Shown here: positions 1 through 64,000 of the stretch, one piece after another
Numbering within the stretch: the stretch's first letter is position 1
How the letters are laid out: each line of letters begins with the position of its first letter
Assembly: GCA_011774835.1 (NCBI GenBank)
Contig: JAACAK010000002.1
Coordinates: 17,685-81,684 of the forward strand
Direction: 5' to 3'
Origin: Candidatus Kutchimonas denitrificans
GTDB lineage: Bacteria > Gemmatimonadota > Gemmatimonadetes > Palauibacterales > KS3-K002
Length of the DNA: 64,000 bases
Notes under the pieces: model-generated
What the model was told of the DNA's origin: nothing
Database searches by the model: none
What the model saw: only the letters and a program-made list of their open reading frames with translations
Program-made: the position numbers and the translations under genes

Positions 1-315
1 CCGCACCGCCGCGATGTAGGAGAAATTCTGATCGGGCCCCACCCCGATATAGGCACCGCCTTCGACGCCCAGCTCCTCCAGCGTGGCGATCACGTGCAGA
101 TACGACGTCTCGTTCGATATCAGGTTGTCCGTGTCGAAGTAACCGCCCGGCCCGGAGAGCTGCTGGCTGAGCGTCGCGAACGCCGAATCCGAAAGGACCG
201 TCGCCCGGGGGTCGGTGGCTTGAGAACGCATCCCCGCCCCATCGGAGCAGGCGGCGCTGGCCAGGGCCAGGACCAGTGCGAGGGCCGGTCGCCCGTGTTT
301 CGGGTATCGTCTCAT
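1..315 (-). CDS. hypothetical lipoprotein, N-terminal part only (gene runs off the window start)
   Basis: Reverse-strand ATG at 315..313. Translation is MRRYPKHGRPALALVLALASAACSDG... with a lipobox (LASAAC). The frame stays open to position 1 with G/C-rich third positions. It is absent from the ORF track because no stop lies in the window. Confidence 0.55.
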   Translation of the reverse strand, partial: MRRYPKHGRPALALVLALASAACSDGAGMRSQATDPRATVLSDSAFATLSQQLSGPGGYFDTDNLISNETSYLHVIATLEELGVEGGAYIGVGPDQNFSYIAAVR

Positions 316-401
316 CACCTCAAAGAACGGTCGAGAGGCGCTGGCGGGCAAGGGGCGGCGCCCGCAGGAGGCTTGCAGCGAAGGGGCGGCGGCGCTTCCT
401 C

Positions 402-449
402 TTGACGATCTAGAGAAAGCGATGATATACTGCCCTCGATTATCTAGAG
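402..449 (+). promoter_or_regulatory. candidate sigma70-type promoter of the padR-permease operon with two ATCTAGAG boxes
   Basis: TTGACG (402..407), 18-nt spacer, TATACT (426..431). ATCTAGAG occurs at 408..415 and again at 442..449 (palindromic core TCTAGA), bracketing the -10 element, 28 nt before the padR ATG. Confidence 0.4.
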
Positions 450-476
450 GAGCACGCCGCCGAGAGGACAGTCGCC

Positions 477-821
477 ATGGCCAAGGTCAGATCCGACCTC
501 CTGCAGGGAACCCTGGACATGATCGTGCTCAAGACGTTGGAGTTGGAGCCCCAGCATGGGTGGGCGATCAGCCAGCGGATCCGCCACATCTCCCAGGGGG
601 TCTTCGACCTCAACGACGGCTCTCTCTACCCCGCTCTCCAGCGACTCGAGCGAAAGGGCTGGATCACCTCGAGTTGGCAGGTAACCGAGAACAACCGGAG
701 AGCCCGCTATTACCGTCTCACGGGAGCCGGCCGGAAGCGTCTGGCGGTGGAGGAACGCAAATGGGTGCGGGCCTCCACCGCGGTGAACCGGATCCTGGGG
801 ATCGCTTACGCCGGAGGATAG
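477..821 (+). CDS. PadR-family transcriptional regulator
   Basis: 114 aa. LQGTLDMIVLKTLELEPQHGWAISQRI...GSLYPALQRLERKGWI is a typical PadR winged-helix signature. The stop abuts the next gene's ATG (TAG ATG). Confidence 0.9.
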   Translation: MAKVRSDLLQGTLDMIVLKTLELEPQHGWAISQRIRHISQGVFDLNDGSLYPALQRLERKGWITSSWQVTENNRRARYYRLTGAGRKRLAVEERKWVRASTAVNRILGIAYAGG

Positions 822-3554
822 ATGGGTTGGCTCCACGGGATACGATCCCGGCTCAGACCCCTGTTGTTCAGGGCCACGGTAGAAGCGGAGTTGGACGAGG
901 AGATCGCGTTTCACGTCGAGCGGCAGGCAGAGGAATACGTGCGGGCGGGGATGCCGGCCGGCGAGGCGCGCGAGGCGGCGCTTCGGGCTTTCGGCCGTGT
1001 CGACGCGGTAAAAGAGGGCGTCAGGATCGAGCGAGGCACACGGCTGCTGGAGGATACGGGGCGGGATTTCCGATACGCCCTTCGCAAACTGCGGCGTAAT
1101 CCGGGCTTCACCGTGGCGGCGGTCCTCACGTTGGCTCTGGGTATCGGCGCGAACACGGCGGTGTTCAGCGTCGTCAACGCCGTCCTGCTGCAGCCGCTGC
1201 CGTACGCGGAGCCGGACCGACTGGTGCTGCTCTGGAACCGCTCGTCCAGCGCGGGGGCGCAGCGGATGCCCGTCGCCGCGCCGGACGTGGCCGTGTATCG
1301 TGAGCGGGCGAAGGGCTTCGAGAGGTTCGGGTTCACCGAGGGGACCTTGGACCTCAGCCTGAGCGGCCGTGAGGGTCCCCTGCACGTCCGGGCGGGCCGG
1401 GTCGATCCCACCTTCTTCCATCTGCTGGGTGTGCGGCCGGCTCTCGGCCGCGGCTTTTCAGGGCGCGAGGATGTCCTGCCACCCGAAATCCTGGACGACA
1501 GCAGTGCGACGATTCCGCCAGCGCCCGTGATGCTGAGCCACGGGATGTGGAAGGCTCGTTTTGGCGGAACGGTCGATGTGCTCGGCCGTGACATCCGGCT
1601 CAACGGGCAACCGGCGGTGGTTGTCGGGGTCTTGCCCGCCGACTTCGAGCTGTTGTTGCCGCCGGACGTGGGCGTCGGACGGCGGGCGGATCTCTGGCTG
1701 CCCATCCGCGTCGACCTGAGTCGACTTCAGCGGGTCGATCGACTCACCGATCAGGACTCTGACAACACCGGAGCCGTCATCGGCCGCCTGCGGCCCGGCG
1801 TCACGCTGGAGCAGGCGCAGGCGGAGATGGACGGCATCGCGGCACGGCTGCGAGAGGAAGTGCCCGAGTATCGACATGCCGGCCTGCGGATCGACGTGGT
1901 TCCGATGAAGGCGTCCGCGGTGGAGCATACACGACGGATACTGCTGGCGCTGTGGGCGGCCGTGGGGGCCGTCCTCGTGATCGCCTGCCTCAACGTCGGC
2001 AACCTGTCGCTCGCCCGCATGCTGGGCCGCAGCGGCGAGATCGCCCTGCGCTCCGCCCTGGGGGCGAACCGCTGGCGGCTGGCCCGGCAAATGCTGACGG
2101 AGAGCGTCCTGCTGGCGGCGCTGGGCGCCGGTCTGGGACTCCTCGTCGCTGGCGGGGCCCTACCGCTGATCAGAAAAGCCGGTCCGGCCGACTTGCCGAG
2201 GCTGGCCGATGCGGGGATCGACGGTGCGGCGCTGGCCTTCACGCTCGGCTGCCTGCTCTTAGCCACGCTCTTCTTTGGATTGGCGCCCGCTCTCAGCTTT
2301 TCGCGGGATGGGGCCGGCGGCCACCTGGTCCGGCGACGCGGGGTTCGAGCGGCCGACCGGCACGGCCGAGGGATCAGGAACACCCTCGTCGTCTGTCAGG
2401 TAGGCCTCTCGCTCACGCTGCTCATCACCGCCGGTCTCCTGCTGAGGTCCTTGTTGAGCCTGGGTGAGGTGAGCCCCGGCTTCGAGCCGCGGCGGGTCCT
2501 GACTTTCGAGCTATCCCTGCGTTACCCTGACCGATATCTGGGCCCGGCCGACCGCGCGGCCTTCGTGCACCAGCTGGAGGGGCGTCTGGCTTCCCTGCCC
2601 GGAGTCGAGGCGGTAGGTCTCGTAGGGCGGTTACCCCTGGCGGGCGACCTCTGGACACAGCCGTACGGCCTCGACGGCGCGAGCGTGGAGGAGTGGAGCG
2701 CCAACGAGGCCGATTTCCGGATGGTCACCTCGGGTTATTTCCGGGCGATGGGGATCCGGCTCCTGGCGGGTCGTCACTTCACCGAAGCGGAGGATCTGTA
2801 CGAGCGCGAAAGGGTCGCGATCATTGACGAACGGATGGCGACACGTCTCGGGGGAACAGACGGAAACGCCCTGGGAAAACGACTCGGATTCCCGCTCGAC
2901 GGCGCTCCTGTTTGGGCTCGGGTCGTCGGTATCGTAGAGCATGTGCGGCACGAGAGCCTGACCGGGAACGGACGTGAGACTATCTACGTCCCCTATCGTC
3001 AGGAAGCCTCTCGCGAGTTTGCCGTTGTCATGCGTACCAGCGGTGACCCATCGCGACTGGTCGGCCCCGCGCGCGACGAGCTACGGGCATTCGCCGCGCA
3101 TCTGCCAATGTACGACGTACGCACCATGACGGACTACATCGCCGCCGCCACGTCGCCGACGCGGTTTGCCCTCGGACTGATCGGTCTGTTCGCCCTGCTC
3201 GCCCTGTTCCTGGCCACCCTGGGCCTCTACGGAGTCATGTCTTACGCGGTTCGGCAGCGCAGGCGCGAGTTCGGCATTCGGATGGCGTTGGGAGCGCCGG
3301 GTAAGACGTTGATTCGCACGGTCGTGGCCAGTGGCCTGACGTTGACCGGGATCGGGATTGGCCTCGGACTGGCGATGTCGTTCGTCGGCTCGAGATTCAT
3401 CAACAGCATGCTGTACAACGTCGGCAAGGTTGACCCTCTCACTTACAGCGCCGTCACATCGCTGATGGTTCTCGTCGCCGCTCTGGCGTGCTACGTCCCG
3501 GCGCGCCGGGCGACCAGGGTCGATCCGGCAGAGACCCTGCGGCACGAGATCTGA
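822..3554 (+). CDS. FtsX/MacB-type ABC permease with duplicated FtsX domains (ADOP-like orphan permease, no adjacent ATPase)
   Basis: 910 aa. It has an N-terminal TM helix, a large periplasmic MacB-like domain, and two FtsX-like 4-TM blocks. The C-terminal [14 protein letters not shown] motif is typical of the family. It is directly coupled to padR. Confidence 0.9.
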
Positions 3555-3570
3555 CAGACTGAACGGCGCC

Positions 3571-4152
3571 TCAGGACGCCGGAACGCGCGAGGACAGGCG
3601 CCGTGACACGTAACCCATCTCGACGGCGTACCGGTACAGCTGCCGCTGCAGCAGGCGACGCCCCCGGGCGATCCGCGATTTGACCGTTCCGATAGGCACA
3701 CCGGTCACCTCGGCGACCTCGGCGTACGACAGGTCCTCGACATCCGTGAGCAGAACGGCCTCCCGAAACTTGAGGGGCAACCGGCAGAGGGCATCGATCA
3801 CATCGACGCTTACGAGCTCAGCGAAGAGTCGTCCTTCGGGATCGGTCTCGGTCAGCTCCTCGAAGATCGAGTAGCTCTCCACGTCATCGAAATCGAGCGG
3901 TTGCCGGCGACGGTTGTGGCGATGATGCGAGTAGGCCGTGTTGCGAAGAATCGTGAACAGCCATGCCCGGATGTTCGTGCCACGCTGGTAACTGTACCAG
4001 GATCGGTAGGCCTTGAGCAGCGTCTCCTGGACCCAATCCTCCGCCTGGCTCGGATCGCCAGTGAACCCCCGGGCAAACCGATAGAGCGCATCGAGATGAG
4101 CGAGCGCCTCCTCTTCGAACTCTCTCCGCTTCGGTCTGGCTCGATCTATCAT
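3571..4152 (-). CDS. ECF-type RNA polymerase sigma-70 factor
   Basis: 193 aa. Region 2 (DWVQETLLKAYRSWYSYQRGTNIRAWLFTILRNT) and region 4 (LSYAEVAEVTGVPIGTVKSRIARGRRLL) are recognisable. The ATG overlaps the TetR stop (ATGA). Confidence 0.9.
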   Translation of the reverse strand: MIDRARPKRREFEEEALAHLDALYRFARGFTGDPSQAEDWVQETLLKAYRSWYSYQRGTNIRAWLFTILRNTAYSHHRHNRRRQPLDFDDVESYSIFEELTETDPEGRLFAELVSVDVIDALCRLPLKFREAVLLTDVEDLSYAEVAEVTGVPIGTVKSRIARGRRLLQRQLYRYAVEMGYVSRRLSSRVPAS

Positions 4153-4784
4153 CGCTCCCTCTCCTGCCCTCTCGGGTTCATCACCGCCGAAGCTTCCGCC
4201 CCTGCGAGGCGCAGCGCGCCGTCGGCCAACGCCTCCAGAAGACCGGGTTCGTTGCGAGCGGCCGCCAGCAGCTGCAGCCCCTCCAGGTAACCCATGATCG
4301 CCTGCGCCCGGGCTCGATGATCTTCGACCTCGATCGCACCCTCCGCCGCGGCTTCACACAGCTGCCGCTCGAAGAACGCGACGCCGTCGCCCAGCACCGC
4401 TTCGAGCCGCCGACGGACGCCCTCGTCCTGAGCCACCAGCTCGCCGGCCAGGTTGCCGATGGGGCAGCCGATCGTCTGGCCGGTCCGTCGCCGCACCTCC
4501 TGATCGAACTCGCCGACCAGGACGAAGACACGGCGGATGCGCTCCAGCGGCGAAAGCTTCGAAACCGCGGACCGCTCGAGGACGCCCCGGAGCCACGCGG
4601 CGTGGGAATCGATGACCGCGGCCAGCAGGTCACGCTTGGAGGGGAAGAAATGATAGAAGCTCCCCTTGTTGACCCCGGCCTGATCGCAGATCTCCTGAAC
4701 ACCGACGGCGGCGTATCCGTGGGCGTAGAAGAGATCCCTGGCGGAATCGATGAGCTGGTCCCGGGCGCGGCTGGATCGGGCCAT
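4149..4784 (-). CDS. TetR/AcrR-family transcriptional regulator
   Basis: 211 aa. The N-terminal HTH reads DSARDLFYAHGYAAVGVQEICDQAGVNKGSFYHFFPSKRDLL. Confidence 0.9.
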   Translation of the reverse strand: MARSSRARDQLIDSARDLFYAHGYAAVGVQEICDQAGVNKGSFYHFFPSKRDLLAAVIDSHAAWLRGVLERSAVSKLSPLERIRRVFVLVGEFDQEVRRRTGQTIGCPIGNLAGELVAQDEGVRRRLEAVLGDGVAFFERQLCEAAAEGAIEVEDHRARAQAIMGYLEGLQLLAAARNEPGLLEALADGALRLAGAEASAVMNPRGQERER

Positions 4785-4812
4785 GTTCGGACGGACCGGT
4801 TGGTCAAGTTAA

Positions 4813-4858
4813 GGCGCTTAAGCGCCGTAATTAAAGGAACTTTAGTACAAGCTTGTAA
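4813..4858 (-). promoter_or_regulatory. candidate promoter plus palindromic operator of the tetR-ECF sigma operon
   Basis: On the reverse strand: TTACAA (4858..4853), 17-nt spacer, TTTAAT (4835..4830). This is followed by the perfect 14-bp palindrome GGCGCTTAAGCGCC (4813..4826), 29 nt upstream of the tetR ATG, in an AT-rich patch. Confidence 0.4.
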
Positions 4859-5028
4859 TTGACTGGTCAGTATACAACGGACCCGCCAGCCCCGTCAATC
4901 AGAGTTTTCCCCACCCCGGTTCGCCCCGAAGCTGGGGGGCTCGCCCCACTTCCCTACCGTTTCGCCCGCCGGCCGAGCATAATAGACGCCACGGGGCGGC
5001 CCATCCGGTCGCCTCTGGCTGGAGACCC

Positions 5029-6144
5029 ATGACCGCGCAAAGACGACTTCGCCTGACCCTTGCCCTGGCCGCGTTCGCGGCGCTGGCGCTCATACTCGCC
5101 AGCCAGCTGTACGTGTGGGTGAACCTGTGGCCGCTGACGGTCTCCTGGTCAGAAGCTTTCGCCTGGACGCTCCCGCAGCTTCTGGTCTGGGCCGCCGTCA
5201 TACCCGGCATCTACTGGTTCAGCCGTCGACTGCCGGTCCACGGCGGTCACGCGGCCTGGCGGCTGCCCGTGCACCTGTTCACGAGCGTTGGGGTCTCGTT
5301 CCTCGTTCTGCTGACGCTGCAGGCCACGGATCGCTATCTCGGCTGGTCGACGCTTCTGGGCGCGCCGGGGAAGCTGGTCAGCGACCTGGAGAGGACGGTG
5401 GTCCACCTGCACGTGGGCATCGGGATCTACTGGGTCGTTTTCGCAGTGACCCACGCGCTACGTTACTACGAGGAGTTTCGCGAGCGTGAGCTGCGGGCGT
5501 CCCAGCTCGAGGCACAGCTGGCGCAGGCGCAGCTGCAGGCGCTGCGCATGCAGCTCAACCCGCACTTTCTATTCAACGCGCTGAACTCGATCGCCGTATT
5601 GATGGACCACGACCCCGAAGGCGCGCGGGCCATGCTGTATCGGCTGAGTGATCTGCTGAACAGCACTCTCCGGCATGGAGGCAGTCACGAGGTGCCGCTC
5701 TCGGAGGAACTCGAGCACCTGGAAAGCTATCTGGCGATCGAGGAGAAACGTTTTCGCGACCGCCTCAACGTGTCGTACGACATCGACCCCGAAACGCTCG
5801 ACTGCGCCGTCCCGTTTCTGCTGTTGCAGCCGCTGGTCGAGAACGCGCTGCGCCATGGCATCGCGCCGCGCACCGGGCCTGGCCACGTCGCGATCTCGGC
5901 CAGACGCGAGGACGGTCGGCTGAGCCTCTCGGTTCGGGACGACGGCCCCGGCCTGGCGCCAGGGTCCGAACGGCCGGTCGAAGGCGGCGTGGGGCTTTCG
6001 AACACCGAAGCGCGTCTGCAGAAGCTCTACGGCGCGGACCATAGCCTGGTTTTCGAGCGACCCGAAGCCGGGGGACTCGAGGTTCGAATCGAGATCCCGG
6101 CCCGCGTTTTCCAGAGCGCGGCCGCTGAAGGAAGCAATCTCTAG
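5029..6144 (+). CDS. LytS/YehU-type sensor histidine kinase
   Basis: 371 aa. Several N-terminal TM helices are followed by the His_kinase motif LNPHFLFNALNSI and an HATPase region (LLLQPLVENALRHGI...DDGPGL). Confidence 0.85.
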   Translation: MTAQRRLRLTLALAAFAALALILASQLYVWVNLWPLTVSWSEAFAWTLPQLLVWAAVIPGIYWFSRRLPVHGGHAAWRLPVHLFTSVGVSFLVLLTLQATDRYLGWSTLLGAPGKLVSDLERTVVHLHVGIGIYWVVFAVTHALRYYEEFRERELRASQLEAQLAQAQLQALRMQLNPHFLFNALNSIAVLMDHDPEGARAMLYRLSDLLNSTLRHGGSHEVPLSEELEHLESYLAIEEKRFRDRLNVSYDIDPETLDCAVPFLLLQPLVENALRHGIAPRTGPGHVAISARREDGRLSLSVRDDGPGLAPGSERPVEGGVGLSNTEARLQKLYGADHSLVFERPEAGGLEVRIEIPARVFQSAAAEGSNL

Positions 6145-6921
6145 ATGACGATTCGAACGCTCATCGTCGATGACGAGGAGCTGGCACGCCGTGGGCTGCG
6201 CGATCACGCCGCCCGGGTCGACGACCTGGTCATCGTGGGCGAGTGCGCGAACGGCCGCGAGGCGTTGGCCGCACTCGAGCGTGACGATGATGTCGACCTC
6301 GTCCTCCTCGACGTGCAGATGCCCGGGCTGGACGGCTTTCAGGTCTTGCGCGAGCTCGAGGCCGAGGGCCGCTCGCTCCCCCTCGTCATCTTCGTCACCG
6401 CCTTCGACGAGTTCGCGCTGAAGGCCTTCGAGGTTCATGCCGTCGATTACCTCCTCAAGCCCGTGTCGCCCGCGCGCTTCGCGGCGGCGATCGAGCGCGC
6501 CAGGAAACGGCTTCGCGCCGAGTCGAGCGACGACATCGCCCGACGACTCTCCTCCTTGTTGAGCGATCTGGAACGACGGGACGAAGCCGTCGATCGGCTG
6601 CTCGTAAAGACCCGCGGTCGCTCTTATTTCGTCAACGTGAACGACATCGACTGGATCGAGGCCGACGGCAACTATGCGATCCTGCACACGGGCGCCGAAC
6701 GACATCTGATCCGCGAGACGATGCGGAACCTGGAAAGGCAGCTCGGTCCGAAGGGCTTCGCCCGCATCCACCGCTCCACCATCGTGAACCTGGACCGGAT
6801 CGAGGAGATCCAACCCTGGTTCAAGGGAGACCACCTGGTGATCCTGCGCGACGGCCGTCAGCTGTCCCTCACTCGCAAGTACCGGCCACACCTGGAGAAG
6901 CGCCTGGGCGGCAAGCTCTGA
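6145..6921 (+). CDS. LytTR-family (LytR/AlgR) response regulator
   Basis: 258 aa. Receiver domain (LIVDDEELAR...DLVLLDVQMPGLDG) plus a C-terminal LytTR DNA-binding domain (IDWIEADGNYAILHT...FARIHRSTIVNL). It starts immediately after the kinase stop. Confidence 0.9.
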   Translation: MTIRTLIVDDEELARRGLRDHAARVDDLVIVGECANGREALAALERDDDVDLVLLDVQMPGLDGFQVLRELEAEGRSLPLVIFVTAFDEFALKAFEVHAVDYLLKPVSPARFAAAIERARKRLRAESSDDIARRLSSLLSDLERRDEAVDRLLVKTRGRSYFVNVNDIDWIEADGNYAILHTGAERHLIRETMRNLERQLGPKGFARIHRSTIVNLDRIEEIQPWFKGDHLVILRDGRQLSLTRKYRPHLEKRLGGKL

Positions 6922-7064
6922 GCCGCCGCCCGCCTCCCGGCGCGATTCGTCCCTCCCTCGGGCCACTCGTCACAAGAGCGCGGCGAGCGGGGCCGTTCCC
7001 CTCGATATTCGCCGTGTCCGGTTCGTGACGCAGCATCGATCACCCCGAGCTTCGAGGAGGAACG

Positions 7065-9257
7065 ATGGGGAGCTCCGCCAGGATATCCGCCACGCTGACC
7101 GCGATCTGTTGTCTCGCCAGCCTCTGCCCTCTCGTCGGTACCGCGCAGACAACGCCGGAGGCCCGGCGCGGCGATCGCGTCGACGTCTATCACGGCGTGG
7201 CGGTGCCCGATCCCTACCGATGGATGGAAGAGATGGAAGCTCCGGAAACCCGGCTGTGGGTTCAAGCTCAGGACGAGCGCGCTCGCCGTTTCGCCGCCGC
7301 CTACCCCGAGCGCGATCGGATCCGCCAACGGATGGAGAGGATCGCCAGCGTCCGGCGGTTCGGAACCCCCACGAAGCGCGGCGGACGCTACTTCTTCTCG
7401 CGCTTCGGCGTCTCCGGGCCCGGAACGTCGTATTACGTGCAGGAGGCGGCGGACGGAAACGCCCGGCTGCTGCTGGACGGCCAGGCGCTGGCCGCGGAGG
7501 GCCTGCGGCTGACGCGTCCGCTGCCCAGCCGCGATGGGCGGCGGCTGCTCTACGGGACAGCGGATGGCGGGTCACGCTGGCTCGAAGTTCGCATCATCGA
7601 GGTCGACTCGGGTCGCGAGCTTCTGGACGTGCTGACCGGCATCAACTCCAACAACTCGAGCCTCGCCTGGGACGGACGTGGCGCGGGTTTCTTCTACGAG
7701 GCCTTCGAGGTCCCCGAGGCGGGCGAGCGACTGCGCGCTCGCCTCCGGAACGCGCGCATCCTCTACCATCGCGTCGGCACCCCCCAAGGCGAAGATGAGC
7801 TCGTCTATCGCCCCGAGGGGCATCCGGATCGGTCACTGGGCTTCCAGGTCAGCGACGACGGCCGTTTCCTGGTCATCTCTGAAAGCGATCCGGAAGACAT
7901 AGGCAACCGCGTCCTTTACCGCGACTTGTACGATCCCGACGGCAAGGTCGTCGAGCTGATCTCGAACGCCGAGTCGAGCTTCGGTTTCATCGGCAACGAC
8001 GGGACCACGCTCTGGTTCCAGACCAACTTCGAAGCCCCCCGCGGTCGGGTGATCGCTGTCGACATCGAGAGCCCGGATGTCGGCGATTGGGTCGAGCTGA
8101 TCCCCGAGGCCGATGAGACGATCGACAGTTGGGTGGGCGTCTCCGCCGTCGGCGGACGGTTCATCGTTGGCTATCTCGAGGACGCCCGGCTGATGGCACG
8201 CGTCTTCCAGCTCGACGGCCGCTTCGACTACGACCTCGAGCTCCCGTACTACGGGTCGGTCTGGAGCGGCTTCTCCGGCCGCCAGGACGATCCCGAGGCG
8301 TTCTACTCGATCAGCGGCCTGGTCGACCCCGGCTCGATCTACCGCCTCGATGTCCGCACCGGCCGGTCGACGCTTTTCGCGCGACCGGAGCTCTCCTACG
8401 ACCCGAACGACTTCGTCACCCGGCAGGTCTTCTTCCGTAGTGCCGACGGCACCCGGGTGCCGATGTACCTCGTGCACCGAAAGGAGCTCCAGCGTGACGG
8501 CAACGCACCCGTCATCATGTACGGCTACGGCTTCGGCTCCTGGGCGGCGGCCCCCTGGTTCCAATCGCACCTGGTTCTGTGGCTGCAGATGGGCGGGATC
8601 TGGGCGCTGCCCAACCTGCGGGGCGGCGGCGAGTACGGAGAGGACTGGCACCAGGCCGGTTCGCGGCAGAACAAGCAGAACTCGATCGACGACTACATCG
8701 CTGCCACCGAGTGGCTGATCGAGAACCGCTACACGACCCGCGGGCTCTTCGTGGCCAACGCCAGCAGCGCCGGCGGCCCGATCGCCGGCGCCGCGATCAC
8801 GCAGCGCCCCGACCTGTACGGCGCCGCGCTGATCGACTTTCCCGTGCTCGACATGCTGCGCTACGATCAATTCACGCTGGCCCGGGCCTGGCGCGACGAG
8901 TACGGCTCGGTGGAGGACCCCGACGAGTTCGAGGCGCTCTACGCCTACTCGCCCTACCACAACCTCAAACCCGACACCTGCTACCCCGCCACCCTGGTCG
9001 CACCCGGCGAAAAGGACGAGACGACACCGCCGCTCCACGGGTACAAGTTCGTCGCCGCCCTTCAGCACGCTCAGGCGTGCGACAACCCGATCTTTCTCCG
9101 CGTCTCCTGGGACGCCGGCCACGCGTACGGAGCGGACCTCGAGCGCGCCATGGACAACTGGGCCGACCAGCTGTCGTTCCTCGCCCGCGTCCTGGGCGAG
9201 CGGGGTTGGCTTCCCGAGCTGACGGAAGGCGACAGAGCGGCATCGCAAGCCAAGTGA
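7065..9257 (+). CDS. prolyl oligopeptidase (S9A family), secreted
   Basis: 730 aa. It has a signal peptide, DPYRWMEE near the N-terminus, the catalytic serine context GLFVANASSAGG, and the typical C-terminal alpha/beta-hydrolase region. Confidence 0.9.
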   Translation: MGSSARISATLTAICCLASLCPLVGTAQTTPEARRGDRVDVYHGVAVPDPYRWMEEMEAPETRLWVQAQDERARRFAAAYPERDRIRQRMERIASVRRFGTPTKRGGRYFFSRFGVSGPGTSYYVQEAADGNARLLLDGQALAAEGLRLTRPLPSRDGRRLLYGTADGGSRWLEVRIIEVDSGRELLDVLTGINSNNSSLAWDGRGAGFFYEAFEVPEAGERLRARLRNARILYHRVGTPQGEDELVYRPEGHPDRSLGFQVSDDGRFLVISESDPEDIGNRVLYRDLYDPDGKVVELISNAESSFGFIGNDGTTLWFQTNFEAPRGRVIAVDIESPDVGDWVELIPEADETIDSWVGVSAVGGRFIVGYLEDARLMARVFQLDGRFDYDLELPYYGSVWSGFSGRQDDPEAFYSISGLVDPGSIYRLDVRTGRSTLFARPELSYDPNDFVTRQVFFRSADGTRVPMYLVHRKELQRDGNAPVIMYGYGFGSWAAAPWFQSHLVLWLQMGGIWALPNLRGGGEYGEDWHQAGSRQNKQNSIDDYIAATEWLIENRYTTRGLFVANASSAGGPIAGAAITQRPDLYGAALIDFPVLDMLRYDQFTLARAWRDEYGSVEDPDEFEALYAYSPYHNLKPDTCYPATLVAPGEKDETTPPLHGYKFVAALQHAQACDNPIFLRVSWDAGHAYGADLERAMDNWADQLSFLARVLGERGWLPELTEGDRAASQAK

Positions 9258-9477
9258 GGTCGTCAACGCCATGCCACCTGGGCGGTCACTGGGGACGTCC
9301 CACCCCCCTCTACCGCGTCTGCCATTCCAGCATGTGTCGGTCATCCGCTGAAGGACTAACTGCGTCTGAGATTGGGGGCTCGTTGGGGGACCGTCCGAAT
9401 CACCAAGAGAATCTTCCCCGGGCGCGGTGACAGCTCAGTATTGGTAATGCGGCCGACTGTGTTGTAGGTTCGCGGAC

Positions 9478-9999
9478 GTGTTGACCGCGCTGTGGAGTAC
9501 CGTGGGTCGCTGGCTTCGCCGGCAGTGGGAGCGACTGGGGGCACTGCTGCGCCTGCTCGAGCCACTCTGGCGCGGGCTCGGGACGCTCGCTTCAGGACTC
9601 CGGCGCTGGTTGCGCGAACTGTGGCGCTGGTTGAGGGACGTTCGGCTCACGGTGCTCCCGCACGTCGGACTCGGGGCACTGGGCGTCGTGGGCGCGCTGG
9701 TCCTGGCGGTCGTCGCCGAGTGGGCGCTCCGCGGAGTCGCCCAGTCAACCGCGACGGTGTGGGAAACTCGCTCCGCGCTCGCCGGCCTGGTCCTGCAGGT
9801 GCTCGGCCTCGGCGTCGTCGCCAGGGGCCTCCGGAACGTCCGCAGGCTCTTCGACCGGCCTGGGCGCGACGGGAAGAGCTTGCGCGAGTGGTTCGGTGAG
9901 TTCCCGCCTCCGTGGGTAGGGCCCCAGGTAGTGTCCCCCCGTGGGGTCTCTGGCGCGTTCAGCGCGAGTCGAGCGAGGACGACAAGGTCCGAGACCTGA
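9478..9999 (+). CDS. hypothetical Trp/Arg-rich membrane protein (may continue in another frame to 10097)
   Basis: GTG start. Two predicted TM helices (LGALGVVGALVLAVVAEW, LAGLVLQVLGLGVVA). The tail after about 9905 looks non-native, while ORF 9912..10097 in another frame has coding-like codon usage and a terminal TM helix. Confidence 0.35.
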   Translation: MLTALWSTVGRWLRRQWERLGALLRLLEPLWRGLGTLASGLRRWLRELWRWLRDVRLTVLPHVGLGALGVVGALVLAVVAEWALRGVAQSTATVWETRSALAGLVLQVLGLGVVARGLRNVRRLFDRPGRDGKSLREWFGEFPPPWVGPQVVSPRGVSGAFSASRARTTRSET

Positions 10000-10136
10000 T
10001 CAAGGACATCTCGATCGGTGGCCTGCGCCTCGAGTCCGTCGGCCTCGCCTGGCTGCTGCTCGGGGTGGTGCTGTCTGGCTGGCCCCTCTGGTGGTGACGC
10101 TGCAATCACCCGCTGGGCGCGCCCCTCCGGACGACA

Positions 10137-10796
10137 CTACAGCGAGTCCCTGAGCAGCTCCTCGATCGCGTCCAGCTCTGCGTGCACGCTTGAGTGCAGG
10201 CCGGCGACCGACCTCTCGACGTGCTGCGCGTGTCGCTTCGCCCGGTCGAGCTCCGGCTTGACTATCTCAGGCCCGGGCTCGCCCTCACTTCTGCTGACGG
10301 CGGTCGCCAGTGCTCGACGGTCGTCCTCGAGATCGTCCTCAAGCTGCTGTGCGCGGGCGCGCGCCTCCGCCAGCTCCCGTCGGTGGGTGCTGAGGTTGTA
10401 CAGGTGGTCGTCGAGCTTCAGGAAGTACCTGACGACGTCCGCGTCGACCTCCGCCGCGTCGGCGATGTGCCTCTCCACCCAGGGGTGGACGGTCGGCACC
10501 TTGGCCATCGCGCCAAGTACCTCCTCTCTTGTCCCGAGCTCGTCCCGCAGCCGCTCGACCTCGGCCATCAAGGTCCGGGCGACCCTACTGGCTCGGTCGC
10601 GGCGCCGGCGCTCCTCCAACTGCTCCGGCAGGCGGACGGCCCGGTAGGTGAAGTAGGTGTACCAGATCACGGCGATCACCGTCAGGGTCAGGATCGCGAG
10701 CACCGGGTCGTAGCGCCCGCCGAGCGTGAAGCCTACGGACAGCACCACCGCGCCGACCGTACCCAGCCACGCGAGCGCTAGGGCCGGCCGCTTCAC
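10137..10796 (-). CDS. hypothetical 2-TM protein with long cytoplasmic helical/coiled-coil domain
   Basis: An internal GTG at 10796 overlaps the TGA of the upstream small ORF (GTGA). It has TM helices (ALALAWLGTVGAVVLSVGF, VLAILTLTVIAVIWYTYF) and then a charged helical region. The N-terminal 112 aa of the longest ORF look like out-of-frame junk. Confidence 0.5.
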   Translation of the reverse strand: MKRPALALAWLGTVGAVVLSVGFTLGGRYDPVLAILTLTVIAVIWYTYFTYRAVRLPEQLEERRRRDRASRVARTLMAEVERLRDELGTREEVLGAMAKVPTVHPWVERHIADAAEVDADVVRYFLKLDDHLYNLSTHRRELAEARARAQQLEDDLEDDRRALATAVSRSEGEPGPEIVKPELDRAKRHAQHVERSVAGLHSSVHAELDAIEELLRDSL

Positions 10797-11035
10797 TTCT
10801 GTTCTTCGCCTTCTGAGCTTTCTGAGCTCTTCGCCGGGGGGTGCGCGGGCGGGCAGCTGTTGAACCAGTCCGTCCACGCGCTGCGGCAGGCGCTGGGCCG
10901 GGACGCGATCCGCTCCGAGGGGGACGAGTTGGCACTGATCGCCGCCGAGAGCTGCTGGCGCACGTCGTCGCTGAGGGCCATGTCGCTGAGCGCCTTCGGC
11001 CGGTACTCCTCCTCCCACGGTGTCGTCGTCTTCAT
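10793..11035 (-). CDS. small hypothetical protein (80 aa), possibly the N-terminal part of the downstream gene
   Basis: ATG start with strongly G/C-biased third codon positions (MKTTTPWEEEYRPKALSDMALSDDVRQQL...). A C6 run at 10844..10849 could join it to the frame of 10137..10796. Confidence 0.35.
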   Translation of the reverse strand: MKTTTPWEEEYRPKALSDMALSDDVRQQLSAAISANSSPSERIASRPSACRSAWTDWFNSCPPAHPPAKSSESSEGEEQK

Positions 11036-11372
11036 TCCTACTCACCCTCCTCACGCTAGGATTAGCTCGGCCTACCTCTCCAGCGACAATTCGCCCCGGT
11101 GACCGGACGACTACCTTGTCACCGCTGTCCACTCAACACGGTATCCGAATTCCATCTTAGGGAAGGGTTGACTATGCTACACCTAGTACAGCTCTGTAGG
11201 GACACCGATCAAGAGACTGCTGTTGAAGGGGCTCAGGCCTACGGGCAGGGGGGTGGGCAGGTGCTGAACGGGCCGGGGGGGCCAGCGCGACGACGAGGGT
11301 GGCAGGTGGAGGCCAACTGGCGTCTTTCGAAAACCAACCCGAGCAAGGAAACAGGCGTCGGCCTGCTCTGTC

Positions 11373-11413
11373 TGATCCTCCCATGCCCACGAATCATGAG
11401 CATGGGAGGATCA
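11373..11413. other. strong isolated hairpin in a 470-bp ORF-free region
   Basis: TGATCCTCCCATGC (11373..11386) pairs perfectly with GCATGGGAGGATCA (11400..11413), with a 13-nt loop. No flanking U/T run on either strand. Confidence 0.5.
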
Positions 11414-11508
11414 ACACAACCTCAACGTCCCCGAAACCAGTGCGTTGGACGAGTTACCTGAACCGCTCTGCCATTGGCAGCGGACCGAAGCTAGCAACCC
11501 ATTTCGGG

Positions 11509-12069
11509 TCAGCAGGCATCGAGCTCCATGGGCTTGCCGGATTCCACCATGCTCACGCGCGGGTTATCGTTCAGCCCGCGGAGAACGTCGGGCAAGACCT
11601 CGACAGGTATACGGACCGCTAGTGCGGGCATCCCACCGAACTCATGGATGGTTTCAGCGCCCAGCGAAGCCACGAACTCGCGGTCGTCCTCGGTGGGACC
11701 GGACACGAAGAACACTCCGACGTTCAGGGACCCCCCCGCTCGCGCTGCCAGACCGAGCGTCACGCCAGCGTTCTCTTCAAGGCGTGGCAAGTCTTCGACG
11801 CGTATTCGAATGGCCAGAGCAGCCGTTCCCTTGAACTCCCCCAGGATCTCGGCACCCGAGGAGTCCAAAAACTCCCTATCGTGTTCGGTGGGCGTCGATG
11901 CAAAGTGCACGACAACAGTGACGAGCTCTTCAGGGGCGGCTCCTGCTAGCGTGCTTAGTTGCGCGCCGCACGGCGATGCTGGGACGTTTCCATCACTGCA
12001 ACCGCCTAGGAGCAACAGCCCGACGAACGGCAACGCTAAACGCCTCCCGGCCAGCGCTATTCTGCACAT
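11509..12069 (-). CDS. lipoprotein made of two tandem peptidase-inhibitor-I9 (subtilase propeptide)-like domains
   Basis: 186 aa with lipobox LLLLGGC. Two repeats have the I9 pattern: VTVVVHFASTPTEHDREFLDSSGAEILGEFKGTAALAIRIRVEDLPRLEENAGV and VGVFFVSGPTEDDREFVASLGAETIHEFGGMPALAVRIPVEVLPDVLRGLNDNPRVSMVE. Confidence 0.7.
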   Translation of the reverse strand: MCRIALAGRRLALPFVGLLLLGGCSDGNVPASPCGAQLSTLAGAAPEELVTVVVHFASTPTEHDREFLDSSGAEILGEFKGTAALAIRIRVEDLPRLEENAGVTLGLAARAGGSLNVGVFFVSGPTEDDREFVASLGAETIHEFGGMPALAVRIPVEVLPDVLRGLNDNPRVSMVESGKPMELDAC

Positions 12070-12108
12070 GACGTGACCTCCGTGTGATACTCATGCGTGC
12101 AAGGTAGG

Positions 12109-12965
12109 CTATTTCAACCCAATCTGGCAACTCTGCCACCCGCAAGGATCTTCGTTGATTGCTGCCTCCACGTCCAAAACACCTGCTCCCATGTACAGTT
12201 GGTTATAGTAGGGCGTCCCTGTGTACGCCGTGTGCTCAAGGTGGTTCTTTATGGCACCGGGTCTGTTGCGGCTGTCGGGCCAGTACGCCATCACGAGCGC
12301 CGCCGCCGCAGTCGCCGCCGGTGCACTGTATGACGTCCCGTCGGCATACTGTGCCCCTCCTCCTGCAAGGTCTATCAGCACATTGCTCCCCACGGCCGCG
12401 ATGCCTACGTGGAAACCATAGGTGGAGAAAGGCGCTCGCCTCAAGCTACCGTTGCACCGCGTCTTGTCTGCCAAGTACTGGAGCCCGATATTGCACTCGA
12501 GTGCGCCCACACCGAGCACAAAGCTGTATCCGGCAGGATACCGGATCTCATTCTCACCGGTGTTACCCGTAGAACTCACCAAGACAATGCCGGCATCGTG
12601 AGCCAGTTGAAGTGCGCCGTGCAGCAGGGACGAGCCGTCAGGACCGGAGAAGCTCATGTTGATTGCGTGGATCTGGTCATCGAACACAGCCTGATCCACA
12701 GCGGAAGCTGCGGCCGTGGCGTCGATGACACAGCGGCCGTAAGCGTCGCGGGCGTCGGCGCGATACATGAAGTGGTTTGCGTACGGAGCCATCCCCAGCG
12801 GATACGTGTTGTTAGTAGACGGCCATCCCGCCATTACGGACAGGACGCCAGTACCGTGATTGCACTGGTCCTCGTGGGGTCATCCTCTCGACATGCAGTT
12901 ACCATCGACGCCGCGACGAGGAGCAAGCCAAGGCCGAGCCGTAAGTATAGATTGTAATATAACAT
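12109..12965 (-). pseudogene. subtilisin-like (S8) serine protease lacking the Asp-box region, with a frame change after the lipoprotein signal
   Basis: The frame of ORF 12109..12834 extends upstream to read DQCNHGTGVLSVMAG (His box). It then has INMSFSG, SSTGNTG (Asn) and GTSYSAPAATAAAALV (Ser box). The only signal peptide (MLYYNLYLRLGLGLLLVAASMVTAC, ATG 12965) is in another frame and ends 8 codons before the His box. No DTG/DSG Asp box is present. Confidence 0.6.
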
Positions 12966-13197
12966 AAGCCCCCCCTTGCGTGGTAGATTGCAGATGGAGT
13001 GGCAATCGCTGTTGATATGATGTGACAAATTACTATCACGGCCGGCGCCTGTCAACTATCCTCCACTCGGGACACTAAGCCACTCAGAACCGCCTCTGGG
13101 CTCACAAGTACCAGCATTAGGCACGTCCGAACGCCCTGTCACCGGCGGTCTCGCGTGGTGGGGGCGCGGAGACGTCCAGGGGGTCTGACACGCAGCA

Positions 13198-14733
13198 CTA
13201 GGCTCGCCGTTCGTAGACGCGGCGGACTGCCTCGACGGTGTCGGCGTCCTCCGGCCGCTTGTCCGGCCGATATCGCTTAACTCGCGCGAATCGCAGGGCC
13301 ATCCCGCCCGGGTAGGTCGGGCTCTCCTGGACGCCGTCGAAGGCGATCTCCACTACAAGCTCAGGGCGCACGTAAACGGTATGCGCGTCGCGGCTGACCT
13401 CCAGCTCGAGGAGCCGTCGGGTCTGCCACTCGAGCGTTTGATCTTTGAGACCTTTGAACGTCTTGCCCAGCATGACGAAGCCGCCGCTCGCCGGGTCGCG
13501 GGCGCCGAGGTGCAGGTTGCTCAGCCAGCCGCGGCGGCGGCCCGAGCCCCACTCGGCGGCGAGCACGACCAGGTCGAGGGTGTGGGCGGGCTTGAGCTTG
13601 AGCCAGGAGCCCCCGCGGCGGCCCGCTTCGTAGCTCGCATCGAGTGACTTGGCCACCAGCCCCTCGTGGCCGACCTCGAGGGCCTCGCGCAGGAAGGCCT
13701 CCGCCCGATTCGGGTCCGAGGTGATGATGCGCGGTACGGCCAGCTTTTCCGGTATCAGACCGGACATGGCGTCCAGCCGGTCGCGCGCCGGCAGATCGGC
13801 GAGGCTCGTCCCATCGAGATAGAGGATGTCGAAGAAGAAGGCGTCCAGGGGCAGCTCGCGGCACATCTCCTCCACGTCGAGCTTGCGACCGAAGCGGCGC
13901 ATCGTCACCTGGAACGGCTGCGGCCGGCCGTCCTCGCGAAACGCCAGCGCCTCACCGTCCAGGATGATCTCATCGACCGGCAAGGCGCGAACCCGCTCGA
14001 CCAGTTCCGGCACCGCGGTGGTGACATCGTTCAGCTTGCGGGTGTAGACGCGCACGTCGTCGCCGGCACGGTGCACCTGGACCCGGGCGCCGTCCAGCTT
14101 GTACTCCAGCGCTGCGGTCTCCAAGCGGTCGAACGCCTCGGCCACGTCGTCGGCGGTTCCGGCGAGCATCGGCTGGACGGGACGGAAAAGCTGGATCGAG
14201 AAGCGAGCGAGCCCTTCCCTGCCCTCCCGGAAGGCGGCCGGGGCCACCTGCCCGAGATCGCCGCTGAACATCAGCGCCCGGCGCACGGCCGAGGCCGGCA
14301 CGTCCACCGCCCGGGCCACGGCCTCGACCATGATCCCCTCCAGCGCGCCCTGCCGCAGCTCGCCCAACAGCAGGCGGCCGAGGAATTCCTGTTCCCGTCG
14401 CGTGGCGCGTGCGAGCAGATGGGTGAGCAGGCGTCCGCGCTCAGCCTCGGAGCCCGGGCCCGAAACCGCGGCGATCGCGTCCAGGTCGGCGTCGACCTCG
14501 AGAAGCTCGAGCGAAGGTTCGGACGCCGCGTGATCCGGGCCGGCGGCACGGAGCTTCGCCGGCCCGATCCCAATCCGCCCCTGCGGCAACTCGCCCGCCA
14601 GGTACGCGACGGCGAGTGGTACCTCGTCCGGCCCGGCGCGCCTCAGAGCGTCGGCGAGCTGCTCGATCTTCTCGCGGCGGCCGCCGGTCTCCGAGACGCG
14701 TCGGGATGTCTCGACGATGTCGGTCAGTTTCAC
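13198..14733 (-). CDS. ATP-dependent DNA ligase (three-domain LigB/Lig1-like)
   Basis: 511 aa. Adenylation motif I is in EYKLDGARVQVH. An N-terminal DNA-binding domain and a C-terminal OB domain (GLVAKSLDASYEAGRRGGSWLKLK) are recognisable. Confidence 0.9.
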   Translation of the reverse strand: MKLTDIVETSRRVSETGGRREKIEQLADALRRAGPDEVPLAVAYLAGELPQGRIGIGPAKLRAAGPDHAASEPSLELLEVDADLDAIAAVSGPGSEAERGRLLTHLLARATRREQEFLGRLLLGELRQGALEGIMVEAVARAVDVPASAVRRALMFSGDLGQVAPAAFREGREGLARFSIQLFRPVQPMLAGTADDVAEAFDRLETAALEYKLDGARVQVHRAGDDVRVYTRKLNDVTTAVPELVERVRALPVDEIILDGEALAFREDGRPQPFQVTMRRFGRKLDVEEMCRELPLDAFFFDILYLDGTSLADLPARDRLDAMSGLIPEKLAVPRIITSDPNRAEAFLREALEVGHEGLVAKSLDASYEAGRRGGSWLKLKPAHTLDLVVLAAEWGSGRRRGWLSNLHLGARDPASGGFVMLGKTFKGLKDQTLEWQTRRLLELEVSRDAHTVYVRPELVVEIAFDGVQESPTYPGGMALRFARVKRYRPDKRPEDADTVEAVRRVYERRA

Positions 14734-14879
14734 GCGTTGGCCTCTCTATCGAGGGCGCGCACGAGGTGGCTCGCCACCACGATGCCCGTGCTGCGCGCCG
14801 TTACGAGACCGTACGCCGCTGCGGGTAGTTCCAGTTTCGGCAGGAGCTGGTGAGGGTTGCGCGTCGAACGACGCAGCGA

Positions 14880-16025
14880 TTACACGCCGCTGGAGATGAC
14901 CTGATTGACGAGCTCCTCGTTCGACTCGGTCTTCTTCATGACCGCCAGCATCTCGTTCATCGCATCGACCGGCGACATGTCGGCCAGCCGCTTGCGGATC
15001 GCCTGCGAGACTTTCAGCGTCTCTTCCGGCAGCAGGAGCTCCTCGCGTCGCGTCCCGCTGGCGGTCAGGTCGATGGCCGGAAAGACGCGCCGGTCGGCCA
15101 GCTCGCGACTCAGCACCAGCTCGCTGTTGCCCGTGCCCTTGAACTCCTCGAAGATCACGTCGTCCATGCGGGAGCCGGTGTCGACCAGGGCCGTCGCGAT
15201 GATCGTGAGCGAGCCACCGCCTTTCGCCGGGTCGATCTTCCGGGCGCTGCCCAGGAAACGCTTCGGCTTGTCCAGCGACGAGGCGTCGAGCCCACCCGAC
15301 AGGGTGCGGCCAACGCCTGGCTCGGTCGTGTTGTAGGCCCGGGCCAGCCGGGTGATCGAATCGAGGATGATGACCACGTCTTCGCCCATCTCGACACGTC
15401 GACGCGCCCGCTCCAGGGTCAGCTCGGTCAGCGCCACATGCCGGTCGGCCGGATAATCGAAGCTGGATGAGACGACTTCACCGAAGCCGCACATCTCCAT
15501 CTCGGTCACTTCTTCCGGCCGCTCGTCGACCAGCAGAATCAGGAGCGTGGACTCGGGATTGTTCTTGACGACACCCTCGGCCACCGACTGGAGCACGGTA
15601 GTCTTACCGGCCTTGGCCGGCGAGACGATCATCGCCCGCTGGCCTTTGCCGAATGGACACATCAGGTCGATGACACGGTTGGTATAGTCGGGCTTCCCCA
15701 GCATGGTGCGCCCGCAATCGAGCACCAGCTGCTCGTCGGGGTGGACGGCGCCGAGGCGATTGAACTGCGGCCTGCGATCCATCGTCGCAGGGTCGCGGCC
15801 GTTGATCGCCGCGACCTCGACCAGCGGCGGGCTCTTTCCGCGTCCGGGCGCCTTACCCACCGATCCGGCGATCTCGTCGCCGGTTCGCAGATCGTAACGC
15901 TGGATCATCTTGCGGCCGACGTGCACGTCGCAGTCGGACGGCAGGTAGTGAGCCTCTTTGCAGCGGATGAAGCCCGAGTTTCTGTCTTTGAGGTCGAGGA
16001 TGCCGAGTGATTCGTTTTTGCTCAC
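14880..16025 (-). CDS. rho: transcription termination factor Rho (short N-terminus)
   Basis: Walker A is SPAKAGKTTVLQ, with LLVDERPEEVTEM, DSITRLARAYN and GGSLTIIATALVDTGSRMD. The longest ORF (to 16100) overlaps the typA 3' end. GTG at 16025 lies 25 nt after the typA stop. Confidence 0.9.
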   Translation of the reverse strand: MSKNESLGILDLKDRNSGFIRCKEAHYLPSDCDVHVGRKMIQRYDLRTGDEIAGSVGKAPGRGKSPPLVEVAAINGRDPATMDRRPQFNRLGAVHPDEQLVLDCGRTMLGKPDYTNRVIDLMCPFGKGQRAMIVSPAKAGKTTVLQSVAEGVVKNNPESTLLILLVDERPEEVTEMEMCGFGEVVSSSFDYPADRHVALTELTLERARRRVEMGEDVVIILDSITRLARAYNTTEPGVGRTLSGGLDASSLDKPKRFLGSARKIDPAKGGGSLTIIATALVDTGSRMDDVIFEEFKGTGNSELVLSRELADRRVFPAIDLTASGTRREELLLPEETLKVSQAIRKRLADMSPVDAMNEMLAVMKKTESNEELVNQVISSGV

Positions 16026-16050
16026 GTTCTTCTCTTCACTATGAAGGGGT

Positions 16051-17889
16051 TCAGTAGGAATAGGCCTTGCTGCGTGCGACCTTCTTTCGCTGGTTGGCAT
16101 CGAGAACGCGCTTCCGCAACCGGATCGCGTCGGGCGTAACCTCGATCAGCTCGTCGTCCTCGATGTATTCGAGCGCCGATTCCAGTGTGATGCGGCGCGG
16201 AGGCTCCAACAGGATGTTCTCGTCGGACCCGGCCGCGCGAACGTTGGTCAACTTCTTCTCCTTGGCGACGTTCACTTCGAGGTCGCCGGGGCGCGAGTGC
16301 TCGCCCACGATCATGCCCTGGTAGGCACGCTCACCGGCCCCGATGAACAGGGTGCCGCGCTCCTGCAGGTTGAAGAGCGCGTAAGCCGAGGCCACGCCCT
16401 CCCGGTCGGCCACCAGCACGCCCCGGCTCCGTCCCTCCAGCGAGCCGACCCAGGGGCCGTACTCGAGGAAGCGATGGTGCATGACCCCCTCGCCCCGGGT
16501 ATCGGTCAGGAACTCGGAGCGATAGCCGAACAGACCGCGCGCCGGTATCCGGAAGTGCATCCGGCTGCGGCCGTGGCCCGAGTTTCCCATCCCCATCAGC
16601 TCCGCCCGTCGCGGCCCGAGCTTCTTCATCACCGCACCGGTCATGTCGGCCGGGACATCGACGACCAGTTCCTCGTAGGGCTCCTGGCGCTCGCCGTTCG
16701 GCCCTTCGCGCAGGATGACGCGGGGCCGGCTCACCTGGAACTCGTAGCCCTCTCGGCGCATCTCCTCCATCAGAATGGCCAGGTGCAGCTCGCCGCGACC
16801 GGAGACGGTGAGTCCTTCGAACCCGGCCGTTTCTTCCACCTTGAGCGCCACGTTGCGCTCGAGCTCGCGAAAGAGGCGCTCGTGTACCTGTCGGCTTGTC
16901 ACGAAGCGACCCGCATCGCCTGCGAAGGGCGAATTGTTCACCATGAAGTCGACGGATAGGGTCGGCTCCTCGACGACGATGCCCTGCAGACGCTCGTACT
17001 CGCCAGCCTCGGCGAGTGTCATGCCGATCTCGACGCCGTCGAGTCCCGCGACCGCCACGATGTCGCCGGCACGAGCGGTCTCGATCTCGACCCGCTTCAG
17101 GCCGTCGAACGCGAACAGCTTCAGGACGCGGCCGGCCGCAGTCTCCTCATCGCTCACGGCACCCAGCTCGCCGGCGGGCAGCACAGCGATGTCCTGTCCA
17201 ACACTCACCTGACCTCGTTCGACCCGGCCGATGGCCACGCGTCCGAGATAGGTCGAATAGTCTATGGTCGAGACCAGCATCTGGAAGCTGCCCTGCCTGT
17301 CGCATTCGGGCGCCGGTACATGCTCGACGATCGCCCGGAAGAGCGGTCCCAGATCGCCGCCCACTTCGTCCTCGGTCGGGCTCGCCCAACCGTCGCGGGC
17401 GGAGGCGTAGAGAAACGGCGCGTCCAGCTGCCGATCGCTGGCCTCCAGGTCGATGAACAGCTCGAGGACCGCGTCGTGGACCTCCAGCGGACGCGCGTCG
17501 TGCCGATCGAACTTGTTGATCACCACGATCGGCTGCAGACCCAGGGCCAGCGCCTTGCGGGTGACGAACCGGGTCTGGGGCATGGGGCCCTCCGCCGCAT
17601 CCACCAGCAACAGAACACCATCCACCATCCGAAGGATCCGCTCCACCTCGCCGCCGAAATCGGCGTGGCCCGGTGTGTCGACGATGTTGATCTTCACGTC
17701 GTTCCAGCGGACCGCCGTGTTCTTCGACAGGATGGTGATCCCCCGCTCACGCTCCAGCGGGTTCGAATCCATGACCCGCTCTTCCACCTGCTGCTTCGAG
17801 TGGAAGATGCCGGCCTGGCGCAGCATCTTGTCGACCAGCGTCGTCTTGCCGTGATCGACGTGGGCGATGATGGCGATGTTTCGAATCAA
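16051..17889 (-). CDS. typA: translational GTPase TypA/BipA
   Basis: [23 protein letters not shown]1 motif, [12 protein letters not shown], and the EF-G-like domains. The 108-aa N-terminal extension of the track ORF is junk. TTG at 17889 is preceded by GAGGTAG. Confidence 0.9.
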
Positions 17890-18211
17890 CTGACGGACTA
17901 CCTCTAACCTGGAATTCCGGGGCGAGTGCGCCCGGCGACCGGATCCAACTCCGTGTGGTAAGCCACCGCGAGTCCGCGTGGTCCTACACCCTGCTGTGTC
18001 AAGGAATTGGCACGGGCGGGCATGTAAATTTACCCAATTGCGGCCTGATACACCATAGGAGGGCGGAAGTTCGGTAACAGCGGTGAGGAGTAAGGGGTGA
18101 GAGGTAGTGGGTGTCAGCGTGGGGGCGGGGTGGCGGTGCCGTTGCATGACGGGCGGTTCGGCTAACATTGGAAGCGTGAGGACTGTCTTACTTTCGGAAG
18201 CGTTCTGACCC

Positions 18212-18784
18212 ATGGTGCTCGGAAGGAGCCCCGATGTGCCTGATGCGTCGCTCGTCCAGCGGGCCCGCCGCGGTGACGCGGCGGCCTTCGAGGCGCTGGT
18301 CCGGCGCTACTACCGGGCGGCGTACTCGGTGGCGCTGGCCCGGCTGGGAACCGCGATGGACGCGGAAGACGTGTGCCAGGATGCATTTATTCGGGCGCTG
18401 GAGCGGATCGAGGATCCGGACCCGGCCCGGTTCGCCGCCTGGCTGCTGCAGATCGTGCGCAACCGGGCGCACAATTACCGGGCCTACCAGCGGATCCGCG
18501 AGGCGAAGCCGCTGGACGAGGTGTCGGCGGCGGGGGTGGAGAACCCGAGCCGGGACGCGGAGCGATCCGAGCTGAGAACGGCGCTGGAGGCGGCGCTGGG
18601 CGAGCTGAGCGAGGTGCAGCGGGAAGTAGTGCTGCTGCACGATATGGAAGGATGGAAGCATCGGGAGATCGGGGACGCCCTCGGGATATCGGAGGGTATG
18701 TCGCGGCAGCACCTGATGATGGCCCGACGAGCGTTGCGGGAGCGGCTGGGTGTGAGGGCCGTCGAGGAGTACGGAGATGAATGA
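18212..18784 (+). CDS. ECF-type RNA polymerase sigma factor
   Basis: 190 aa. LVQRARRGDAAAFEALVRRYY, region 2 DVCQDAFIRAL...WLLQIVRNRAHN, and region 4 WKHREIGDALGISEGMSRQHLMMARRALRE. Confidence 0.9.
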   Translation: MVLGRSPDVPDASLVQRARRGDAAAFEALVRRYYRAAYSVALARLGTAMDAEDVCQDAFIRALERIEDPDPARFAAWLLQIVRNRAHNYRAYQRIREAKPLDEVSAAGVENPSRDAERSELRTALEAALGELSEVQREVVLLHDMEGWKHREIGDALGISEGMSRQHLMMARRALRERLGVRAVEEYGDE

Positions 18785-19142
18785 CGACGCGGATCGCATC
18801 GATTTCCGAGCCATCGATCCGACGGGCGATGGAGAGCGGTTCGACGCAACCGTCGCCGCGATCATGGCAGCGGCCGGGCCCGAGCTGGCCGACCGACGGT
18901 ACAGCCAGGATGCGCTGGGCCAGCTGGCCGGCTGGTGGCGTCCGCTGCTGGCGGCGGCGGCCGTAACCGCGATCGTGGCGATCGCCACGCTGGCCGGCGT
19001 CGATCCGGACGGCCGTGAGACCCAATCGGGTACGGGAATCGCCGAGGCACTCGGGATGTCGGAGCAGGTCGCAACCTGGGTTCGCAGCAGCGAGGGGCCC
19101 GATCCGGCCGAGCTGCTGTTGACGCTGGAGGATGACCGATGA
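18777..19142 (+). CDS. single-pass membrane protein, putative anti-sigma factor (assigned by position)
   Basis: 121 aa. It overlaps the sigma gene by 8 nt and the next gene by ATGA. One TM helix (WWRPLLAAAAVTAIVAIATLAG). No zinc-finger motif was seen. Confidence 0.55.
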   Translation: MNDDADRIDFRAIDPTGDGERFDATVAAIMAAAGPELADRRYSQDALGQLAGWWRPLLAAAAVTAIVAIATLAGVDPDGRETQSGTGIAEALGMSEQVATWVRSSEGPDPAELLLTLEDDR

Positions 19143-19591
19143 AGGACGGTGTCGAATCGCTGGGTCGCATCAGGGCGCAGGGGATCGTGCTGCTGCTGGT
19201 CATGTTCGTCGTCGGCGTGCTGGCCGGTGTGGCCCTCGAGCGTGTTCGTATCGCCCGCAACGCGCCGTCCGGCGCCCGGCCGTTCGGGATGGGGCAGCCG
19301 TGGGCGGAAGGCCACCTCCCGATGATGTTCCGCGAGCTCGATCTGACGGCGGATCAGCGCGAGCGGATCGCCACCATCCTCCTGCAGAGCCGTCCCCGGA
19401 CCGAGAGGATCCTGCAGGAAATGCTGCCGCGCTTGCGGGCCGTGACCGACTCGGTTCGCGACGAAGTCCGCGCCGTGCTCACCGTCGAACAGGCCGCCAG
19501 GCTCGACAGCCTGATGGTCCGGATGCGCCCGCGCGGTCCGATGCACCAGGGACGGCCGGGGAGACGCGGGCCACCCGCGCCGGAACGCTGA
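19139..19591 (+). CDS. periplasmic LTXXQ-motif (Spy/CpxP/ZraP-like) protein
   Basis: 150 aa. N-terminal TM/signal anchor, plus two LTXXQ motifs (LDLTADQRERI and LTVEQAARL). Confidence 0.65.
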   Translation: MKDGVESLGRIRAQGIVLLLVMFVVGVLAGVALERVRIARNAPSGARPFGMGQPWAEGHLPMMFRELDLTADQRERIATILLQSRPRTERILQEMLPRLRAVTDSVRDEVRAVLTVEQAARLDSLMVRMRPRGPMHQGRPGRRGPPAPER

Positions 19592-19649
19592 ATCTCCGAT
19601 TCGCGGGGCCCCTTCGGGCCCGGGAACTGTCCTCGAACATGAGTGATCG

Positions 19650-20216
19650 ATGACCCGCTTTCAGATCGTACGAAGCTCTATCGCCGGCGCCCTGGCAGGC
19701 GTCGCTCTGCTGCTGTCGCTGAACGCCTGCGGCTCCGGTCCGGAGGTCGGCGTGATACCGGAACACCCCGACCTCACCGGCACCTGGCTGTTCAATCCGG
19801 ACGAAAGCGATCAGCCGGAAGACGAAGATCGGTCGCCGCCGGGTCCACCGGGCCGCGAGCCCAGCGCGAGTCGGACCCGAATTCCCATGTCGGCTGGCTT
19901 CATGCCGTCGGTGGCATTCAGGATCGAAGAGCAGGATTCCGCCCTGGTGTTCATCGATGCGCAGGGCCGACAGCGCACCATCTATCAAGACGGCCGACCG
20001 TTCCGGCAGCGCGTCGAAGGCCTGGGGATTCTGGGTGTGCAGGCCTGGTGGGACGGGGACGAGTTCGTGGTCCGCAAGCAGCTCGAAAGCGGTCCGACGA
20101 TCACCGAGACGTACGCGTTGAGAAACGAGGGTCGGCAGCTGACGGTCGAAATCAAGATCATCGCCCGCCGCAGGATCGAGTTTGTCAGGGTCTATGACCG
20201 GGCCAACGGGCCCTGA
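19650..20216 (+). CDS. hypothetical lipoprotein
   Basis: 188 aa with lipobox LLLSLNAC. Same orientation as the ECF operon, 58 nt downstream. Confidence 0.6.
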   Translation: MTRFQIVRSSIAGALAGVALLLSLNACGSGPEVGVIPEHPDLTGTWLFNPDESDQPEDEDRSPPGPPGREPSASRTRIPMSAGFMPSVAFRIEEQDSALVFIDAQGRQRTIYQDGRPFRQRVEGLGILGVQAWWDGDEFVVRKQLESGPTITETYALRNEGRQLTVEIKIIARRRIEFVRVYDRANGP

Positions 20217-20349
20217 CCCAAGGCCGAATCACCGAAAACCGGGATTCGACGATATGCACGCAACCCGTTTCTCTTTCCTCGGGCGGCGAAGCTTTATCTT
20301 TCGTCGGCCACCCCAGCCGCTCCACCTGCTCAGCCCGGCCCAGTAACCG

Positions 20350-21045
20350 TCAGGCAGCCAGAGCCAGGTCCACCGCCCTCTCGGCATGGACCCGGGTCGT
20401 ATCGAACGCGGGCAGCGGCGAATCCTCGGGCCTGACCAGCAGCCCGATCTCGGTGCATCCCAGGATCACGGCCTCGGCGCCATGCACGCCGAGCTCCGCG
20501 ATGATTCGCACGTACTCGCGCCGCGAGCTGTCCCGTATTTCGCCCTGACACAACTCGGCGAAGATGACCCGGTCGACCAACGCCTGGTCGTCAGCCAACG
20601 GAGTCACGACGTCCAGGCCATGGCGCTCTGCGAGCCGCCCGCGGTAGAACTCCTCTTGCATGGTGAATCGAGTGCCCAGCAGCCCGACGCGGCGGATGCC
20701 GGCGGCCCGGACCTGTCCGGCGGTGGCATCGGCGATGTGGACGAGCGGGATGCCAATCGCCGATTCGATGGTCGGGGCGACCTTGTGCATCGTGTTGCTG
20801 CACATGACGAGGAATTCGGCGCCGCCACTCTCGATCCGATGGGCAGCGTCCACCAGAATTTCAGCGGCCACGTCCCAGCGGTCTTCGTTCTGCAACGCCT
20901 CGATCTCCTCGAAGTCCACGCTGTAGAGGACGATCTTCGCCGAGCGCTGGCCGCCCAGCCGCCGTCTGACCTCGTGATTGATGATCCGGTAATACTCGAC
21001 CGTCGACTCCCAGCTCATCCCGCCCAGCATCCCGATCGTTTTCAT
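20350..21045 (-). CDS. aspartate/glutamate racemase family protein
   Basis: MKTIGMLGGMSWESTVEYYRIIN and ...AEAVILGCTEIGLLV are typical Asp/Glu racemase motifs. ATG 21045 is preceded by GGAGGA. Confidence 0.85.
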   Translation of the reverse strand: MKTIGMLGGMSWESTVEYYRIINHEVRRRLGGQRSAKIVLYSVDFEEIEALQNEDRWDVAAEILVDAAHRIESGGAEFLVMCSNTMHKVAPTIESAIGIPLVHIADATAGQVRAAGIRRVGLLGTRFTMQEEFYRGRLAERHGLDVVTPLADDQALVDRVIFAELCQGEIRDSSRREYVRIIAELGVHGAEAVILGCTEIGLLVRPEDSPLPAFDTTRVHAERAVDLALAA

Positions 21046-21136
21046 GGCGTCATCCTCCGTGGCCACGCGCCAACTCTGACCGCACGTCCCCCGGGGGATG
21101 GGTCCGCCACCCTACCCGCGCGGCAGCCGGATCGAG

Positions 21137-21760
21137 CTAAGCGCCGATCGAACTGACGGACAGACCGGCGACGTGGATGTCCAGCCGATGGTTGACCCGC
21201 AGGCCGACGACGCCCTCCACGTCCATCTCGGACCTCGGCAAGCTGTTGACTTTCTGCCCATTGACGTAGAAATCGACGCTCTCGCCGCTACACTCGATGG
21301 CGAGTGTGTTCTCCGCCGTTCCTTCCTGGCCCTCGTGCCCGACGATGGCCTCGTGCTCGGTCCACGGGACGATCACCTGGGTCTCATCTCCCGCCCGGTG
21401 CTTGATCAGGTAGTGGCCGTCCCCACGAATCAGGAAGTAGAGGTACGACTGATTCGGACCGTCCAGGTTCTCACCGCCCACGAAGACACCGAACCCCTCG
21501 CGCCGCGAGCTGGGGAACAGGTGGATCGTCGACTCCAGGCGGTAGGCGCCACTGGCCACCTGCGAGGGCTTGTAAAGGATCGCCCTCGGTCCGGTCGTCA
21601 CGTGCCATCCCGGGGCCATCGTCACGAAGTCGATCGCATCGTCGGGGGCCGGGTTATCGAAGCGGACCTTCCAGTCGGCGGGTCGCTCCTGCTGCGACTC
21701 CTGGGCCAGCGCCGGCGTGGCGAACAGGCCGAGAACCAGGGCGAAGGGGACCAATCGCAT
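21137..21760 (-). CDS. secreted beta-sandwich protein (DUF1080/LamG-like), function unknown
   Basis: ATG 21760 is preceded by AGGAGG. Signal peptide is MRLVPFALVLGLFATPALAQ. The family assignment is tentative. Confidence 0.55.
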   Translation of the reverse strand: MRLVPFALVLGLFATPALAQESQQERPADWKVRFDNPAPDDAIDFVTMAPGWHVTTGPRAILYKPSQVASGAYRLESTIHLFPSSRREGFGVFVGGENLDGPNQSYLYFLIRGDGHYLIKHRAGDETQVIVPWTEHEAIVGHEGQEGTAENTLAIECSGESVDFYVNGQKVNSLPRSEMDVEGVVGLRVNHRLDIHVAGLSVSSIGA

Positions 21761-21884
21761 TCGTATCCTCCTGTGTTGATTCACGAGACCATCGGATGTC
21801 GAGTTGGGAAAATACGCGTTGTGCTGTTCGGCGGGAAGCGTACGGCCATTCTACCGCGCTCCCGTCGTTTGCACTCCGACCGGG

Positions 21885-23543
21885 CTACATGCGCTTGTAG
21901 CTCGGCCCGCTGCCCCCTTCCCGCGGCGTCCAGCGCGGTCCCAGCACATCGGTCGCCTTGCAGTCGATGCAGTTGGGCGCGTTCACCACGAGCCCGTCGC
22001 CCTTCCGCTCGTAGACCCCGGCGGGACACATGTGAGCGTACAGGTCGGCGACGGCGCCCGGGACATCGTCACCGACGATAAGGTGCGAGGGGATGTCATC
22101 GCGGGTCGAGTTGCCCGACTGAAAGACGGCGTCGAGCTTGTTGATCGCCTGGTCGGCGGCGGAGAACTCGACCGGCGGCGTGACTTCGCGGGGCTCGGCT
22201 GCGTCGGCTTCCACGCCGATGCGGCTGCCGAACAACGCACCGCCCGACAGCCACATCAGCGCCGCCTTCAAGCCTCCGCCGTACAAACCGGACTTGAAGG
22301 CCAGCCGCATGTTGCGGGTTCGGTAGAGATCGGATCCTATGAAGCTGTCGCGCACCAGCGCATCGTAGTTCGCCAGACCGGCGGCGGAAGTGTCGTCTTT
22401 CTTCAGGGCCTCGAAGATCGCCCGGGCGGCGAACATCCCCGAGGCCACCGCGTAGTGGATCCCCTTCAGCGATGGCACGTCGACCAGGCCCGCCGCGTCG
22501 CCGGCGATGAGCAGCCCGTCGCCATGCAACCGTTCCGGAAGCGAGTAGTAGCCCCCCTCGGGTATCGTCTTGCCCCCCCACTCCAGCAGCTCGCCGCCCT
22601 CGAGGTACGGCGCCACCAGCGGGTGCTCCTTCAGCCGCTGCAGCAGCACGTGCACGTCGAGCGTCGATTGGCGGTAGTCGAGACCCACGACCAGGCCGAG
22701 CGAGATCAGATCATCCGCCATCGGATAGAGCCAGCTGCCGCCGAACGCGTCGTTCGGCAGCGGCCAGCCCATCGTGTGGATCACATTGCCCAGCGGCTTC
22801 TCGACCCGCCACAGCTCCTTCACGCCCAGAGCGTAGATCTGCGGGTTCGGTGACCCGACGCCTTGAGATTCCAGCCAGGCCTGTGTAAGCGAGCCGCGGG
22901 TGCCCTCGCAGAGCACGGTCACGCGAGCCGTGACGTCGGCCGGCGGCTCGTAGCCGCCCCCGGGGTTCCCGTCACGATCGAGGCCGGCTGGAGTCGTACG
23001 CACTCCCAGAACACGGTCTTTTTCGAGCAGCAGCGTGTCCGCCGGGAAGCCGGTGAAGATGTTGACGCCCGCCGCTTCGGCCTTTTCGCCCATCCAGCGC
23101 ACGATCTCGCAAATCGACGTCACGTAGTTGCCCCGATTGTGCATGGTCGGCGGCGTGGGCAACCTCCGGGCGCGTTTCTCGCTCAGCAGGTAGACCCGAT
23201 CCCGGGGCGCCGAGCGAGCAAACGGCAGGTCACCCTCGGCGACGTCGGGGAACAGCTCCCGAAACGGCCCCGGGTTCACGATGGCGCCGGAAAGACAGTG
23301 CTCGCCGAGCGCACCCGCCTTTTCCAGCACACCGATCTCCAGTTCCTCAAGCGCCGTGTCCTCTTTGGCGAGCCTCGCGAGCTCGATCGCACCCGCCAGG
23401 CCCGCGGGTCCGCCGCCGATGAAGAGAACATCCAGCGGCACCGCCTCCTCCGACGGCGCCTCTCTTGACAGAAGCCGATCGATCGGCAGCGACGGTTGGA
23501 AATCCTGCGGAGTGATGCGCTCGGGTGCGTTCCTATCGCTCAT
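21885..23543 (-). CDS. electron-transfer flavoprotein:ubiquinone oxidoreductase (ETF-QO)
   Basis: Start MSDRNAPERI. FAD-binding VLFIGGGPAGLAGAIELA and a C-terminal 4Fe-4S region (CPAGVYE...NCIDCKATD). The upstream 216 aa of the track ORF are junk. Confidence 0.9.
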   Translation of the reverse strand: MSDRNAPERITPQDFQPSLPIDRLLSREAPSEEAVPLDVLFIGGGPAGLAGAIELARLAKEDTALEELEIGVLEKAGALGEHCLSGAIVNPGPFRELFPDVAEGDLPFARSAPRDRVYLLSEKRARRLPTPPTMHNRGNYVTSICEIVRWMGEKAEAAGVNIFTGFPADTLLLEKDRVLGVRTTPAGLDRDGNPGGGYEPPADVTARVTVLCEGTRGSLTQAWLESQGVGSPNPQIYALGVKELWRVEKPLGNVIHTMGWPLPNDAFGGSWLYPMADDLISLGLVVGLDYRQSTLDVHVLLQRLKEHPLVAPYLEGGELLEWGGKTIPEGGYYSLPERLHGDGLLIAGDAAGLVDVPSLKGIHYAVASGMFAARAIFEALKKDDTSAAGLANYDALVRDSFIGSDLYRTRNMRLAFKSGLYGGGLKAALMWLSGGALFGSRIGVEADAAEPREVTPPVEFSAADQAINKLDAVFQSGNSTRDDIPSHLIVGDDVPGAVADLYAHMCPAGVYERKGDGLVVNAPNCIDCKATDVLGPRWTPREGGSGPSYKRM

Positions 23544-23807
23544 GACTCTGTCGAGTTGTCGTGGACGGGTTGGGCCGATGATTTCGCCCGGAAGATGGGA
23601 CTCGGCAGCGCCGTCGTCCAGCGGTCCCCCCGGTTGAGGGCCGGAGGTCGGGGCGTTCGACGGACCGCCATGGCCGCCCCCAGTCCCCTTCGCCGACAGA
23701 GTCGACGCGGACGACATCATTCCGTAGTGTAGGTCAATATAGACAGCCTGAGCACGCCGAGATGTTGAGGCGATCCGGAATCGGCCGGCTTCGCGACAGG
23801 GAGCGAG

Positions 23808-24764
23808 ATGAATTCGATGAGAACGATCGAGGAAGAGGCGATACGTGCCGCGGTGGGCGCGCCCGAGGCGCTGGACGCGGTTGAATCCGCCTTCGCCGCC
23901 CTGGGGAGGGGCGCGGCCAGCCTGCCCGCTCCCATGGGGCTCGAGATTCCAGAAGTGGAGGGCGAAGTCCACATCAAATCGGCCCACATCGCAGGGGCGC
24001 CGGTCTTCGCCGTCAAGATCGCCAGCGGCTTCTATCGAAACGTGGACCGGGATCTGCCAACCGGGAGCGGGCTGATGATGGTTTTCGCGGCCGACACCGG
24101 ATTCCCCGTCGCGCTGCTGCTGGACAACGGATACCTCACCGACTTGCGGACGGCTGCCGCCGGCGCCCTGGCCGCCCGCTACCTGGCTCACGAGCGGCTG
24201 GACACCGTGGCCGTGCTGGGCAGCGGCGTACAGGCCCGTTACCAGGCGTGCGCGCTACAGGGCGTGAGAAGCTGGCGACGCACCGTCGCCTGGAGCCCCA
24301 CAGCGGCGAACCTGCGCCGATACTGCACCGAGATGGAGACGGAACTGGGGATCCCCTTCACCGCCGCCGCCGAGCCCGAGGATGCCGTAGGCGCGGCGGA
24401 CCTGGTGATCACCGTCACACCGAGCCGTCGACCGCTGTTCGATGCGGCAGCGCTACGTGAGAACGCGACCGTGATCGCCGTCGGCTCCGATGGACCCGAC
24501 AAGCGCGAGCTGGCCACATCCGTCCTGGCCCGCGCCGACAAGATCGTGGTGGACCGGTTGAGCCAGTGCGCCGCCCTGGGTGAGCTGCATCACGCGGTGA
24601 CGGAGGGGAAGTTGAGCGAGGGCGATGTGCACGCCGAGCTGGGAGAAATCGTGATCGGCCAGGCGAAAGGTCGCGAGTCGGACGAGCTGATCATCTGCGA
24701 TCTCACCGGTGTGGGCGTTCAGGACGCGGCGGTCGCCGAGGTCGCCTGGCGCCGGGCCGGCTGA
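23808..24764 (+). CDS. ornithine cyclodeaminase/mu-crystallin family protein
   Basis: 318 aa. YLTDLRTAAAGALAARYLA and the Rossmann motif VAVLGSGVQARYQ are typical of the OCD family. Confidence 0.85.
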   Translation: MNSMRTIEEEAIRAAVGAPEALDAVESAFAALGRGAASLPAPMGLEIPEVEGEVHIKSAHIAGAPVFAVKIASGFYRNVDRDLPTGSGLMMVFAADTGFPVALLLDNGYLTDLRTAAAGALAARYLAHERLDTVAVLGSGVQARYQACALQGVRSWRRTVAWSPTAANLRRYCTEMETELGIPFTAAAEPEDAVGAADLVITVTPSRRPLFDAAALRENATVIAVGSDGPDKRELATSVLARADKIVVDRLSQCAALGELHHAVTEGKLSEGDVHAELGEIVIGQAKGRESDELIICDLTGVGVQDAAVAEVAWRRAG

Positions 24765-25204
24765 GCCCCGGGAACTCGGCGGCCCAGGGCGTGACAAGGG
24801 ACAGGTCCCCGGAATCGACTGGGGGCCCCGTGGTTGCGCCCGATGTTCCGGGATGGGCGGCATCGCTTCGGGACGGCGGGCGCTTTCTTTGCCTCAAACC
24901 GCGGATCCGCCGCGTCGGCCCACAGCTCTCAGCCGGTCCGCCATTTCCCTTTCTGACGCCGATTTGACACTTCGCGGCGACAATGAGACCCGGCATCGAT
25001 TCCCCCGCAAAGGGGCGGTGGGACGCATGGCAGGGCAAGACAATTGGCGACACCGCCGGGTTTCCGGGGTCCGCCGCCGTCAGGCGGCCTGAAGGCCGGC
25101 GGAGTCGGAAGCTCAGCCCCTGCAGCGACGGCGCCAGGGACTCTCCGCAGTACAAGCCGTCGCGCCGCCCGGTGTCGCCTTCTCCTTCCAGCCCCGCGGC
25201 ACGA

Positions 25205-25870
25205 TCACACCGGCCAGGCCTCTCCGTGCCAGCACATCTCCCAGAAAGCCCATTCGTAGCGGCTCGAGAGTAGGAAGGTGTTCTTCAGGCGGTCACGCTT
25301 ATCGGCGGTCGTGCCTTCGGCCAGCCGGTTCATCTCGCCTTTGAGCCAATCGGCCGCCTGGGCGAACTCCTCCGACGCGTATTGAGCGATCCAGTCGGCG
25401 TACCGTTGATCCTCCGGCCCGCCGACTTCGGCCAGGTGCTTTGCCACATGGACATAACCCCAGGCGCAAGGCAGCAGCGCCGCCACCAGATCGGCCATGT
25501 CCCCATCCGCCGCGGTGCGGACCAGGAAGTCCGTATAGGCTCGAGTGGTCGGCCACATGGGAGCGGCCTCGAGGTCGTCGGGCGACAGTCCGAACCTGGC
25601 GGCATACTGGCGGTGCAGATCCATCTCGGTGTTCAGCGTGAGGTCGAGAACCGTCGCGTACCACATCATCGATTCCAGGCGCTCGGCCTTCGCCGCCGCC
25701 CAGGCGAAGACGCGGGCGAATTCCTTCAGGTACCGATAGTCCTGCAGCACCCAGTTCGCGAATCTGTTTTCTTCCAACGAACCGTCGCCGATGCCCCGGA
25801 CGAAAGGATGTTCGAGTTGGGCGTCCCATATCGGCTCGGCGGCCGCCCGCAGCTCATCTGTGAACGCCAT
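25205..25870 (-). CDS. tenA: TenA-family thiaminase II / aminopyrimidine aminohydrolase (Cys-type)
   Basis: FTDELRAAAEPIWDAQLEHPFVRGIGDGSL, and LLPCAWGY containing the family's active-site Cys. Its start overlaps the stop of the upstream paralog (TGATG). Confidence 0.85.
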   Translation of the reverse strand: MAFTDELRAAAEPIWDAQLEHPFVRGIGDGSLEENRFANWVLQDYRYLKEFARVFAWAAAKAERLESMMWYATVLDLTLNTEMDLHRQYAARFGLSPDDLEAAPMWPTTRAYTDFLVRTAADGDMADLVAALLPCAWGYVHVAKHLAEVGGPEDQRYADWIAQYASEEFAQAADWLKGEMNRLAEGTTADKRDRLKNTFLLSSRYEWAFWEMCWHGEAWPV

Positions 25871-26535
25871 CACGCCACCTCCTCATCCAGACCCGGCCAC
25901 CCCGAACCGGTAGCCGCCATCTCCCAAAACGCCAGCTCGTATCGGGCCGTCAGCTCGAACAGGGTGGCCATCTCGCGGCGCTCGCCCGCGCCCACACCGT
26001 CTGCCAACTCGTCGAGGCTCGTCTGCAGAAAGTCGACCCACCCGCGGAACGCGTCGCTGGTCCAGTTTTCCACGAAGGGGAACCAGATCGATTCGTGATC
26101 GATCCCCGCCCGAACCACCATCCAGGAATCGTAGTAGGCCTTCTCGGCAACGTAGAGCACGGTGAATGCACCGGCGTACGATTTCGTGTAGGCGCTCGCC
26201 AGCAGGAACTGCACGTAAGCATGGTTCACGAAGGACGGTTCCACATCTTCCAGATCGACTCCCACCTTCTTCGCCCGCTCTTTAAAAAGCTCGAGCTCCT
26301 TTTCCAGAACGGGCAACGAGCCGCCCAGCGCCTGGCGATGCTCGAGCGGCGCGCGCGGCATCAGCGCGGCGATGAAGGGAATCGCCGCCTCGACGAACAG
26401 ATAGTCCTGTCGCATCCAGTTGGCGAAAGTCTCCTGCGGGATCACTCCATCCCTGGTCTGCTGGAGAAATCGGTGAGAGAGGATGCGGTCCCAGACCGGC
26501 TGTACCCGCTGCAGCTGCTCGGTGCTGAAGCCCAT
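25870..26535 (-). CDS. TenA-family protein, paralog without the active-site Cys
   Basis: 221 aa. VQPVWDRILSHRFLQQTRDGVIPQETFANWMRQDYLFV. The aligned position of the Cys motif reads VLYVAEKAYY. The ATG is preceded by GGGAG. Confidence 0.85.
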   Translation of the reverse strand: MGFSTEQLQRVQPVWDRILSHRFLQQTRDGVIPQETFANWMRQDYLFVEAAIPFIAALMPRAPLEHRQALGGSLPVLEKELELFKERAKKVGVDLEDVEPSFVNHAYVQFLLASAYTKSYAGAFTVLYVAEKAYYDSWMVVRAGIDHESIWFPFVENWTSDAFRGWVDFLQTSLDELADGVGAGERREMATLFELTARYELAFWEMAATGSGWPGLDEEVA

Positions 26536-26571
26536 GGCGGATCTCCCACGGTTGGAATCGAGAAGGTCGTC

Positions 26572-26668
26572 GCCAGGGATGGGGGTGGCTGACTCCCTGC
26601 GCCGGCATTACCCGGATCAGGTTCTGAGGGTGTGATCTCAGCCGGGAGACTCCCCAGCACCCCTGTCG
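26572..26668 (-). promoter_or_regulatory. TPP (THI-box) riboswitch
   Basis: The reverse strand reads CAGGGGTGCTGGGGAGTCTCCCGGCTGAGATCACACCCTCAGAACCTGATCCGGGTAATGCCGGCGCAGGGAGTC. All THI-element hallmarks are present (GGGGUGC, GCUGAGA, ACCC, AACCUGAUCCGGGUAAUGCCGGCG, AGGGA). It lies about 40 nt upstream of the first tenA ATG. Confidence 0.85.
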
Positions 26669-26750
26669 TATGTTCGCTACTACGATAACGACCACGGGCG
26701 GCCCTGCAAGTGCTCCCGCGGTCGTCGTCGTATCCGTCTCGACTTCCGGC

Positions 26751-27677
26751 TCAGTTACCGAGGAGCTCGAACTGCTTCACCGCAGCCCGAACGGTATTGC
26801 AGTGGATTTCCACCGTGTCCTCGAAGCGGAGCGCGTATCCGCCCGCCAGCGCGATCGCCACGGGGACCTGCCTGGCCGCGCACATCTCGAGCACCGATTC
26901 GTCTCGCTCGCGCAGGCCGTCCAGGCTGAGCTCGAGCCTGCCCAGCTGATCTTCACGGTAGGGGTCCGCGCCGGCCAGGTAGAAGACGAGATCCGGTCGG
27001 TGATCTTCGAGGATCGACGGCAGGTATTCCCGCAGCAATCGCAGGTACTCGGTGTCGCCGATCCCGTCGGCCAATCCAAGGTCCCGATCGCTGGGCGGCT
27101 TCCACATCGGGTAGTTGTTCTGCTGGTGAATCGAAAAGGTGTAGACCTCGGGCTCCTCGGAGAAGATCGCCGCCGTTCCGTTGCCCTGATGCAAATCGCA
27201 GTCGAACACCGCGGCCCGTTCGATCGACCCGTCGGCCCGGAGGACGCGGAGGGCGACCGCGACATCGTTGATCAGGCAGAAGCCCTCGCCGTGGTCAGGA
27301 AACGCGTGGTGAAAACCGCCGCCGAGGTGGGCCGCCAGACCACGCTCCAGCGCCAGCCGACCCGTCAGGATCGAGCCTCCGGCGCAGAGCCACATCGCCT
27401 GCTTCAGCTGGTTGGAATAAGGGAGCTCGAGCAATAGCTCGTCCTGTCGAGAAAAGCGGCCTTCCGTCATCTTCGACAGGTAACCCGCTGTGTGGACCAG
27501 GGCGATTTGCTCGTCCGCCGCGGGTTGGGGTCGTCGGATCGAATCTTCGCTTATCGTCCCCTCGTTCAGGAGCCGATCACGGATCGCCCGATACTTGCGA
27601 GTGGGAAAGACGTGGACTCCGATGTCGGCTTCGTAGGCTTCATCCCAAACGATCGGCAGTTCCCCGACTACACTCAT
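26751..27677 (-). CDS. histone deacetylase-family (arginase-fold) deacetylase
   Basis: GGGFHHAFPDHGEGFCLINDVAVA and FDCDLHQGNG motifs. ATG 27677 is preceded by AGGAGG. Confidence 0.85.
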   Translation of the reverse strand: MSVVGELPIVWDEAYEADIGVHVFPTRKYRAIRDRLLNEGTISEDSIRRPQPAADEQIALVHTAGYLSKMTEGRFSRQDELLLELPYSNQLKQAMWLCAGGSILTGRLALERGLAAHLGGGFHHAFPDHGEGFCLINDVAVALRVLRADGSIERAAVFDCDLHQGNGTAAIFSEEPEVYTFSIHQQNNYPMWKPPSDRDLGLADGIGDTEYLRLLREYLPSILEDHRPDLVFYLAGADPYREDQLGRLELSLDGLRERDESVLEMCAARQVPVAIALAGGYALRFEDTVEIHCNTVRAAVKQFELLGN

Positions 27678-27935
27678 CCAGGCCTCCTGCAAGCTGGCGC
27701 ACCGCGATGGTCTCCGGCTTCCGGATCACACCGCGCCGTAATTCAGCGTCCCCGGTCACATCCGCAGGCCTATCGACAATCGGCAGGGCCGGGTCGATCC
27801 GCAAGAAGGTCCTCGGTTGCCGTCTCAACCATCTCGAGCGGCGGATCAGCGCCAGGACGACGCGGTTCATCGCGCGACAATGGCGCCAGGCCTGCCATCG
27901 ACTAGCTTGTTTTCGTGCGTTATCGAAGTGCATCC

Positions 27936-28829
27936 ATGCCCCGTTCAACCACGATGATCCTCGTCGGCTGGCTGCTGACGGGGACCTCGTGCGCGAGCCC
28001 GATCGACCGTGAGAGCGCCCTGGAATCGCTAATCGCGGCGGAGCGATCGTTCGCCCGCACCGCCGAACGGGCGGGCGTCCGCGAAGCGTTCATCGCCTAC
28101 CTGGCCGACGATGGCGTGCTGTTTCGACCACGCCCCGTCAACGCGCAGGCCTATCTGCGTGACCAGGCGCCGACGCCGGGAACCCTCTCCTGGCAACCCG
28201 CCCTGGTCGACGTCGCGCACAGCGATGATCTCGGGTTTTCCACCGGCCCGTGGGAGTACCGTCGCGAGCCGGGCGCCGAGCCTGTCGCGTACGGCCAGTT
28301 CTTTTCGATATGGAAGCGGCAGACCGACGGCAGCTGGAGGGTCGCCCTCGATCACGGCACCTCCAACCCACGACCGGACTCAATCCCGGACGAGGTCAAG
28401 ACGCCGACGCCGCCACCGTACAGCGATGAATGGGCCGCGTCGGCCGGTGGGGGCGCTGCGGCGCGGGACAGACTCCTCGAGATCGATCGGACTTTCAGCG
28501 CCACCAGCGCCGCACGAGGCTTCTTTCACGCGTTGACCAGCTACGCCAGCGCCGACATCCGTGCGCTCCGCAACGGCAGGCCGCCGCTGGCCGGCGTCGA
28601 CGAGCTGCGGGAGCTGGCGGTGGAACGGAACGGACGCTTGACCTGGACTCCGCAGGACGGCGGCGTTTCGCTGAGCGGCGACGTCGGCTACACGTACGGC
28701 GAGTACCGTTACATCTCTCCTGCGGACGGCAGCGAGGAAACCGGTGTCTATGTCCGGGCCTGGCGCCGTGTCTCCGACGAAAGCTGGAGGGTGGTCGTCG
28801 ACCTGATGACGCCGCTGGCGGCGGGCTGA
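27936..28829 (+). CDS. lipoprotein with two NTF2-like (DUF4440/SnoaL-like) domains
   Basis: Lipobox LLTGTSC. Two repeats each end in ...DGSWRVALDHG and ...DESWRVVVDLM. The start is ambiguous (27915, 27936 or 27954). Confidence 0.6.
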   Translation: MPRSTTMILVGWLLTGTSCASPIDRESALESLIAAERSFARTAERAGVREAFIAYLADDGVLFRPRPVNAQAYLRDQAPTPGTLSWQPALVDVAHSDDLGFSTGPWEYRREPGAEPVAYGQFFSIWKRQTDGSWRVALDHGTSNPRPDSIPDEVKTPTPPPYSDEWAASAGGGAAARDRLLEIDRTFSATSAARGFFHALTSYASADIRALRNGRPPLAGVDELRELAVERNGRLTWTPQDGGVSLSGDVGYTYGEYRYISPADGSEETGVYVRAWRRVSDESWRVVVDLMTPLAAG

Positions 28830-28976
28830 GCCGCCAGTCCGCACGGCCGCGGCCCGGCCGGCGACCCTGCGCCTGCGGTAGACCTCACCCATGCGCGGCA
28901 CCGCCGGCTTCGCTATCTTCGCGCCGAAGCTTCGATTCCGATCCGACCGTGGCCGCAGCAAGGCGAAGCCCGAGAC

Positions 28977-29528
28977 ATGATCATCACGATATGGAAGCGG
29001 CGTTTGATCGTTCTGTGTGCGGCCCTGGGCCCGACGGCGGCCGCCTGCGGCGACGGCGGCCCGCTGGACGTGTCCGGTCGATGGCAGGCCGTCCGGATCG
29101 AGTGGACGCAGAACGACCAGCCGGTCACGCTGACGGTCGACGGTGAGCTCCAGATGGGCCGGTTCAAGCTGCCGACGCGGCCGGCCAGCTTCGAGCCGAT
29201 GATCGCGGCCATGGGGCACGTGACGATCGAAGTGAACCAGAACGTGCGCGAGCTGAGCGGTCGAGTGCACGCCGACGCCGAGGCGCCGGGCCCGGTGCTG
29301 AGCCAGGTGGGCGCGCGGCCCGGATCGGTGGTGGCCGAGTTCTCCGGCCGGCTGGTGAACGACACGCTGGGCACGGTTACGGTCGTCACGCCCGACGGGC
29401 GGCAACGCGAGATCGTGCTCGTGATCGAGGCGGATGGTGATCGCGTCGTGGCACGCGCGGTCCCGGTCTTCGGCGAAGCCGACGCCGACGCCGGCGATGT
29501 CGTGCTCGAGCGGGCTCAGCGCATGTAG
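28977..29528 (+). CDS. hypothetical lipoprotein
   Basis: 183 aa. Signal plus lipobox: MIITIWKRRLIVLCAALGPTAAAC. Confidence 0.55.
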   Translation: MIITIWKRRLIVLCAALGPTAAACGDGGPLDVSGRWQAVRIEWTQNDQPVTLTVDGELQMGRFKLPTRPASFEPMIAAMGHVTIEVNQNVRELSGRVHADAEAPGPVLSQVGARPGSVVAEFSGRLVNDTLGTVTVVTPDGRQREIVLVIEADGDRVVARAVPVFGEADADAGDVVLERAQRM

Positions 29529-29585
29529 ATGGCGAGCCTACCGCACAGCTTGAGGCGCGACACGCCCGCTGACTAGATTCCGGCC

Positions 29586-30338
29586 ATGCCGGACCAACCC
29601 GATAGGCGCCGCCGCTACGGCGACAAGGAAGTCGGCCTCATCCTGAAGCGGGCCGCCGAGCTACAGCGCACCGAGCCGGCAGCGGCAGCCGAGGGAGGCG
29701 GTCTCAGCCTCCGAGAGCTGGAGGAGATCGCCACGGAAGCCGGGATCGACCCGCGCTTCATCGGCCGGGCCGCCGCCGAGCTGGACGCGACACCCAGCCA
29801 CGGCCAGGACGCCTCGGCCCTGGTCGGGGCCCCGCTCTCGGTCGAGATCGAGCGCTCGGTCGATGGCGACCTGCCCGCCGACGGCTTCGAGCTTCTCGTC
29901 CCGACCATCCAGCGCTTCGCCGACCGGGTCGGTCAGCCGAGCATGATCGGCCGCACCTTCACCTGGCAGTCTTCCACACCCAACGACATGCGGACGCTTT
30001 ACGTCAGCGTCAGCTCACAGAGCCGACGCACACGGATCCGAATCGAGGAACGCTACAACAACCTTGCCGGAGCGCTGTTCGGCGGCCTGCTGGGAGGCGT
30101 CGGTGGCGGCGTGGGTCTCGGGGTGGGCCTGGGTGTCGGGCTGGGCGCCCTCGGGTCGGTGGCCTTCTCGATCCTCTTCCCCGCCGGCGTCCTCGGGGCC
30201 TCCTACCTGGCCGCCCGCTCGCTCTTCGCGGCAACGGTCCGCAGGCGTCGTCGCGCGCTGCGTCGGCTGATGGACGCGCTGACCGAGGAGACGCTCGCCG
30301 CGATCGAGCGAGCGGATCGACCCGAGCTCGGCTCCTGA
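29586..30338 (+). CDS. hypothetical protein with C-terminal Gly-rich membrane segment
   Basis: 250 aa. Soluble N-terminal region, then GGLLGGVGGGVGLGVGLGVGLGALGSVAFSILFPAGVLGASYL, and a basic tail. No family recognised. Confidence 0.5.
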   Translation: MPDQPDRRRRYGDKEVGLILKRAAELQRTEPAAAAEGGGLSLRELEEIATEAGIDPRFIGRAAAELDATPSHGQDASALVGAPLSVEIERSVDGDLPADGFELLVPTIQRFADRVGQPSMIGRTFTWQSSTPNDMRTLYVSVSSQSRRTRIRIEERYNNLAGALFGGLLGGVGGGVGLGVGLGVGLGALGSVAFSILFPAGVLGASYLAARSLFAATVRRRRRALRRLMDALTEETLAAIERADRPELGS

Positions 30339-30340
30339 GA

Positions 30341-30808
30341 TCAGCCGTTGAGCAGGGCCTCGAGCTTCTCCCGCGGCACCGCTCCGGTCTGCCGCGCCGA
30401 CTCTTCGCCGTCCCTGAACACGATCAATGTGGGAATGCCGCGGATTCCTAACTCCTGCGCCGTCTTCGCGTTGCGGTCCGTGTCGAGTTTGGCGACCAGC
30501 ACTTCGCCCTCGTGCGCCTGCGCGAACTCGTCGAGGACCGGTGCCATGATCTTGCAGGGGCCACACCAATCGGCGTGGAAGTCGACCATGACGGGGACGT
30601 CCGATCCGCTGATGACCTGCCGAAAATCGTCGTCCGTCACTTTGATAGGCCGGTCGAGCAGAATCGGCTTCTTGCACTCGGCACAACGGGGGCCGGCATC
30701 GATCTTCTCGACCTGGACTCGATTACGCGTTAGACAAAACTGACAGGTAACTGTGACTTTCTTGGTGTCCGGCATGTCCGCTATTTCCGGTTGAACCGCT
30801 TTTCTCAT
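30341..30808 (-). CDS. trxC: thioredoxin with N-terminal zinc-finger (thioredoxin-2 type)
   Basis: CQFC...CAEC N-terminal pair followed by VDFHADWCGPCK. The true start may be the second ATG (about 30775). Confidence 0.85.
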   Translation of the reverse strand: MRKAVQPEIADMPDTKKVTVTCQFCLTRNRVQVEKIDAGPRCAECKKPILLDRPIKVTDDDFRQVISGSDVPVMVDFHADWCGPCKIMAPVLDEFAQAHEGEVLVAKLDTDRNAKTAQELGIRGIPTLIVFRDGEESARQTGAVPREKLEALLNG

Positions 30809-30868
30809 TTGGACAGACCTTAATATAGAAAGGTCCGTCGGGGATGGAATGCGGTTCGCACCGGCGCG

Positions 30869-31438
30869 TCATCGCTTGCGTGCGTACATCCCGTCGAACT
30901 GCAACTTCCACGTCGCGCCGCCGTCCAGCGAGCTCTCCCAGACCTGCCGAACGCGTCCGCCCTCCAACGGCGTCCACGTGATCCGGTCGATCACGGCTCC
31001 GCCCCCCGAATCTCGCTTACCGCTCAGCACCATCCGGCCATCCTCGAGGCCGCCGCTCAAACGCAGGTAGATCCCGAGACCGACCCACAGCTGGTGCCAC
31101 TTGCCCGTCCCCGGCTCGTACCAGTTCAGGCTGGTGCCCGTGCGGCCGCTGGCGCTTCGCCAGTACTCGAGCAGGCCGCAACCGCTGGCAACTCGCGTGA
31201 TGGCGTTCGTTCCCACCACCTGGCCCGTCGTGTCGGTCACTTCCCAGTAGCCGAGCCAGAAATCGAACTGCCGGTGCTCGTCGGCCGAGCACGCCGGTAT
31301 CACCGACTCGCCGCTGCCCACCGGAGGCGGCGGTGACGGCGTCTTCTGAGCCGAGCCTGGCTGGGGGAAGGCGGTCAACCCGAGAAAGAGGAATACGAGA
31401 GAGAGAGACGACCTGCACACGAGGTCCTCCTGAGCCAT
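30869..31438 (-). CDS. secreted hypothetical protein
   Basis: Internal ATG 31438, signal peptide SLSLVFLFLGLTAFPQPGSAQ. The remaining sequence is coding-like. No family recognised with confidence. Confidence 0.5.
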   Translation of the reverse strand: MAQEDLVCRSSLSLVFLFLGLTAFPQPGSAQKTPSPPPPVGSGESVIPACSADEHRQFDFWLGYWEVTDTTGQVVGTNAITRVASGCGLLEYWRSASGRTGTSLNWYEPGTGKWHQLWVGLGIYLRLSGGLEDGRMVLSGKRDSGGGAVIDRITWTPLEGGRVRQVWESSLDGGATWKLQFDGMYARKR

Positions 31439-31592
31439 GATCTTCGTTCTCGTCGAATCGCACACATGATAACGCTGTGGCATTCGATTATCCCACGCCC
31501 TTGCGTCGAACTGCTCGCTTTCCGCGACGGGCACCCCTCTCGTGTTGATCAGCCCCACATCGCTCAGTATCGAGCGCCGCGGTCCGGGCTTC

Positions 31593-31625
31593 AAAAAAGA
31601 AGCCCGGGGACAAGCCCCGGGCTTC
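31593..31625 (-). terminator. Rho-independent terminator after the metalloprotease gene
   Basis: Reverse strand: GAAGCCCGGGG-CUUGU-CCCCGGGCUUC followed by UUUUUU, 24 nt downstream of the stop at 31649. Confidence 0.8.
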
Positions 31626-31648
31626 TCCTCCCACCGCGCGGCGGCGCT

Positions 31649-34129
31649 TCATTCCTCCAGATCGAGGACATCATCGATTCGGACTACCGCGTCCTGCAGA
31701 TGCAGTCGGGTGGCCCGATCGAGACCACCGCGGCTCAATGCCCGATTGATGTCGCGCTTCAGCGTCTGGAGCTCGCCACGAACGTACGCCCGGATGTCCG
31801 ATTGAGACACGTTCACCTGCGTCACGAACCTCAGGAAGAACGGGTTGGTGATCGGCGGTGGCTCCTCGGTCATCAGATATTCCATCCGCTCGAGGTATCC
31901 CCGCTGCAGGTTGCGGCGGTAAACGTCGATCGACCGGCCCGAGCCCAGTTCGCTCCAGACCGATCCGCGGAGATCGCCCAGCATCTCACCGAGCGAATAG
32001 GCGCTGCGGCCGTTGCGCGCCTCGTTCTCGATCAGGCGCTGCATGCGGCCGGGATTGAGCAGCAGGTTGACCACCCGCACCTGGACGGAACGCATGCGCT
32101 CGATGGTGCCGACGTTCTCGATTCGCCCGAGAATATCCTCGTTGACCATCCAGGTCGGCGGCGTGAACGCCTGCTCATCGAAGAACTGCATGGCGCGGCG
32201 CTGGGTCGCCTCATCGACGAACTCGTACACCGGGCCCTCCTGGTCGAAGGTCTTTCGCGTCTCCACCACGCCTCCGACGACGGTCGCCACGTGGCCCATG
32301 TAGCGGTTCCACTGGCTGAGGACCTGGCCGTAAAGCTCCTCCAGATCGCCGTAGTCTTCTCGCTCCTCGTAGGTCCAGGTGACAAGGTTTGGGACGATCC
32401 GCTTCAAGTTCTCGATGCCGTACTGGCTGGCGCGCATGGCGTCGTCCCCGAGCGCTTCGGTCTGCGAGGTCGGGTCGATGCCGCTCGGGTCACCGAAGTA
32501 GTAAGTCGGATCGTCGTAATGCTCGACCACCCAGGCATCCAGAACCTCCTCCTCGGCATCGGGCGTCTCGACATCGATGATCGGCCGATAGCCCCACATG
32601 ATCGAGTACTTGTCGTAGGGCCCGATGCCGGGCATGAAGCAAACGCCCTCATCCTCCGGCTGGGCCACGTAGTTGAAGCGGGCGTAGTCCATGATCGACG
32701 GCGCCGTGCCCATCTCGCAGGTGAAGCTGGCGGAACGCAGCGAGTCGACCGGATACGCGGAGCTCGCCTTCATGTTGTGGGGAAGGCCTAGGGTGTGGCC
32801 TACCTCGTGCGCGGCGACGAAGCGAACCAGCTGCCCCATCAGTTCATCGTCGAATTCGACCCCCCGCGCCTCGGGATTCGCCGCTGCGGTCTGCACGAAG
32901 TACCAGTTCCGTAGCAGGTTGATGACGTTGTGGAACCACCCGATGTCGCTCTCGAGGATCTCTCCCGAACGGGGATCGTGCACGTGCGGGCCGTAGGCGT
33001 TCTGGATCTGGGACGGGAACCAGCGAATCACCGAGTAGCGCGCATCCTCGGGGCTGAATTCCGGATCCTCCTCCGGGGTCGGCGCGTCCCGGGCGATGAT
33101 CGCGTTCTCGAAACCCGCCTCGGCGAAGGCGACGTTCCAATCCTCGACGCCCTGTTTGATGTACGGCCGCCACTTTTCCGGCGTGGCCGCGTCGACGTAG
33201 TAGACGATCGGCTCCACCGGCTCCACCAGCTCGCCGCGCCTGAAGGCGGCGGTATCGCTCGGTTCCAGCCGCCAACGCGTGATGTAGCGCCGGGTCACCA
33301 CCTTCTGATCGCTGCGGCCATAATCGACCTGCTGGACGCGGAAGTAGCCGACCCGCTCATCCCAGAGGCGCGGCATCATCGGGTCTTCCGGCAGCAAGAT
33401 CATCGAATGGTTCATCTCGAGCGAGATCGAGCCCGTGGCCGAGTTCGATGGCGGCTGCGCGGCGTTGTACGTGAGCACGACCCGGACTTCGATGTTCTCC
33501 GGGAAGCTCTTCGCCGAACTGATGTACGTGCGGTCCTTGTCCAGGTTACGGACCCTGAAGCGCTCGCGAAGGAAATTGCTCAGCCCCAGAACTCGCACGT
33601 CCGACGTGTAGAGGTTCGTCACCTCGATCACCGCAGCCGCGGTGTCAGGGCCAGCGGTATCGACCTTGAACGCTTCGATGTCAAAGCCCATCACGATCGG
33701 CTCGAAATTGGAATTCCTCACCGCCTCGTAGATCGGTAGCGAGTCAGCGGCCACGTCGGAGTACGAAACGATCCGCAGGAGGATCCTGTCGCCCTGCCGC
33801 TGCCACCTGACGGTCTCGGTGTTGTTCTTTTCGCCGCCGTAACCGATGTTGTCAGCCGTTCGCGCCCGGCGCGATACGATCAGCATCTCGCGGTCCAGCA
33901 GATCCATCGGGATCTCGTAGTAGTACTTCTCCTTGATCTTGTGGACCGCGAACAGCCCCTCGTCGGTTACCGCGTCCGACGTGATGACCTGAGAGTAGGA
34001 CTTGATTCCCTCTTCCTGCTGGTTCCTTCCTGCCTGCGGCGTGGGTCGGGTCTGCGCCTGACCCCCGGCACAAGCGCTGGCGGCGACCCCGGCGAGCAGA
34101 ACGAGAAGTGCGTACACACCACGTCGCAT
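31649..34129 (-). CDS. secreted zinc-dependent metalloprotease (DUF5117/DUF4953-like met-zincin)
   Basis: HEVGHTLGLPHN zinc motif. The start MRRGVYALLVLLAGVAASAC (lipobox-like) is preceded by GGGAG. About 826 aa. Confidence 0.85.
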   Translation of the reverse strand: MRRGVYALLVLLAGVAASACAGGQAQTRPTPQAGRNQQEEGIKSYSQVITSDAVTDEGLFAVHKIKEKYYYEIPMDLLDREMLIVSRRARTADNIGYGGEKNNTETVRWQRQGDRILLRIVSYSDVAADSLPIYEAVRNSNFEPIVMGFDIEAFKVDTAGPDTAAAVIEVTNLYTSDVRVLGLSNFLRERFRVRNLDKDRTYISSAKSFPENIEVRVVLTYNAAQPPSNSATGSISLEMNHSMILLPEDPMMPRLWDERVGYFRVQQVDYGRSDQKVVTRRYITRWRLEPSDTAAFRRGELVEPVEPIVYYVDAATPEKWRPYIKQGVEDWNVAFAEAGFENAIIARDAPTPEEDPEFSPEDARYSVIRWFPSQIQNAYGPHVHDPRSGEILESDIGWFHNVINLLRNWYFVQTAAANPEARGVEFDDELMGQLVRFVAAHEVGHTLGLPHNMKASSAYPVDSLRSASFTCEMGTAPSIMDYARFNYVAQPEDEGVCFMPGIGPYDKYSIMWGYRPIIDVETPDAEEEVLDAWVVEHYDDPTYYFGDPSGIDPTSQTEALGDDAMRASQYGIENLKRIVPNLVTWTYEEREDYGDLEELYGQVLSQWNRYMGHVATVVGGVVETRKTFDQEGPVYEFVDEATQRRAMQFFDEQAFTPPTWMVNEDILGRIENVGTIERMRSVQVRVVNLLLNPGRMQRLIENEARNGRSAYSLGEMLGDLRGSVWSELGSGRSIDVYRRNLQRGYLERMEYLMTEEPPPITNPFFLRFVTQVNVSQSDIRAYVRGELQTLKRDINRALSRGGLDRATRLHLQDAVVRIDDVLDLEE

Positions 34130-34355
34130 GAGACAACTCCCTTCCTGAAGCTTTGCATCCGATTGATGGTTGGGTGGGCGACAAATTAGGCCCCGGTCCC
34201 GTCGGGCGCCAGACGACAGCACCCGGTTGCCTAACGCCCGGATGCGGCCCATCGTACGGAGGCCTATCCAAAACGAGAGCGCCGCGGCATGCCGGGCTCG
34301 CGGACAGCGTTCCGGACCCTTGACCACGGCTCCCCCTGTCGGAGGGACGTGCAGA

Positions 34356-34799
34356 ATGCAATTCGAGACCGAGGCCCAGCAAAAGATCTACGATAGAGTG
34401 CTCCCCTGGGTCACCGACCTGTTCGGCGGCTCGGTACTGCGGAAACCTGACGCGCCGGTGATCGGTGTCATGTACGGTTCGGCCTTCGCGCAAATCGGCG
34501 TCTTTCCCTGGGGCGAGGACGACGCCGTCATCACGACGCGATCGTACGTGGTAACGGGCGTCGATCTGACCGCGGAGCTCCTGGGGTACCTGCTGCTCGA
34601 GAACTCCGGGATGCAGTTCGGCGCCTTCGGAATCGACGAAGAGGGAGACATTCTGTTCGAGCATTCGATCGTCGGTTCGACGTGCGATCAGCGCGAACTG
34701 GAGGCGTCAGTCGTGCACGTGGCGCGGACCGCGGACGACTACGACGACAGGATCGTGGAGCGCTGGGGCGGCGAGCGGGCACTGGATCAGATTCGGTAA
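34356..34799 (+). CDS. YbjN-like (type III secretion chaperone-like fold) protein
   Basis: ATG 34356 preceded by GGAGGG. MQFETEAQQKIYDRVLPWVTDLFG... resembles the YbjN/DUF1821 family. Tentative. Confidence 0.5.
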   Translation: MQFETEAQQKIYDRVLPWVTDLFGGSVLRKPDAPVIGVMYGSAFAQIGVFPWGEDDAVITTRSYVVTGVDLTAELLGYLLLENSGMQFGAFGIDEEGDILFEHSIVGSTCDQRELEASVVHVARTADDYDDRIVERWGGERALDQIR

Positions 34800-34834
34800 T
34801 CAGTATGCGGGCGCACCACAGACTGCGCACCGAA

Positions 34835-37800
34835 CTAATCGCCTGAGTAGGCCGGTTCGAGCTCCGTGCGCGATTTCTTCCGACGTAGCAGCACCCGCAA
34901 ATCGCTGATCAGATACAGCGTCGACGGCAGGAGCAGCAACGTCAAGAACGTTCCGAAGAGCAGGCCGAACGCGACCGATACAGCCATCGGGACGAGAAAC
35001 TGCCCCTGCTCGCTGCGCATGAGGATGATCGGCGCGAGGCCGCCGCAGGTCGTCACCGTGGTGAGCACGATGGGTCGGAACCTCGACATGGCGGCTTCGT
35101 ACAGCGACTCACCGACGTCTTTGCCCTTCGCGATCATCTTGTTGTAGCGGTCCACGAGGACCACCGAGTCGTTGATGATGATCCCCGCCAGCGCCACGAT
35201 GCCCAGGAATGACAGGATCGATACCGGGATCCCAACGATGAAGTGCCCGATGACCGCCCCGATGACGCCCAGCGGGATGAGGCCCAGGATGATCAGCGTC
35301 TGGATCGGTGACTTGAGCAGGAAGAGCAGGATCGTGAACATCGCCACGAAAGCCAGCGTCATGGTGTAGGTCATCGAGTCGACCATCTTGCTGACCTCTT
35401 CCTGCTGTCCGCTGCCTACCGCACGGGACACGCCATCGACGCGAGACAGCACGCTGGGCACGACCTCCCCGTTGACCTCGGCCAGCACCACGTTCAGGTC
35501 GTTCTGGGAATAGTCGAGATCCGCGTACACGGTCACGGAGCGTCGACCGTCGTCATGGCGAATCCGTCGCAGCCCGCGCTCGATATGGTAGTCCGCCACT
35601 TCCTTGAACGGCACGTATTCGCCAGTCGGCGTCCTGACCTTGAGGTTCTCGATCTGAGCGATCGAAACCCGGTCCTCCTTGGGGAAGCGGACCCAGACCT
35701 TGACCTCGTCGCGTCCCTTCTGCAGACGCATTACCTCGTCGCCGTAGAAACCCTGTCGCAGCTGGGTGGTCAGGTCCCGGACCGTGAAGCCCAGCGCCTG
35801 CCCCTTCGGCTTGAGGTCCACGACGAACTCGTTGTTGCCGAGCGGCGTATCGTCCCGGATGTCCTTCACACCGGCGATCCCGCGGAGCTCGTCCTTGAGC
35901 AGTTCCTTCGCCTTGAGTAATTGCTCGTAATCCGAGCTCTGGAAGCGGACCGAGATCGGGGTCCCTCCAAAGGAGAAGCCGCCGACGATGACATTCTCGG
36001 CCGCTGGCACCTCGCCGATGTACTCGGCCAGGGCGTCGGAGAACTCACCCACCGTGAACTCACGCACTGCGGCCGAGGGCAGGACGAAGAAGATGTTGAT
36101 CGTGTTGCCGCCCATCCACGACGTGTAGTTCTTGATCGCGCTCCCCTCGCCCTTGCCAGGGTAGTCCCACTCGTCGCCGAAGGTGACCGCCTGCTGTATC
36201 AGGTCGGTGCGGATCCTGTCCGCCACCTCCGCCGACGTCCCGGCCGGCACCTCGACCTGCATCCGGGCATAGGGCGGCTCGATCGACGGGAAGAACTGGG
36301 CCCTGACATGCTGGCCCTGGAACATGCCCGCGATCACCATGATGATCGCGATCATCCCCGCCGTCACCGCCCAGCGATTGTCGAGGGCGAACCGCAGGAC
36401 CGGGCTGTATACACGATTGACGAGGCCCTCCAGCGCGCCGTTCACCTTCTCACGAACACTAGACAGGAACTTGTGGGCTTCCGGGCGATCCTGGAGCGCT
36501 TTCGAGTGCGACAGGTGGGCCGGCAAGATGATGAACGCCTCGATCAGCGAGAAGGCGAGCGCGATGATGATCACGGCGGCGATCTGCCAGACGTACTTGC
36601 CCAGCATCCCGTAGAAGTAGAAGTACGGGATGAAGGCGATCATCGTCGTGACGACCGAGATCGTCACCGGCTTGATCACGTCCATCGTGCCGTCGATCGC
36701 CGCCTGGATCGGTCTCTTCCCGTACTTCTCGTACTGCGAGTATATGCTCTCGCCGATGATGATCCCGTCGTCCACCAGGATACCGATCACCATGATGATC
36801 CCGAACAGGCTCATCTCGTTGATCGTGATGTCCAGGAGCCAGAGGACGAAGAACATGCCCAGCAGCGAGAACGGGATGCCGAGCGCCACCCAGAAGGAGA
36901 GCCGCACGTTGAGGAAGAGGCCGAGCAGACCGAGGACCAGGAGCAGGCCGAGGAGGCCGTTCGTGGTCATCAGCGACAAACGCTCCTCCAGCTCGTCGGT
37001 ATCCTTGATGAACGTATCGAAGTTGACGAGTCCGGCGTAGCGCGCCTCGTACTCGGCGGCGAGATCCTCGGTGATCCGGGTGATCTCGATGACGTCCTCG
37101 TTGTTGTTGTACATCACGTTGAAGCCGACGGACGGGCGGCCGTTGTACTCGGCGTAGAACATGTTCTCCGGCCACTGCTCCCTGACCGTGGCGATGTCGG
37201 CCAGCCGAATCCGAGTCCCGTCGATCGAGGAGACGACCTCGATCCGCTCGAACTCGGGAGCCTCGTACTTCCGGTTGTACGAGCGGATCAGGATCTCCTC
37301 CTGATCGGTGAGCACCGAACCGGACGAGATGTTCAGGTTCGAGTTCCGGACCGCCCGAGAGATATCTTCGATCGTCAACCGGTAACGCCGCAGGTTCTCC
37401 GGCGATACCTCGATCGAGATTTCACGGTTGGGCAGCCCCCACCACCTCACCTCGGATATGGCGCCCGTCGCCAGCAGGTCGTCGCGGAAGTCCTCGACGA
37501 TCCGCTTCAGAGTGAACAGGTCCTCGGGCCCGTAGATGCTCAGCATGACCGCGCGGTTCCACTGCGTCTCCTGGAAGACGACGGGGTTCTCCGCGCCGGT
37601 GGGATACGAGTTGATCGAGTTGACGGCGTTCCGGATGCTCTGGAGCGCCTTGTTCATGTCGTAGTCGGGGATGAGCTCTACGTCCAGGCTGGCGAAGCCG
37701 TCGGACGAGACGGAGGAGACGTTCTGGATCCCCTCAATTCCGCGCAGCGCTTCCTCGATCTTGATCGTGATCCCCTCTTCGACCTCGACGGCCGAGGCCC

Positions 37801-37960
37801 CCGGATAGGGGACCTGGATCGAGACTTCCTCGATCTCGAGCTTCGGTGCCAGGCGCCGCTCGAGATTGAAGAGCGCGAAGACGCCCGCCAGCATCACGGC
37901 GAGCATCACCCAGTTGGTGACAATGCGGTGCTTTATGAAATAGTTTATGACGTTCTTCAT
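34835..37960 (-). CDS. RND efflux transporter permease (AcrB/HAE family)
   Basis: 1041 aa with the 12-TM architecture and two large periplasmic loops. The typical N-terminus is FIKHRIVTNWVMLAVMLAG. Confidence 0.9.
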   Translation of the reverse strand: MKNVINYFIKHRIVTNWVMLAVMLAGVFALFNLERRLAPKLEIEEVSIQVPYPGASAVEVEEGITIKIEEALRGIEGIQNVSSVSSDGFASLDVELIPDYDMNKALQSIRNAVNSINSYPTGAENPVVFQETQWNRAVMLSIYGPEDLFTLKRIVEDFRDDLLATGAISEVRWWGLPNREISIEVSPENLRRYRLTIEDISRAVRNSNLNISSGSVLTDQEEILIRSYNRKYEAPEFERIEVVSSIDGTRIRLADIATVREQWPENMFYAEYNGRPSVGFNVMYNNNEDVIEITRITEDLAAEYEARYAGLVNFDTFIKDTDELEERLSLMTTNGLLGLLLVLGLLGLFLNVRLSFWVALGIPFSLLGMFFVLWLLDITINEMSLFGIIMVIGILVDDGIIIGESIYSQYEKYGKRPIQAAIDGTMDVIKPVTISVVTTMIAFIPYFYFYGMLGKYVWQIAAVIIIALAFSLIEAFIILPAHLSHSKALQDRPEAHKFLSSVREKVNGALEGLVNRVYSPVLRFALDNRWAVTAGMIAIIMVIAGMFQGQHVRAQFFPSIEPPYARMQVEVPAGTSAEVADRIRTDLIQQAVTFGDEWDYPGKGEGSAIKNYTSWMGGNTINIFFVLPSAAVREFTVGEFSDALAEYIGEVPAAENVIVGGFSFGGTPISVRFQSSDYEQLLKAKELLKDELRGIAGVKDIRDDTPLGNNEFVVDLKPKGQALGFTVRDLTTQLRQGFYGDEVMRLQKGRDEVKVWVRFPKEDRVSIAQIENLKVRTPTGEYVPFKEVADYHIERGLRRIRHDDGRRSVTVYADLDYSQNDLNVVLAEVNGEVVPSVLSRVDGVSRAVGSGQQEEVSKMVDSMTYTMTLAFVAMFTILLFLLKSPIQTLIILGLIPLGVIGAVIGHFIVGIPVSILSFLGIVALAGIIINDSVVLVDRYNKMIAKGKDVGESLYEAAMSRFRPIVLTTVTTCGGLAPIILMRSEQGQFLVPMAVSVAFGLLFGTFLTLLLLPSTLYLISDLRVLLRRKKSRTELEPAYSGD

Positions 37961-38022
37961 TTCGTTATTCGCTCTAATCGGTGCTCTTCATCCTGCTGAA
38001 GCCCGGCGTCAGCCGAATCCGC

Positions 38023-39267
38023 TCATCGCGTGCTGGCGGCGGCCGACTTCTCCTCGGCGTCCTGGTCCGCCAACTCCGACGAAGCCTCTCCGCCCTCGGT
38101 CAACTCGGTTTCCGGATTCAGCTCCGGCATATTGATCGACCGGATGTCCATGCCGACCAGGGGCTTCTGCAGCACCGTCGTGACCAGAACGGTCCCTTCG
38201 GGGATCGTGTTCTTCACGATCGCCATGTCGCCCTGGTAGGCGACGACATCCACCTGCTGACGACCCAACGAGCCGTCTTCCATCGTGTAGATGCGGCTGT
38301 CCGCATCGATCAGGTGCCGGGGCACTGGAGCCACGTCCCGCAACGTCCGCCCCTCGATCTTCACGTGCACATAGCTCCCCGGCAGAAACTGGGGATCGAG
38401 GCGGTTATTGGTGAACGTCACGAACACGTCGAGCGTCTGCGAGTTGCGATCCAGCTTGGTCTGCTTTCGCGTTACACGGCCCGACAACGTCCGGTCGCTG
38501 CCTTCATCCGCGTGGATCTTCACCTGCGGTGCACTGGAAAAATCGATCGTCTGGCTCTCCTCGATGAGGAGCGGAACCGTGACCACGACGTTCTTCGGGT
38601 CGACCAGCGTGAACAGGTGCTGCCCGGTCGAAACGAAACTCCCCTCGATCACGCCGTTCGAACCGATGTAACCATCGAACGGCGCACGGATCGTGTGCTT
38701 CGACAGCGCGATCTCCTGGTTGCGCACGGAGTAGTACAGCCCGATGACGTTCTTCGTGCTGACCTTGATCTTCTCCTGCGCATTCGTGATCTCCGGCAGC
38801 TCGGGCACGGGAGTGTTGATGTCCAGGCTCTTGAAATAATCGAACCAGCGCCGGTAGATCCGCGCATCATCCAGTTGCAGATCCGGCAGCACCGAGGCCA
38901 CCGCGTTCAGAAAATCCGACCGCAGGGCGTAGAGATCGTTCTCCACGTCCCGCGAGTCGATCTTCAGCACCAGCTCGCCCTCCCGGACGAACGTCCCGTC
39001 CTTCAGGTCGTTCTTGGCGAACAGTACGCGACCGCTCGCCTCCGAGATCATCTCCAGCGTCCGCTCGGACTCGACCACACCGTCGCCGTCGACGTGGAGC
39101 GTCAGTTCACCGAAGCTCAGCCGCTCGGTCTGCACCGCTCGCGCCTCCGGCTGACTGGTCCGCCGGTTGCTCTGCCGCTCGGTCGAACCGAGGGCGCTCA
39201 TCGCCAATACGCCGACGGCGAGAATGGCCGGTACCGAGGCGATCTTGAGAATCGTGCTCTTTTTCAT
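38023..39267 (-). CDS. RND efflux periplasmic adaptor (membrane fusion protein, HlyD family)
   Basis: Start MKKSTILKIASVPAILAVGVLAM at ATG 39267. Lipoyl/beta-barrel MFP pattern. It lies 62 nt upstream of the RND gene. Confidence 0.85.
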   Translation of the reverse strand: MKKSTILKIASVPAILAVGVLAMSALGSTERQSNRRTSQPEARAVQTERLSFGELTLHVDGDGVVESERTLEMISEASGRVLFAKNDLKDGTFVREGELVLKIDSRDVENDLYALRSDFLNAVASVLPDLQLDDARIYRRWFDYFKSLDINTPVPELPEITNAQEKIKVSTKNVIGLYYSVRNQEIALSKHTIRAPFDGYIGSNGVIEGSFVSTGQHLFTLVDPKNVVVTVPLLIEESQTIDFSSAPQVKIHADEGSDRTLSGRVTRKQTKLDRNSQTLDVFVTFTNNRLDPQFLPGSYVHVKIEGRTLRDVAPVPRHLIDADSRIYTMEDGSLGRQQVDVVAYQGDMAIVKNTIPEGTVLVTTVLQKPLVGMDIRSINMPELNPETELTEGGEASSELADQDAEEKSAAASTR

Positions 39268-39322
39268 GTCGAAGCCCTTTGACGATCTGTAGTCCGTAAA
39301 AGAAAAGGTCGTGTCCCAATAA

Positions 39323-39355
39323 TGTCCATATTTTGTCAAAGACAAAATATGGACA
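39323..39355. promoter_or_regulatory. perfect 33-bp AT-rich palindrome, candidate operator of the MFP-RND operon
   Basis: TGTCCATATTTTGTC-AAA-GACAAAATATGGACA gives 15-bp perfect arms. It lies 56-88 nt upstream of the MFP ATG and contains TTGACA on the coding strand of the operon. Confidence 0.6.
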
Positions 39356-39578
39356 ACTCCGCTTTCGGCCAGTGCCGGTCGCCGGAGATCGCGGACAAAC
39401 CGCGGTCCCGCCGGCTCTCCGCCCCGGCGCTGTCGTAACGCCTTACGGGTTGAGGGGGTTCTCGAGTTTCAGGTGGCCGCTGGACGACGGACCGACATCC
39501 GTGTCGCGCGACGCGGCATCAGGGGTTAGATGTCCGCGGAAAGCGAAGGGTTGCCTGGCCCCGGAGGCCGTCGGAGGT

Positions 39579-40367
39579 TCAGAACTCCTCGCGATTGAAG
39601 CGCCAGAAGGCGAGGAGGACCAGGAGCAGTGTATAGAGGCCCGTCAGGATGACGACCGGGGCCGTGCCATCGGGCAGCGCCCGGCCGACGGCCGCGAAAT
39701 AGGCCAGCGACGGCAACTGCCAGGGCGTGTAGTCCCACAGCCACGGGAAGAAGTTGGGCAGGATGAGGCCCGCGAAGACGAGTCCGATGGCCATGCCGGA
39801 AACGGCGCCCCGACTGTTGAAGAAGGTCCCGAGGGCCATGGTGAGCGCGAGGTAGAAGAGGAGTTGCTGGATGTGAAACGCGGCGCCCAGGAGGAAGGCG
39901 TCGATATCGGGCTGCAGGTAGGTGGCGAACAGCGTTTGGAGGAAGAAGGCCACGCTGGGGATCAAGACGGCCAGACCGATGAACGAGAGGCCGTTGACCA
40001 GCAGCTTGGAGAGGAGGAACGCCTCGCGGGTGACGGGTTTCGAGAGGACCCATTCGGCGGTGCCGAGCTCCCTTTCAGCCAGAACGGTGTTCTGGGTCGC
40101 CACGATGACGCCGATAGTGGCGAACAGCCCACCGACGCGGAAGAAGACCTCGATCAGATCGTCGACCGCGGCCCACGGGTTTTGCCGCCCGGCGTCGAAG
40201 CCGACGAGCAGGAGGAAGCCGTTGATGATGAGCAGCCACATGATGAAGTGGTAGAGCGCGCGACGCGTTCGCCACCACGACCCGTACTCTTTGTCGATCA
40301 TGTTGACGAAGCCGGTCAGCCAGCCATGACCGGATGCGGGCTGGAGCTGCAGGCTAGTCGTCGCCAT
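39579..40367 (-). CDS. ABC-2 type transporter permease
   Basis: 262 aa with about 6 TM helices. It overlaps the upstream ATPase gene by 14 nt. Confidence 0.75.
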   Translation of the reverse strand: MATTSLQLQPASGHGWLTGFVNMIDKEYGSWWRTRRALYHFIMWLLIINGFLLLVGFDAGRQNPWAAVDDLIEVFFRVGGLFATIGVIVATQNTVLAERELGTAEWVLSKPVTREAFLLSKLLVNGLSFIGLAVLIPSVAFFLQTLFATYLQPDIDAFLLGAAFHIQQLLFYLALTMALGTFFNSRGAVSGMAIGLVFAGLILPNFFPWLWDYTPWQLPSLAYFAAVGRALPDGTAPVVILTGLYTLLLVLLAFWRFNREEF

Positions 40368-41316
40368 TGCCGTTCTCCTCGACCAGATTCATGAACACTT
40401 CCTCGAGCTCGTAGGTGCGGCGGCCGAAGGCGGCGACGTTCACGCGCTCATCGGCCAGGATCACGCGGAGCAGCTGAGCTTCGGCCGCTTCCGTATCGGT
40501 GACCCGCACCAGCCATTCGGTCCGGCCGTTCTCGGTGGAGGCGTGGATCTCGGAAACCCAGGGCTGATTCGCCACGCGACTCCGGGCCTCGGCGGCTTCG
40601 CCTCGCAGGACGACCGAATAGGCGACGCCTTCGCTTCCGACGAGCAGTTCCTCGATCGGCGCTCTGGCGATCAGTTCGCCGCGATTCAGGATCGCCACCG
40701 TGTCGCTGACCCGCTGCACGTCGTCCAGGATGTGGGTCGAGTAGAAGACGGTAGCCCGCTCGCGCAGCCGCTCCATGATCGCCAGCACGTCGCGCCGTCC
40801 CATCGGATCGAGGGAAGCGGCGGGTTCATCGAGGATGAGGAGATCGGGGTTGCTGACCTGCGCCTGGCCGATGCCCAAACGCTGCCGCTCGCCGCTGGAG
40901 AACCCTTTGACCGGGCGATCGGCCCGGTCGGAGAGCCCGACCAGCTCGAGCGTCTCGGCGACGCGCCGCTCGATGGCGGGGGCGGGGCCCTGGTAGAAGA
41001 ACCGCGCGGTGAAGCGCAACGTCTCGCGAGCGGTCAGGTGCTCGTAGTAGCGCGGCTCCTGTGGCAGGTAACCGATGCGACGGCGGACATCGATCGTATC
41101 ACCGACGATGTCGTGTCCGAACACCTCGGCGGTTCCGGCGGTCGGCCGCACGAGACCGAGCAGTAGCTTGATAGTAGTCGTCTTGCCCGCCCCGTTCGGC
41201 CCCAGAAAGCCGAAGATCGAATTGCGCGGCACCTCGAGATCGAGCGATCGGAGGGCTCTGACGTTCTTGTAGGTCTTGGTCAGGTTCTGGGTCCGGATGA
41301 CCGGAGCGTCCGTCAC
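40354..41316 (-). CDS. ABC transporter ATP-binding protein
   Basis: Walker A GPNGAGKTT, signature FSSGERQRL, Walker B LLILDEP. Confidence 0.9.
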   Translation of the reverse strand: MTDAPVIRTQNLTKTYKNVRALRSLDLEVPRNSIFGFLGPNGAGKTTTIKLLLGLVRPTAGTAEVFGHDIVGDTIDVRRRIGYLPQEPRYYEHLTARETLRFTARFFYQGPAPAIERRVAETLELVGLSDRADRPVKGFSSGERQRLGIGQAQVSNPDLLILDEPAASLDPMGRRDVLAIMERLRERATVFYSTHILDDVQRVSDTVAILNRGELIARAPIEELLVGSEGVAYSVVLRGEAAEARSRVANQPWVSEIHASTENGRTEWLVRVTDTEAAEAQLLRVILADERVNVAAFGRRTYELEEVFMNLVEENGNGDD

Positions 41317-41424
41317 GTGGATCCTCCCTGGGGAGCCAGATGAATCTGTTCAACGACCGCCTACGAGTTTCGGGCGGCGGGAGTTTCGACGCCGTGCCGC
41401 ACGCTGCCGGACCGGAGAAGAGAG

Positions 41425-41778
41425 TCAGTCCAGAATTTCGATGTTGTCGGGGGCATTCGGCACGACGCAAAGGAACTCGAACGGCTCCTCGCCCTCGGCC
41501 TCATACCAGTGCGGCGTGCCGGCGGGGATGTAGAGAACGTCGTTGGCCTGCACTTCGAATACCTCGTCACCGATTCCCACGCGGGCGCGACCGCGCAGCA
41601 CGTACTGCTCGTGCTCCACGGCGTTGGTGTGGCGGGGCATACCACCTCCGGGCTGCATGATGAAACGTCGCAGCGCGAAGTTGGGCGCCTCCTCGGGACC
41701 GATCAGCACCTGCCGTTCCGTGTCGGTGCCCGCCTCGACCGTCTGGGTGGCCACGCTGCCTGCTCGTTTGATCGGCAT
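41425..41778 (-). CDS. cupin domain protein
   Basis: ATG 41778 preceded by GGAGGAGGAG. GGGMPRHTNAVEHEQYVLRGRARV...VLYIPAGTPHWY is a cupin_2 pattern. Confidence 0.75.
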   Translation of the reverse strand: MPIKRAGSVATQTVEAGTDTERQVLIGPEEAPNFALRRFIMQPGGGMPRHTNAVEHEQYVLRGRARVGIGDEVFEVQANDVLYIPAGTPHWYEAEGEEPFEFLCVVPNAPDNIEILD

Positions 41779-42007
41779 GTCGTCTCCTCCTCCGTGCCAC
41801 GTCGTTCGCCGATCCGCCCAATCCAGGGCCAAACCGCCGCTACCCCACCATGAATGTGAGAAATCACTATTGTGGCAAGGACGGGTCGGCATCTCAAGTC
41901 TCACGGGGGTGGTCGGGAGGCGGAAGCCAGCCGCGCCACGCAGAGGTTGAACACGAGTCGCCCTTCTGGGTATTCTACAAGGACACCCTCGAATCCGACG
42001 GACACCT

Positions 42008-43087
42008 ATGGAAGCATCGACAGTCGTCCCGACCAGGTACTGGCACCGTATCGAAAACGGTCGGGTTCAGTGCGACATGTGCCCGCGCTATTGCCGTCTG
42101 AGGGAAGGACAGCGCGGCATGTGCTTCGTGCGGATGTGCCAGGATGGCGCCATCGTGCTGACCACGTACGGCCGCTCGAGCGGTTTCTGTATCGACCCGA
42201 TCGAAAAGAAGCCGCTCAACCACTTCCTCCCCGGGACACCGGTGCTGTCCTTTGGGACGGCGGGCTGCAACCTGGCCTGCAAATTCTGCCAGAACTGGGA
42301 CATCAGCAAATCGCGGGAGATCAACCGTCTGGCGGACAGAGCGACGCCGGAGGGGCTGGCCGAGGCGGCCGAGCGGCTGGGCTGCCGGAGCGTGGCTTTC
42401 ACGTACAACGACCCGGTGATCTTTCACGAGTACGCCATTGATGTGGCCGACGCCTGTCACGAGCGAGGTATCAAGGCGGTGGCCGTCACGGCGGGCTACG
42501 TGTGCGAGGAGCCGCGCCGCGAGTTCTACGCCCACATGGACGCCGCGAACGTGGACCTGAAAGCATTCACCGATGACTTCTACTGGCAGATCACCAAGAG
42601 CCACCTGCAGCCGGTGCTGGACACGCTGCTCTACCTCAAGCACGAGACCGACGTGTGGTTCGAGCTGACGACCCTGCTGATACCGGGCAAGAACGACGCG
42701 CCGGGCGATATCGACGAGCTCACCGGTTGGGTGGTCGACAACCTGGGTCCCGACGTCCCCGTCCACTTCACCGCTTTCCACCCCGACTACAAGATGATGG
42801 ACGTACCGCCGACACCGCCGGCGACGCTGACCCGGGCGCGGGAGATCGCGCTGCGCAACGGGCTGCGCTACGCCTACACCGGCAACGTCCACGATACCGA
42901 GGGCGGCACCACCTTCTGCCACGCCTGCGGCGCGCCGCTGATCGTCAGGGACTGGTACGTGCTGCGCGAATGGCACCTCACCGACGACGGCCGCTGCGGA
43001 CGGTGCGGAGTCGTCTGCGCCGGCGTCTTCGCTGGCGCACCGGGAACGTGGGGTGCGCGACGACAACCGGTTGAAATCGGTCGATAG
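42008..43087 (+). CDS. AmmeMemoRadiSam-system radical SAM enzyme (AmrS-like)
   Basis: RVQCDMCPRYCRL, IDPIEKKPLNHFLPG, and the radical SAM cluster GCNLACKFCQNW are characteristic of this family. Confidence 0.85.
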   Translation: MEASTVVPTRYWHRIENGRVQCDMCPRYCRLREGQRGMCFVRMCQDGAIVLTTYGRSSGFCIDPIEKKPLNHFLPGTPVLSFGTAGCNLACKFCQNWDISKSREINRLADRATPEGLAEAAERLGCRSVAFTYNDPVIFHEYAIDVADACHERGIKAVAVTAGYVCEEPRREFYAHMDAANVDLKAFTDDFYWQITKSHLQPVLDTLLYLKHETDVWFELTTLLIPGKNDAPGDIDELTGWVVDNLGPDVPVHFTAFHPDYKMMDVPPTPPATLTRAREIALRNGLRYAYTGNVHDTEGGTTFCHACGAPLIVRDWYVLREWHLTDDGRCGRCGVVCAGVFAGAPGTWGARRQPVEIGR

Positions 43088-43099
43088 CGCCGACCTGTC

Positions 43100-44461
43100 G
43101 TGATACGGATCGTCCGCCCCCAAGATGACAGACCGGTCATCGCGGTTATCGGCGCGGGGTTCGGTGGCCTGAACTTCTGCAAGACGTTCCGCGGCGATGC
43201 CCGGATCGTCCTCATCGACAAGCACAATCACCACGCGTTTCAGCCGCTTCTATACCAGGTCGCGATGGCTGGCCTGGCGGGATCCGACGTCGCCGCACCG
43301 GTGCGCGGGATTTTCTCTCGCTACCGTCACGTCTCCAGTCACATGGCGCAGGTGGATTCGATCGACCTGAAGAACAAGACGCTGCGCGCCGGCAAGTCCG
43401 AGCTTCGCTGGGACTACCTGGTAATGGCGATGGGCGGGGTTACCAGCTACTTCGGCAACGACGATTGGGAGCGCCATGCGCCGGGCCTCAAGACCCTGGG
43501 CGATGCGCTGCGGTTGCGGCGCCAGCTGCTGACGGCGTTCGAGCTGGCGGAGAACGAGCCCGACGAGATGGAGCGCCGGCGGCTGATGACGATCGTCGTG
43601 GTCGGTGGCGGACCGACCGGCGTCGAGCTGGCTGGCGCCATGGCCGAGCTGACCAACCACGTGTTCCGGCGCGACTTCCGCAACATCGATCCGACTCGGG
43701 CCAGCGTGATCCTGGTGGAAGCGTTGGACCGTATCCTGCCAACTTTTCCCTCGTCACTCTCGGAGAGCGCCCGCGAGCAGCTGGAAGAGCTGGGTGTGAA
43801 GGTGCGCCTGGGGACCCGGGTGGTAAACGTCCAGGCCGACCGCATCACGGTATCGAGCCAGTCTGGCGAGGAGGATATTCTCACACGGAACGTGCTGTGG
43901 GCGGCGGGCATCTCGGCGCACCCGTTGACGCGGCAGCTCGGTCCCGATGTGGAGCTCGACAAGGCCGGCCGCGTCAAGGTTCTCCCGGACCTGAGCGTTC
44001 CCGGACATCCGGAGGTATTCGTCATCGGGGACGCCGCTTACCTCGAGGTGGACGGCACCGCCGTGCCCGGACTGGCCCCGGCCGCCATCCAGATGGGCAA
44101 GCATGCGGCCAAGGTCATCGGTCGGGAGATCGCCGGCGACCCATCACCGCCCGAGGAGCGGCCTGCGTTCCGGTACCGGGACCGGGGCACCATGGCCACG
44201 ATCGGCCGTCGTCGCGCCGTCGCGGTCTCGGGCCCCCTCCGATTCAGCGGCTACCCGGCCTGGCTGGCCTGGCTGTTCGTGCACCTGATCTTCCTGGTCG
44301 GCTTCCGCAACAAGCTCACCGTGATGATCCAGTGGGCGTGGCAGTACTTGACCTACGGCCGCGGCGCTCGAGTCGTCGCCGAGCCCCTCGAAGACTTCGT
44401 GGGCGCGGAAGGCGCCCAGGGCGCCGAGGGCGCGAGCGCCGAATCCGCCGCTAGCGCGTGA
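43100..44461 (+). CDS. ndh: type II NADH dehydrogenase (NDH-2) family FAD-dependent oxidoreductase
   Basis: GTG start 12 nt after amrS. VIAVIGAGFGGLNF and the second dinucleotide fold IVVVGGGPTGVELAG. It has a C-terminal membrane-anchoring helix. Confidence 0.85.
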   Translation: MIRIVRPQDDRPVIAVIGAGFGGLNFCKTFRGDARIVLIDKHNHHAFQPLLYQVAMAGLAGSDVAAPVRGIFSRYRHVSSHMAQVDSIDLKNKTLRAGKSELRWDYLVMAMGGVTSYFGNDDWERHAPGLKTLGDALRLRRQLLTAFELAENEPDEMERRRLMTIVVVGGGPTGVELAGAMAELTNHVFRRDFRNIDPTRASVILVEALDRILPTFPSSLSESAREQLEELGVKVRLGTRVVNVQADRITVSSQSGEEDILTRNVLWAAGISAHPLTRQLGPDVELDKAGRVKVLPDLSVPGHPEVFVIGDAAYLEVDGTAVPGLAPAAIQMGKHAAKVIGREIAGDPSPPEERPAFRYRDRGTMATIGRRRAVAVSGPLRFSGYPAWLAWLFVHLIFLVGFRNKLTVMIQWAWQYLTYGRGARVVAEPLEDFVGAEGAQGAEGASAESAASA

Positions 44462-44813
44462 GCCGGCCGCTGGCCGACACGGACCACACGCTCAGTATCG
44501 ATCCGACACGTCCGGGGTTCGAGGCTCGCGAAGCGAGTCGCGTCGCACAACGTCGCAGGGTCGCCTGCGATGCGGCACCGATCTTGCCCCCGACGGAACC
44601 AAGGACTACTGACGACCGCGCTGCGGGGACCGGGTGCTCGGAGGGTCGTAGAGGGGATTTCAGCGCGCCCGGCCCCGCTTCGCGGACGGAGGCTTCGCGA
44701 CGCCTTCCGCTTCCACGGCACCGACGCGTTTGCCGCCGGGCCGCCTTCGATGATAGTATGCCATGGGAAGGCATCCCACCTGCCAGATCGGAAACCCGGA
44801 CGAAAGAGGGAGC

Positions 44814-45374
44814 ATGAGACGACGAACCCTGGCCGCTCTCGCCACGCTGCTCCTGGCGGGCGCCGCGCCGGCGTGGGCTCAGACCGGCGAGCCGCTCGAG
44901 ATCGGAGCCACGGCACCGGACTTCACCTTGCCCGGCGCCACCCGCTACGGCGTGCTGGCGGAGCCGGTGAGCCTCAGCGATTTCAAGGGCAAGACGGTGG
45001 TGCTCGCCTTCTTCTTCAAGGCCCGGACCCGTGGTTGAACGATCCAGATGCATGCGTACCGTGATCAGTACGCACAGCTATTCAACGACGGTCAGGACGT
45101 GATCCTGATCGCGATCAGCACCGACCCGGTGGAAGAGCTGTACGCGTGGGCTCGCGACGACCAGTTCCAGTTCCTGATGGCGAGCGACGCCGACGCGGAG
45201 GTGGGACGCCTTTACGGCGCTTTGGCTCGACCGGACCTAACGAATCGCAATCTGTTCGTCGTCGGACCGGACGGTAAGATCGCCTATCGGGCGGTTCCGT
45301 TCCGGGAGATCGATCCGGCGGCGTACACGGAGTTGGGCGTGGCGATCGACGAGATCCTGTCGGAGACGGAATAG
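44814..45374 (+). CDS. secreted AhpC/TSA-family peroxiredoxin with in-frame TGA (45036..45038) at the peroxidatic position; candidate selenoprotein
   Basis: ORFs 44763..45038 and 45048..45374 share one frame. The joined reading is ...FKGKTVVLAFFFKARTRG[TGA]TIQMHAYRDQY... . ATG 44814 is preceded by AGAGGGAG and encodes the signal peptide MRRRTLAALATLLLAGAAPAWAQ. Confidence 0.6.
45034..45086 (+). promoter_or_regulatory. SECIS-like stem-loop enclosing and following the TGA
   Basis: Outer helix GTTGAA (45034..45039) with TTCAAC (45081..45086). Inner 7-bp helix TGCGTAC (45053..45059) with GTACGCA (45068..45074). The 8-nt loop is CGUGAUCA. Confidence 0.45.
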
Positions 45375-45381
45375 GAGAAGG

Positions 45382-45452
45382 CGGTGTGCGGTTTGCAGTG
45401 CGCCGGTCGGCTCACGTTCACCGCAAACCGACGCACCGCAAACCGCACACCG
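45382..45452. repeat. palindromic repeat element, copy 1 (REP-like hairpin)
   Basis: CGGTGTGCGGTTTGCAGTGCGCCGG pairs with CCGACGCACCGCAAACCGCACACCG (23 of 25 positions), with a 21-nt loop. It lies between the convergent peroxiredoxin and tlpA-like genes. Confidence 0.7.
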
Positions 45453-45458
45453 TAACCC

Positions 45459-45983
45459 TCACCTGCCCGGTTCCAGTGCCTTCTCGATCGCCGCCTCGAT
45501 GTCCTGGTCTTCACCCAGACCGGTGTAGACCACCTTCCCTTCGCCGTCCAGCACGACCACATAGGACGTGGTAGGCGCCCTGAAGGCCCGCACGGCGGCG
45601 CCAGCGGCATCGTAAAACACGGGTCCCGGCATCTCGTGCTCCTCCACGTGGCGGCGCACCCGACGCGGGCTCTGGTTGACCGCCACCGCCACCACCACGA
45701 ACTGGACCGCGTCACCGTACCTGGCGCTGGCGGCCAGCATACGCGGCTCGAGCGCCGCGCAAAGCGTGCACCACGTGGCCCAGAACTCCAGCAGCACCGG
45801 CTTTCCGGTGCCGATATAACGGCCGAGATCGACCGGGTCCCCGTCGAGGTCTTCCACCCTCACCGCCTCGGGCTCGGCTCCGACGGGGAGGCCGATCACC
45901 TCCTGCGCCGACGCCGGCACGCTGGACACGAAGGGCGCGACGATCATCAAGAGCGAAAGGAGATACCATCGTAGCCCATTCAT
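45459..45983 (-). CDS. TlpA/ResA-like periplasmic thiol:disulfide oxidoreductase
   Basis: 174 aa. Signal peptide, then thioredoxin-fold active site FWATWCTLC. It starts 3 nt after the ccdA stop. Confidence 0.85.
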   Translation of the reverse strand: MNGLRWYLLSLLMIVAPFVSSVPASAQEVIGLPVGAEPEAVRVEDLDGDPVDLGRYIGTGKPVLLEFWATWCTLCAALEPRMLAASARYGDAVQFVVVAVAVNQSPRRVRRHVEEHEMPGPVFYDAAGAAVRAFRAPTTSYVVVLDGEGKVVYTGLGEDQDIEAAIEKALEPGR

Positions 45984-45986
45984 TCG

Positions 45987-46718
45987 TCACATCACCTGAC
46001 CGGCCAGGATGAAGTAATACTCAGCGACTCCGAGCATGATCAGGCCCGCCGCCTTCTTGACCCAGACCATCCACCGGCCCGAACGGGGCAGCGCCGCCAA
46101 GGCGCCGGAGAACAGCCCCACGACCACCAGCAGCGCGGTCATGCCGAGAGAGAACACGAAGAGATACAGAAACCCGAGGACGGCGCTGCCGGTTCCGGCC
46201 ACCCAGGTCAGGACGGCGGCGAAAGCCGGAGCACCGCACGGTGCGGCGACGATCCCCGAGGTCGCGCCCAGCACGAACACGGCGGGATACGAGCCGCCCC
46301 GCAACCGGGACGTCCACGCGACCAGCCGCTGCGGCGCCGACACCGGGATGACGTCCAGCATCGCCAGGCCGAAGATCAGCAGCAGGTTGCCGATCGCGAT
46401 TCGGGCCCACGGGCTGGCGCTCACGGTACCGAACAGCTGTCCGGTGAGCCCGGCGATGACGCCGAGCAGCGCGTAGAAGAGCGCCAGGCCCGAGACGTAG
46501 GTCAGCGTCAGCAGCGCGGTTCGTCGCCGCGACGCACTCTCTCCCGCCGTACCGCCGATGATACCCACGGTGATAGGAATCATCGGGTATATGCAGGGGG
46601 TGAGACTGGTCAGAACGCCGGCACCGAACAGGATCCCGAGGGCAATCAGCGGTCGGCTGGTAAGCGACTCGGTCAGCCCCTGGGCGACGGGGAGGATGGA
46701 GAGCAGTGCGTAATCCAA
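45987..46718 (-). CDS. ccdA: cytochrome c biogenesis protein CcdA / DsbD-core thiol-disulfide transporter
   Basis: Multi-TM protein with the two conserved Cys motifs (LTPCIYPMIP and VAAPCGAPAF). The track ORF start at 46778 lies inside repeat copy 2. The in-frame TTG at 46718 is my preferred but uncertain start. Confidence 0.8.
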   Translation of the reverse strand: MDYALLSILPVAQGLTESLTSRPLIALGILFGAGVLTSLTPCIYPMIPITVGIIGGTAGESASRRRTALLTLTYVSGLALFYALLGVIAGLTGQLFGTVSASPWARIAIGNLLLIFGLAMLDVIPVSAPQRLVAWTSRLRGGSYPAVFVLGATSGIVAAPCGAPAFAAVLTWVAGTGSAVLGFLYLFVFSLGMTALLVVVGLFSGALAALPRSGRWMVWVKKAAGLIMLGVAEYYFILAGQVM

Positions 46719-46751
46719 AGCGACGTGTCGAAAGTGTGCGGAGCGGTTTCG

Positions 46752-46823
46752 GTGTGCGGTCTGCGGTGCGTCGGTCACGGACCAAAACTACCGCCGCATA
46801 CCGACGCACCGCAGACCGCACAC
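46752..46823. repeat. palindromic repeat element, copy 2 (REP-like hairpin)
   Basis: GTGTGCGGTCTGCGGTGCGTCGG (46752..46774) pairs perfectly with CCGACGCACCGCAGACCGCACAC (46801..46823), with a 26-nt loop. Its arms are nearly identical to copy 1 and in the same orientation. Confidence 0.7.
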
Positions 46824-46828
46824 TGGCT

Positions 46829-49633
46829 TTATCTTCCTCCGCCTGTACCCACACGCTCCTGGGCACCGGCGAAGTCGCCGGCCAGCACGACGACGAACTC
46901 ATCGACGTCGATATGCCGACGCATGGCCTGGTTGATCTGATCAGCCGTCAGCGCGGCGACCTTGGCGTCCAGCTCGGCCTCATGCTCCATGGTGCGGTCG
47001 AAGAACAACGTCGCACCCAGGGTGTTGGCCAGCGACATGTCCTGAGCGCGGCTCACCTCACGAGACTGGAGCCACCCCTGCCGGGCGGCCTCCACCTCCT
47101 CGACGGTGAAGCCCGACTCCAGGACCTTCTGGATCTCTTCACGGAACGCGGCCTCGACCTTCTCACCGTTCTCCGGCGCGAAGATCGCGTAGACGGTCAG
47201 GCTGCCCCGCTGGTCGATGGGGTGGGCGCTGAAGTTCGAGCCGACACCGTAGGACAACCCTTCCTTCTGGCGGATGCGCGTGGCCAGCCGCGAGTTGAGG
47301 AAACCGCCACCGAGCATGTAGTTGCCCAGCACCAGCGCCGGATAGTCCGGATGGCTGTCGCTCATCTGCATGTTGATCCCGGCGAGCATGATGGCGTTCG
47401 CCTTGTCCGGCGTTTCGAACACCATGTGCTCGGGACCGGCGTCGCGATAAGGCCGACCGAAGCGGACGTACGGCTTTTCCGCCGACCAATCGGCGAAGAT
47501 CTCCTCGGAAATCTCGCGTATCTGCTCGGAGTCGAAGTCACCGACCACCGCCATGGTCACGCCGTCGGCGCCGTAGAACTCCTTCCAAAAGTTCTTCGCT
47601 TCGTCGAGCTCGGCGGCCTCGATCCGCGCGATCTGTTCCTCGAACGTCGGCGTGTACTCGGGGTGGTCTTTCGGCCACGGACTCATCGTGCGGCGGAAGG
47701 AGCGCGAGGCGATCGCCGTCGGCTCCGACTTTTGCGACTCGATGGCGGCCAGACGCTCCTCTCTCAGCAGCTCCCATTCGTCCTCGCTGAAAGCGGACTG
47801 CTTCAACACCTCGCCCACCAGCTCCAGCACCGCGGGCAGATTCTCGCGGGTCGTCTGGATGCGCGCCGAGGCGAACGTGGCATCGCCGCCCACGTTGACC
47901 TGGGCCTTCAGCCGATCGAATTCGTCGATCAGTTCCTGGCGCGACCGCTTCTCGGTTCCCCGCATCAGCATCGAACCCGCCATATCGCCCGCCGTCGCTT
48001 CGCCCATCAGCGCGTCCTCGGTACCGAATCGCATCTGAACGATGACCACGACGTTGTCGCCCCGGGTCTCCTTCGGGAGCAGCGCCAGCTCGAAACCACT
48101 GGAGTAGTCGGTCAGGCGCGTCGTGCGGGCCTCGATGTTGGCGGGCGACGGATCGAACGCCTCGCCGGTGGCCACGGCCTCGGCGCCCTCATAGCCCGCC
48201 GCCAGCGCCGCGACGTCGGGGGCGGCGGGAATCTCGGCGCGCGGTGGCACCTCCTCCACCGGGATGAAAATGCCGAGCGTGCGGTTGGAAGGCATCAGAT
48301 AGGCCTCGGCGACCCGGGCGACATCGTCGGCGGTCACTTCCTTCAGCCGGTCGCGATGGATGAACCGCAACCGCCAATCGCCATTCGAGGCCCACTCGGA
48401 GAGCTCGAGCGCGATGCGCTCCGGGTCGTTGAACGCCAGCTCCATGTTCTTCAGCATCTGGTTCTTCGCCCGCTCGACCTCCTCCTCGGTGGGCGGGTTG
48501 GTGGCCAGCGCGTCGATGGTGGCCTCCAGCGTCGCGCGGGCCTCGTCGAGCGAGTCCTCGAGCCGGACCTCGGCGAACGTCATCAGCATCCCCGGCTCCT
48601 TGAGCTGCCAGGCGAAGGCGCCGGAACGCGCGGCCTTGCCGGTCTCGACCAGGGCCTTGTAGAGCCGGCCGGACGGGTCATCGCCCAACACGAAGGCCAG
48701 CACGTCGACGGCGGGAAAGTCCTCGTGCGACCCCGGGGGCACGTGATAGACCGCCATCATCAGCTGGGTGTCGCCCACCCGCTTGAGCGTGACGGTCCGC
48801 TCGCCGTCCTGAGCCGGGTCCCGCGTGTAGGTGGGATAGATCTTCATCACACCGGTACGTTCCGGCCGAGGGATCGCGCCGAACGTTTCCACGATCAGGT
48901 CGATCGTCTTCTCCTCATCGATCTTGCCGGCCACCACCAACATGGCGTTGTCCGGCTGATAGTACTTGCGATAGAAGTTCTTCAGCCGTTCGATCGGCAC
49001 GTCCTCGATGTCAGCGCGGGCGCCGATCGTCGAGTTGCCGTAGTTGTGCCAGAGAAACGCCGTCTGCGTGGTCCGCTTCATCAGCACGCCGAACGGCGAG
49101 TTCTCTCCCGCCTCGAACTCGTTGCGCACTACGGTCATCTCAGACGCGAGATCTTCCGCGGAGATGAAGCTGTTGACCATCCGATCCGATTCGAGGTCCA
49201 GCGCCCAGGTCAGATTCTCGTCGGTGGCACGGAAGGTCTCGAAGTAGTTGGTCCGATCGTACCAGGTCGTACCGTTGGGCCTCGCGCCATGCTCGGTCAG
49301 CTCCTGCGGGATGTCCGGGTGGTCCGGCGTTCCCTTGAAGACCAGGTGCTCCAACAGGTGCGCCATCCCCGTCTCCCCGTAGGCTTCATGCCGCGAGCCG
49401 ACGAAGTAGGTGACGTTGACCGTGATCGTCTGCTTCCCCTGATCCGGGAAGAGCAGGACACGGAGTCCGTTGTCGAGACGATACTCTGTGATCCCCTCGA
49501 CCGACGCGACCTTCACGTAGCCGGCCTCGGTCGTCTCCGACACCTGCTGCGCAGGGGCGGCTGGCGACAGCATGAGCAGGCCGAACGCGAGGAGCGGGAG
49601 GGAACGCAAGAACGGCGGGAATCTTCGAATCAT
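46829..49633 (-). CDS. M16-family (pitrilysin/insulinase-like) zinc peptidase, fused two-half form, secreted
   Basis: Inverted zincin motif in GMAHLLEHLVFKGT. ATG 49633 preceded by GGAGG. Signal peptide MIRRFPPFLRSLPLLAFGLLMLSPAAPAQ. Confidence 0.9.
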   Translation of the reverse strand: MIRRFPPFLRSLPLLAFGLLMLSPAAPAQQVSETTEAGYVKVASVEGITEYRLDNGLRVLLFPDQGKQTITVNVTYFVGSRHEAYGETGMAHLLEHLVFKGTPDHPDIPQELTEHGARPNGTTWYDRTNYFETFRATDENLTWALDLESDRMVNSFISAEDLASEMTVVRNEFEAGENSPFGVLMKRTTQTAFLWHNYGNSTIGARADIEDVPIERLKNFYRKYYQPDNAMLVVAGKIDEEKTIDLIVETFGAIPRPERTGVMKIYPTYTRDPAQDGERTVTLKRVGDTQLMMAVYHVPPGSHEDFPAVDVLAFVLGDDPSGRLYKALVETGKAARSGAFAWQLKEPGMLMTFAEVRLEDSLDEARATLEATIDALATNPPTEEEVERAKNQMLKNMELAFNDPERIALELSEWASNGDWRLRFIHRDRLKEVTADDVARVAEAYLMPSNRTLGIFIPVEEVPPRAEIPAAPDVAALAAGYEGAEAVATGEAFDPSPANIEARTTRLTDYSSGFELALLPKETRGDNVVVIVQMRFGTEDALMGEATAGDMAGSMLMRGTEKRSRQELIDEFDRLKAQVNVGGDATFASARIQTTRENLPAVLELVGEVLKQSAFSEDEWELLREERLAAIESQKSEPTAIASRSFRRTMSPWPKDHPEYTPTFEEQIARIEAAELDEAKNFWKEFYGADGVTMAVVGDFDSEQIREISEEIFADWSAEKPYVRFGRPYRDAGPEHMVFETPDKANAIMLAGINMQMSDSHPDYPALVLGNYMLGGGFLNSRLATRIRQKEGLSYGVGSNFSAHPIDQRGSLTVYAIFAPENGEKVEAAFREEIQKVLESGFTVEEVEAARQGWLQSREVSRAQDMSLANTLGATLFFDRTMEHEAELDAKVAALTADQINQAMRRHIDVDEFVVVLAGDFAGAQERVGTGGGR

Positions 49634-49774
49634 TAGGCAGTCCTCCATGGCTGGATAACGGCTGCGGATAGCTGTTGGAGTTGAGACTTGCAATATACGC
49701 GACGACAAAGCCCTCGCCAGTCCGTGGCGGACGAGCGCGAGGTTGAGAGAGGAGACTATTCTAATTAAGGAGCT

Positions 49775-50467
49775 TTAGTCGAAGCTGAGCTCGAAGCCGA
49801 GCGTGAACGGGAAGGTCCAGGAACTGGTATCGAGTAGCTTCTCGGTGTCCGGCACTTCGTCGAGCTGAATCCGGTCCGCGTCGTTGAGGTAAAGAAACCG
49901 GCGAGCCCCGATGAAGAGCTGCCAGCCGTCCGCCAGGCGAAGCTTCGCGGTGACGCCTCCGACCGCGGAGAAGAAGGTCTCGGAGAAGCGGTAGTACCCG
50001 GAGATCGGGAAGGCCCCGAGCTCCTGGGAGCGAAGGCGCGTCATGCCGACGCCGAAATCGGCGTAGAACTGCAGAGGGGATTCGTCCGTAACGGACAACG
50101 GAAGTGCGAATTCGGCGGCCTCGTAACGCAGCTTGAGACCCGCCGCCGGATTCTCCCGCAGGGTCTGCACGTCGCTCATCCGGAACAGCGCAGAGACGAA
50201 CTCGACCGCCGCGTTCTCCGTCGTTTCCCGGGATGCCGCCCCCTCGACCCATACGGCAGGCTCGCTGAATGTCGGCGATGGCGAGATGTCGGCCGCGCCG
50301 GTCGCAGCCACGCTGGCCGGTGAGACCCCCAGCTGGGAAGCGCTCCTGGACTCCTGAGCCTCGGCCACGGACCCCCACAGACAGAGCAAGGCGGCGGCCA
50401 GGCAGGCCGGGCTCCGGCAGAATCGAAGGATCTGGAGGCAGGGTCTTTGACCCGTATTCAGACGCAA
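49775..50467 (-). CDS. putative outer-membrane beta-barrel protein (start uncertain)
   Basis: Signal-like ACLAAALLCLWGSVAEAQ, alternating beta-strand pattern, and C-terminal FTLGFELSFD. The upstream part of the track ORF has non-coding-like codon usage. TTG 50467 is a guess. Confidence 0.45.
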   Translation of the reverse strand: MRLNTGQRPCLQILRFCRSPACLAAALLCLWGSVAEAQESRSASQLGVSPASVAATGAADISPSPTFSEPAVWVEGAASRETTENAAVEFVSALFRMSDVQTLRENPAAGLKLRYEAAEFALPLSVTDESPLQFYADFGVGMTRLRSQELGAFPISGYYRFSETFFSAVGGVTAKLRLADGWQLFIGARRFLYLNDADRIQLDEVPDTEKLLDTSSWTFPFTLGFELSFD

Positions 50468-50620
50468 AAAGTAGCCCCGTTGTGCAGGGATTTGCCCGCT
50501 TTTAACGCGCTCGGAGTGGGGGGGAATCGGCCGAACGGGATAAAAGAACCTATTCCGGGTAAATAGAAAGGGCAAGTCACGTGCCAACGGTGTTTCGAGG
50601 GCGTTTCGAGGCGGCGTGGG

Positions 50621-53600
50621 CTATTCCGGCACGATGACCCGCTCGCTGGGACCGCGGCCGAACGTTTCGGGGTGATACATCTCCTCCGCCCGGGGCGGCG
50701 GAACCATGAAGCTCCCCGGCGTCGTCGCCCGGGCCAGGTAGGAGTACGTGTATACGCCGGCGGGCAGGAGGCTGGTGAAGACCTCGGCTCGCTCGTCCCG
50801 CAGGTTCTGGTGCTCATACCAGCGCCACCAGTAGTACCAGCCGGCGCCGAACGAGACGCCCGGGGTCACCTCCGCGTCCTGGGTCTGTTGCCCCGCCAGA
50901 TCCGGGTTCAGCGCTTCGAACGCGGCGGGCAGAGGGTCGACCAGCGCCACGTGGTAGCGCCGAGCGGGCGCGGCCATGGATAGCTTCACCCTCACCCTGG
51001 CCCCGGCCCGGATGACCCAGTTGCCCCTGTCATCGCGGGTCACATCGTCGGGGTCGTCCACCGCCTCGTAGACGCGCTCGACGCCGAAGCCGTGCTCGGC
51101 GGCATCGAGCAACAGATCGGACGGTGCGTAGCGCATTCCGACCCGATAATAAAGGCGCCCGGGGCCGTCCTTGCCGAGGATCAGCGGGTTGGTATCCTCG
51201 GACGCGGTCAGCCATGCCATCGGCACCTCGATCTGATGGCGCTCGGTCGTGCGACCCCGGAACTCGTGACCTCCGGCGTAGTCATCACCCAGCCAGAGCC
51301 GGGCGATGAAATTGGGGGGCGTCCGCTCGTAGGTGGCGAAGTAACGATCGAGGGCCAACAGCACGAAGGAGTTCTCCTGGGTGTTGCCCCAGCGGCCGCG
51401 GGTTCGGTGAGCCAGGAGCCCGCGGACCAGCTTGGGGATCAGGTCGCTCTCCGGTTGATCGGCGATCAGCGCATCGAGGATCACGGCGTCCACCCGGCGG
51501 CGGGAATAGAGGAGCAGGTAATCCTCGCCGCCGTAGTCCGTCGTGAACTGGGCCGTCGCCGCGGTCTCGCTGGCCCGGTTGCCCAGGAAGCGACGCAGCG
51601 CCGCCGCGTCGTCCCGGTATTCGAGCGGCGCGTCGGCGAGCACGGACAGCAGCCAGCCGGCGGCCTCGAGGGGGAGCGTCTGGAGACCTCCGTCGCTCAC
51701 GATCGCGCGCGCCTTCGCCACGTCGGCGCCGCCTGTGAGGGCGAGGGTATACAGGGCGTACGCCTGCAGCGCCCGGCGCGTGCGCATCGAATACCGGGCC
51801 GGGATGCGGTCTTCGATGTCGTTCAGATAGCGCTGCGCCCTGCCGAGCAGCTCCTCCGGCACCGTGAACCCCTTCTCACGGGCCCGGACGAGGGCGTGCG
51901 TCACGTGAATGCTCACGTAAGGCCAGGACGCCTGTCCCGGGACGCCCCAGAACGAGAAGCCGCCGTCGCCGTTCTGCATCGACGCGAGCCGCTTGATGTC
52001 GCGCTCGACTGCGGCGACCAGCACCTCGGGCTCCGGCAGCCCCTCCGCCTCGAACGCGCCGAGCACATCGCGGAGCGCCGCGATCGCGATGATGCGGGAG
52101 GCGATCTGCTCCGCGCACGCGTACGGGTAGCTGGTGAGGTAGAGGAGCGCGTCGGTGAGCGCCTGCAGCGCGGTGGACGAGGTCGTGATCTCGAGACCGC
52201 CGTACTCGTCGATCACGTCACGCGGCGCCTCGACAGGGATGACGACGGCGCCCTGGTCGACCTCGCCGTAGGTGGCGAACGCCTCGGTCGTCGCCGGCGT
52301 CCAGACCGGCAGCGACATCTCGGCCGCGTCCCCATGCTCCGCGGTCGCCGCCGCCACCTGGAGATGCGCGGTCCCGGGTCGCACCGTGCGGGCCGGGAAG
52401 CGGACCTCCACCCTGCTCTGCCCCGGTACCTCCACCCGCTGACCGAACTCGCCGGTCAGGGTCAGGTTGGCGGCGCGGACCGCCACATCGACGCTGACCG
52501 GCGCCGACTCACGGTTCTGGATCAGGACCGGCAGCTCGAGCTTGTCGCCGAAGTTGAGGAACCGGGGCGGCGAGGGCCGGGCCATGAGCGGTAGGGACGC
52601 GGTGATCGTCGACTCGCCTTTTCCGAAACGCTTCGGCCCCCCGGCCGCGACCGCGATGACCCGGTAGCGGGTCAGGTTGTCGGGGAGCCGGACGGGCACC
52701 GAGGCACGACCCTGGTCATCGGTTCGCACCGAGCCGGCGAAGACGGCGAGGGCGGCGAAGTCGGCGCGGAGCCGGATCTCCGGCGCCGCGGCACGATCGG
52801 CTGGCGCCGCGGCCGCCTCCATCGCCATCGCTGGCTCGGCGACGCGCATCTCCTCCAGCGCCAGGGCGTCGGGCGCCAGGGCGAAGTCGACCTCTATCGT
52901 CGTGCCGGCCTCCAGCGCGAGACGCTCGAGGGCCTGACCGAATCCCAGATACTCCGCCACGACCGTGTAGACGCCGGGCTGGATGTCGGAAAGGACATAG
53001 CCGCCGTCGGCGCCGCTCAGCGTGCCCCGCCGGGTGCCTGCCAGATAGACCTGAACACCTTCGAGCGTCCTTCCCGTTTGAGCGTCGCGCACGGTCCCCC
53101 GCAGCGCGGCCGAACCCGTCGCCGTCGTGTCGACACGGGGGCCCAGGAGAACGAAGCCGCGCATCTGATAGTCGGTCACCCCATCGCCCCGGGCCGGATA
53201 GAACGTCTCCACCGGGTTCTGCAATTCCCGAGGCAACAGCGCGAGCACGGCTTCATCGATGACCGCGACGGCGACGTCGGCGTTCTCGATCGCCGTGCCG
53301 GCGGCGTCGAGCAACCGAAGATCGATCACGGTCTCGCCGCCGGGCTTCAGCTGGCGCTGTCGCGGCACCGCGGTCAACCGGAGCACGCGGGCCAGGGGTG
53401 GAATCTCCAGGTCTAGCTGCTGCGACGCCGCCAGGTTGGGGTCCGGCGGCAGCTTGCCCGAAGGCTCGGCCGGCGCGGCGGCGATGAGCTCCACGTTCAC
53501 GTGCAGATTGGGGATGTACTCCTCCAGGATCGGAACGCGAAGCACGTGCGTGGTCCCATCGACCCGGAAGCGCTCGGTTCGAACGAGCCCTTCGCGTCGC

Positions 53601-56600
53601 AGGGTGACGATCCCTTCGGCCGGGTCGTACGGCGACTGGACGAGAATTTCGGCGGTATCGCCGGGTTGATACTCATCTCGGTCGGCGATGAGCTGGATCC
53701 CCCGGTCCGGGCCGGTCCGTCCCGCACCCCCCGCGGCCCAAACGGTCAGCTCGGTCAAGCTCGGTCTGCCCTGGTCGTCCCTCACCGTGGCGCTGATCCG
53801 ATAGGCGCCGCCGCGACGGGCCCGAAACTCGCACCGTACGGGCTCGGTCTCCGAAACGACCTGGCAAGCTTGCGGCTCGCCCTCTTCCGAGACCCACGTG
53901 CCGCGACGCCAGCTCCACCGGGTTTGCACCGCCGTCAGCTCCAGCTCGCGGCCGGCGACCGGCTCGCCTTCCGGCGTTACCGCTACCGCCTCGAGGACCA
54001 GCGCCTGACCCACGCGGACGAAGCGTCGAGCGCTCCTGAGCCCGACGTAGAGACCACCGGGGTGGACGAGCAAGTCGGTAGACTCGGTCCAGGTCTGACG
54101 GTTCACATCCTGGACCGTGGCGACGGCCTGCAGCGACATCGCGACGGGCGGCACCGCCTCGAGGAACTCGACCCGCAGGTGGTGCTCGCCGTCGACGTTC
54201 GTGCGTCCGTCGAACTCTTCCACCCGGACGTCGTCCCGATCGGAGCGGTACGGTTCGAAGAACGGCCACAGCCGGGTACGACCAAAGGTGAACTCGTCCC
54301 AGCCGGGCGGTGAATAGGACGCCGGACGCGATGTGACGCGCCAATTCACGTCGCTTCCCGGCAGACCGCCCCCGGCGAAGTAGGTGGCTCGAGCCGTGAC
54401 CAGAGCGGCGCCGCCCACGAAATGTGGACCGCCGTCGTGGGTCACGCTGACCTCGTATTCGGGCCTCCGGAACTCCTGAACCTGGAAGTGGACGCGATGT
54501 ATGGCCGCCCGCTCGGCCGGTATCCCGGCGCGGCGAAGCTCGATGCGAACCGGACCCAGGGCCACATCGCCGGGCAGAGGAAAGGCACCATCGAAACCGA
54601 ACAGGTCGTTGAGATTCACCGAGCCGCGGGCGACGTCGTTTCCACGCGGGTCCACGGCCTGGTACTCGATCTCATCCCACCGCGAGGAGGGCAGGCTCAG
54701 GTCGCCGCGGGGACCTCCGCCGATCTTTCGCACCCAACCTTTGAAGTGCACGGTCTCCCCGGGTCGGTATAGGGGCCGATCGGTGAAGGCGTGAATGACG
54801 TGTCGGTCGTCGGGCGCCGCCATGACCCAGCGGCCGGCGGGAAGGAAGGCCACGTCGTCCCCGCGGCGCGCCACGAGCACCAGCGTCGCAGCGATCCGGT
54901 TCCTTCCGGGCTGGGGCAGCGCCGCCAGCCCCATCTCGTCGGTCCGGCGCCTGACAGCGCCGTCGACGAACCGCACCTCGGCACCGGAGATCGGCGCCGC
55001 ACCCTCCAGCGACGTGACCCAGGCGATCACGGAACGGTGGTCGCGTACGACGCTGAGCCCGAGGCGCGTCGCCTGCACCCACTTGAGGATCCGCTGCGGC
55101 CGCCGGCCGTCGAGCGGCGGCTCGCCGGGCTCGACATCGACGATCACATGGCCCAGACCATCGTCGAGGGCGGGGCCGAGATCGATCCGGGTCGCGGCGA
55201 TCTCGTCGGGCCCGGCGTCGATGACGACCTCCTGGTCGTGAACGAGTCGGCCGGGGGGCCCGGGCGGATCGGCCCTCCATCGGTAGCGCGCGGAGTTCAG
55301 GAAATCGGACCAGTGCCGGGGCTCGACTCGATAGAGCCGGACGCGGAGCGTCGGATGATTGACGCTCTGCACGGTCAACTCGCGGGGCGCGGCTGGATCG
55401 AGAACCACCAGATTGCCGCCGGCAGCGTTCAGGACTTTGGGATACGGTCCGACGTTGATGGTCAGGGTGGACTCGTGATCGAGACTCTGCCCGAACCAGT
55501 CGCGTATCCCGGGCTTCAGCGTGACCCGGTACCGTGTGCGTGGCCGCGACCGACCGCTGATCGAGAGGACTCTGTATGAGGCCGCCACGCGAAGGTTCGG
55601 CAACCGCGGCTCGACGCTCACCATCGACGAATCGATCGACTCAGCATCGAGCGGGTTGGAGAACTCGATCCGCCAGGCCGTTCCCGGCTCGCAGTTGCCG
55701 TGGCACTGCGCCCTGACCACGCGTAGCGGTCCGTAGGTTCGGAAATCGAAGGCCTGGGCCGTATCGGTGGTCAGCGGCCCTTCGGCCGACGGGGTGCCGG
55801 GCGGGATTCTGACCTGGACGGCCGAGTTGACCGGGAGCGGGTCGACGATACGCGCGGCCAGCCAGCGACCCTCCGGCGTTGCCTCGGTCAGTCTCTTTAC
55901 CGCGTCATCGGCCTCGATCTCGGCGGCGGTGGCCCGGCGCGTCGGCAGCGGGCCCGAGCCGGCGCTGACGACGAGGCGCGAGAGGACGGCATCGGCGTCG
56001 ATCCGCTGATCGAAGGCGAGGAAGATGATGGGCTCGAGACCCACCGGCCCCCGACGGGGATGGCTATGGACGAGGCCCGGCGGCGGCGTGCGGAAGCTCC
56101 AGCGCAGCGGCTCCGACAGCTCGGCCCCCGACGCCGATTCCACCCCGGCGCGCAGCTCGGCCCGGTAGAGGGTGGCCATGGGGAATCCTTCGTCGACCTC
56201 GAACACGAGCGTTCGGGTGCCGACCCAGCGCCAGCGGCCCTCCGGTCTCGGTCGCAATCGGACCGGGACCTGCCGGGCGCTCAGAATCTCGTGCGAGGTC
56301 ACCGGCACCATCGGGTGGTTGAAAGTGATCGCCAGTTCCCGCGCCCGCTCGACCGCGCCTTCGGGCGCGTAGCGGACGACCTCGACGGGTCCGATCTCGG
56401 TCGGGCCAGGCCGCGACAGCTCTTCCTCCGGCGGAAACTGTCCCCGCACCGTCCTGCCGGTTCGCGGCGGCGGTGGGATCTCGTCGGTGAGCGCCACCGG
56501 TCTGCCCGCTTCGTCCTCGGGGGGCAAGGGGGGCAGCGTCGTCAGGAGGTCGGCGACCCGAGCGTCGGAGAGCGCCTCGGTCTCCGGTCTGGGGATCACC

Positions 56601-56821
56601 GACACCTCGTCGCCGGGCTCGCCCTCGCTCAGGCGGAAGCGCAACCCCTCCAACGTGTCGGCCTGCACTTCGGTGAAAGGGGTGCCATCGGACGCTTCGG
56701 CCGTGCCGAACCGCGAGGTGACCATGGCCGCGCCCTGGTAGACGAGCAGCAGAGCAGCCACCAGTAGGGCGCTGACGAAGAGCAGATCGACGAAAATCCG
56801 GGAGCCAGGACGCTCTTTCAT
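50621..56821 (-). CDS. alpha-2-macroglobulin family protein (bacterial A2M, thioester-containing), N-terminally membrane anchored
   Basis: 2066 aa. N-terminal TM helix, repeated MG domains, PDNLTRYRVIAVA (A2M domain), thioester motif YPYACAEQ (CAEQ at 52106..52117), and a C-terminal receptor-binding-like domain. Confidence 0.9.
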   Translation of the reverse strand: MKERPGSRIFVDLLFVSALLVAALLLVYQGAAMVTSRFGTAEASDGTPFTEVQADTLEGLRFRLSEGEPGDEVSVIPRPETEALSDARVADLLTTLPPLPPEDEAGRPVALTDEIPPPPRTGRTVRGQFPPEEELSRPGPTEIGPVEVVRYAPEGAVERARELAITFNHPMVPVTSHEILSARQVPVRLRPRPEGRWRWVGTRTLVFEVDEGFPMATLYRAELRAGVESASGAELSEPLRWSFRTPPPGLVHSHPRRGPVGLEPIIFLAFDQRIDADAVLSRLVVSAGSGPLPTRRATAAEIEADDAVKRLTEATPEGRWLAARIVDPLPVNSAVQVRIPPGTPSAEGPLTTDTAQAFDFRTYGPLRVVRAQCHGNCEPGTAWRIEFSNPLDAESIDSSMVSVEPRLPNLRVAASYRVLSISGRSRPRTRYRVTLKPGIRDWFGQSLDHESTLTINVGPYPKVLNAAGGNLVVLDPAAPRELTVQSVNHPTLRVRLYRVEPRHWSDFLNSARYRWRADPPGPPGRLVHDQEVVIDAGPDEIAATRIDLGPALDDGLGHVIVDVEPGEPPLDGRRPQRILKWVQATRLGLSVVRDHRSVIAWVTSLEGAAPISGAEVRFVDGAVRRRTDEMGLAALPQPGRNRIAATLVLVARRGDDVAFLPAGRWVMAAPDDRHVIHAFTDRPLYRPGETVHFKGWVRKIGGGPRGDLSLPSSRWDEIEYQAVDPRGNDVARGSVNLNDLFGFDGAFPLPGDVALGPVRIELRRAGIPAERAAIHRVHFQVQEFRRPEYEVSVTHDGGPHFVGGAALVTARATYFAGGGLPGSDVNWRVTSRPASYSPPGWDEFTFGRTRLWPFFEPYRSDRDDVRVEEFDGRTNVDGEHHLRVEFLEAVPPVAMSLQAVATVQDVNRQTWTESTDLLVHPGGLYVGLRSARRFVRVGQALVLEAVAVTPEGEPVAGRELELTAVQTRWSWRRGTWVSEEGEPQACQVVSETEPVRCEFRARRGGAYRISATVRDDQGRPSLTELTVWAAGGAGRTGPDRGIQLIADRDEYQPGDTAEILVQSPYDPAEGIVTLRREGLVRTERFRVDGTTHVLRVPILEEYIPNLHVNVELIAAAPAEPSGKLPPDPNLAASQQLDLEIPPLARVLRLTAVPRQRQLKPGGETVIDLRLLDAAGTAIENADVAVAVIDEAVLALLPRELQNPVETFYPARGDGVTDYQMRGFVLLGPRVDTTATGSAALRGTVRDAQTGRTLEGVQVYLAGTRRGTLSGADGGYVLSDIQPGVYTVVAEYLGFGQALERLALEAGTTIEVDFALAPDALALEEMRVAEPAMAMEAAAAPADRAAAPEIRLRADFAALAVFAGSVRTDDQGRASVPVRLPDNLTRYRVIAVAAGGPKRFGKGESTITASLPLMARPSPPRFLNFGDKLELPVLIQNRESAPVSVDVAVRAANLTLTGEFGQRVEVPGQSRVEVRFPARTVRPGTAHLQVAAATAEHGDAAEMSLPVWTPATTEAFATYGEVDQGAVVIPVEAPRDVIDEYGGLEITTSSTALQALTDALLYLTSYPYACAEQIASRIIAIAALRDVLGAFEAEGLPEPEVLVAAVERDIKRLASMQNGDGGFSFWGVPGQASWPYVSIHVTHALVRAREKGFTVPEELLGRAQRYLNDIEDRIPARYSMRTRRALQAYALYTLALTGGADVAKARAIVSDGGLQTLPLEAAGWLLSVLADAPLEYRDDAAALRRFLGNRASETAATAQFTTDYGGEDYLLLYSRRRVDAVILDALIADQPESDLIPKLVRGLLAHRTRGRWGNTQENSFVLLALDRYFATYERTPPNFIARLWLGDDYAGGHEFRGRTTERHQIEVPMAWLTASEDTNPLILGKDGPGRLYYRVGMRYAPSDLLLDAAEHGFGVERVYEAVDDPDDVTRDDRGNWVIRAGARVRVKLSMAAPARRYHVALVDPLPAAFEALNPDLAGQQTQDAEVTPGVSFGAGWYYWWRWYEHQNLRDERAEVFTSLLPAGVYTYSYLARATTPGSFMVPPPRAEEMYHPETFGRGPSERVIVPE

Positions 56822-57012
56822 CTCTGTCGGGTGGTCGGGTCGGTCATGGTTACAGCGGCCTCGGCGGCGGCTGCGCGGCCCGCGACCCGGCGGCAGGCCG
56901 CCGTCTCGTGCAGGTTAAGATAACGACGCGTGCCCGATTCGGCCCGGGGCGGCCCTCGTCGGCGCCCCGAGCGTCGATCGAGCCGAAAGACAGGCGCCAT
57001 CGACCGGCGAAC

Positions 57013-60000
57013 TCAACCCACCGCCCGGGTCACGCCAGGCCGGGTGAAGTGGAACTCGAGTCGCGTATCGCCCGCCAGCGCTCGCGCCGCCCGCAAGTAC
57101 AGAAGGGCCTGCAGCGAATAACTCGAGGCGGTGGCATCGGCCTCGTCCGCACCGATATCGTGCGTCTTGAAATCGATGATCCAATTGCACTCCGGGTCGG
57201 GCCGGAAGAGATCGAACGCCCCCACGTGCCATTTCTCGACGTCGATCAGATGGACGAACGGCAGCTCGCGATAGTGGCGCCCCTGCGTGTACCAGCGCCA
57301 CTCGTCGCTGTTCACCACCCCCTCGATCTCCCTCTCGATGTCGGCACGCAGTTCGCTGCCGCGCCGCAGCCGTTCCTCGAGCTCCGGAGACTCCAGCGCC
57401 CCGATCGTCACATCCAGCAGCTCGTCCAGCTCTTCCAGCTCCTGGATGAACTGCAGCACGTCGTGAACGATGCTGCCCCGTAGCCAGGCGGGCAGACCGC
57501 CTTTACGCGCCCGCTGCGTGAAGTAACGGTACGGCACCAGGCCCAGCACATAGCGCTCCCTCCACTCGCGGCGGCTCCGGGCCCGGGTCATCAACTCGGT
57601 GGCCGACCGCATGGTCCGCAGGCGGCGCTGGCGCAGCGGGGCGGCCAGCGGCGGCAGCGACCCGGCTTCCCGAACCGCTTCGATCCAGGTCAGCTCCGGG
57701 ACACACCGGGGCGCCGCCGGCTCGACCGGAGGCACCGCCGCGGACACGTGGACATCATCGTCGAGGCCCGCCGCCAGCCAGCGGGCGTGCCAGTTGAGAC
57801 TCCCTTCCGTTTGTCCGGCGATCACCAGCCGGTCGCGGGCGCGCGTCGTTGCCACGTACAGCAGTCGCGCCTTTTCCGCCGCCTGCTCGGCCGCTGCGCG
57901 GGCCAGCATCTCGTCCGCCCGGGGCCCCTGGTTGCCGCTCGAGGGACAGATGATCGGTCCCAATTCACGGTCGCTCCAGAACGTGTTCCACAGCCTGTGC
58001 GCCTCGTTGCTCTCCTGCGTGTCGATCAGGAAGACCACCGGCCACTCGAGCCCCTTGGCGGCGTGGATCGTGCTCAGCGTGACCACGTCGTCCTTCTTGC
58101 TGTAGAGCGGAGCTTGCGGGATCCCCAGATCCTGGGCTTCCCAACGGTTCCAGAGCTCGAGAAACGAGCTCAGCGTGTGCTCCCGATAGCCGGCGAGGAT
58201 GTGGGCGAACCGCTGTACGTTGGCCAGCTTCGACGCGGGCTGCTCCATCAGCTCCAGGTGCGCCCGATAGCCGGTCCGCTCGAGGAGCTCTTCCAGCAGG
58301 CGATCGAGGGGCCAGCGCGAGCGAAGCGGCGCGAGCTCCCGGAGGGCGCGCAGTCCGCGATCCAGCGCATCGCGCTCGATCGCCACGATCTCCGGATGCT
58401 CGGGGGCCTCGAACCAGTCGTCACGCTGCAGATAGTCCCGGGCCAGCTTCCAGAACGGCCGCCAACCGCGTGGCCCTTCCAGCTTGATTCGCGTCAGCAC
58501 CTCGTCGCGCAGCCCGACGAAAGGCGAGCGGAGGAAGGCGAAGACCTTTAGATCGTCGTTCAGGTTGTCCAGGGCCCGAAGCGCGTTGACGACGTCCATG
58601 ATCTCCAGACGGTCGTTCATGCCGGCCTCGCCGGTCAGGTAGTAGGGTACGCCGTAAGCCCACAGCGCTTCCTCGTAGGGGCCCAAGACTTTTCGCGAGT
58701 AGGACAGGACCGCCACGTCGCTGTACCGACAGGGGCGCGGGCCGCCGTCATCGCCGAAGATCTCCACGCCGGCCCGACTGCCATCGCCGGCCGGGTCGAC
58801 CATCTCGCGGAGGCGCGCGGCGATGCGACGTGCCTCAGCCTCCCGGCGTTCCGGAGCCTTCACCGCCATCGGTTCGCCGTCTTTCTTCTTCCGTGTCGGG
58901 CTCGATGACGACACCTTCAGCCATTCCACCGCGCCCGGATCCCCCTCTCGCTGCGGCACGAGGTCCGCGTACTCGACGCGTGCCGCCTCGGGTTGAGCTT
59001 CCAGCTTCGGGTCGTTCATCGCCGGCCGGCTCACCCGGTTGACGAAATCGACCACCGGACGGGTGCTGCGGAAATTCCGGGTGAGTCGAAGCGGCTCTTC
59101 AGCGTCGCAGATCTTCGCCCGCGCATCGTTCCATACCGACACGTCGGCGCCGCGGAAACGATAGATGCTCTGCTTCGGATCGCCGACCAGGAAGAGCTGT
59201 GGCGGCTCGGGCCCGTCGCGCGGCGCGGCAGTCGCGTCCAGGCCCGCGATGGCGAACGCGATGTCGCGCTGCGCGAAATCGGTGTCCTGAAACTCGTCGA
59301 TGACGATCAGCCGATAGCGTTGCCTCAGACTGGCCAGGGCGGGTCCAGCCCGCTGGGGGCCCAGCAGCCGATCTCGGGTCAGCAATATAAGGCTGTCGAA
59401 ATCGAGGGCGTTTTCGTCGGCCAGCCGCCGCTCCCAACGATCCAGCGCCATGCGGGCGAGCCGACATGCGGCGTCGGTCTGATCGAAGGCTTCATCGTCC
59501 AGCTCGTTCCAGCCGCCTGAGGCCCGGGCCAGCGCCTCGGGGTCGAGGGCGCCATCGCGGCTCCAGCTCTCGTAGCGCCGGCGGTGCCAGCGCAGATCGC
59601 GAAGCGCGGCCCGCACGAAGTCGGTGGCGCCGCTGGTGTGGGTATAGCCCCTGAAGTGGCGATCTTTGACCAGGCGAGCCGTGCCCTGATCGTCCATGTC
59701 GAGACGCTCGATGATCAGCTGGCTCACCAGCTCGTCCAGCTCGAGCTGGGCCTCGATCTCGTCCATCACCCGGAACGAAGGATCGAGGCCGAGCCGCAGG
59801 GCGTGCTCCCGGAGCAGGTCGGCGCAGAAGGAGTGGATCGTGCCGATGGAAGCGCGATCGATGCGCCAGCGCAGCGAATCGCGGCGGTCGTCGTCTTCCA
59901 GCGCTTCGATCCGCTGACGCAGCTTCCGCTTCAGATCGTAGGCCGCCTTCTCGGTGAAGGTGATCGCGGCGATCTCATCGATTTCACACGGGTCCGGATG

Positions 60001-60177
60001 CTTCGGGATCTCCTGGCCATCTTCGTCGCGGCCGACGGGCAGCCCCAGGCGCCACAAGACCTTCCCAATCACCGTGGTGGTCTTGCCGGTGCCGGCGTTC
60101 GCCTCCAGCAGGGCGTGCTCCGGGGCGCTGATGGCGCGCGCCTGCTCGAGGGTCCAGGCGAGCTCAGGCGCCGACAT
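57013..60177 (-). CDS. addA: AddA-type UvrD/PcrA-family helicase-nuclease
   Basis: Start MSAPELAWTLEQ at ATG 60177, preceded by GGGAGGG. Walker A EANAGTGKTTT, UvrD helicase motifs, and a C-terminal PD-(D/E)XK nuclease (WIIDFKT). Confidence 0.85.
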   Translation of the reverse strand: MSAPELAWTLEQARAISAPEHALLEANAGTGKTTTVIGKVLWRLGLPVGRDEDGQEIPKHPDPCEIDEIAAITFTEKAAYDLKRKLRQRIEALEDDDRRDSLRWRIDRASIGTIHSFCADLLREHALRLGLDPSFRVMDEIEAQLELDELVSQLIIERLDMDDQGTARLVKDRHFRGYTHTSGATDFVRAALRDLRWHRRRYESWSRDGALDPEALARASGGWNELDDEAFDQTDAACRLARMALDRWERRLADENALDFDSLILLTRDRLLGPQRAGPALASLRQRYRLIVIDEFQDTDFAQRDIAFAIAGLDATAAPRDGPEPPQLFLVGDPKQSIYRFRGADVSVWNDARAKICDAEEPLRLTRNFRSTRPVVDFVNRVSRPAMNDPKLEAQPEAARVEYADLVPQREGDPGAVEWLKVSSSSPTRKKKDGEPMAVKAPERREAEARRIAARLREMVDPAGDGSRAGVEIFGDDGGPRPCRYSDVAVLSYSRKVLGPYEEALWAYGVPYYLTGEAGMNDRLEIMDVVNALRALDNLNDDLKVFAFLRSPFVGLRDEVLTRIKLEGPRGWRPFWKLARDYLQRDDWFEAPEHPEIVAIERDALDRGLRALRELAPLRSRWPLDRLLEELLERTGYRAHLELMEQPASKLANVQRFAHILAGYREHTLSSFLELWNRWEAQDLGIPQAPLYSKKDDVVTLSTIHAAKGLEWPVVFLIDTQESNEAHRLWNTFWSDRELGPIICPSSGNQGPRADEMLARAAAEQAAEKARLLYVATTRARDRLVIAGQTEGSLNWHARWLAAGLDDDVHVSAAVPPVEPAAPRCVPELTWIEAVREAGSLPPLAAPLRQRRLRTMRSATELMTRARSRREWRERYVLGLVPYRYFTQRARKGGLPAWLRGSIVHDVLQFIQELEELDELLDVTIGALESPELEERLRRGSELRADIEREIEGVVNSDEWRWYTQGRHYRELPFVHLIDVEKWHVGAFDLFRPDPECNWIIDFKTHDIGADEADATASSYSLQALLYLRAARALAGDTRLEFHFTRPGVTRAVG

Positions 60178-63100
60178 CGAACCGCCCTCCCTTCTCGTAG
60201 CCCGCGTTCGAGCGTCGGACCTCGAGCCCCGGCTCCCACCACGCCCAGTCGCCGGCGGATTTGGCACGCTTCAGCTCGAACCGGCCGGCACGAACCCGTT
60301 CGGGGATGGTGAGGGCGATGGCCAGGGCGCGCTCGAAATCCTCGCTTCCCCACTCGACTACGCTCTTGTCCCTGGCCCGGCCATTCTTCTTCAAGGTGCG
60401 GTAGCGACCGCGGCGGACGTCCGCCCCGGCGGCCCCCACCCGCTCCCGTGCCTCCTGCATTACCGCCATCTCGGACAGCGCTTTCATATAGAGCGGGGTC
60501 TGCACCGCCACGCCGTCGGCGTAGCCTTTGGTGCCCGGCACGTTCCCGCTCTTGTAGTCGAGTATCGAGCAGACCGCCGTGTCATCGTCCAGTTCCAGGT
60601 CGACCCGATCGATGCGGCCCCGCACCGAGATGGTCCGCTCCATACCGGCGACGTCGCGGCCACGGATCGCCAACACCTCATCGGAACCGAAGGAGAGTTC
60701 GCAGCGGAACGGACGTTCACCGGTCTCCGCCATCTGCTCGAGCTCGATGCGGAGATAGTCCAGCAGCTCTTCGCGAAGCGTCTCCCGGGTAATCGCCCAG
60801 AGGGCTGCCAGCCCGACCCACTCACGTTGAGCTCCCTGGCGCTCGAGCCGTTTCTTGCAGACTCGCTCGAACGTCTCCTCGAAGACCTGCTTCGCCCGGT
60901 CGTCCAGGGACGGGGGCAGGTCGTCCAGGACGGTCTCGTAGAACGCCTGGAGCACGTCGTGAGCCACGCCGCCATAGGTCAGCCGCGTGGTCTCCTCCTC
61001 CGCCTCCTGCCGCACGCTGAGGCGAAGGACCCGGCCGACCAGAAAGAGGAAGGGCGACGAGGCGTAGCGCTCCAGCGCGCTGGCCGACCAAGCGTAGTCG
61101 GAGTCGAACCAGCGCTCGAGACGGGCCAGCACCTCGGGGTCGCGGATGGCGCCGGTCCATGGGTGGAGGGTTTCGGCCTCCACGCCCGGGCCGGGGCGAC
61201 GTCGAGTCTCGACGGCGGCGTTGAGGATGCCCTGCTTGAGCGTGAGCGGATCGACCACCTCGATCGCCGGTTGCTTCCCTTCCCGCTTCGCCTTCGCCAG
61301 CGCTTTCGCCGCCCGCTGGCGAACCTGGCCCGGGGCCAGTGGTGGATCCGGAACGAAGCGGGTGCGCGGGATCTCCTCGGTCTCATCGTGTCGGGGAACG
61401 AGCAACGAGGGGAGGAGCGGCGTGCCGCGGGAATCCGCGGTTCGGTACGTGATCACCGTGTGGGGACCGGCGGTGACCGCCTGCCAGAGCCGGCGCTCCC
61501 GGGCCAGGGCCCGGTCGGGATCCGAGAGCGGCAGGCCCAGCTCGACCAGACGGGTCCGTTCCTCGTCGGAGAAGATGCTCCCCGGCGCCCATCGTCTGGG
61601 GAACGCGCCATCGTTGGCATGGATCAGGAACGTGTGCTCGAAGGGGAAAGTCGCGGCCTCGTGGGCTTCGAGAACCTGCACACCGCTTCGGAGCGGCGTC
61701 GAGACCCCGATCTCGTTGCTCTCGAGGAAGCGACGCAACCGCGCGTACCAATCCTTCGGTCCCAACTCATCGGCCGCGTCCGCGTCCGGCCAGTCGCCCA
61801 GCATCCGGGTCAGCGCCTCGACGCCCTGCTGATCGAGGCGAACGATCTCATGGTCGAGCCCATCGGCAGCGCACAGCTCCTCGCGATAATCGAACAGGTC
61901 GCCGGATAGCAGCCTGCGGGTCTCCTCGATCCAGGCGGCGGTCGGCCGCCGCAGATCGAGCGGGCGGGCCACGTTTCGAAACGCTTCGAACCGCTCGCAA
62001 ACATCGCGCATTCGATCGGCGAAGATGCCGTCCGCGTGCAGCGGCACCCAGCCGCTGTCCTCCTTCTCCGCCCGCTCCTCCTGCCGTTCGACCTCCGCCT
62101 GCAGATCACAGAGAGAGAACAACCAGTCGTCCAGCCCTTCGGTCGCCTGCACGCAGGCGAGATGGTCGATGGGGACCCGATCGATGCCGAGCTTGAAGTA
62201 GGCGCTCTCCAGCACGGCGCGCAGCGCCGGATAGCTCCAGTTCCGGGCGGCGCCCCGGAAATAGCTCAGGACCGCCTTGAGGGCGGGCACCTCGCTGAGG
62301 CGGCTCCGCAGTCGCGCCGTGGTCGGAATACCCGCCGCCCGCAACACCCGCAGGGCGTGCCCTGAGTCCTCGCGCCCGGTACGAACGACGATGGCGATCC
62401 GCCGGGGATCCACGGCGTCCTCGACCAGAAGCGTCTTGATTCGCCCGGCCACCCACTCCAGCTCGCGTTGCCCGTCGGGTGCCGGCTGCACCACCGGCAC
62501 CGCGAGCGAATCGCCTCCGATGTGCTCCTCGTCTCCTTCGAACTCGGGCTGTTGCGTGTCCAGCTCCGGAAGCAGGTAGAGAACGACCTCGACATCCGTT
62601 TGAGCCGCCAGCGCCTCCAGCAGCTGGCCACGCGTGCGGCGCGAAACCAGCCCGTAGACGTGAAGGCGGCTGGCGCCGCGCAGCGCGACGCCGAGGCCGC
62701 CGGCCATCACACGGTCCGCCACCAGCGCGTGCACCTGGCGCGGATCGTAATAGCCCAGCTCGTCCAGCTGGCGGAGATAATCGCGATACGTCGCGACGAC
62801 CCACCCGTTACGGCGCCCCGACCAGTCATCGCTCACCACTTCTTCCGCCGTCGCTCGCAGCTCGTCGGGCGCGACGTCCTCGGGCAAGAGCTCCCCGAAC
62901 AGCGAGTCCAGCGCCTGCACGATCCCCCCTCGATCGGGATCGTCGGCCCCGTCGAGGCCGTACTCGGCCGCACGCGCCGCGCCCAGGCCACCGATCAGCG
63001 ACCGCCGACGCATGAGCCCGATGGGACGGCTCTCGAGGCCGAACAGCTCGGGGAGATCGGAAAGGAAGGCGACGGGCGGCGCCAGCCAGCCCCGCGAGCC

Positions 63101-63271
63101 GACCTCGGCCGCCGCCCGGTACAGTGCCTCCCGCTGAACCCGATGGGTCAGCCACAGATACGACGGGTAGCCCTCCGGACCGGCCGCGCCGTTCAGTTCA
63201 TCGAGGAAGCGCCGAACCAGTTCATCCCACAGTCGAGGGCTCGTCGACGCGCGTACGAGGTGGAGTGTCAA
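60164..63271 (-). CDS. addB: AddB-like helicase-nuclease subunit (PD-(D/E)XK nuclease, degenerate helicase-like N-terminal domains)
   Basis: 1035 aa with a TTG start. C-terminal nuclease motifs GRIDRVD...ILDYKSG...QTPLYMKAL. It overlaps addA by 14 nt, in the classic addB-addA order. Confidence 0.75.
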   Translation of the reverse strand: MTLHLVRASTSPRLWDELVRRFLDELNGAAGPEGYPSYLWLTHRVQREALYRAAAEVGSRGWLAPPVAFLSDLPELFGLESRPIGLMRRRSLIGGLGAARAAEYGLDGADDPDRGGIVQALDSLFGELLPEDVAPDELRATAEEVVSDDWSGRRNGWVVATYRDYLRQLDELGYYDPRQVHALVADRVMAGGLGVALRGASRLHVYGLVSRRTRGQLLEALAAQTDVEVVLYLLPELDTQQPEFEGDEEHIGGDSLAVPVVQPAPDGQRELEWVAGRIKTLLVEDAVDPRRIAIVVRTGREDSGHALRVLRAAGIPTTARLRSRLSEVPALKAVLSYFRGAARNWSYPALRAVLESAYFKLGIDRVPIDHLACVQATEGLDDWLFSLCDLQAEVERQEERAEKEDSGWVPLHADGIFADRMRDVCERFEAFRNVARPLDLRRPTAAWIEETRRLLSGDLFDYREELCAADGLDHEIVRLDQQGVEALTRMLGDWPDADAADELGPKDWYARLRRFLESNEIGVSTPLRSGVQVLEAHEAATFPFEHTFLIHANDGAFPRRWAPGSIFSDEERTRLVELGLPLSDPDRALARERRLWQAVTAGPHTVITYRTADSRGTPLLPSLLVPRHDETEEIPRTRFVPDPPLAPGQVRQRAAKALAKAKREGKQPAIEVVDPLTLKQGILNAAVETRRRPGPGVEAETLHPWTGAIRDPEVLARLERWFDSDYAWSASALERYASSPFLFLVGRVLRLSVRQEAEEETTRLTYGGVAHDVLQAFYETVLDDLPPSLDDRAKQVFEETFERVCKKRLERQGAQREWVGLAALWAITRETLREELLDYLRIELEQMAETGERPFRCELSFGSDEVLAIRGRDVAGMERTISVRGRIDRVDLELDDDTAVCSILDYKSGNVPGTKGYADGVAVQTPLYMKALSEMAVMQEARERVGAAGADVRRGRYRTLKKNGRARDKSVVEWGSEDFERALAIALTIPERVRAGRFELKRAKSAGDWAWWEPGLEVRRSNAGYEKGGRFDVGA

Positions 63272-63616
63272 GATCGCTCCGTCATGCGGCTACGGATGTG
63301 GGTCTGATTCGCGCTCGACCCAGGAGGTCGTCGAAGAAAATATGCGGACCCCGGCTGACACCGGGCGGCGGGAGGATCGCGGCGGCCGACTGGCCTGACG
63401 CCGCTCTCGATCCAAGATAAGGAGCGGGGGCTGACGTGTCTACTGCGCTACATTTTCCCGCCGCTTCCCCGTCAACGAAGCGCCCAGCCGAGCGGCCCGG
63501 TTGACGACAGAGACGGATCCAGCTTAGCCTCAGCTCGCGACACCTGTTCGACAACCAGGACCAGGAGGTGCGGGATCCGGAAGGGCCGGGGGCTGAGCGT
63601 TTCCATCGCAGGTGCG

Positions 63617-64000
63617 ATGATCTGCATGACCGTCGCCTGCCGCACCGGCGACAGCGGCGGCGGCGCGCCGGTGGAGACGGCACCGACGGTGGACGAGCTG
63701 GGGAACGCGACCTACGCCGGCATCTACGAGGAGCCCGTCACCCTCAGCGACGGCCGGTGGGAGGGCGAGCCGTTCGTGGCCGGCGGTGCGGCTCGGCCAG
63801 TGGTGAGCCTGGTGGAGGACCTGCGGATCACGGGCGACCTGAACGGCGACGGTGTGGAAGACGCCGTCGTCCTATTAATGGAGTCCTCGGGAGGCTCCGG
63901 CGGCTACGTGTACCTGGCGGCGGTAGCGCGCCGGAACGGCGCGGTCGTCAACCTGGGGACGAGCCTGGTGGGCGACCGGGTCCAGCTGCGCGACTTGCGG
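63617..64000 (+). CDS. hypothetical lipoprotein, N-terminal part (runs off the window end)
   Basis: ATG 63617 gives MICMTVACRTGDSGGG... (lipobox-like TVAC). The frame is open to the window end with G/C-rich third positions. The start is uncertain. Confidence 0.4.
   Translation, partial: MICMTVACRTGDSGGGAPVETAPTVDELGNATYAGIYEEPVTLSDGRWEGEPFVAGGAARPVVSLVEDLRITGDLNGDGVEDAVVLLMESSGGSGGYVYLAAVARRNGAVVNLGTSLVGDRVQLRDLR

Follow-up and report, generated by a model that had tools for sequence, protein, structure and literature searches.

Two neighboring open reading frames in the window, the 64-kb stretch of DNA analyzed here, constitute a single AhpC/TSA peroxiredoxin gene. This gene very probably encodes an exported, BCP/PrxQ-like 1-Sec peroxiredoxin in which an internal UGA is read as selenocysteine (Sec), and judging from patterns of sequence conservation the catalytic residue of the enzyme is almost certainly the UGA-encoded Sec. 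Sec-containing peroxiredoxins (TxxU, COG1225) are an established family, known since 2001–2005, to which the window gene adds a member. They were represented by 43 sequences in a survey of the Sargasso Sea (PMC1088965) and by 78 organisms in a survey of prokaryotic selenoproteomes (PMC5029168), and the family (PF00578/COG1225 Bcp, TxxU) is also covered in a review (PMC13188914). In common with these known proteins the window gene product has the AhpC/TSA fold, a UGA at the peroxidatic-Cys column, the TxxU motif together with the active-site Arg, a predicted bacterial SECIS (bSECIS) element downstream, and widespread Cys homologs. The features of the locus are collected in Table 1.

Table 1. 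Features of the Sec peroxiredoxin gene and its neighbors (window coordinates).
Feature	Position	Strand	Remarks
Putative Shine-Dalgarno-like purine-rich stretch aaagagggag	44803..44812	+	Upstream of ATG 44814; suggested by the sequence
Sec peroxiredoxin read-through CDS	44814..45374	+	186 codons + TAG stop; Sec = residue 75
Predicted signal peptide MRRRTLAALATLLLAGAAPAWA	44814..44879	+	Predicted cleavage after AWA
Phe68 codon	45015..45017	+	At canonical Pro of PxxxTxxC/U; PDB alignment opposite BCP Pro (AFYPAAFTQVC)
Thr72 of TxxU motif	45027..45029	+	Aligns with catalytic Thr of solved BCP structures
In-frame UGA, predicted Sec codon (U75)	45036..45038	+	Peroxidatic-Cys column of homologs
Predicted bacterial SECIS hairpin	45053..45074	+	7-bp stem 45053-45059/45068-45074; 8-nt loop 45060-45067; begins 14 nt past UGA
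Arg145, conserved peroxiredoxin active-site Arg (TNRNLFVV)	45246..45248	+	Aligns with BCP-structure Arg
Long, very stable hairpin, likely bidirectional terminator	45382..45452		Between convergent peroxiredoxin and thioredoxin genes
Exported TlpA/ResA-like thioredoxin (predicted), WCTLC motif	45459..45983	-	Pfam Redoxin, AhpC-TSA, Thioredoxin matches
CcdA/DsbD-type membrane electron transporter (DsbD_TM)	45987..46778	-	PF02683, 161.9 bits; conserved synteny

The two open reading frames (44763..45038 and 45048..45374) share one frame and are parted by the TGA and the three sense codons ACG ATC CAG, an arrangement described in the original prediction and confirmed on re-reading the sequence. Across the TGA the read-through peptide runs ...VVLAFFFKARTRG*TIQMHAYRDQYAQLF..., and the start that had been implied, ATG 44814, is the likely one, given the purine-rich stretch that precedes it. 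Against PF00578 (AhpC/TSA; cutoff 26) the read-through product scores 98.3 bits over residues 30-158, with the TGA inside the match, and it is 60-74% identical to full-length Cys homologs of ~195 amino acids. The segment after the TGA is translated and under purifying selection: its frame remains open for 108-122 codons in 114 of 114 metagenome contigs, and dN/dS is ~0.24 downstream of the TGA and 0.17 upstream. As had been foreseen, automatic annotation divides the gene, which appears in the source assembly as fragments of 74 and 108 amino acids, and none of the NCBIfam models checked covers the clade of TGA-type peroxiredoxins. It could be argued that the two fragments are made independently, the first as a secreted N-terminal peptide of 74 residues ending at the TGA and the second as a protein of 108 residues initiated at ATG 45048. 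This ATG is present and is used by gene callers, and in any selenoprotein mRNA some ribosomes should terminate at the UGA instead of inserting Sec. The division would, however, run through the middle of one thioredoxin-fold domain, separating the active-site loop from the helix that belongs to it, and the C-terminal piece would have neither a signal peptide nor a catalytic residue. Moreover, the Met encoded at 45048 corresponds to the conserved M in TIQM, a residue that uninterrupted Cys homologs also have, and a ribosome-binding site is absent before it. Separate products are considered extremely unlikely.

The position of the TGA within the gene is that of the catalytic residue. Aligning the protein homologs, which had been proposed as a check, showed that 115 of 119 have the peroxidatic Cys exactly at the position of the TGA. 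A DNA scan in which this codon was left free yielded 120 metagenome contigs, every one of them with TGA, and TGA is also present in 79 of the 80 closest loci from GTDB genomes, all 80 of which belong to the Gemmatimonadota. A TGA-type gene is carried by locus L132 of the complete metagenome-assembled chromosome CP070812.1, and the Gemmatimonas sp. of locus L179 has TGC. The accepted signature of a selenoprotein comprises a Sec/Cys pair, a SECIS element, and homologs that share the TGA (PMC13188914). The original prediction that this TGA specifies Sec at the peroxidatic-Cys position is thus supported by the Cys column, the conserved TGA, and the SECIS hairpin described below. In the window TGA is also the commonest ordinary stop codon, used by 26 of 42 genes, and it terminates 44 genes of the family itself, so that reassignment of the genetic code does not account for the internal codon. 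Two homologs, P0087 and P0113, which are represented by protein records only, have L and V at this column.

Decay of the locus into a pseudogene, or an error in sequencing or assembly, would have left two dead fragments after TGC or TGT had been mutated to, or misread as, TGA. Such an origin might be suspected in a metagenome-assembled genome whose annotation gives two fragments, and two defective relatives were encountered, one with an extra stop (L201) and one with TTA at 1.6x coverage (L002). Against it stand the occurrence of TGA at the same codon throughout the independent assemblies counted above (120/120 and 79/80), which derive from many studies, the selectively constrained frame downstream, intact in 114 of 114 contigs, and selection on the hairpin at the nucleotide level. 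The explanation is effectively refuted, and the probability left to it is negligible.

A stem-loop at the distance expected of a SECIS had been proposed, and both the 7-bp helix and its loop, CGUGAUCA, are indeed present and belong to the minimum-free-energy fold of the region. The hairpin lies within all four criteria of the bSECISearch consensus (PMC13188914, Fig. 2A). Its loop of 8 nt and upper stem of 7 bp are within the permitted 3-9 nt and 4-16 bp. The consensus asks for a G at loop position 1 or 2, with G or U as the usual next base, and the loop C-G-U-G-A-U-C-A has G at position 2 followed by U. The UGA-to-loop spacing of 21 nt (45039-45059) agrees with the consensus, and the folding energy, for which the limit is -7.5 kcal/mol or lower, is -8.6 kcal/mol for the 22-nt hairpin alone and -19.5 kcal/mol for 45030-45095. 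As a single sequence the window hairpin folds no better than chance (z = -1.43, with 17 of 200 shuffles equally stable), and the case for it therefore rests on comparative evidence. Within the family the loop G is invariant, at least 98% of unique sequences retain the U that follows, and six synonymous sites in the hairpin are 98-100% invariant, as compared with an entropy of 1-1.7 bits at other wobble sites. The closing pair covaries (U-A 65, C-G 63, G-C 20, A-U 1), the stem is 99.9% paired, and the covariation score and percentage of paired cells were reached by no shuffle and no slid register. As six of the seven stem pairs are invariant, the argument from covariation depends on one pair, together with the invariance of wobble sites. 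When this hairpin was looked for elsewhere by fuzzy matching, the only matches lay in peroxiredoxin genes and their Cys relatives. Three distant Cys-type genes with a similar or identical peptide have no hairpin; one close Cys-type lineage does have it, so that it is not strictly exclusive to TGA genes, and in that lineage it can be read as a relic. The hairpin probably acts as a SECIS element bound by SelB.

The E. coli fdhF-type bSECIS is similarly a hairpin in the coding region 3' of the UGA, and its loop, stem, G-then-U, and spacing fall within the same bSECISearch model. The two differ in sequence, between which there is no similarity, and the window hairpin matches no Rfam family: Rfam covariance models gave no match in the window at gathering thresholds, and at permissive E-values the region 44900-45200 gave just chance matches to miRNAs (E ~6-7). 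No bulged U was identified in the window hairpin. Elements of this type are generally variable, and the near invariance of the 20-nt core GCGUAC-CGUGAUCA-GUACGC across the lineage is unusual. An outer helix that includes the UGA had also been suggested (45034-45039/45081-86). Although it can form in the window, it is not a conserved feature, since relatives keep only a 4-bp UGAA/UUCA core whose bases are all fixed by coding; because this core shows no covariation, the outer helix is not claimed here.

Neither tRNA-Sec (ARAGORN) nor selA, selB, or selD (tblastn with E. coli SelA, SelB, and SelD as probes, validated beforehand against NCBIfam) was found in the 64-kb window or in 211 related loci totaling 1.84 Mb. 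The sole match to the Sel probes was the TypA GTPase of the window, and Pfam annotation, available for 40 of the 44 predicted window genes, included no sel genes. The literature searched contained no link between the Gemmatimonadota and the Sec trait, selD, or selenophosphate. When other in-frame TGAs with high-GC3 coding sequence on both sides were screened for, gene junctions and antisense frames overwhelmed the results. FdhF-like genes at two related loci (L069 and L144) were considered as second selenoproteins and rejected, both having Cys at the FdhF Sec column.

In hosts without Sec machinery, a hairpin could also stimulate read-through or recoding of the UGA by a near-cognate tRNA, with insertion of a standard residue (Trp, Cys, or Arg). 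The failure to find the machinery in the sequence searched and the silence of the literature on this phylum are in keeping with such a process, and programmed read-through would likewise predict a conserved structure downstream. However, the recoded site is the catalytic Cys column of a protein that retains the Thr and the Arg, and here Trp or Arg would kill the enzyme. A single substitution would give TGC or TGT if Cys were wanted, but TGA has been retained by 199 of ~200 close relatives. Furthermore, the hairpin conforms to SelB-type bSECIS geometry and to the loop rule, and the Sec/Cys pair, SECIS, and TGA homologs together make up the accepted selenoprotein signature (PMC13188914). Insertion of a standard residue is very unlikely. 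A related proposal is that the conserved core hairpin drives a lineage-specific form of UGA recoding in the Gemmatimonadota without the canonical Sec system, inserting another residue or employing a divergent, SelB-independent route. This is conceivable because the machinery was unseen in the sequence searched and no Sec trait is on record for the phylum; it is nonetheless given little credence.

The active site around the predicted Sec departs from the canonical motif at one position. The TxxU motif reads T72-R-G-U75 in the window protein. Of 201 family members, 194 have its Thr, and 173 of 179 keep the Arg motif. PxxxTxxU has been called highly conserved in Sec-peroxiredoxins (PMC13188914). 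The Pro of this motif is replaced by Phe68 in the window protein and, in a departure from known Sec-peroxiredoxins, is always Phe, Tyr, or Val in its lineage (F 172, Y 28, V 1, and P 0 among 201 TGA-type genes); the same column holds P in 113 of 115 Cys-type relatives. The missing Pro marks a variant and leaves the TxxU definition used in family tables unaffected. Cysteine residues are absent from all family members (182 of 182), and the protein would therefore be a 1-Sec enzyme. The Cys-type orthologs are 1-Cys enzymes, with a single Cys in 114 of 115. In a rough neighbor-joining tree (midpoint-rooted, BLOSUM distances) some Cys forms nest among Sec forms, and given its roughness the tree was used solely for this observation. 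Signal-like N-termini were recognized by a simple heuristic in 110 of 179 complete family members.

Relative to the known Sec-peroxiredoxins, as these have been described, the window lineage is distinguished by its predicted signal peptide, its lack of any other Cys, and its linkage to CcdA and a TlpA-like thioredoxin, and among the sampled loci it is confined to the Gemmatimonadota. PrxU of Eubacterium acidaminophilum (Sohling et al., 2001, as cited in PMC13188914) is also a peroxiredoxin with Sec in place of the peroxidatic Cys; no other precedent for the proposed chemistry has been verified by experiment. Orthology with PrxU was rejected, as the window protein scores 49.5 bits against NF040737 (peroxi_PrxU), which has a cutoff of 270. 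PrxU represents a different peroxiredoxin subfamily with a model of ~233 positions, and is a cytoplasmic protein of a strict anaerobe, whereas the window protein is shorter, BCP-like, and predicted to be exported. The Gemmatimonadota are a mostly aerobic soil phylum. Though BCP-like, the window protein falls outside the curated Bcp equivalog, scoring 66.1 bits against a cutoff of 140 for NF006960 (thioredoxin-dependent thiol peroxidase). The best structure-sequence matches are 1-Cys BCP/PrxQ and AhpE proteins (PDB 2ywn, 2cx3, 1xvw), with ~30% identity over the whole domain and shared positions for the Thr, Cys, and Arg of the catalytic triad. These proteins differ from the window protein in that they use Cys, keep the canonical Pro, and are cytoplasmic, and none is a selenoprotein.

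The genes beyond the peroxiredoxin suggest how such an enzyme might be sustained. The intergenic hairpin that follows it is exceptionally stable (-52.1 kcal/mol, z = -7.4; none of 200 shuffles equaled it), and on its far side lie the convergent genes for the TlpA-like thioredoxin and CcdA. Both occur together within 3 kb of the Sec-peroxiredoxin gene at 59 of 74 evaluable loci, and they also adjoin Cys-type orthologs. In the mechanism proposed, the UGA at 45036 would be decoded as Sec by SelB and Sec-tRNA(Sec) tethered through the SECIS, as the sequence signature implies, and the resulting 186-residue precursor would be exported by means of its N-terminal signal peptide. In the periplasm the selenolate of U75 would attack peroxide and be converted to a selenenic acid, with Thr72 and Arg145 serving to position and activate the reactants. 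As the protein has no cysteine, recycling must use an external dithiol. Synteny points above all to the neighboring TlpA-like thioredoxin, itself presumably reduced by CcdA with cytoplasmic electrons, and this thioredoxin is likely to be the direct reductant of the oxidized selenoenzyme.

Current understanding is not overturned by these findings, Sec-peroxiredoxins being already established. It is reasonably probable that the lineage represents a distinct, phylum-wide [F/Y]xxxTxxU exported 1-Sec peroxiredoxin, in which the change from Pro to an aromatic residue is mechanistically coupled to Sec and which reveals a pervasive and previously unreported Sec trait in the Gemmatimonadota; this is much more probable than non-canonical recoding. 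TGA-type genes occur in the genomes of at least 79 Gemmatimonadota species and in more than 120 metagenome contigs, many from soil, and at present they are annotated as a pair of "fragments" or translated under the wrong code. A curated model combined with a SECIS signature would mend this annotation and flag these metagenome-assembled genomes as Sec users. Sec appears to be strictly coupled to loss of the "invariant" Pro, while Cys-type sister lineages seem to have regained the Pro and to carry decaying SECIS relics. The Sec and Cys sister lineages thus offer a natural experiment on the changes that accompany exchange of Cys and Sec in an active site. The lineage also implies a wide dependence on selenium for periplasmic peroxide defense in the Gemmatimonadota, a phylum abundant in soil and undiscussed in the selenoproteome literature searched, and the availability of selenium in soil would thereby be tied to the oxidative-stress tolerance of these bacteria.

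The two same-frame ORFs at the Sec-Prx locus are separated in the window sequence only by the TGA and the codons ACG ATC CAG, as the original prediction had it, and reading through yields ...KGKTVVLAFFFKARTRG-[TGA]-TIQMHAYRDQYAQLF.... From the ATG at 44814, with TGA taken as Cys, the product comprises 186 residues, of which 30-158 match Pfam AhpC/TSA (98.3 bits), the TGA lying inside the match. The expectation that automatic annotation would leave fragments is borne out by NCBI assembly GCA_012974725.1, whose contig JABAHQ010000257.1 carries the gene as pieces of 74 and 108 aa. Downstream of the TGA no stop interrupts the frame for 108-122 codons in any of the 114 metagenome contigs long enough to tell. 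Among 107 distinct nucleotide sequences (median amino-acid identity 72%), ungapped Nei-Gojobori estimates of dN/dS are approximately 0.17 before the TGA and 0.24 after it, the second value being pushed up by unmodelled indels. TGA also terminates 26 of the 42 predicted window genes and 44 Sec-Prx family genes; it is thus an ordinary stop in these organisms, not a reassigned codon, and recoding would be site-specific. As raw counts that set many genomes against one window, TGA stops make up 23% of Sec-Prx genes (44/195; 202 genes at loci L001-L205) versus 62% of window genes, and the low share may mean that a second UGA is avoided where SelB engages the mRNA.

Of the thousands of homologs found by protein search, the best 120, mostly full-length (~195 residues) and 55-74% identical, place the peroxidatic Cys at the TGA column as predicted: 115 of 119 aligned sequences have Cys there, in the motif FFPxARTxGC-TIQM..YRDQY. 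The remaining four (L, L, W, V) are exactly those with the FFFKAR of the query, in which Phe replaces the conserved peroxiredoxin Pro. DNA is on record for two of these. The "W" homolog (P0014) has TGA in its DNA. In the "L" homolog P0011 the codon is TTA, a single base away from TGA, and the contig is covered 1.6x. The call for P0014 (L001:548-1120, JGI Ga0633609_0330342) runs past both the Sec-UGA and the real TGA stop with TGA as Trp, and the selenoprotein gene seems to have made the gene caller switch genetic codes on this short contig. Two FFFKAR-type proteins seen from protein records alone, P0087 and P0113, carry Leu and Val at the Sec column; reaching a Val codon (GTN) from TGA takes two changes. 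Because TGA genes never appear full-length in protein databases, the resulting bias means that DNA is needed to settle the column. When metagenome contigs were scanned with the degenerate pattern FFFKARTxG-NNN-T[x]QM, its critical codon wholly free, at least 120 matched, and the codon was TGA in 120/120 among the matches listed. A second survey compared the read-through protein with one genome per GTDB species; the best 80 loci all belong to Gemmatimonadota MAGs (Gemmatimonadales, Longimicrobiales), with TGA in 79 and TGC in one Gemmatimonas sp. One of the 80 has two TGA-type genes. In the Gemmatimonadales MAG MFD04944.bin.1.29 (L164), TGA-type paralogs at 10210 and 14924 (an FFFK...U / FFYK...U pair) share a contig, 4.7 kb from each other, each with a full hairpin. 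In the sole broken copy among ~200, from Gemmatimonadales MAG SMAG_U12473 (L201:3157-3180), an extra in-frame stop falls on the Phe/Tyr codon (AFF*KARTKG*); either this gene is a true pseudogene or the assembly is wrong here.

Folding 45030-45095 gives the 7-bp hairpin proposed downstream of the TGA, with loop CGUGAUCA, as part of the minimum-free-energy structure. This structure is ordinary for its composition (z = -1.43; 17 of 200 shuffles as good), so one sequence alone cannot decide on the hairpin. Numbered from the T of TGA (0), the stem occupies +17..+23 / +32..+38 and the loop +24..+31. Six synonymous third-codon sites within it (GCG TAC CGT GAT CAG TAC) are 98-100% invariant among 106 distinct metagenome sequences, including the GC-poor CGT and GAT in a genome of 66% GC; wobble sites outside the hairpin have entropies of 1.0-1.7 bits in the same set. 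In alignment A1 (150 sequences) the closing pair +17/+38, both wobble positions, covaries (U-A 65, C-G 63, G-C 20, A-U 1, one mismatch) and 99.9% of helix cells are paired; neither the covariation score nor the paired percentage was matched by any of 500 shuffles or any slid register of the structure tested, outer helix included. The other six stem pairs never vary and are neutral for covariation, their support coming from wobble invariance. The outer helix, also proposed, forms in the window; family-wide only UGAA/UUCA persists, with no compensatory change, and since coding fixes every one of these bases (TGA, ACN, TTC Phe codon) it was left out of the element. The window hairpin, a predicted SECIS, lies within every limit of the published bSECIS model (PMC13188914 Fig. 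2A): UGA-to-loop distance 21 nt (16-37 nt required), confirming the expected spacing; apical loop 8 nt (3-9 nt); upper stem 7 bp (4-16 bp); G in the first two loop positions, usually followed by G or U (here G at position 2, then U); and free energy -8.6 kcal/mol for the hairpin alone (-7.5 kcal/mol or lower). No Rfam family matches the hairpin region. The loop also holds the palindrome TGATCA, whose antisense TGA produces a recurring 'AY*SRYA' artefact in an in-frame TGA screen.

Cys-type relatives serve as controls. Proteins P0013 (identical AYRDQYA), P0001 and P0027 and the Gemmatimonas locus L179 encode the same or nearly the same peptide with codons GCC/CAG, CGC/CGG, GAC and TAT, and in these four no hairpin can form (-0.5 to -2.6 kcal/mol). 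The closest Cys-type lineage, FFPRARTAG-C (P0002, P0010, P0004; loci L208-L210, L213, L214), keeps the hairpin, intact or slightly decayed (-9.4, -6.9 and -6.7 kcal/mol for the three proteins), with the loop always CGCGAUCA and not CGUGAUCA. A hairpin in Cys forms could possibly have been inherited from a pre-adapted ancestor; these forms nest among Sec forms in a rough NJ tree, and the simplest reading is a SECIS relic of recent Sec-to-Cys conversion. Such conversion looks to have been accompanied by a regained active-site Pro.

Among solved structures the nearest are the archaeal BCP/PrxQ enzymes 2ywn and 2cx3 and the AhpE of M. tuberculosis (1xvw), whose active-site Pro, Thr, Cys and Arg align to F68, T72, U75 and R145. 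In the set of 202 TGA-type genes, 194 of 201 retain Thr and 173 of 179 the Arg motif, and the Pro position holds F (172), Y (28) or V (1), never P; 113 of 115 Cys-type relatives have P. All 182 complete TGA-type members lack cysteine, which points to a 1-Sec enzyme requiring an external reductant for recycling; Cys-type relatives have the peroxidatic Cys alone. At the N-terminus, MRRRTLAALATLLLAGAAPAWA|Q resembles a cleavable signal peptide, and a crude heuristic finds signal-like N-termini in most family members. Of 74 evaluable loci, 59 have genes for both CcdA and a TlpA-like thioredoxin no more than 3 kb from Sec-Prx; the two also flank Cys-type orthologs. CcdA/TlpA is the standard route bringing reducing equivalents into the periplasm and, given this synteny, the adjoining pair is proposed to recycle Sec-Prx. 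The inverted repeat in the convergent gap between Sec-Prx and the thioredoxin gene (-52.1 kcal/mol, z = -7.4, 0/200 shuffles as stable) has no T-run and was missed by a simple terminator scan; it is probably a bidirectional terminator.

No tRNA-Sec, selA, selB or selD was found in the 64-kb window or in 1.84 Mb of flanks from relatives, which is unsurprising since all flanks sample the same neighbourhood. A second selenoprotein gene, sought as independent evidence and by an in-frame TGA screen among other means, was not found. ARAGORN reports an 89-nt 'tRNA-Ala (ggc)' inside an ORF just past an ECF sigma factor gene; length and coding context suggest a false positive, and it is ruled out as tRNA-Sec. 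The standard for high-confidence selenoprotein prediction is a comparative signature (PMC13188914), and by such a signature the interpretation of a candidate selenocysteine protein split into two ORFs is supported. Sec insertion, a prediction and not a proof, rests on the Sec/Cys pair, the TGA conserved in many organisms, the conserved bSECIS and downstream purifying selection; on these grounds the window gene is very likely a selenocysteine peroxiredoxin gene.

Elsewhere in the window, a TPP riboswitch precedes tandem TenA/THI-4 family genes, and other genes encode a bacterial alpha-2-macroglobulin, an AddAB-like helicase-nuclease pair and an ATP-dependent DNA ligase. From 11132 to 13198 no ORF shows the strong GC3 bias typical of other window genes.

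Window features and their coordinates
Feature	Coordinates	Strand	Remark
Sec-Prx gene	44814-45374	+	
First ORF	44763-45038		
Second ORF	45048-45374		
In-frame TGA	45036-45038		
SECIS hairpin stem	45053-45059 / 45068-45074		
SECIS loop	45060-45067		
Outer helix	45034-45039 / 45081-45086		
Inverted repeat	45382-45452		15-16 bp; fills most of 84-nt gap
TlpA/ResA-like thioredoxin	45459-45983	-	WCTLC; immediately downstream of Sec-Prx, opposite strand
CcdA/DsbD_TM transporter	45987-46778	-	Downstream of Sec-Prx, opposite strand
TPP riboswitch RF00059	26577-26674	-	68.3 bits
TenA/THI-4 family genes	25870-26535, 25205-25873	-	
ECF sigma factor gene	18212-18784		
ORF containing tRNA call	18777-19142		
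'tRNA-Ala (ggc)' call	18913-19001	+	
Alpha-2-macroglobulin	50621-56821	-	2066 residues
AddAB-like pair	57013-63271	-	UvrD + PD-(D/E)XK
ATP-dependent DNA ligase	13198-14733	-	

Sec-containing peroxiredoxins are an established family: the purification of PrxU from Eubacterium acidaminophilum dates from 2001 (cited in PMC13188914), and a 2016 count placed Prx selenoproteins in 78 bacterial genomes (PMC5029168). The window gene has the elements by which the Sec-Prx family is operationally defined (PF00578, TxxU, Sec/Cys pair, bSECIS). Its protein is not a PrxU ortholog (49.5 bits versus a cutoff of 270), scores 66 bits against the Bcp equivalog cutoff of 140, and is named by no curated model. Whereas PxxxTxxU is described as "highly conserved" in Prx selenoproteins (PMC13188914), the TGA-type lineage always has an aromatic residue or Val in place of Pro. 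Searchable literature makes no mention of Sec use in Gemmatimonadota. Several traits appear specific to the lineage: the [F/Y]xxxTxxU motif, predicted export, the linked CcdA and TlpA genes, a 20-nt SECIS core that hardly varies, and occurrence throughout Gemmatimonadota. Three things make the finding worth a short follow-up: how widely the genes are mis-annotated, the Sec trait implied for a major soil phylum, and an active-site Pro whose loss is linked to Sec.
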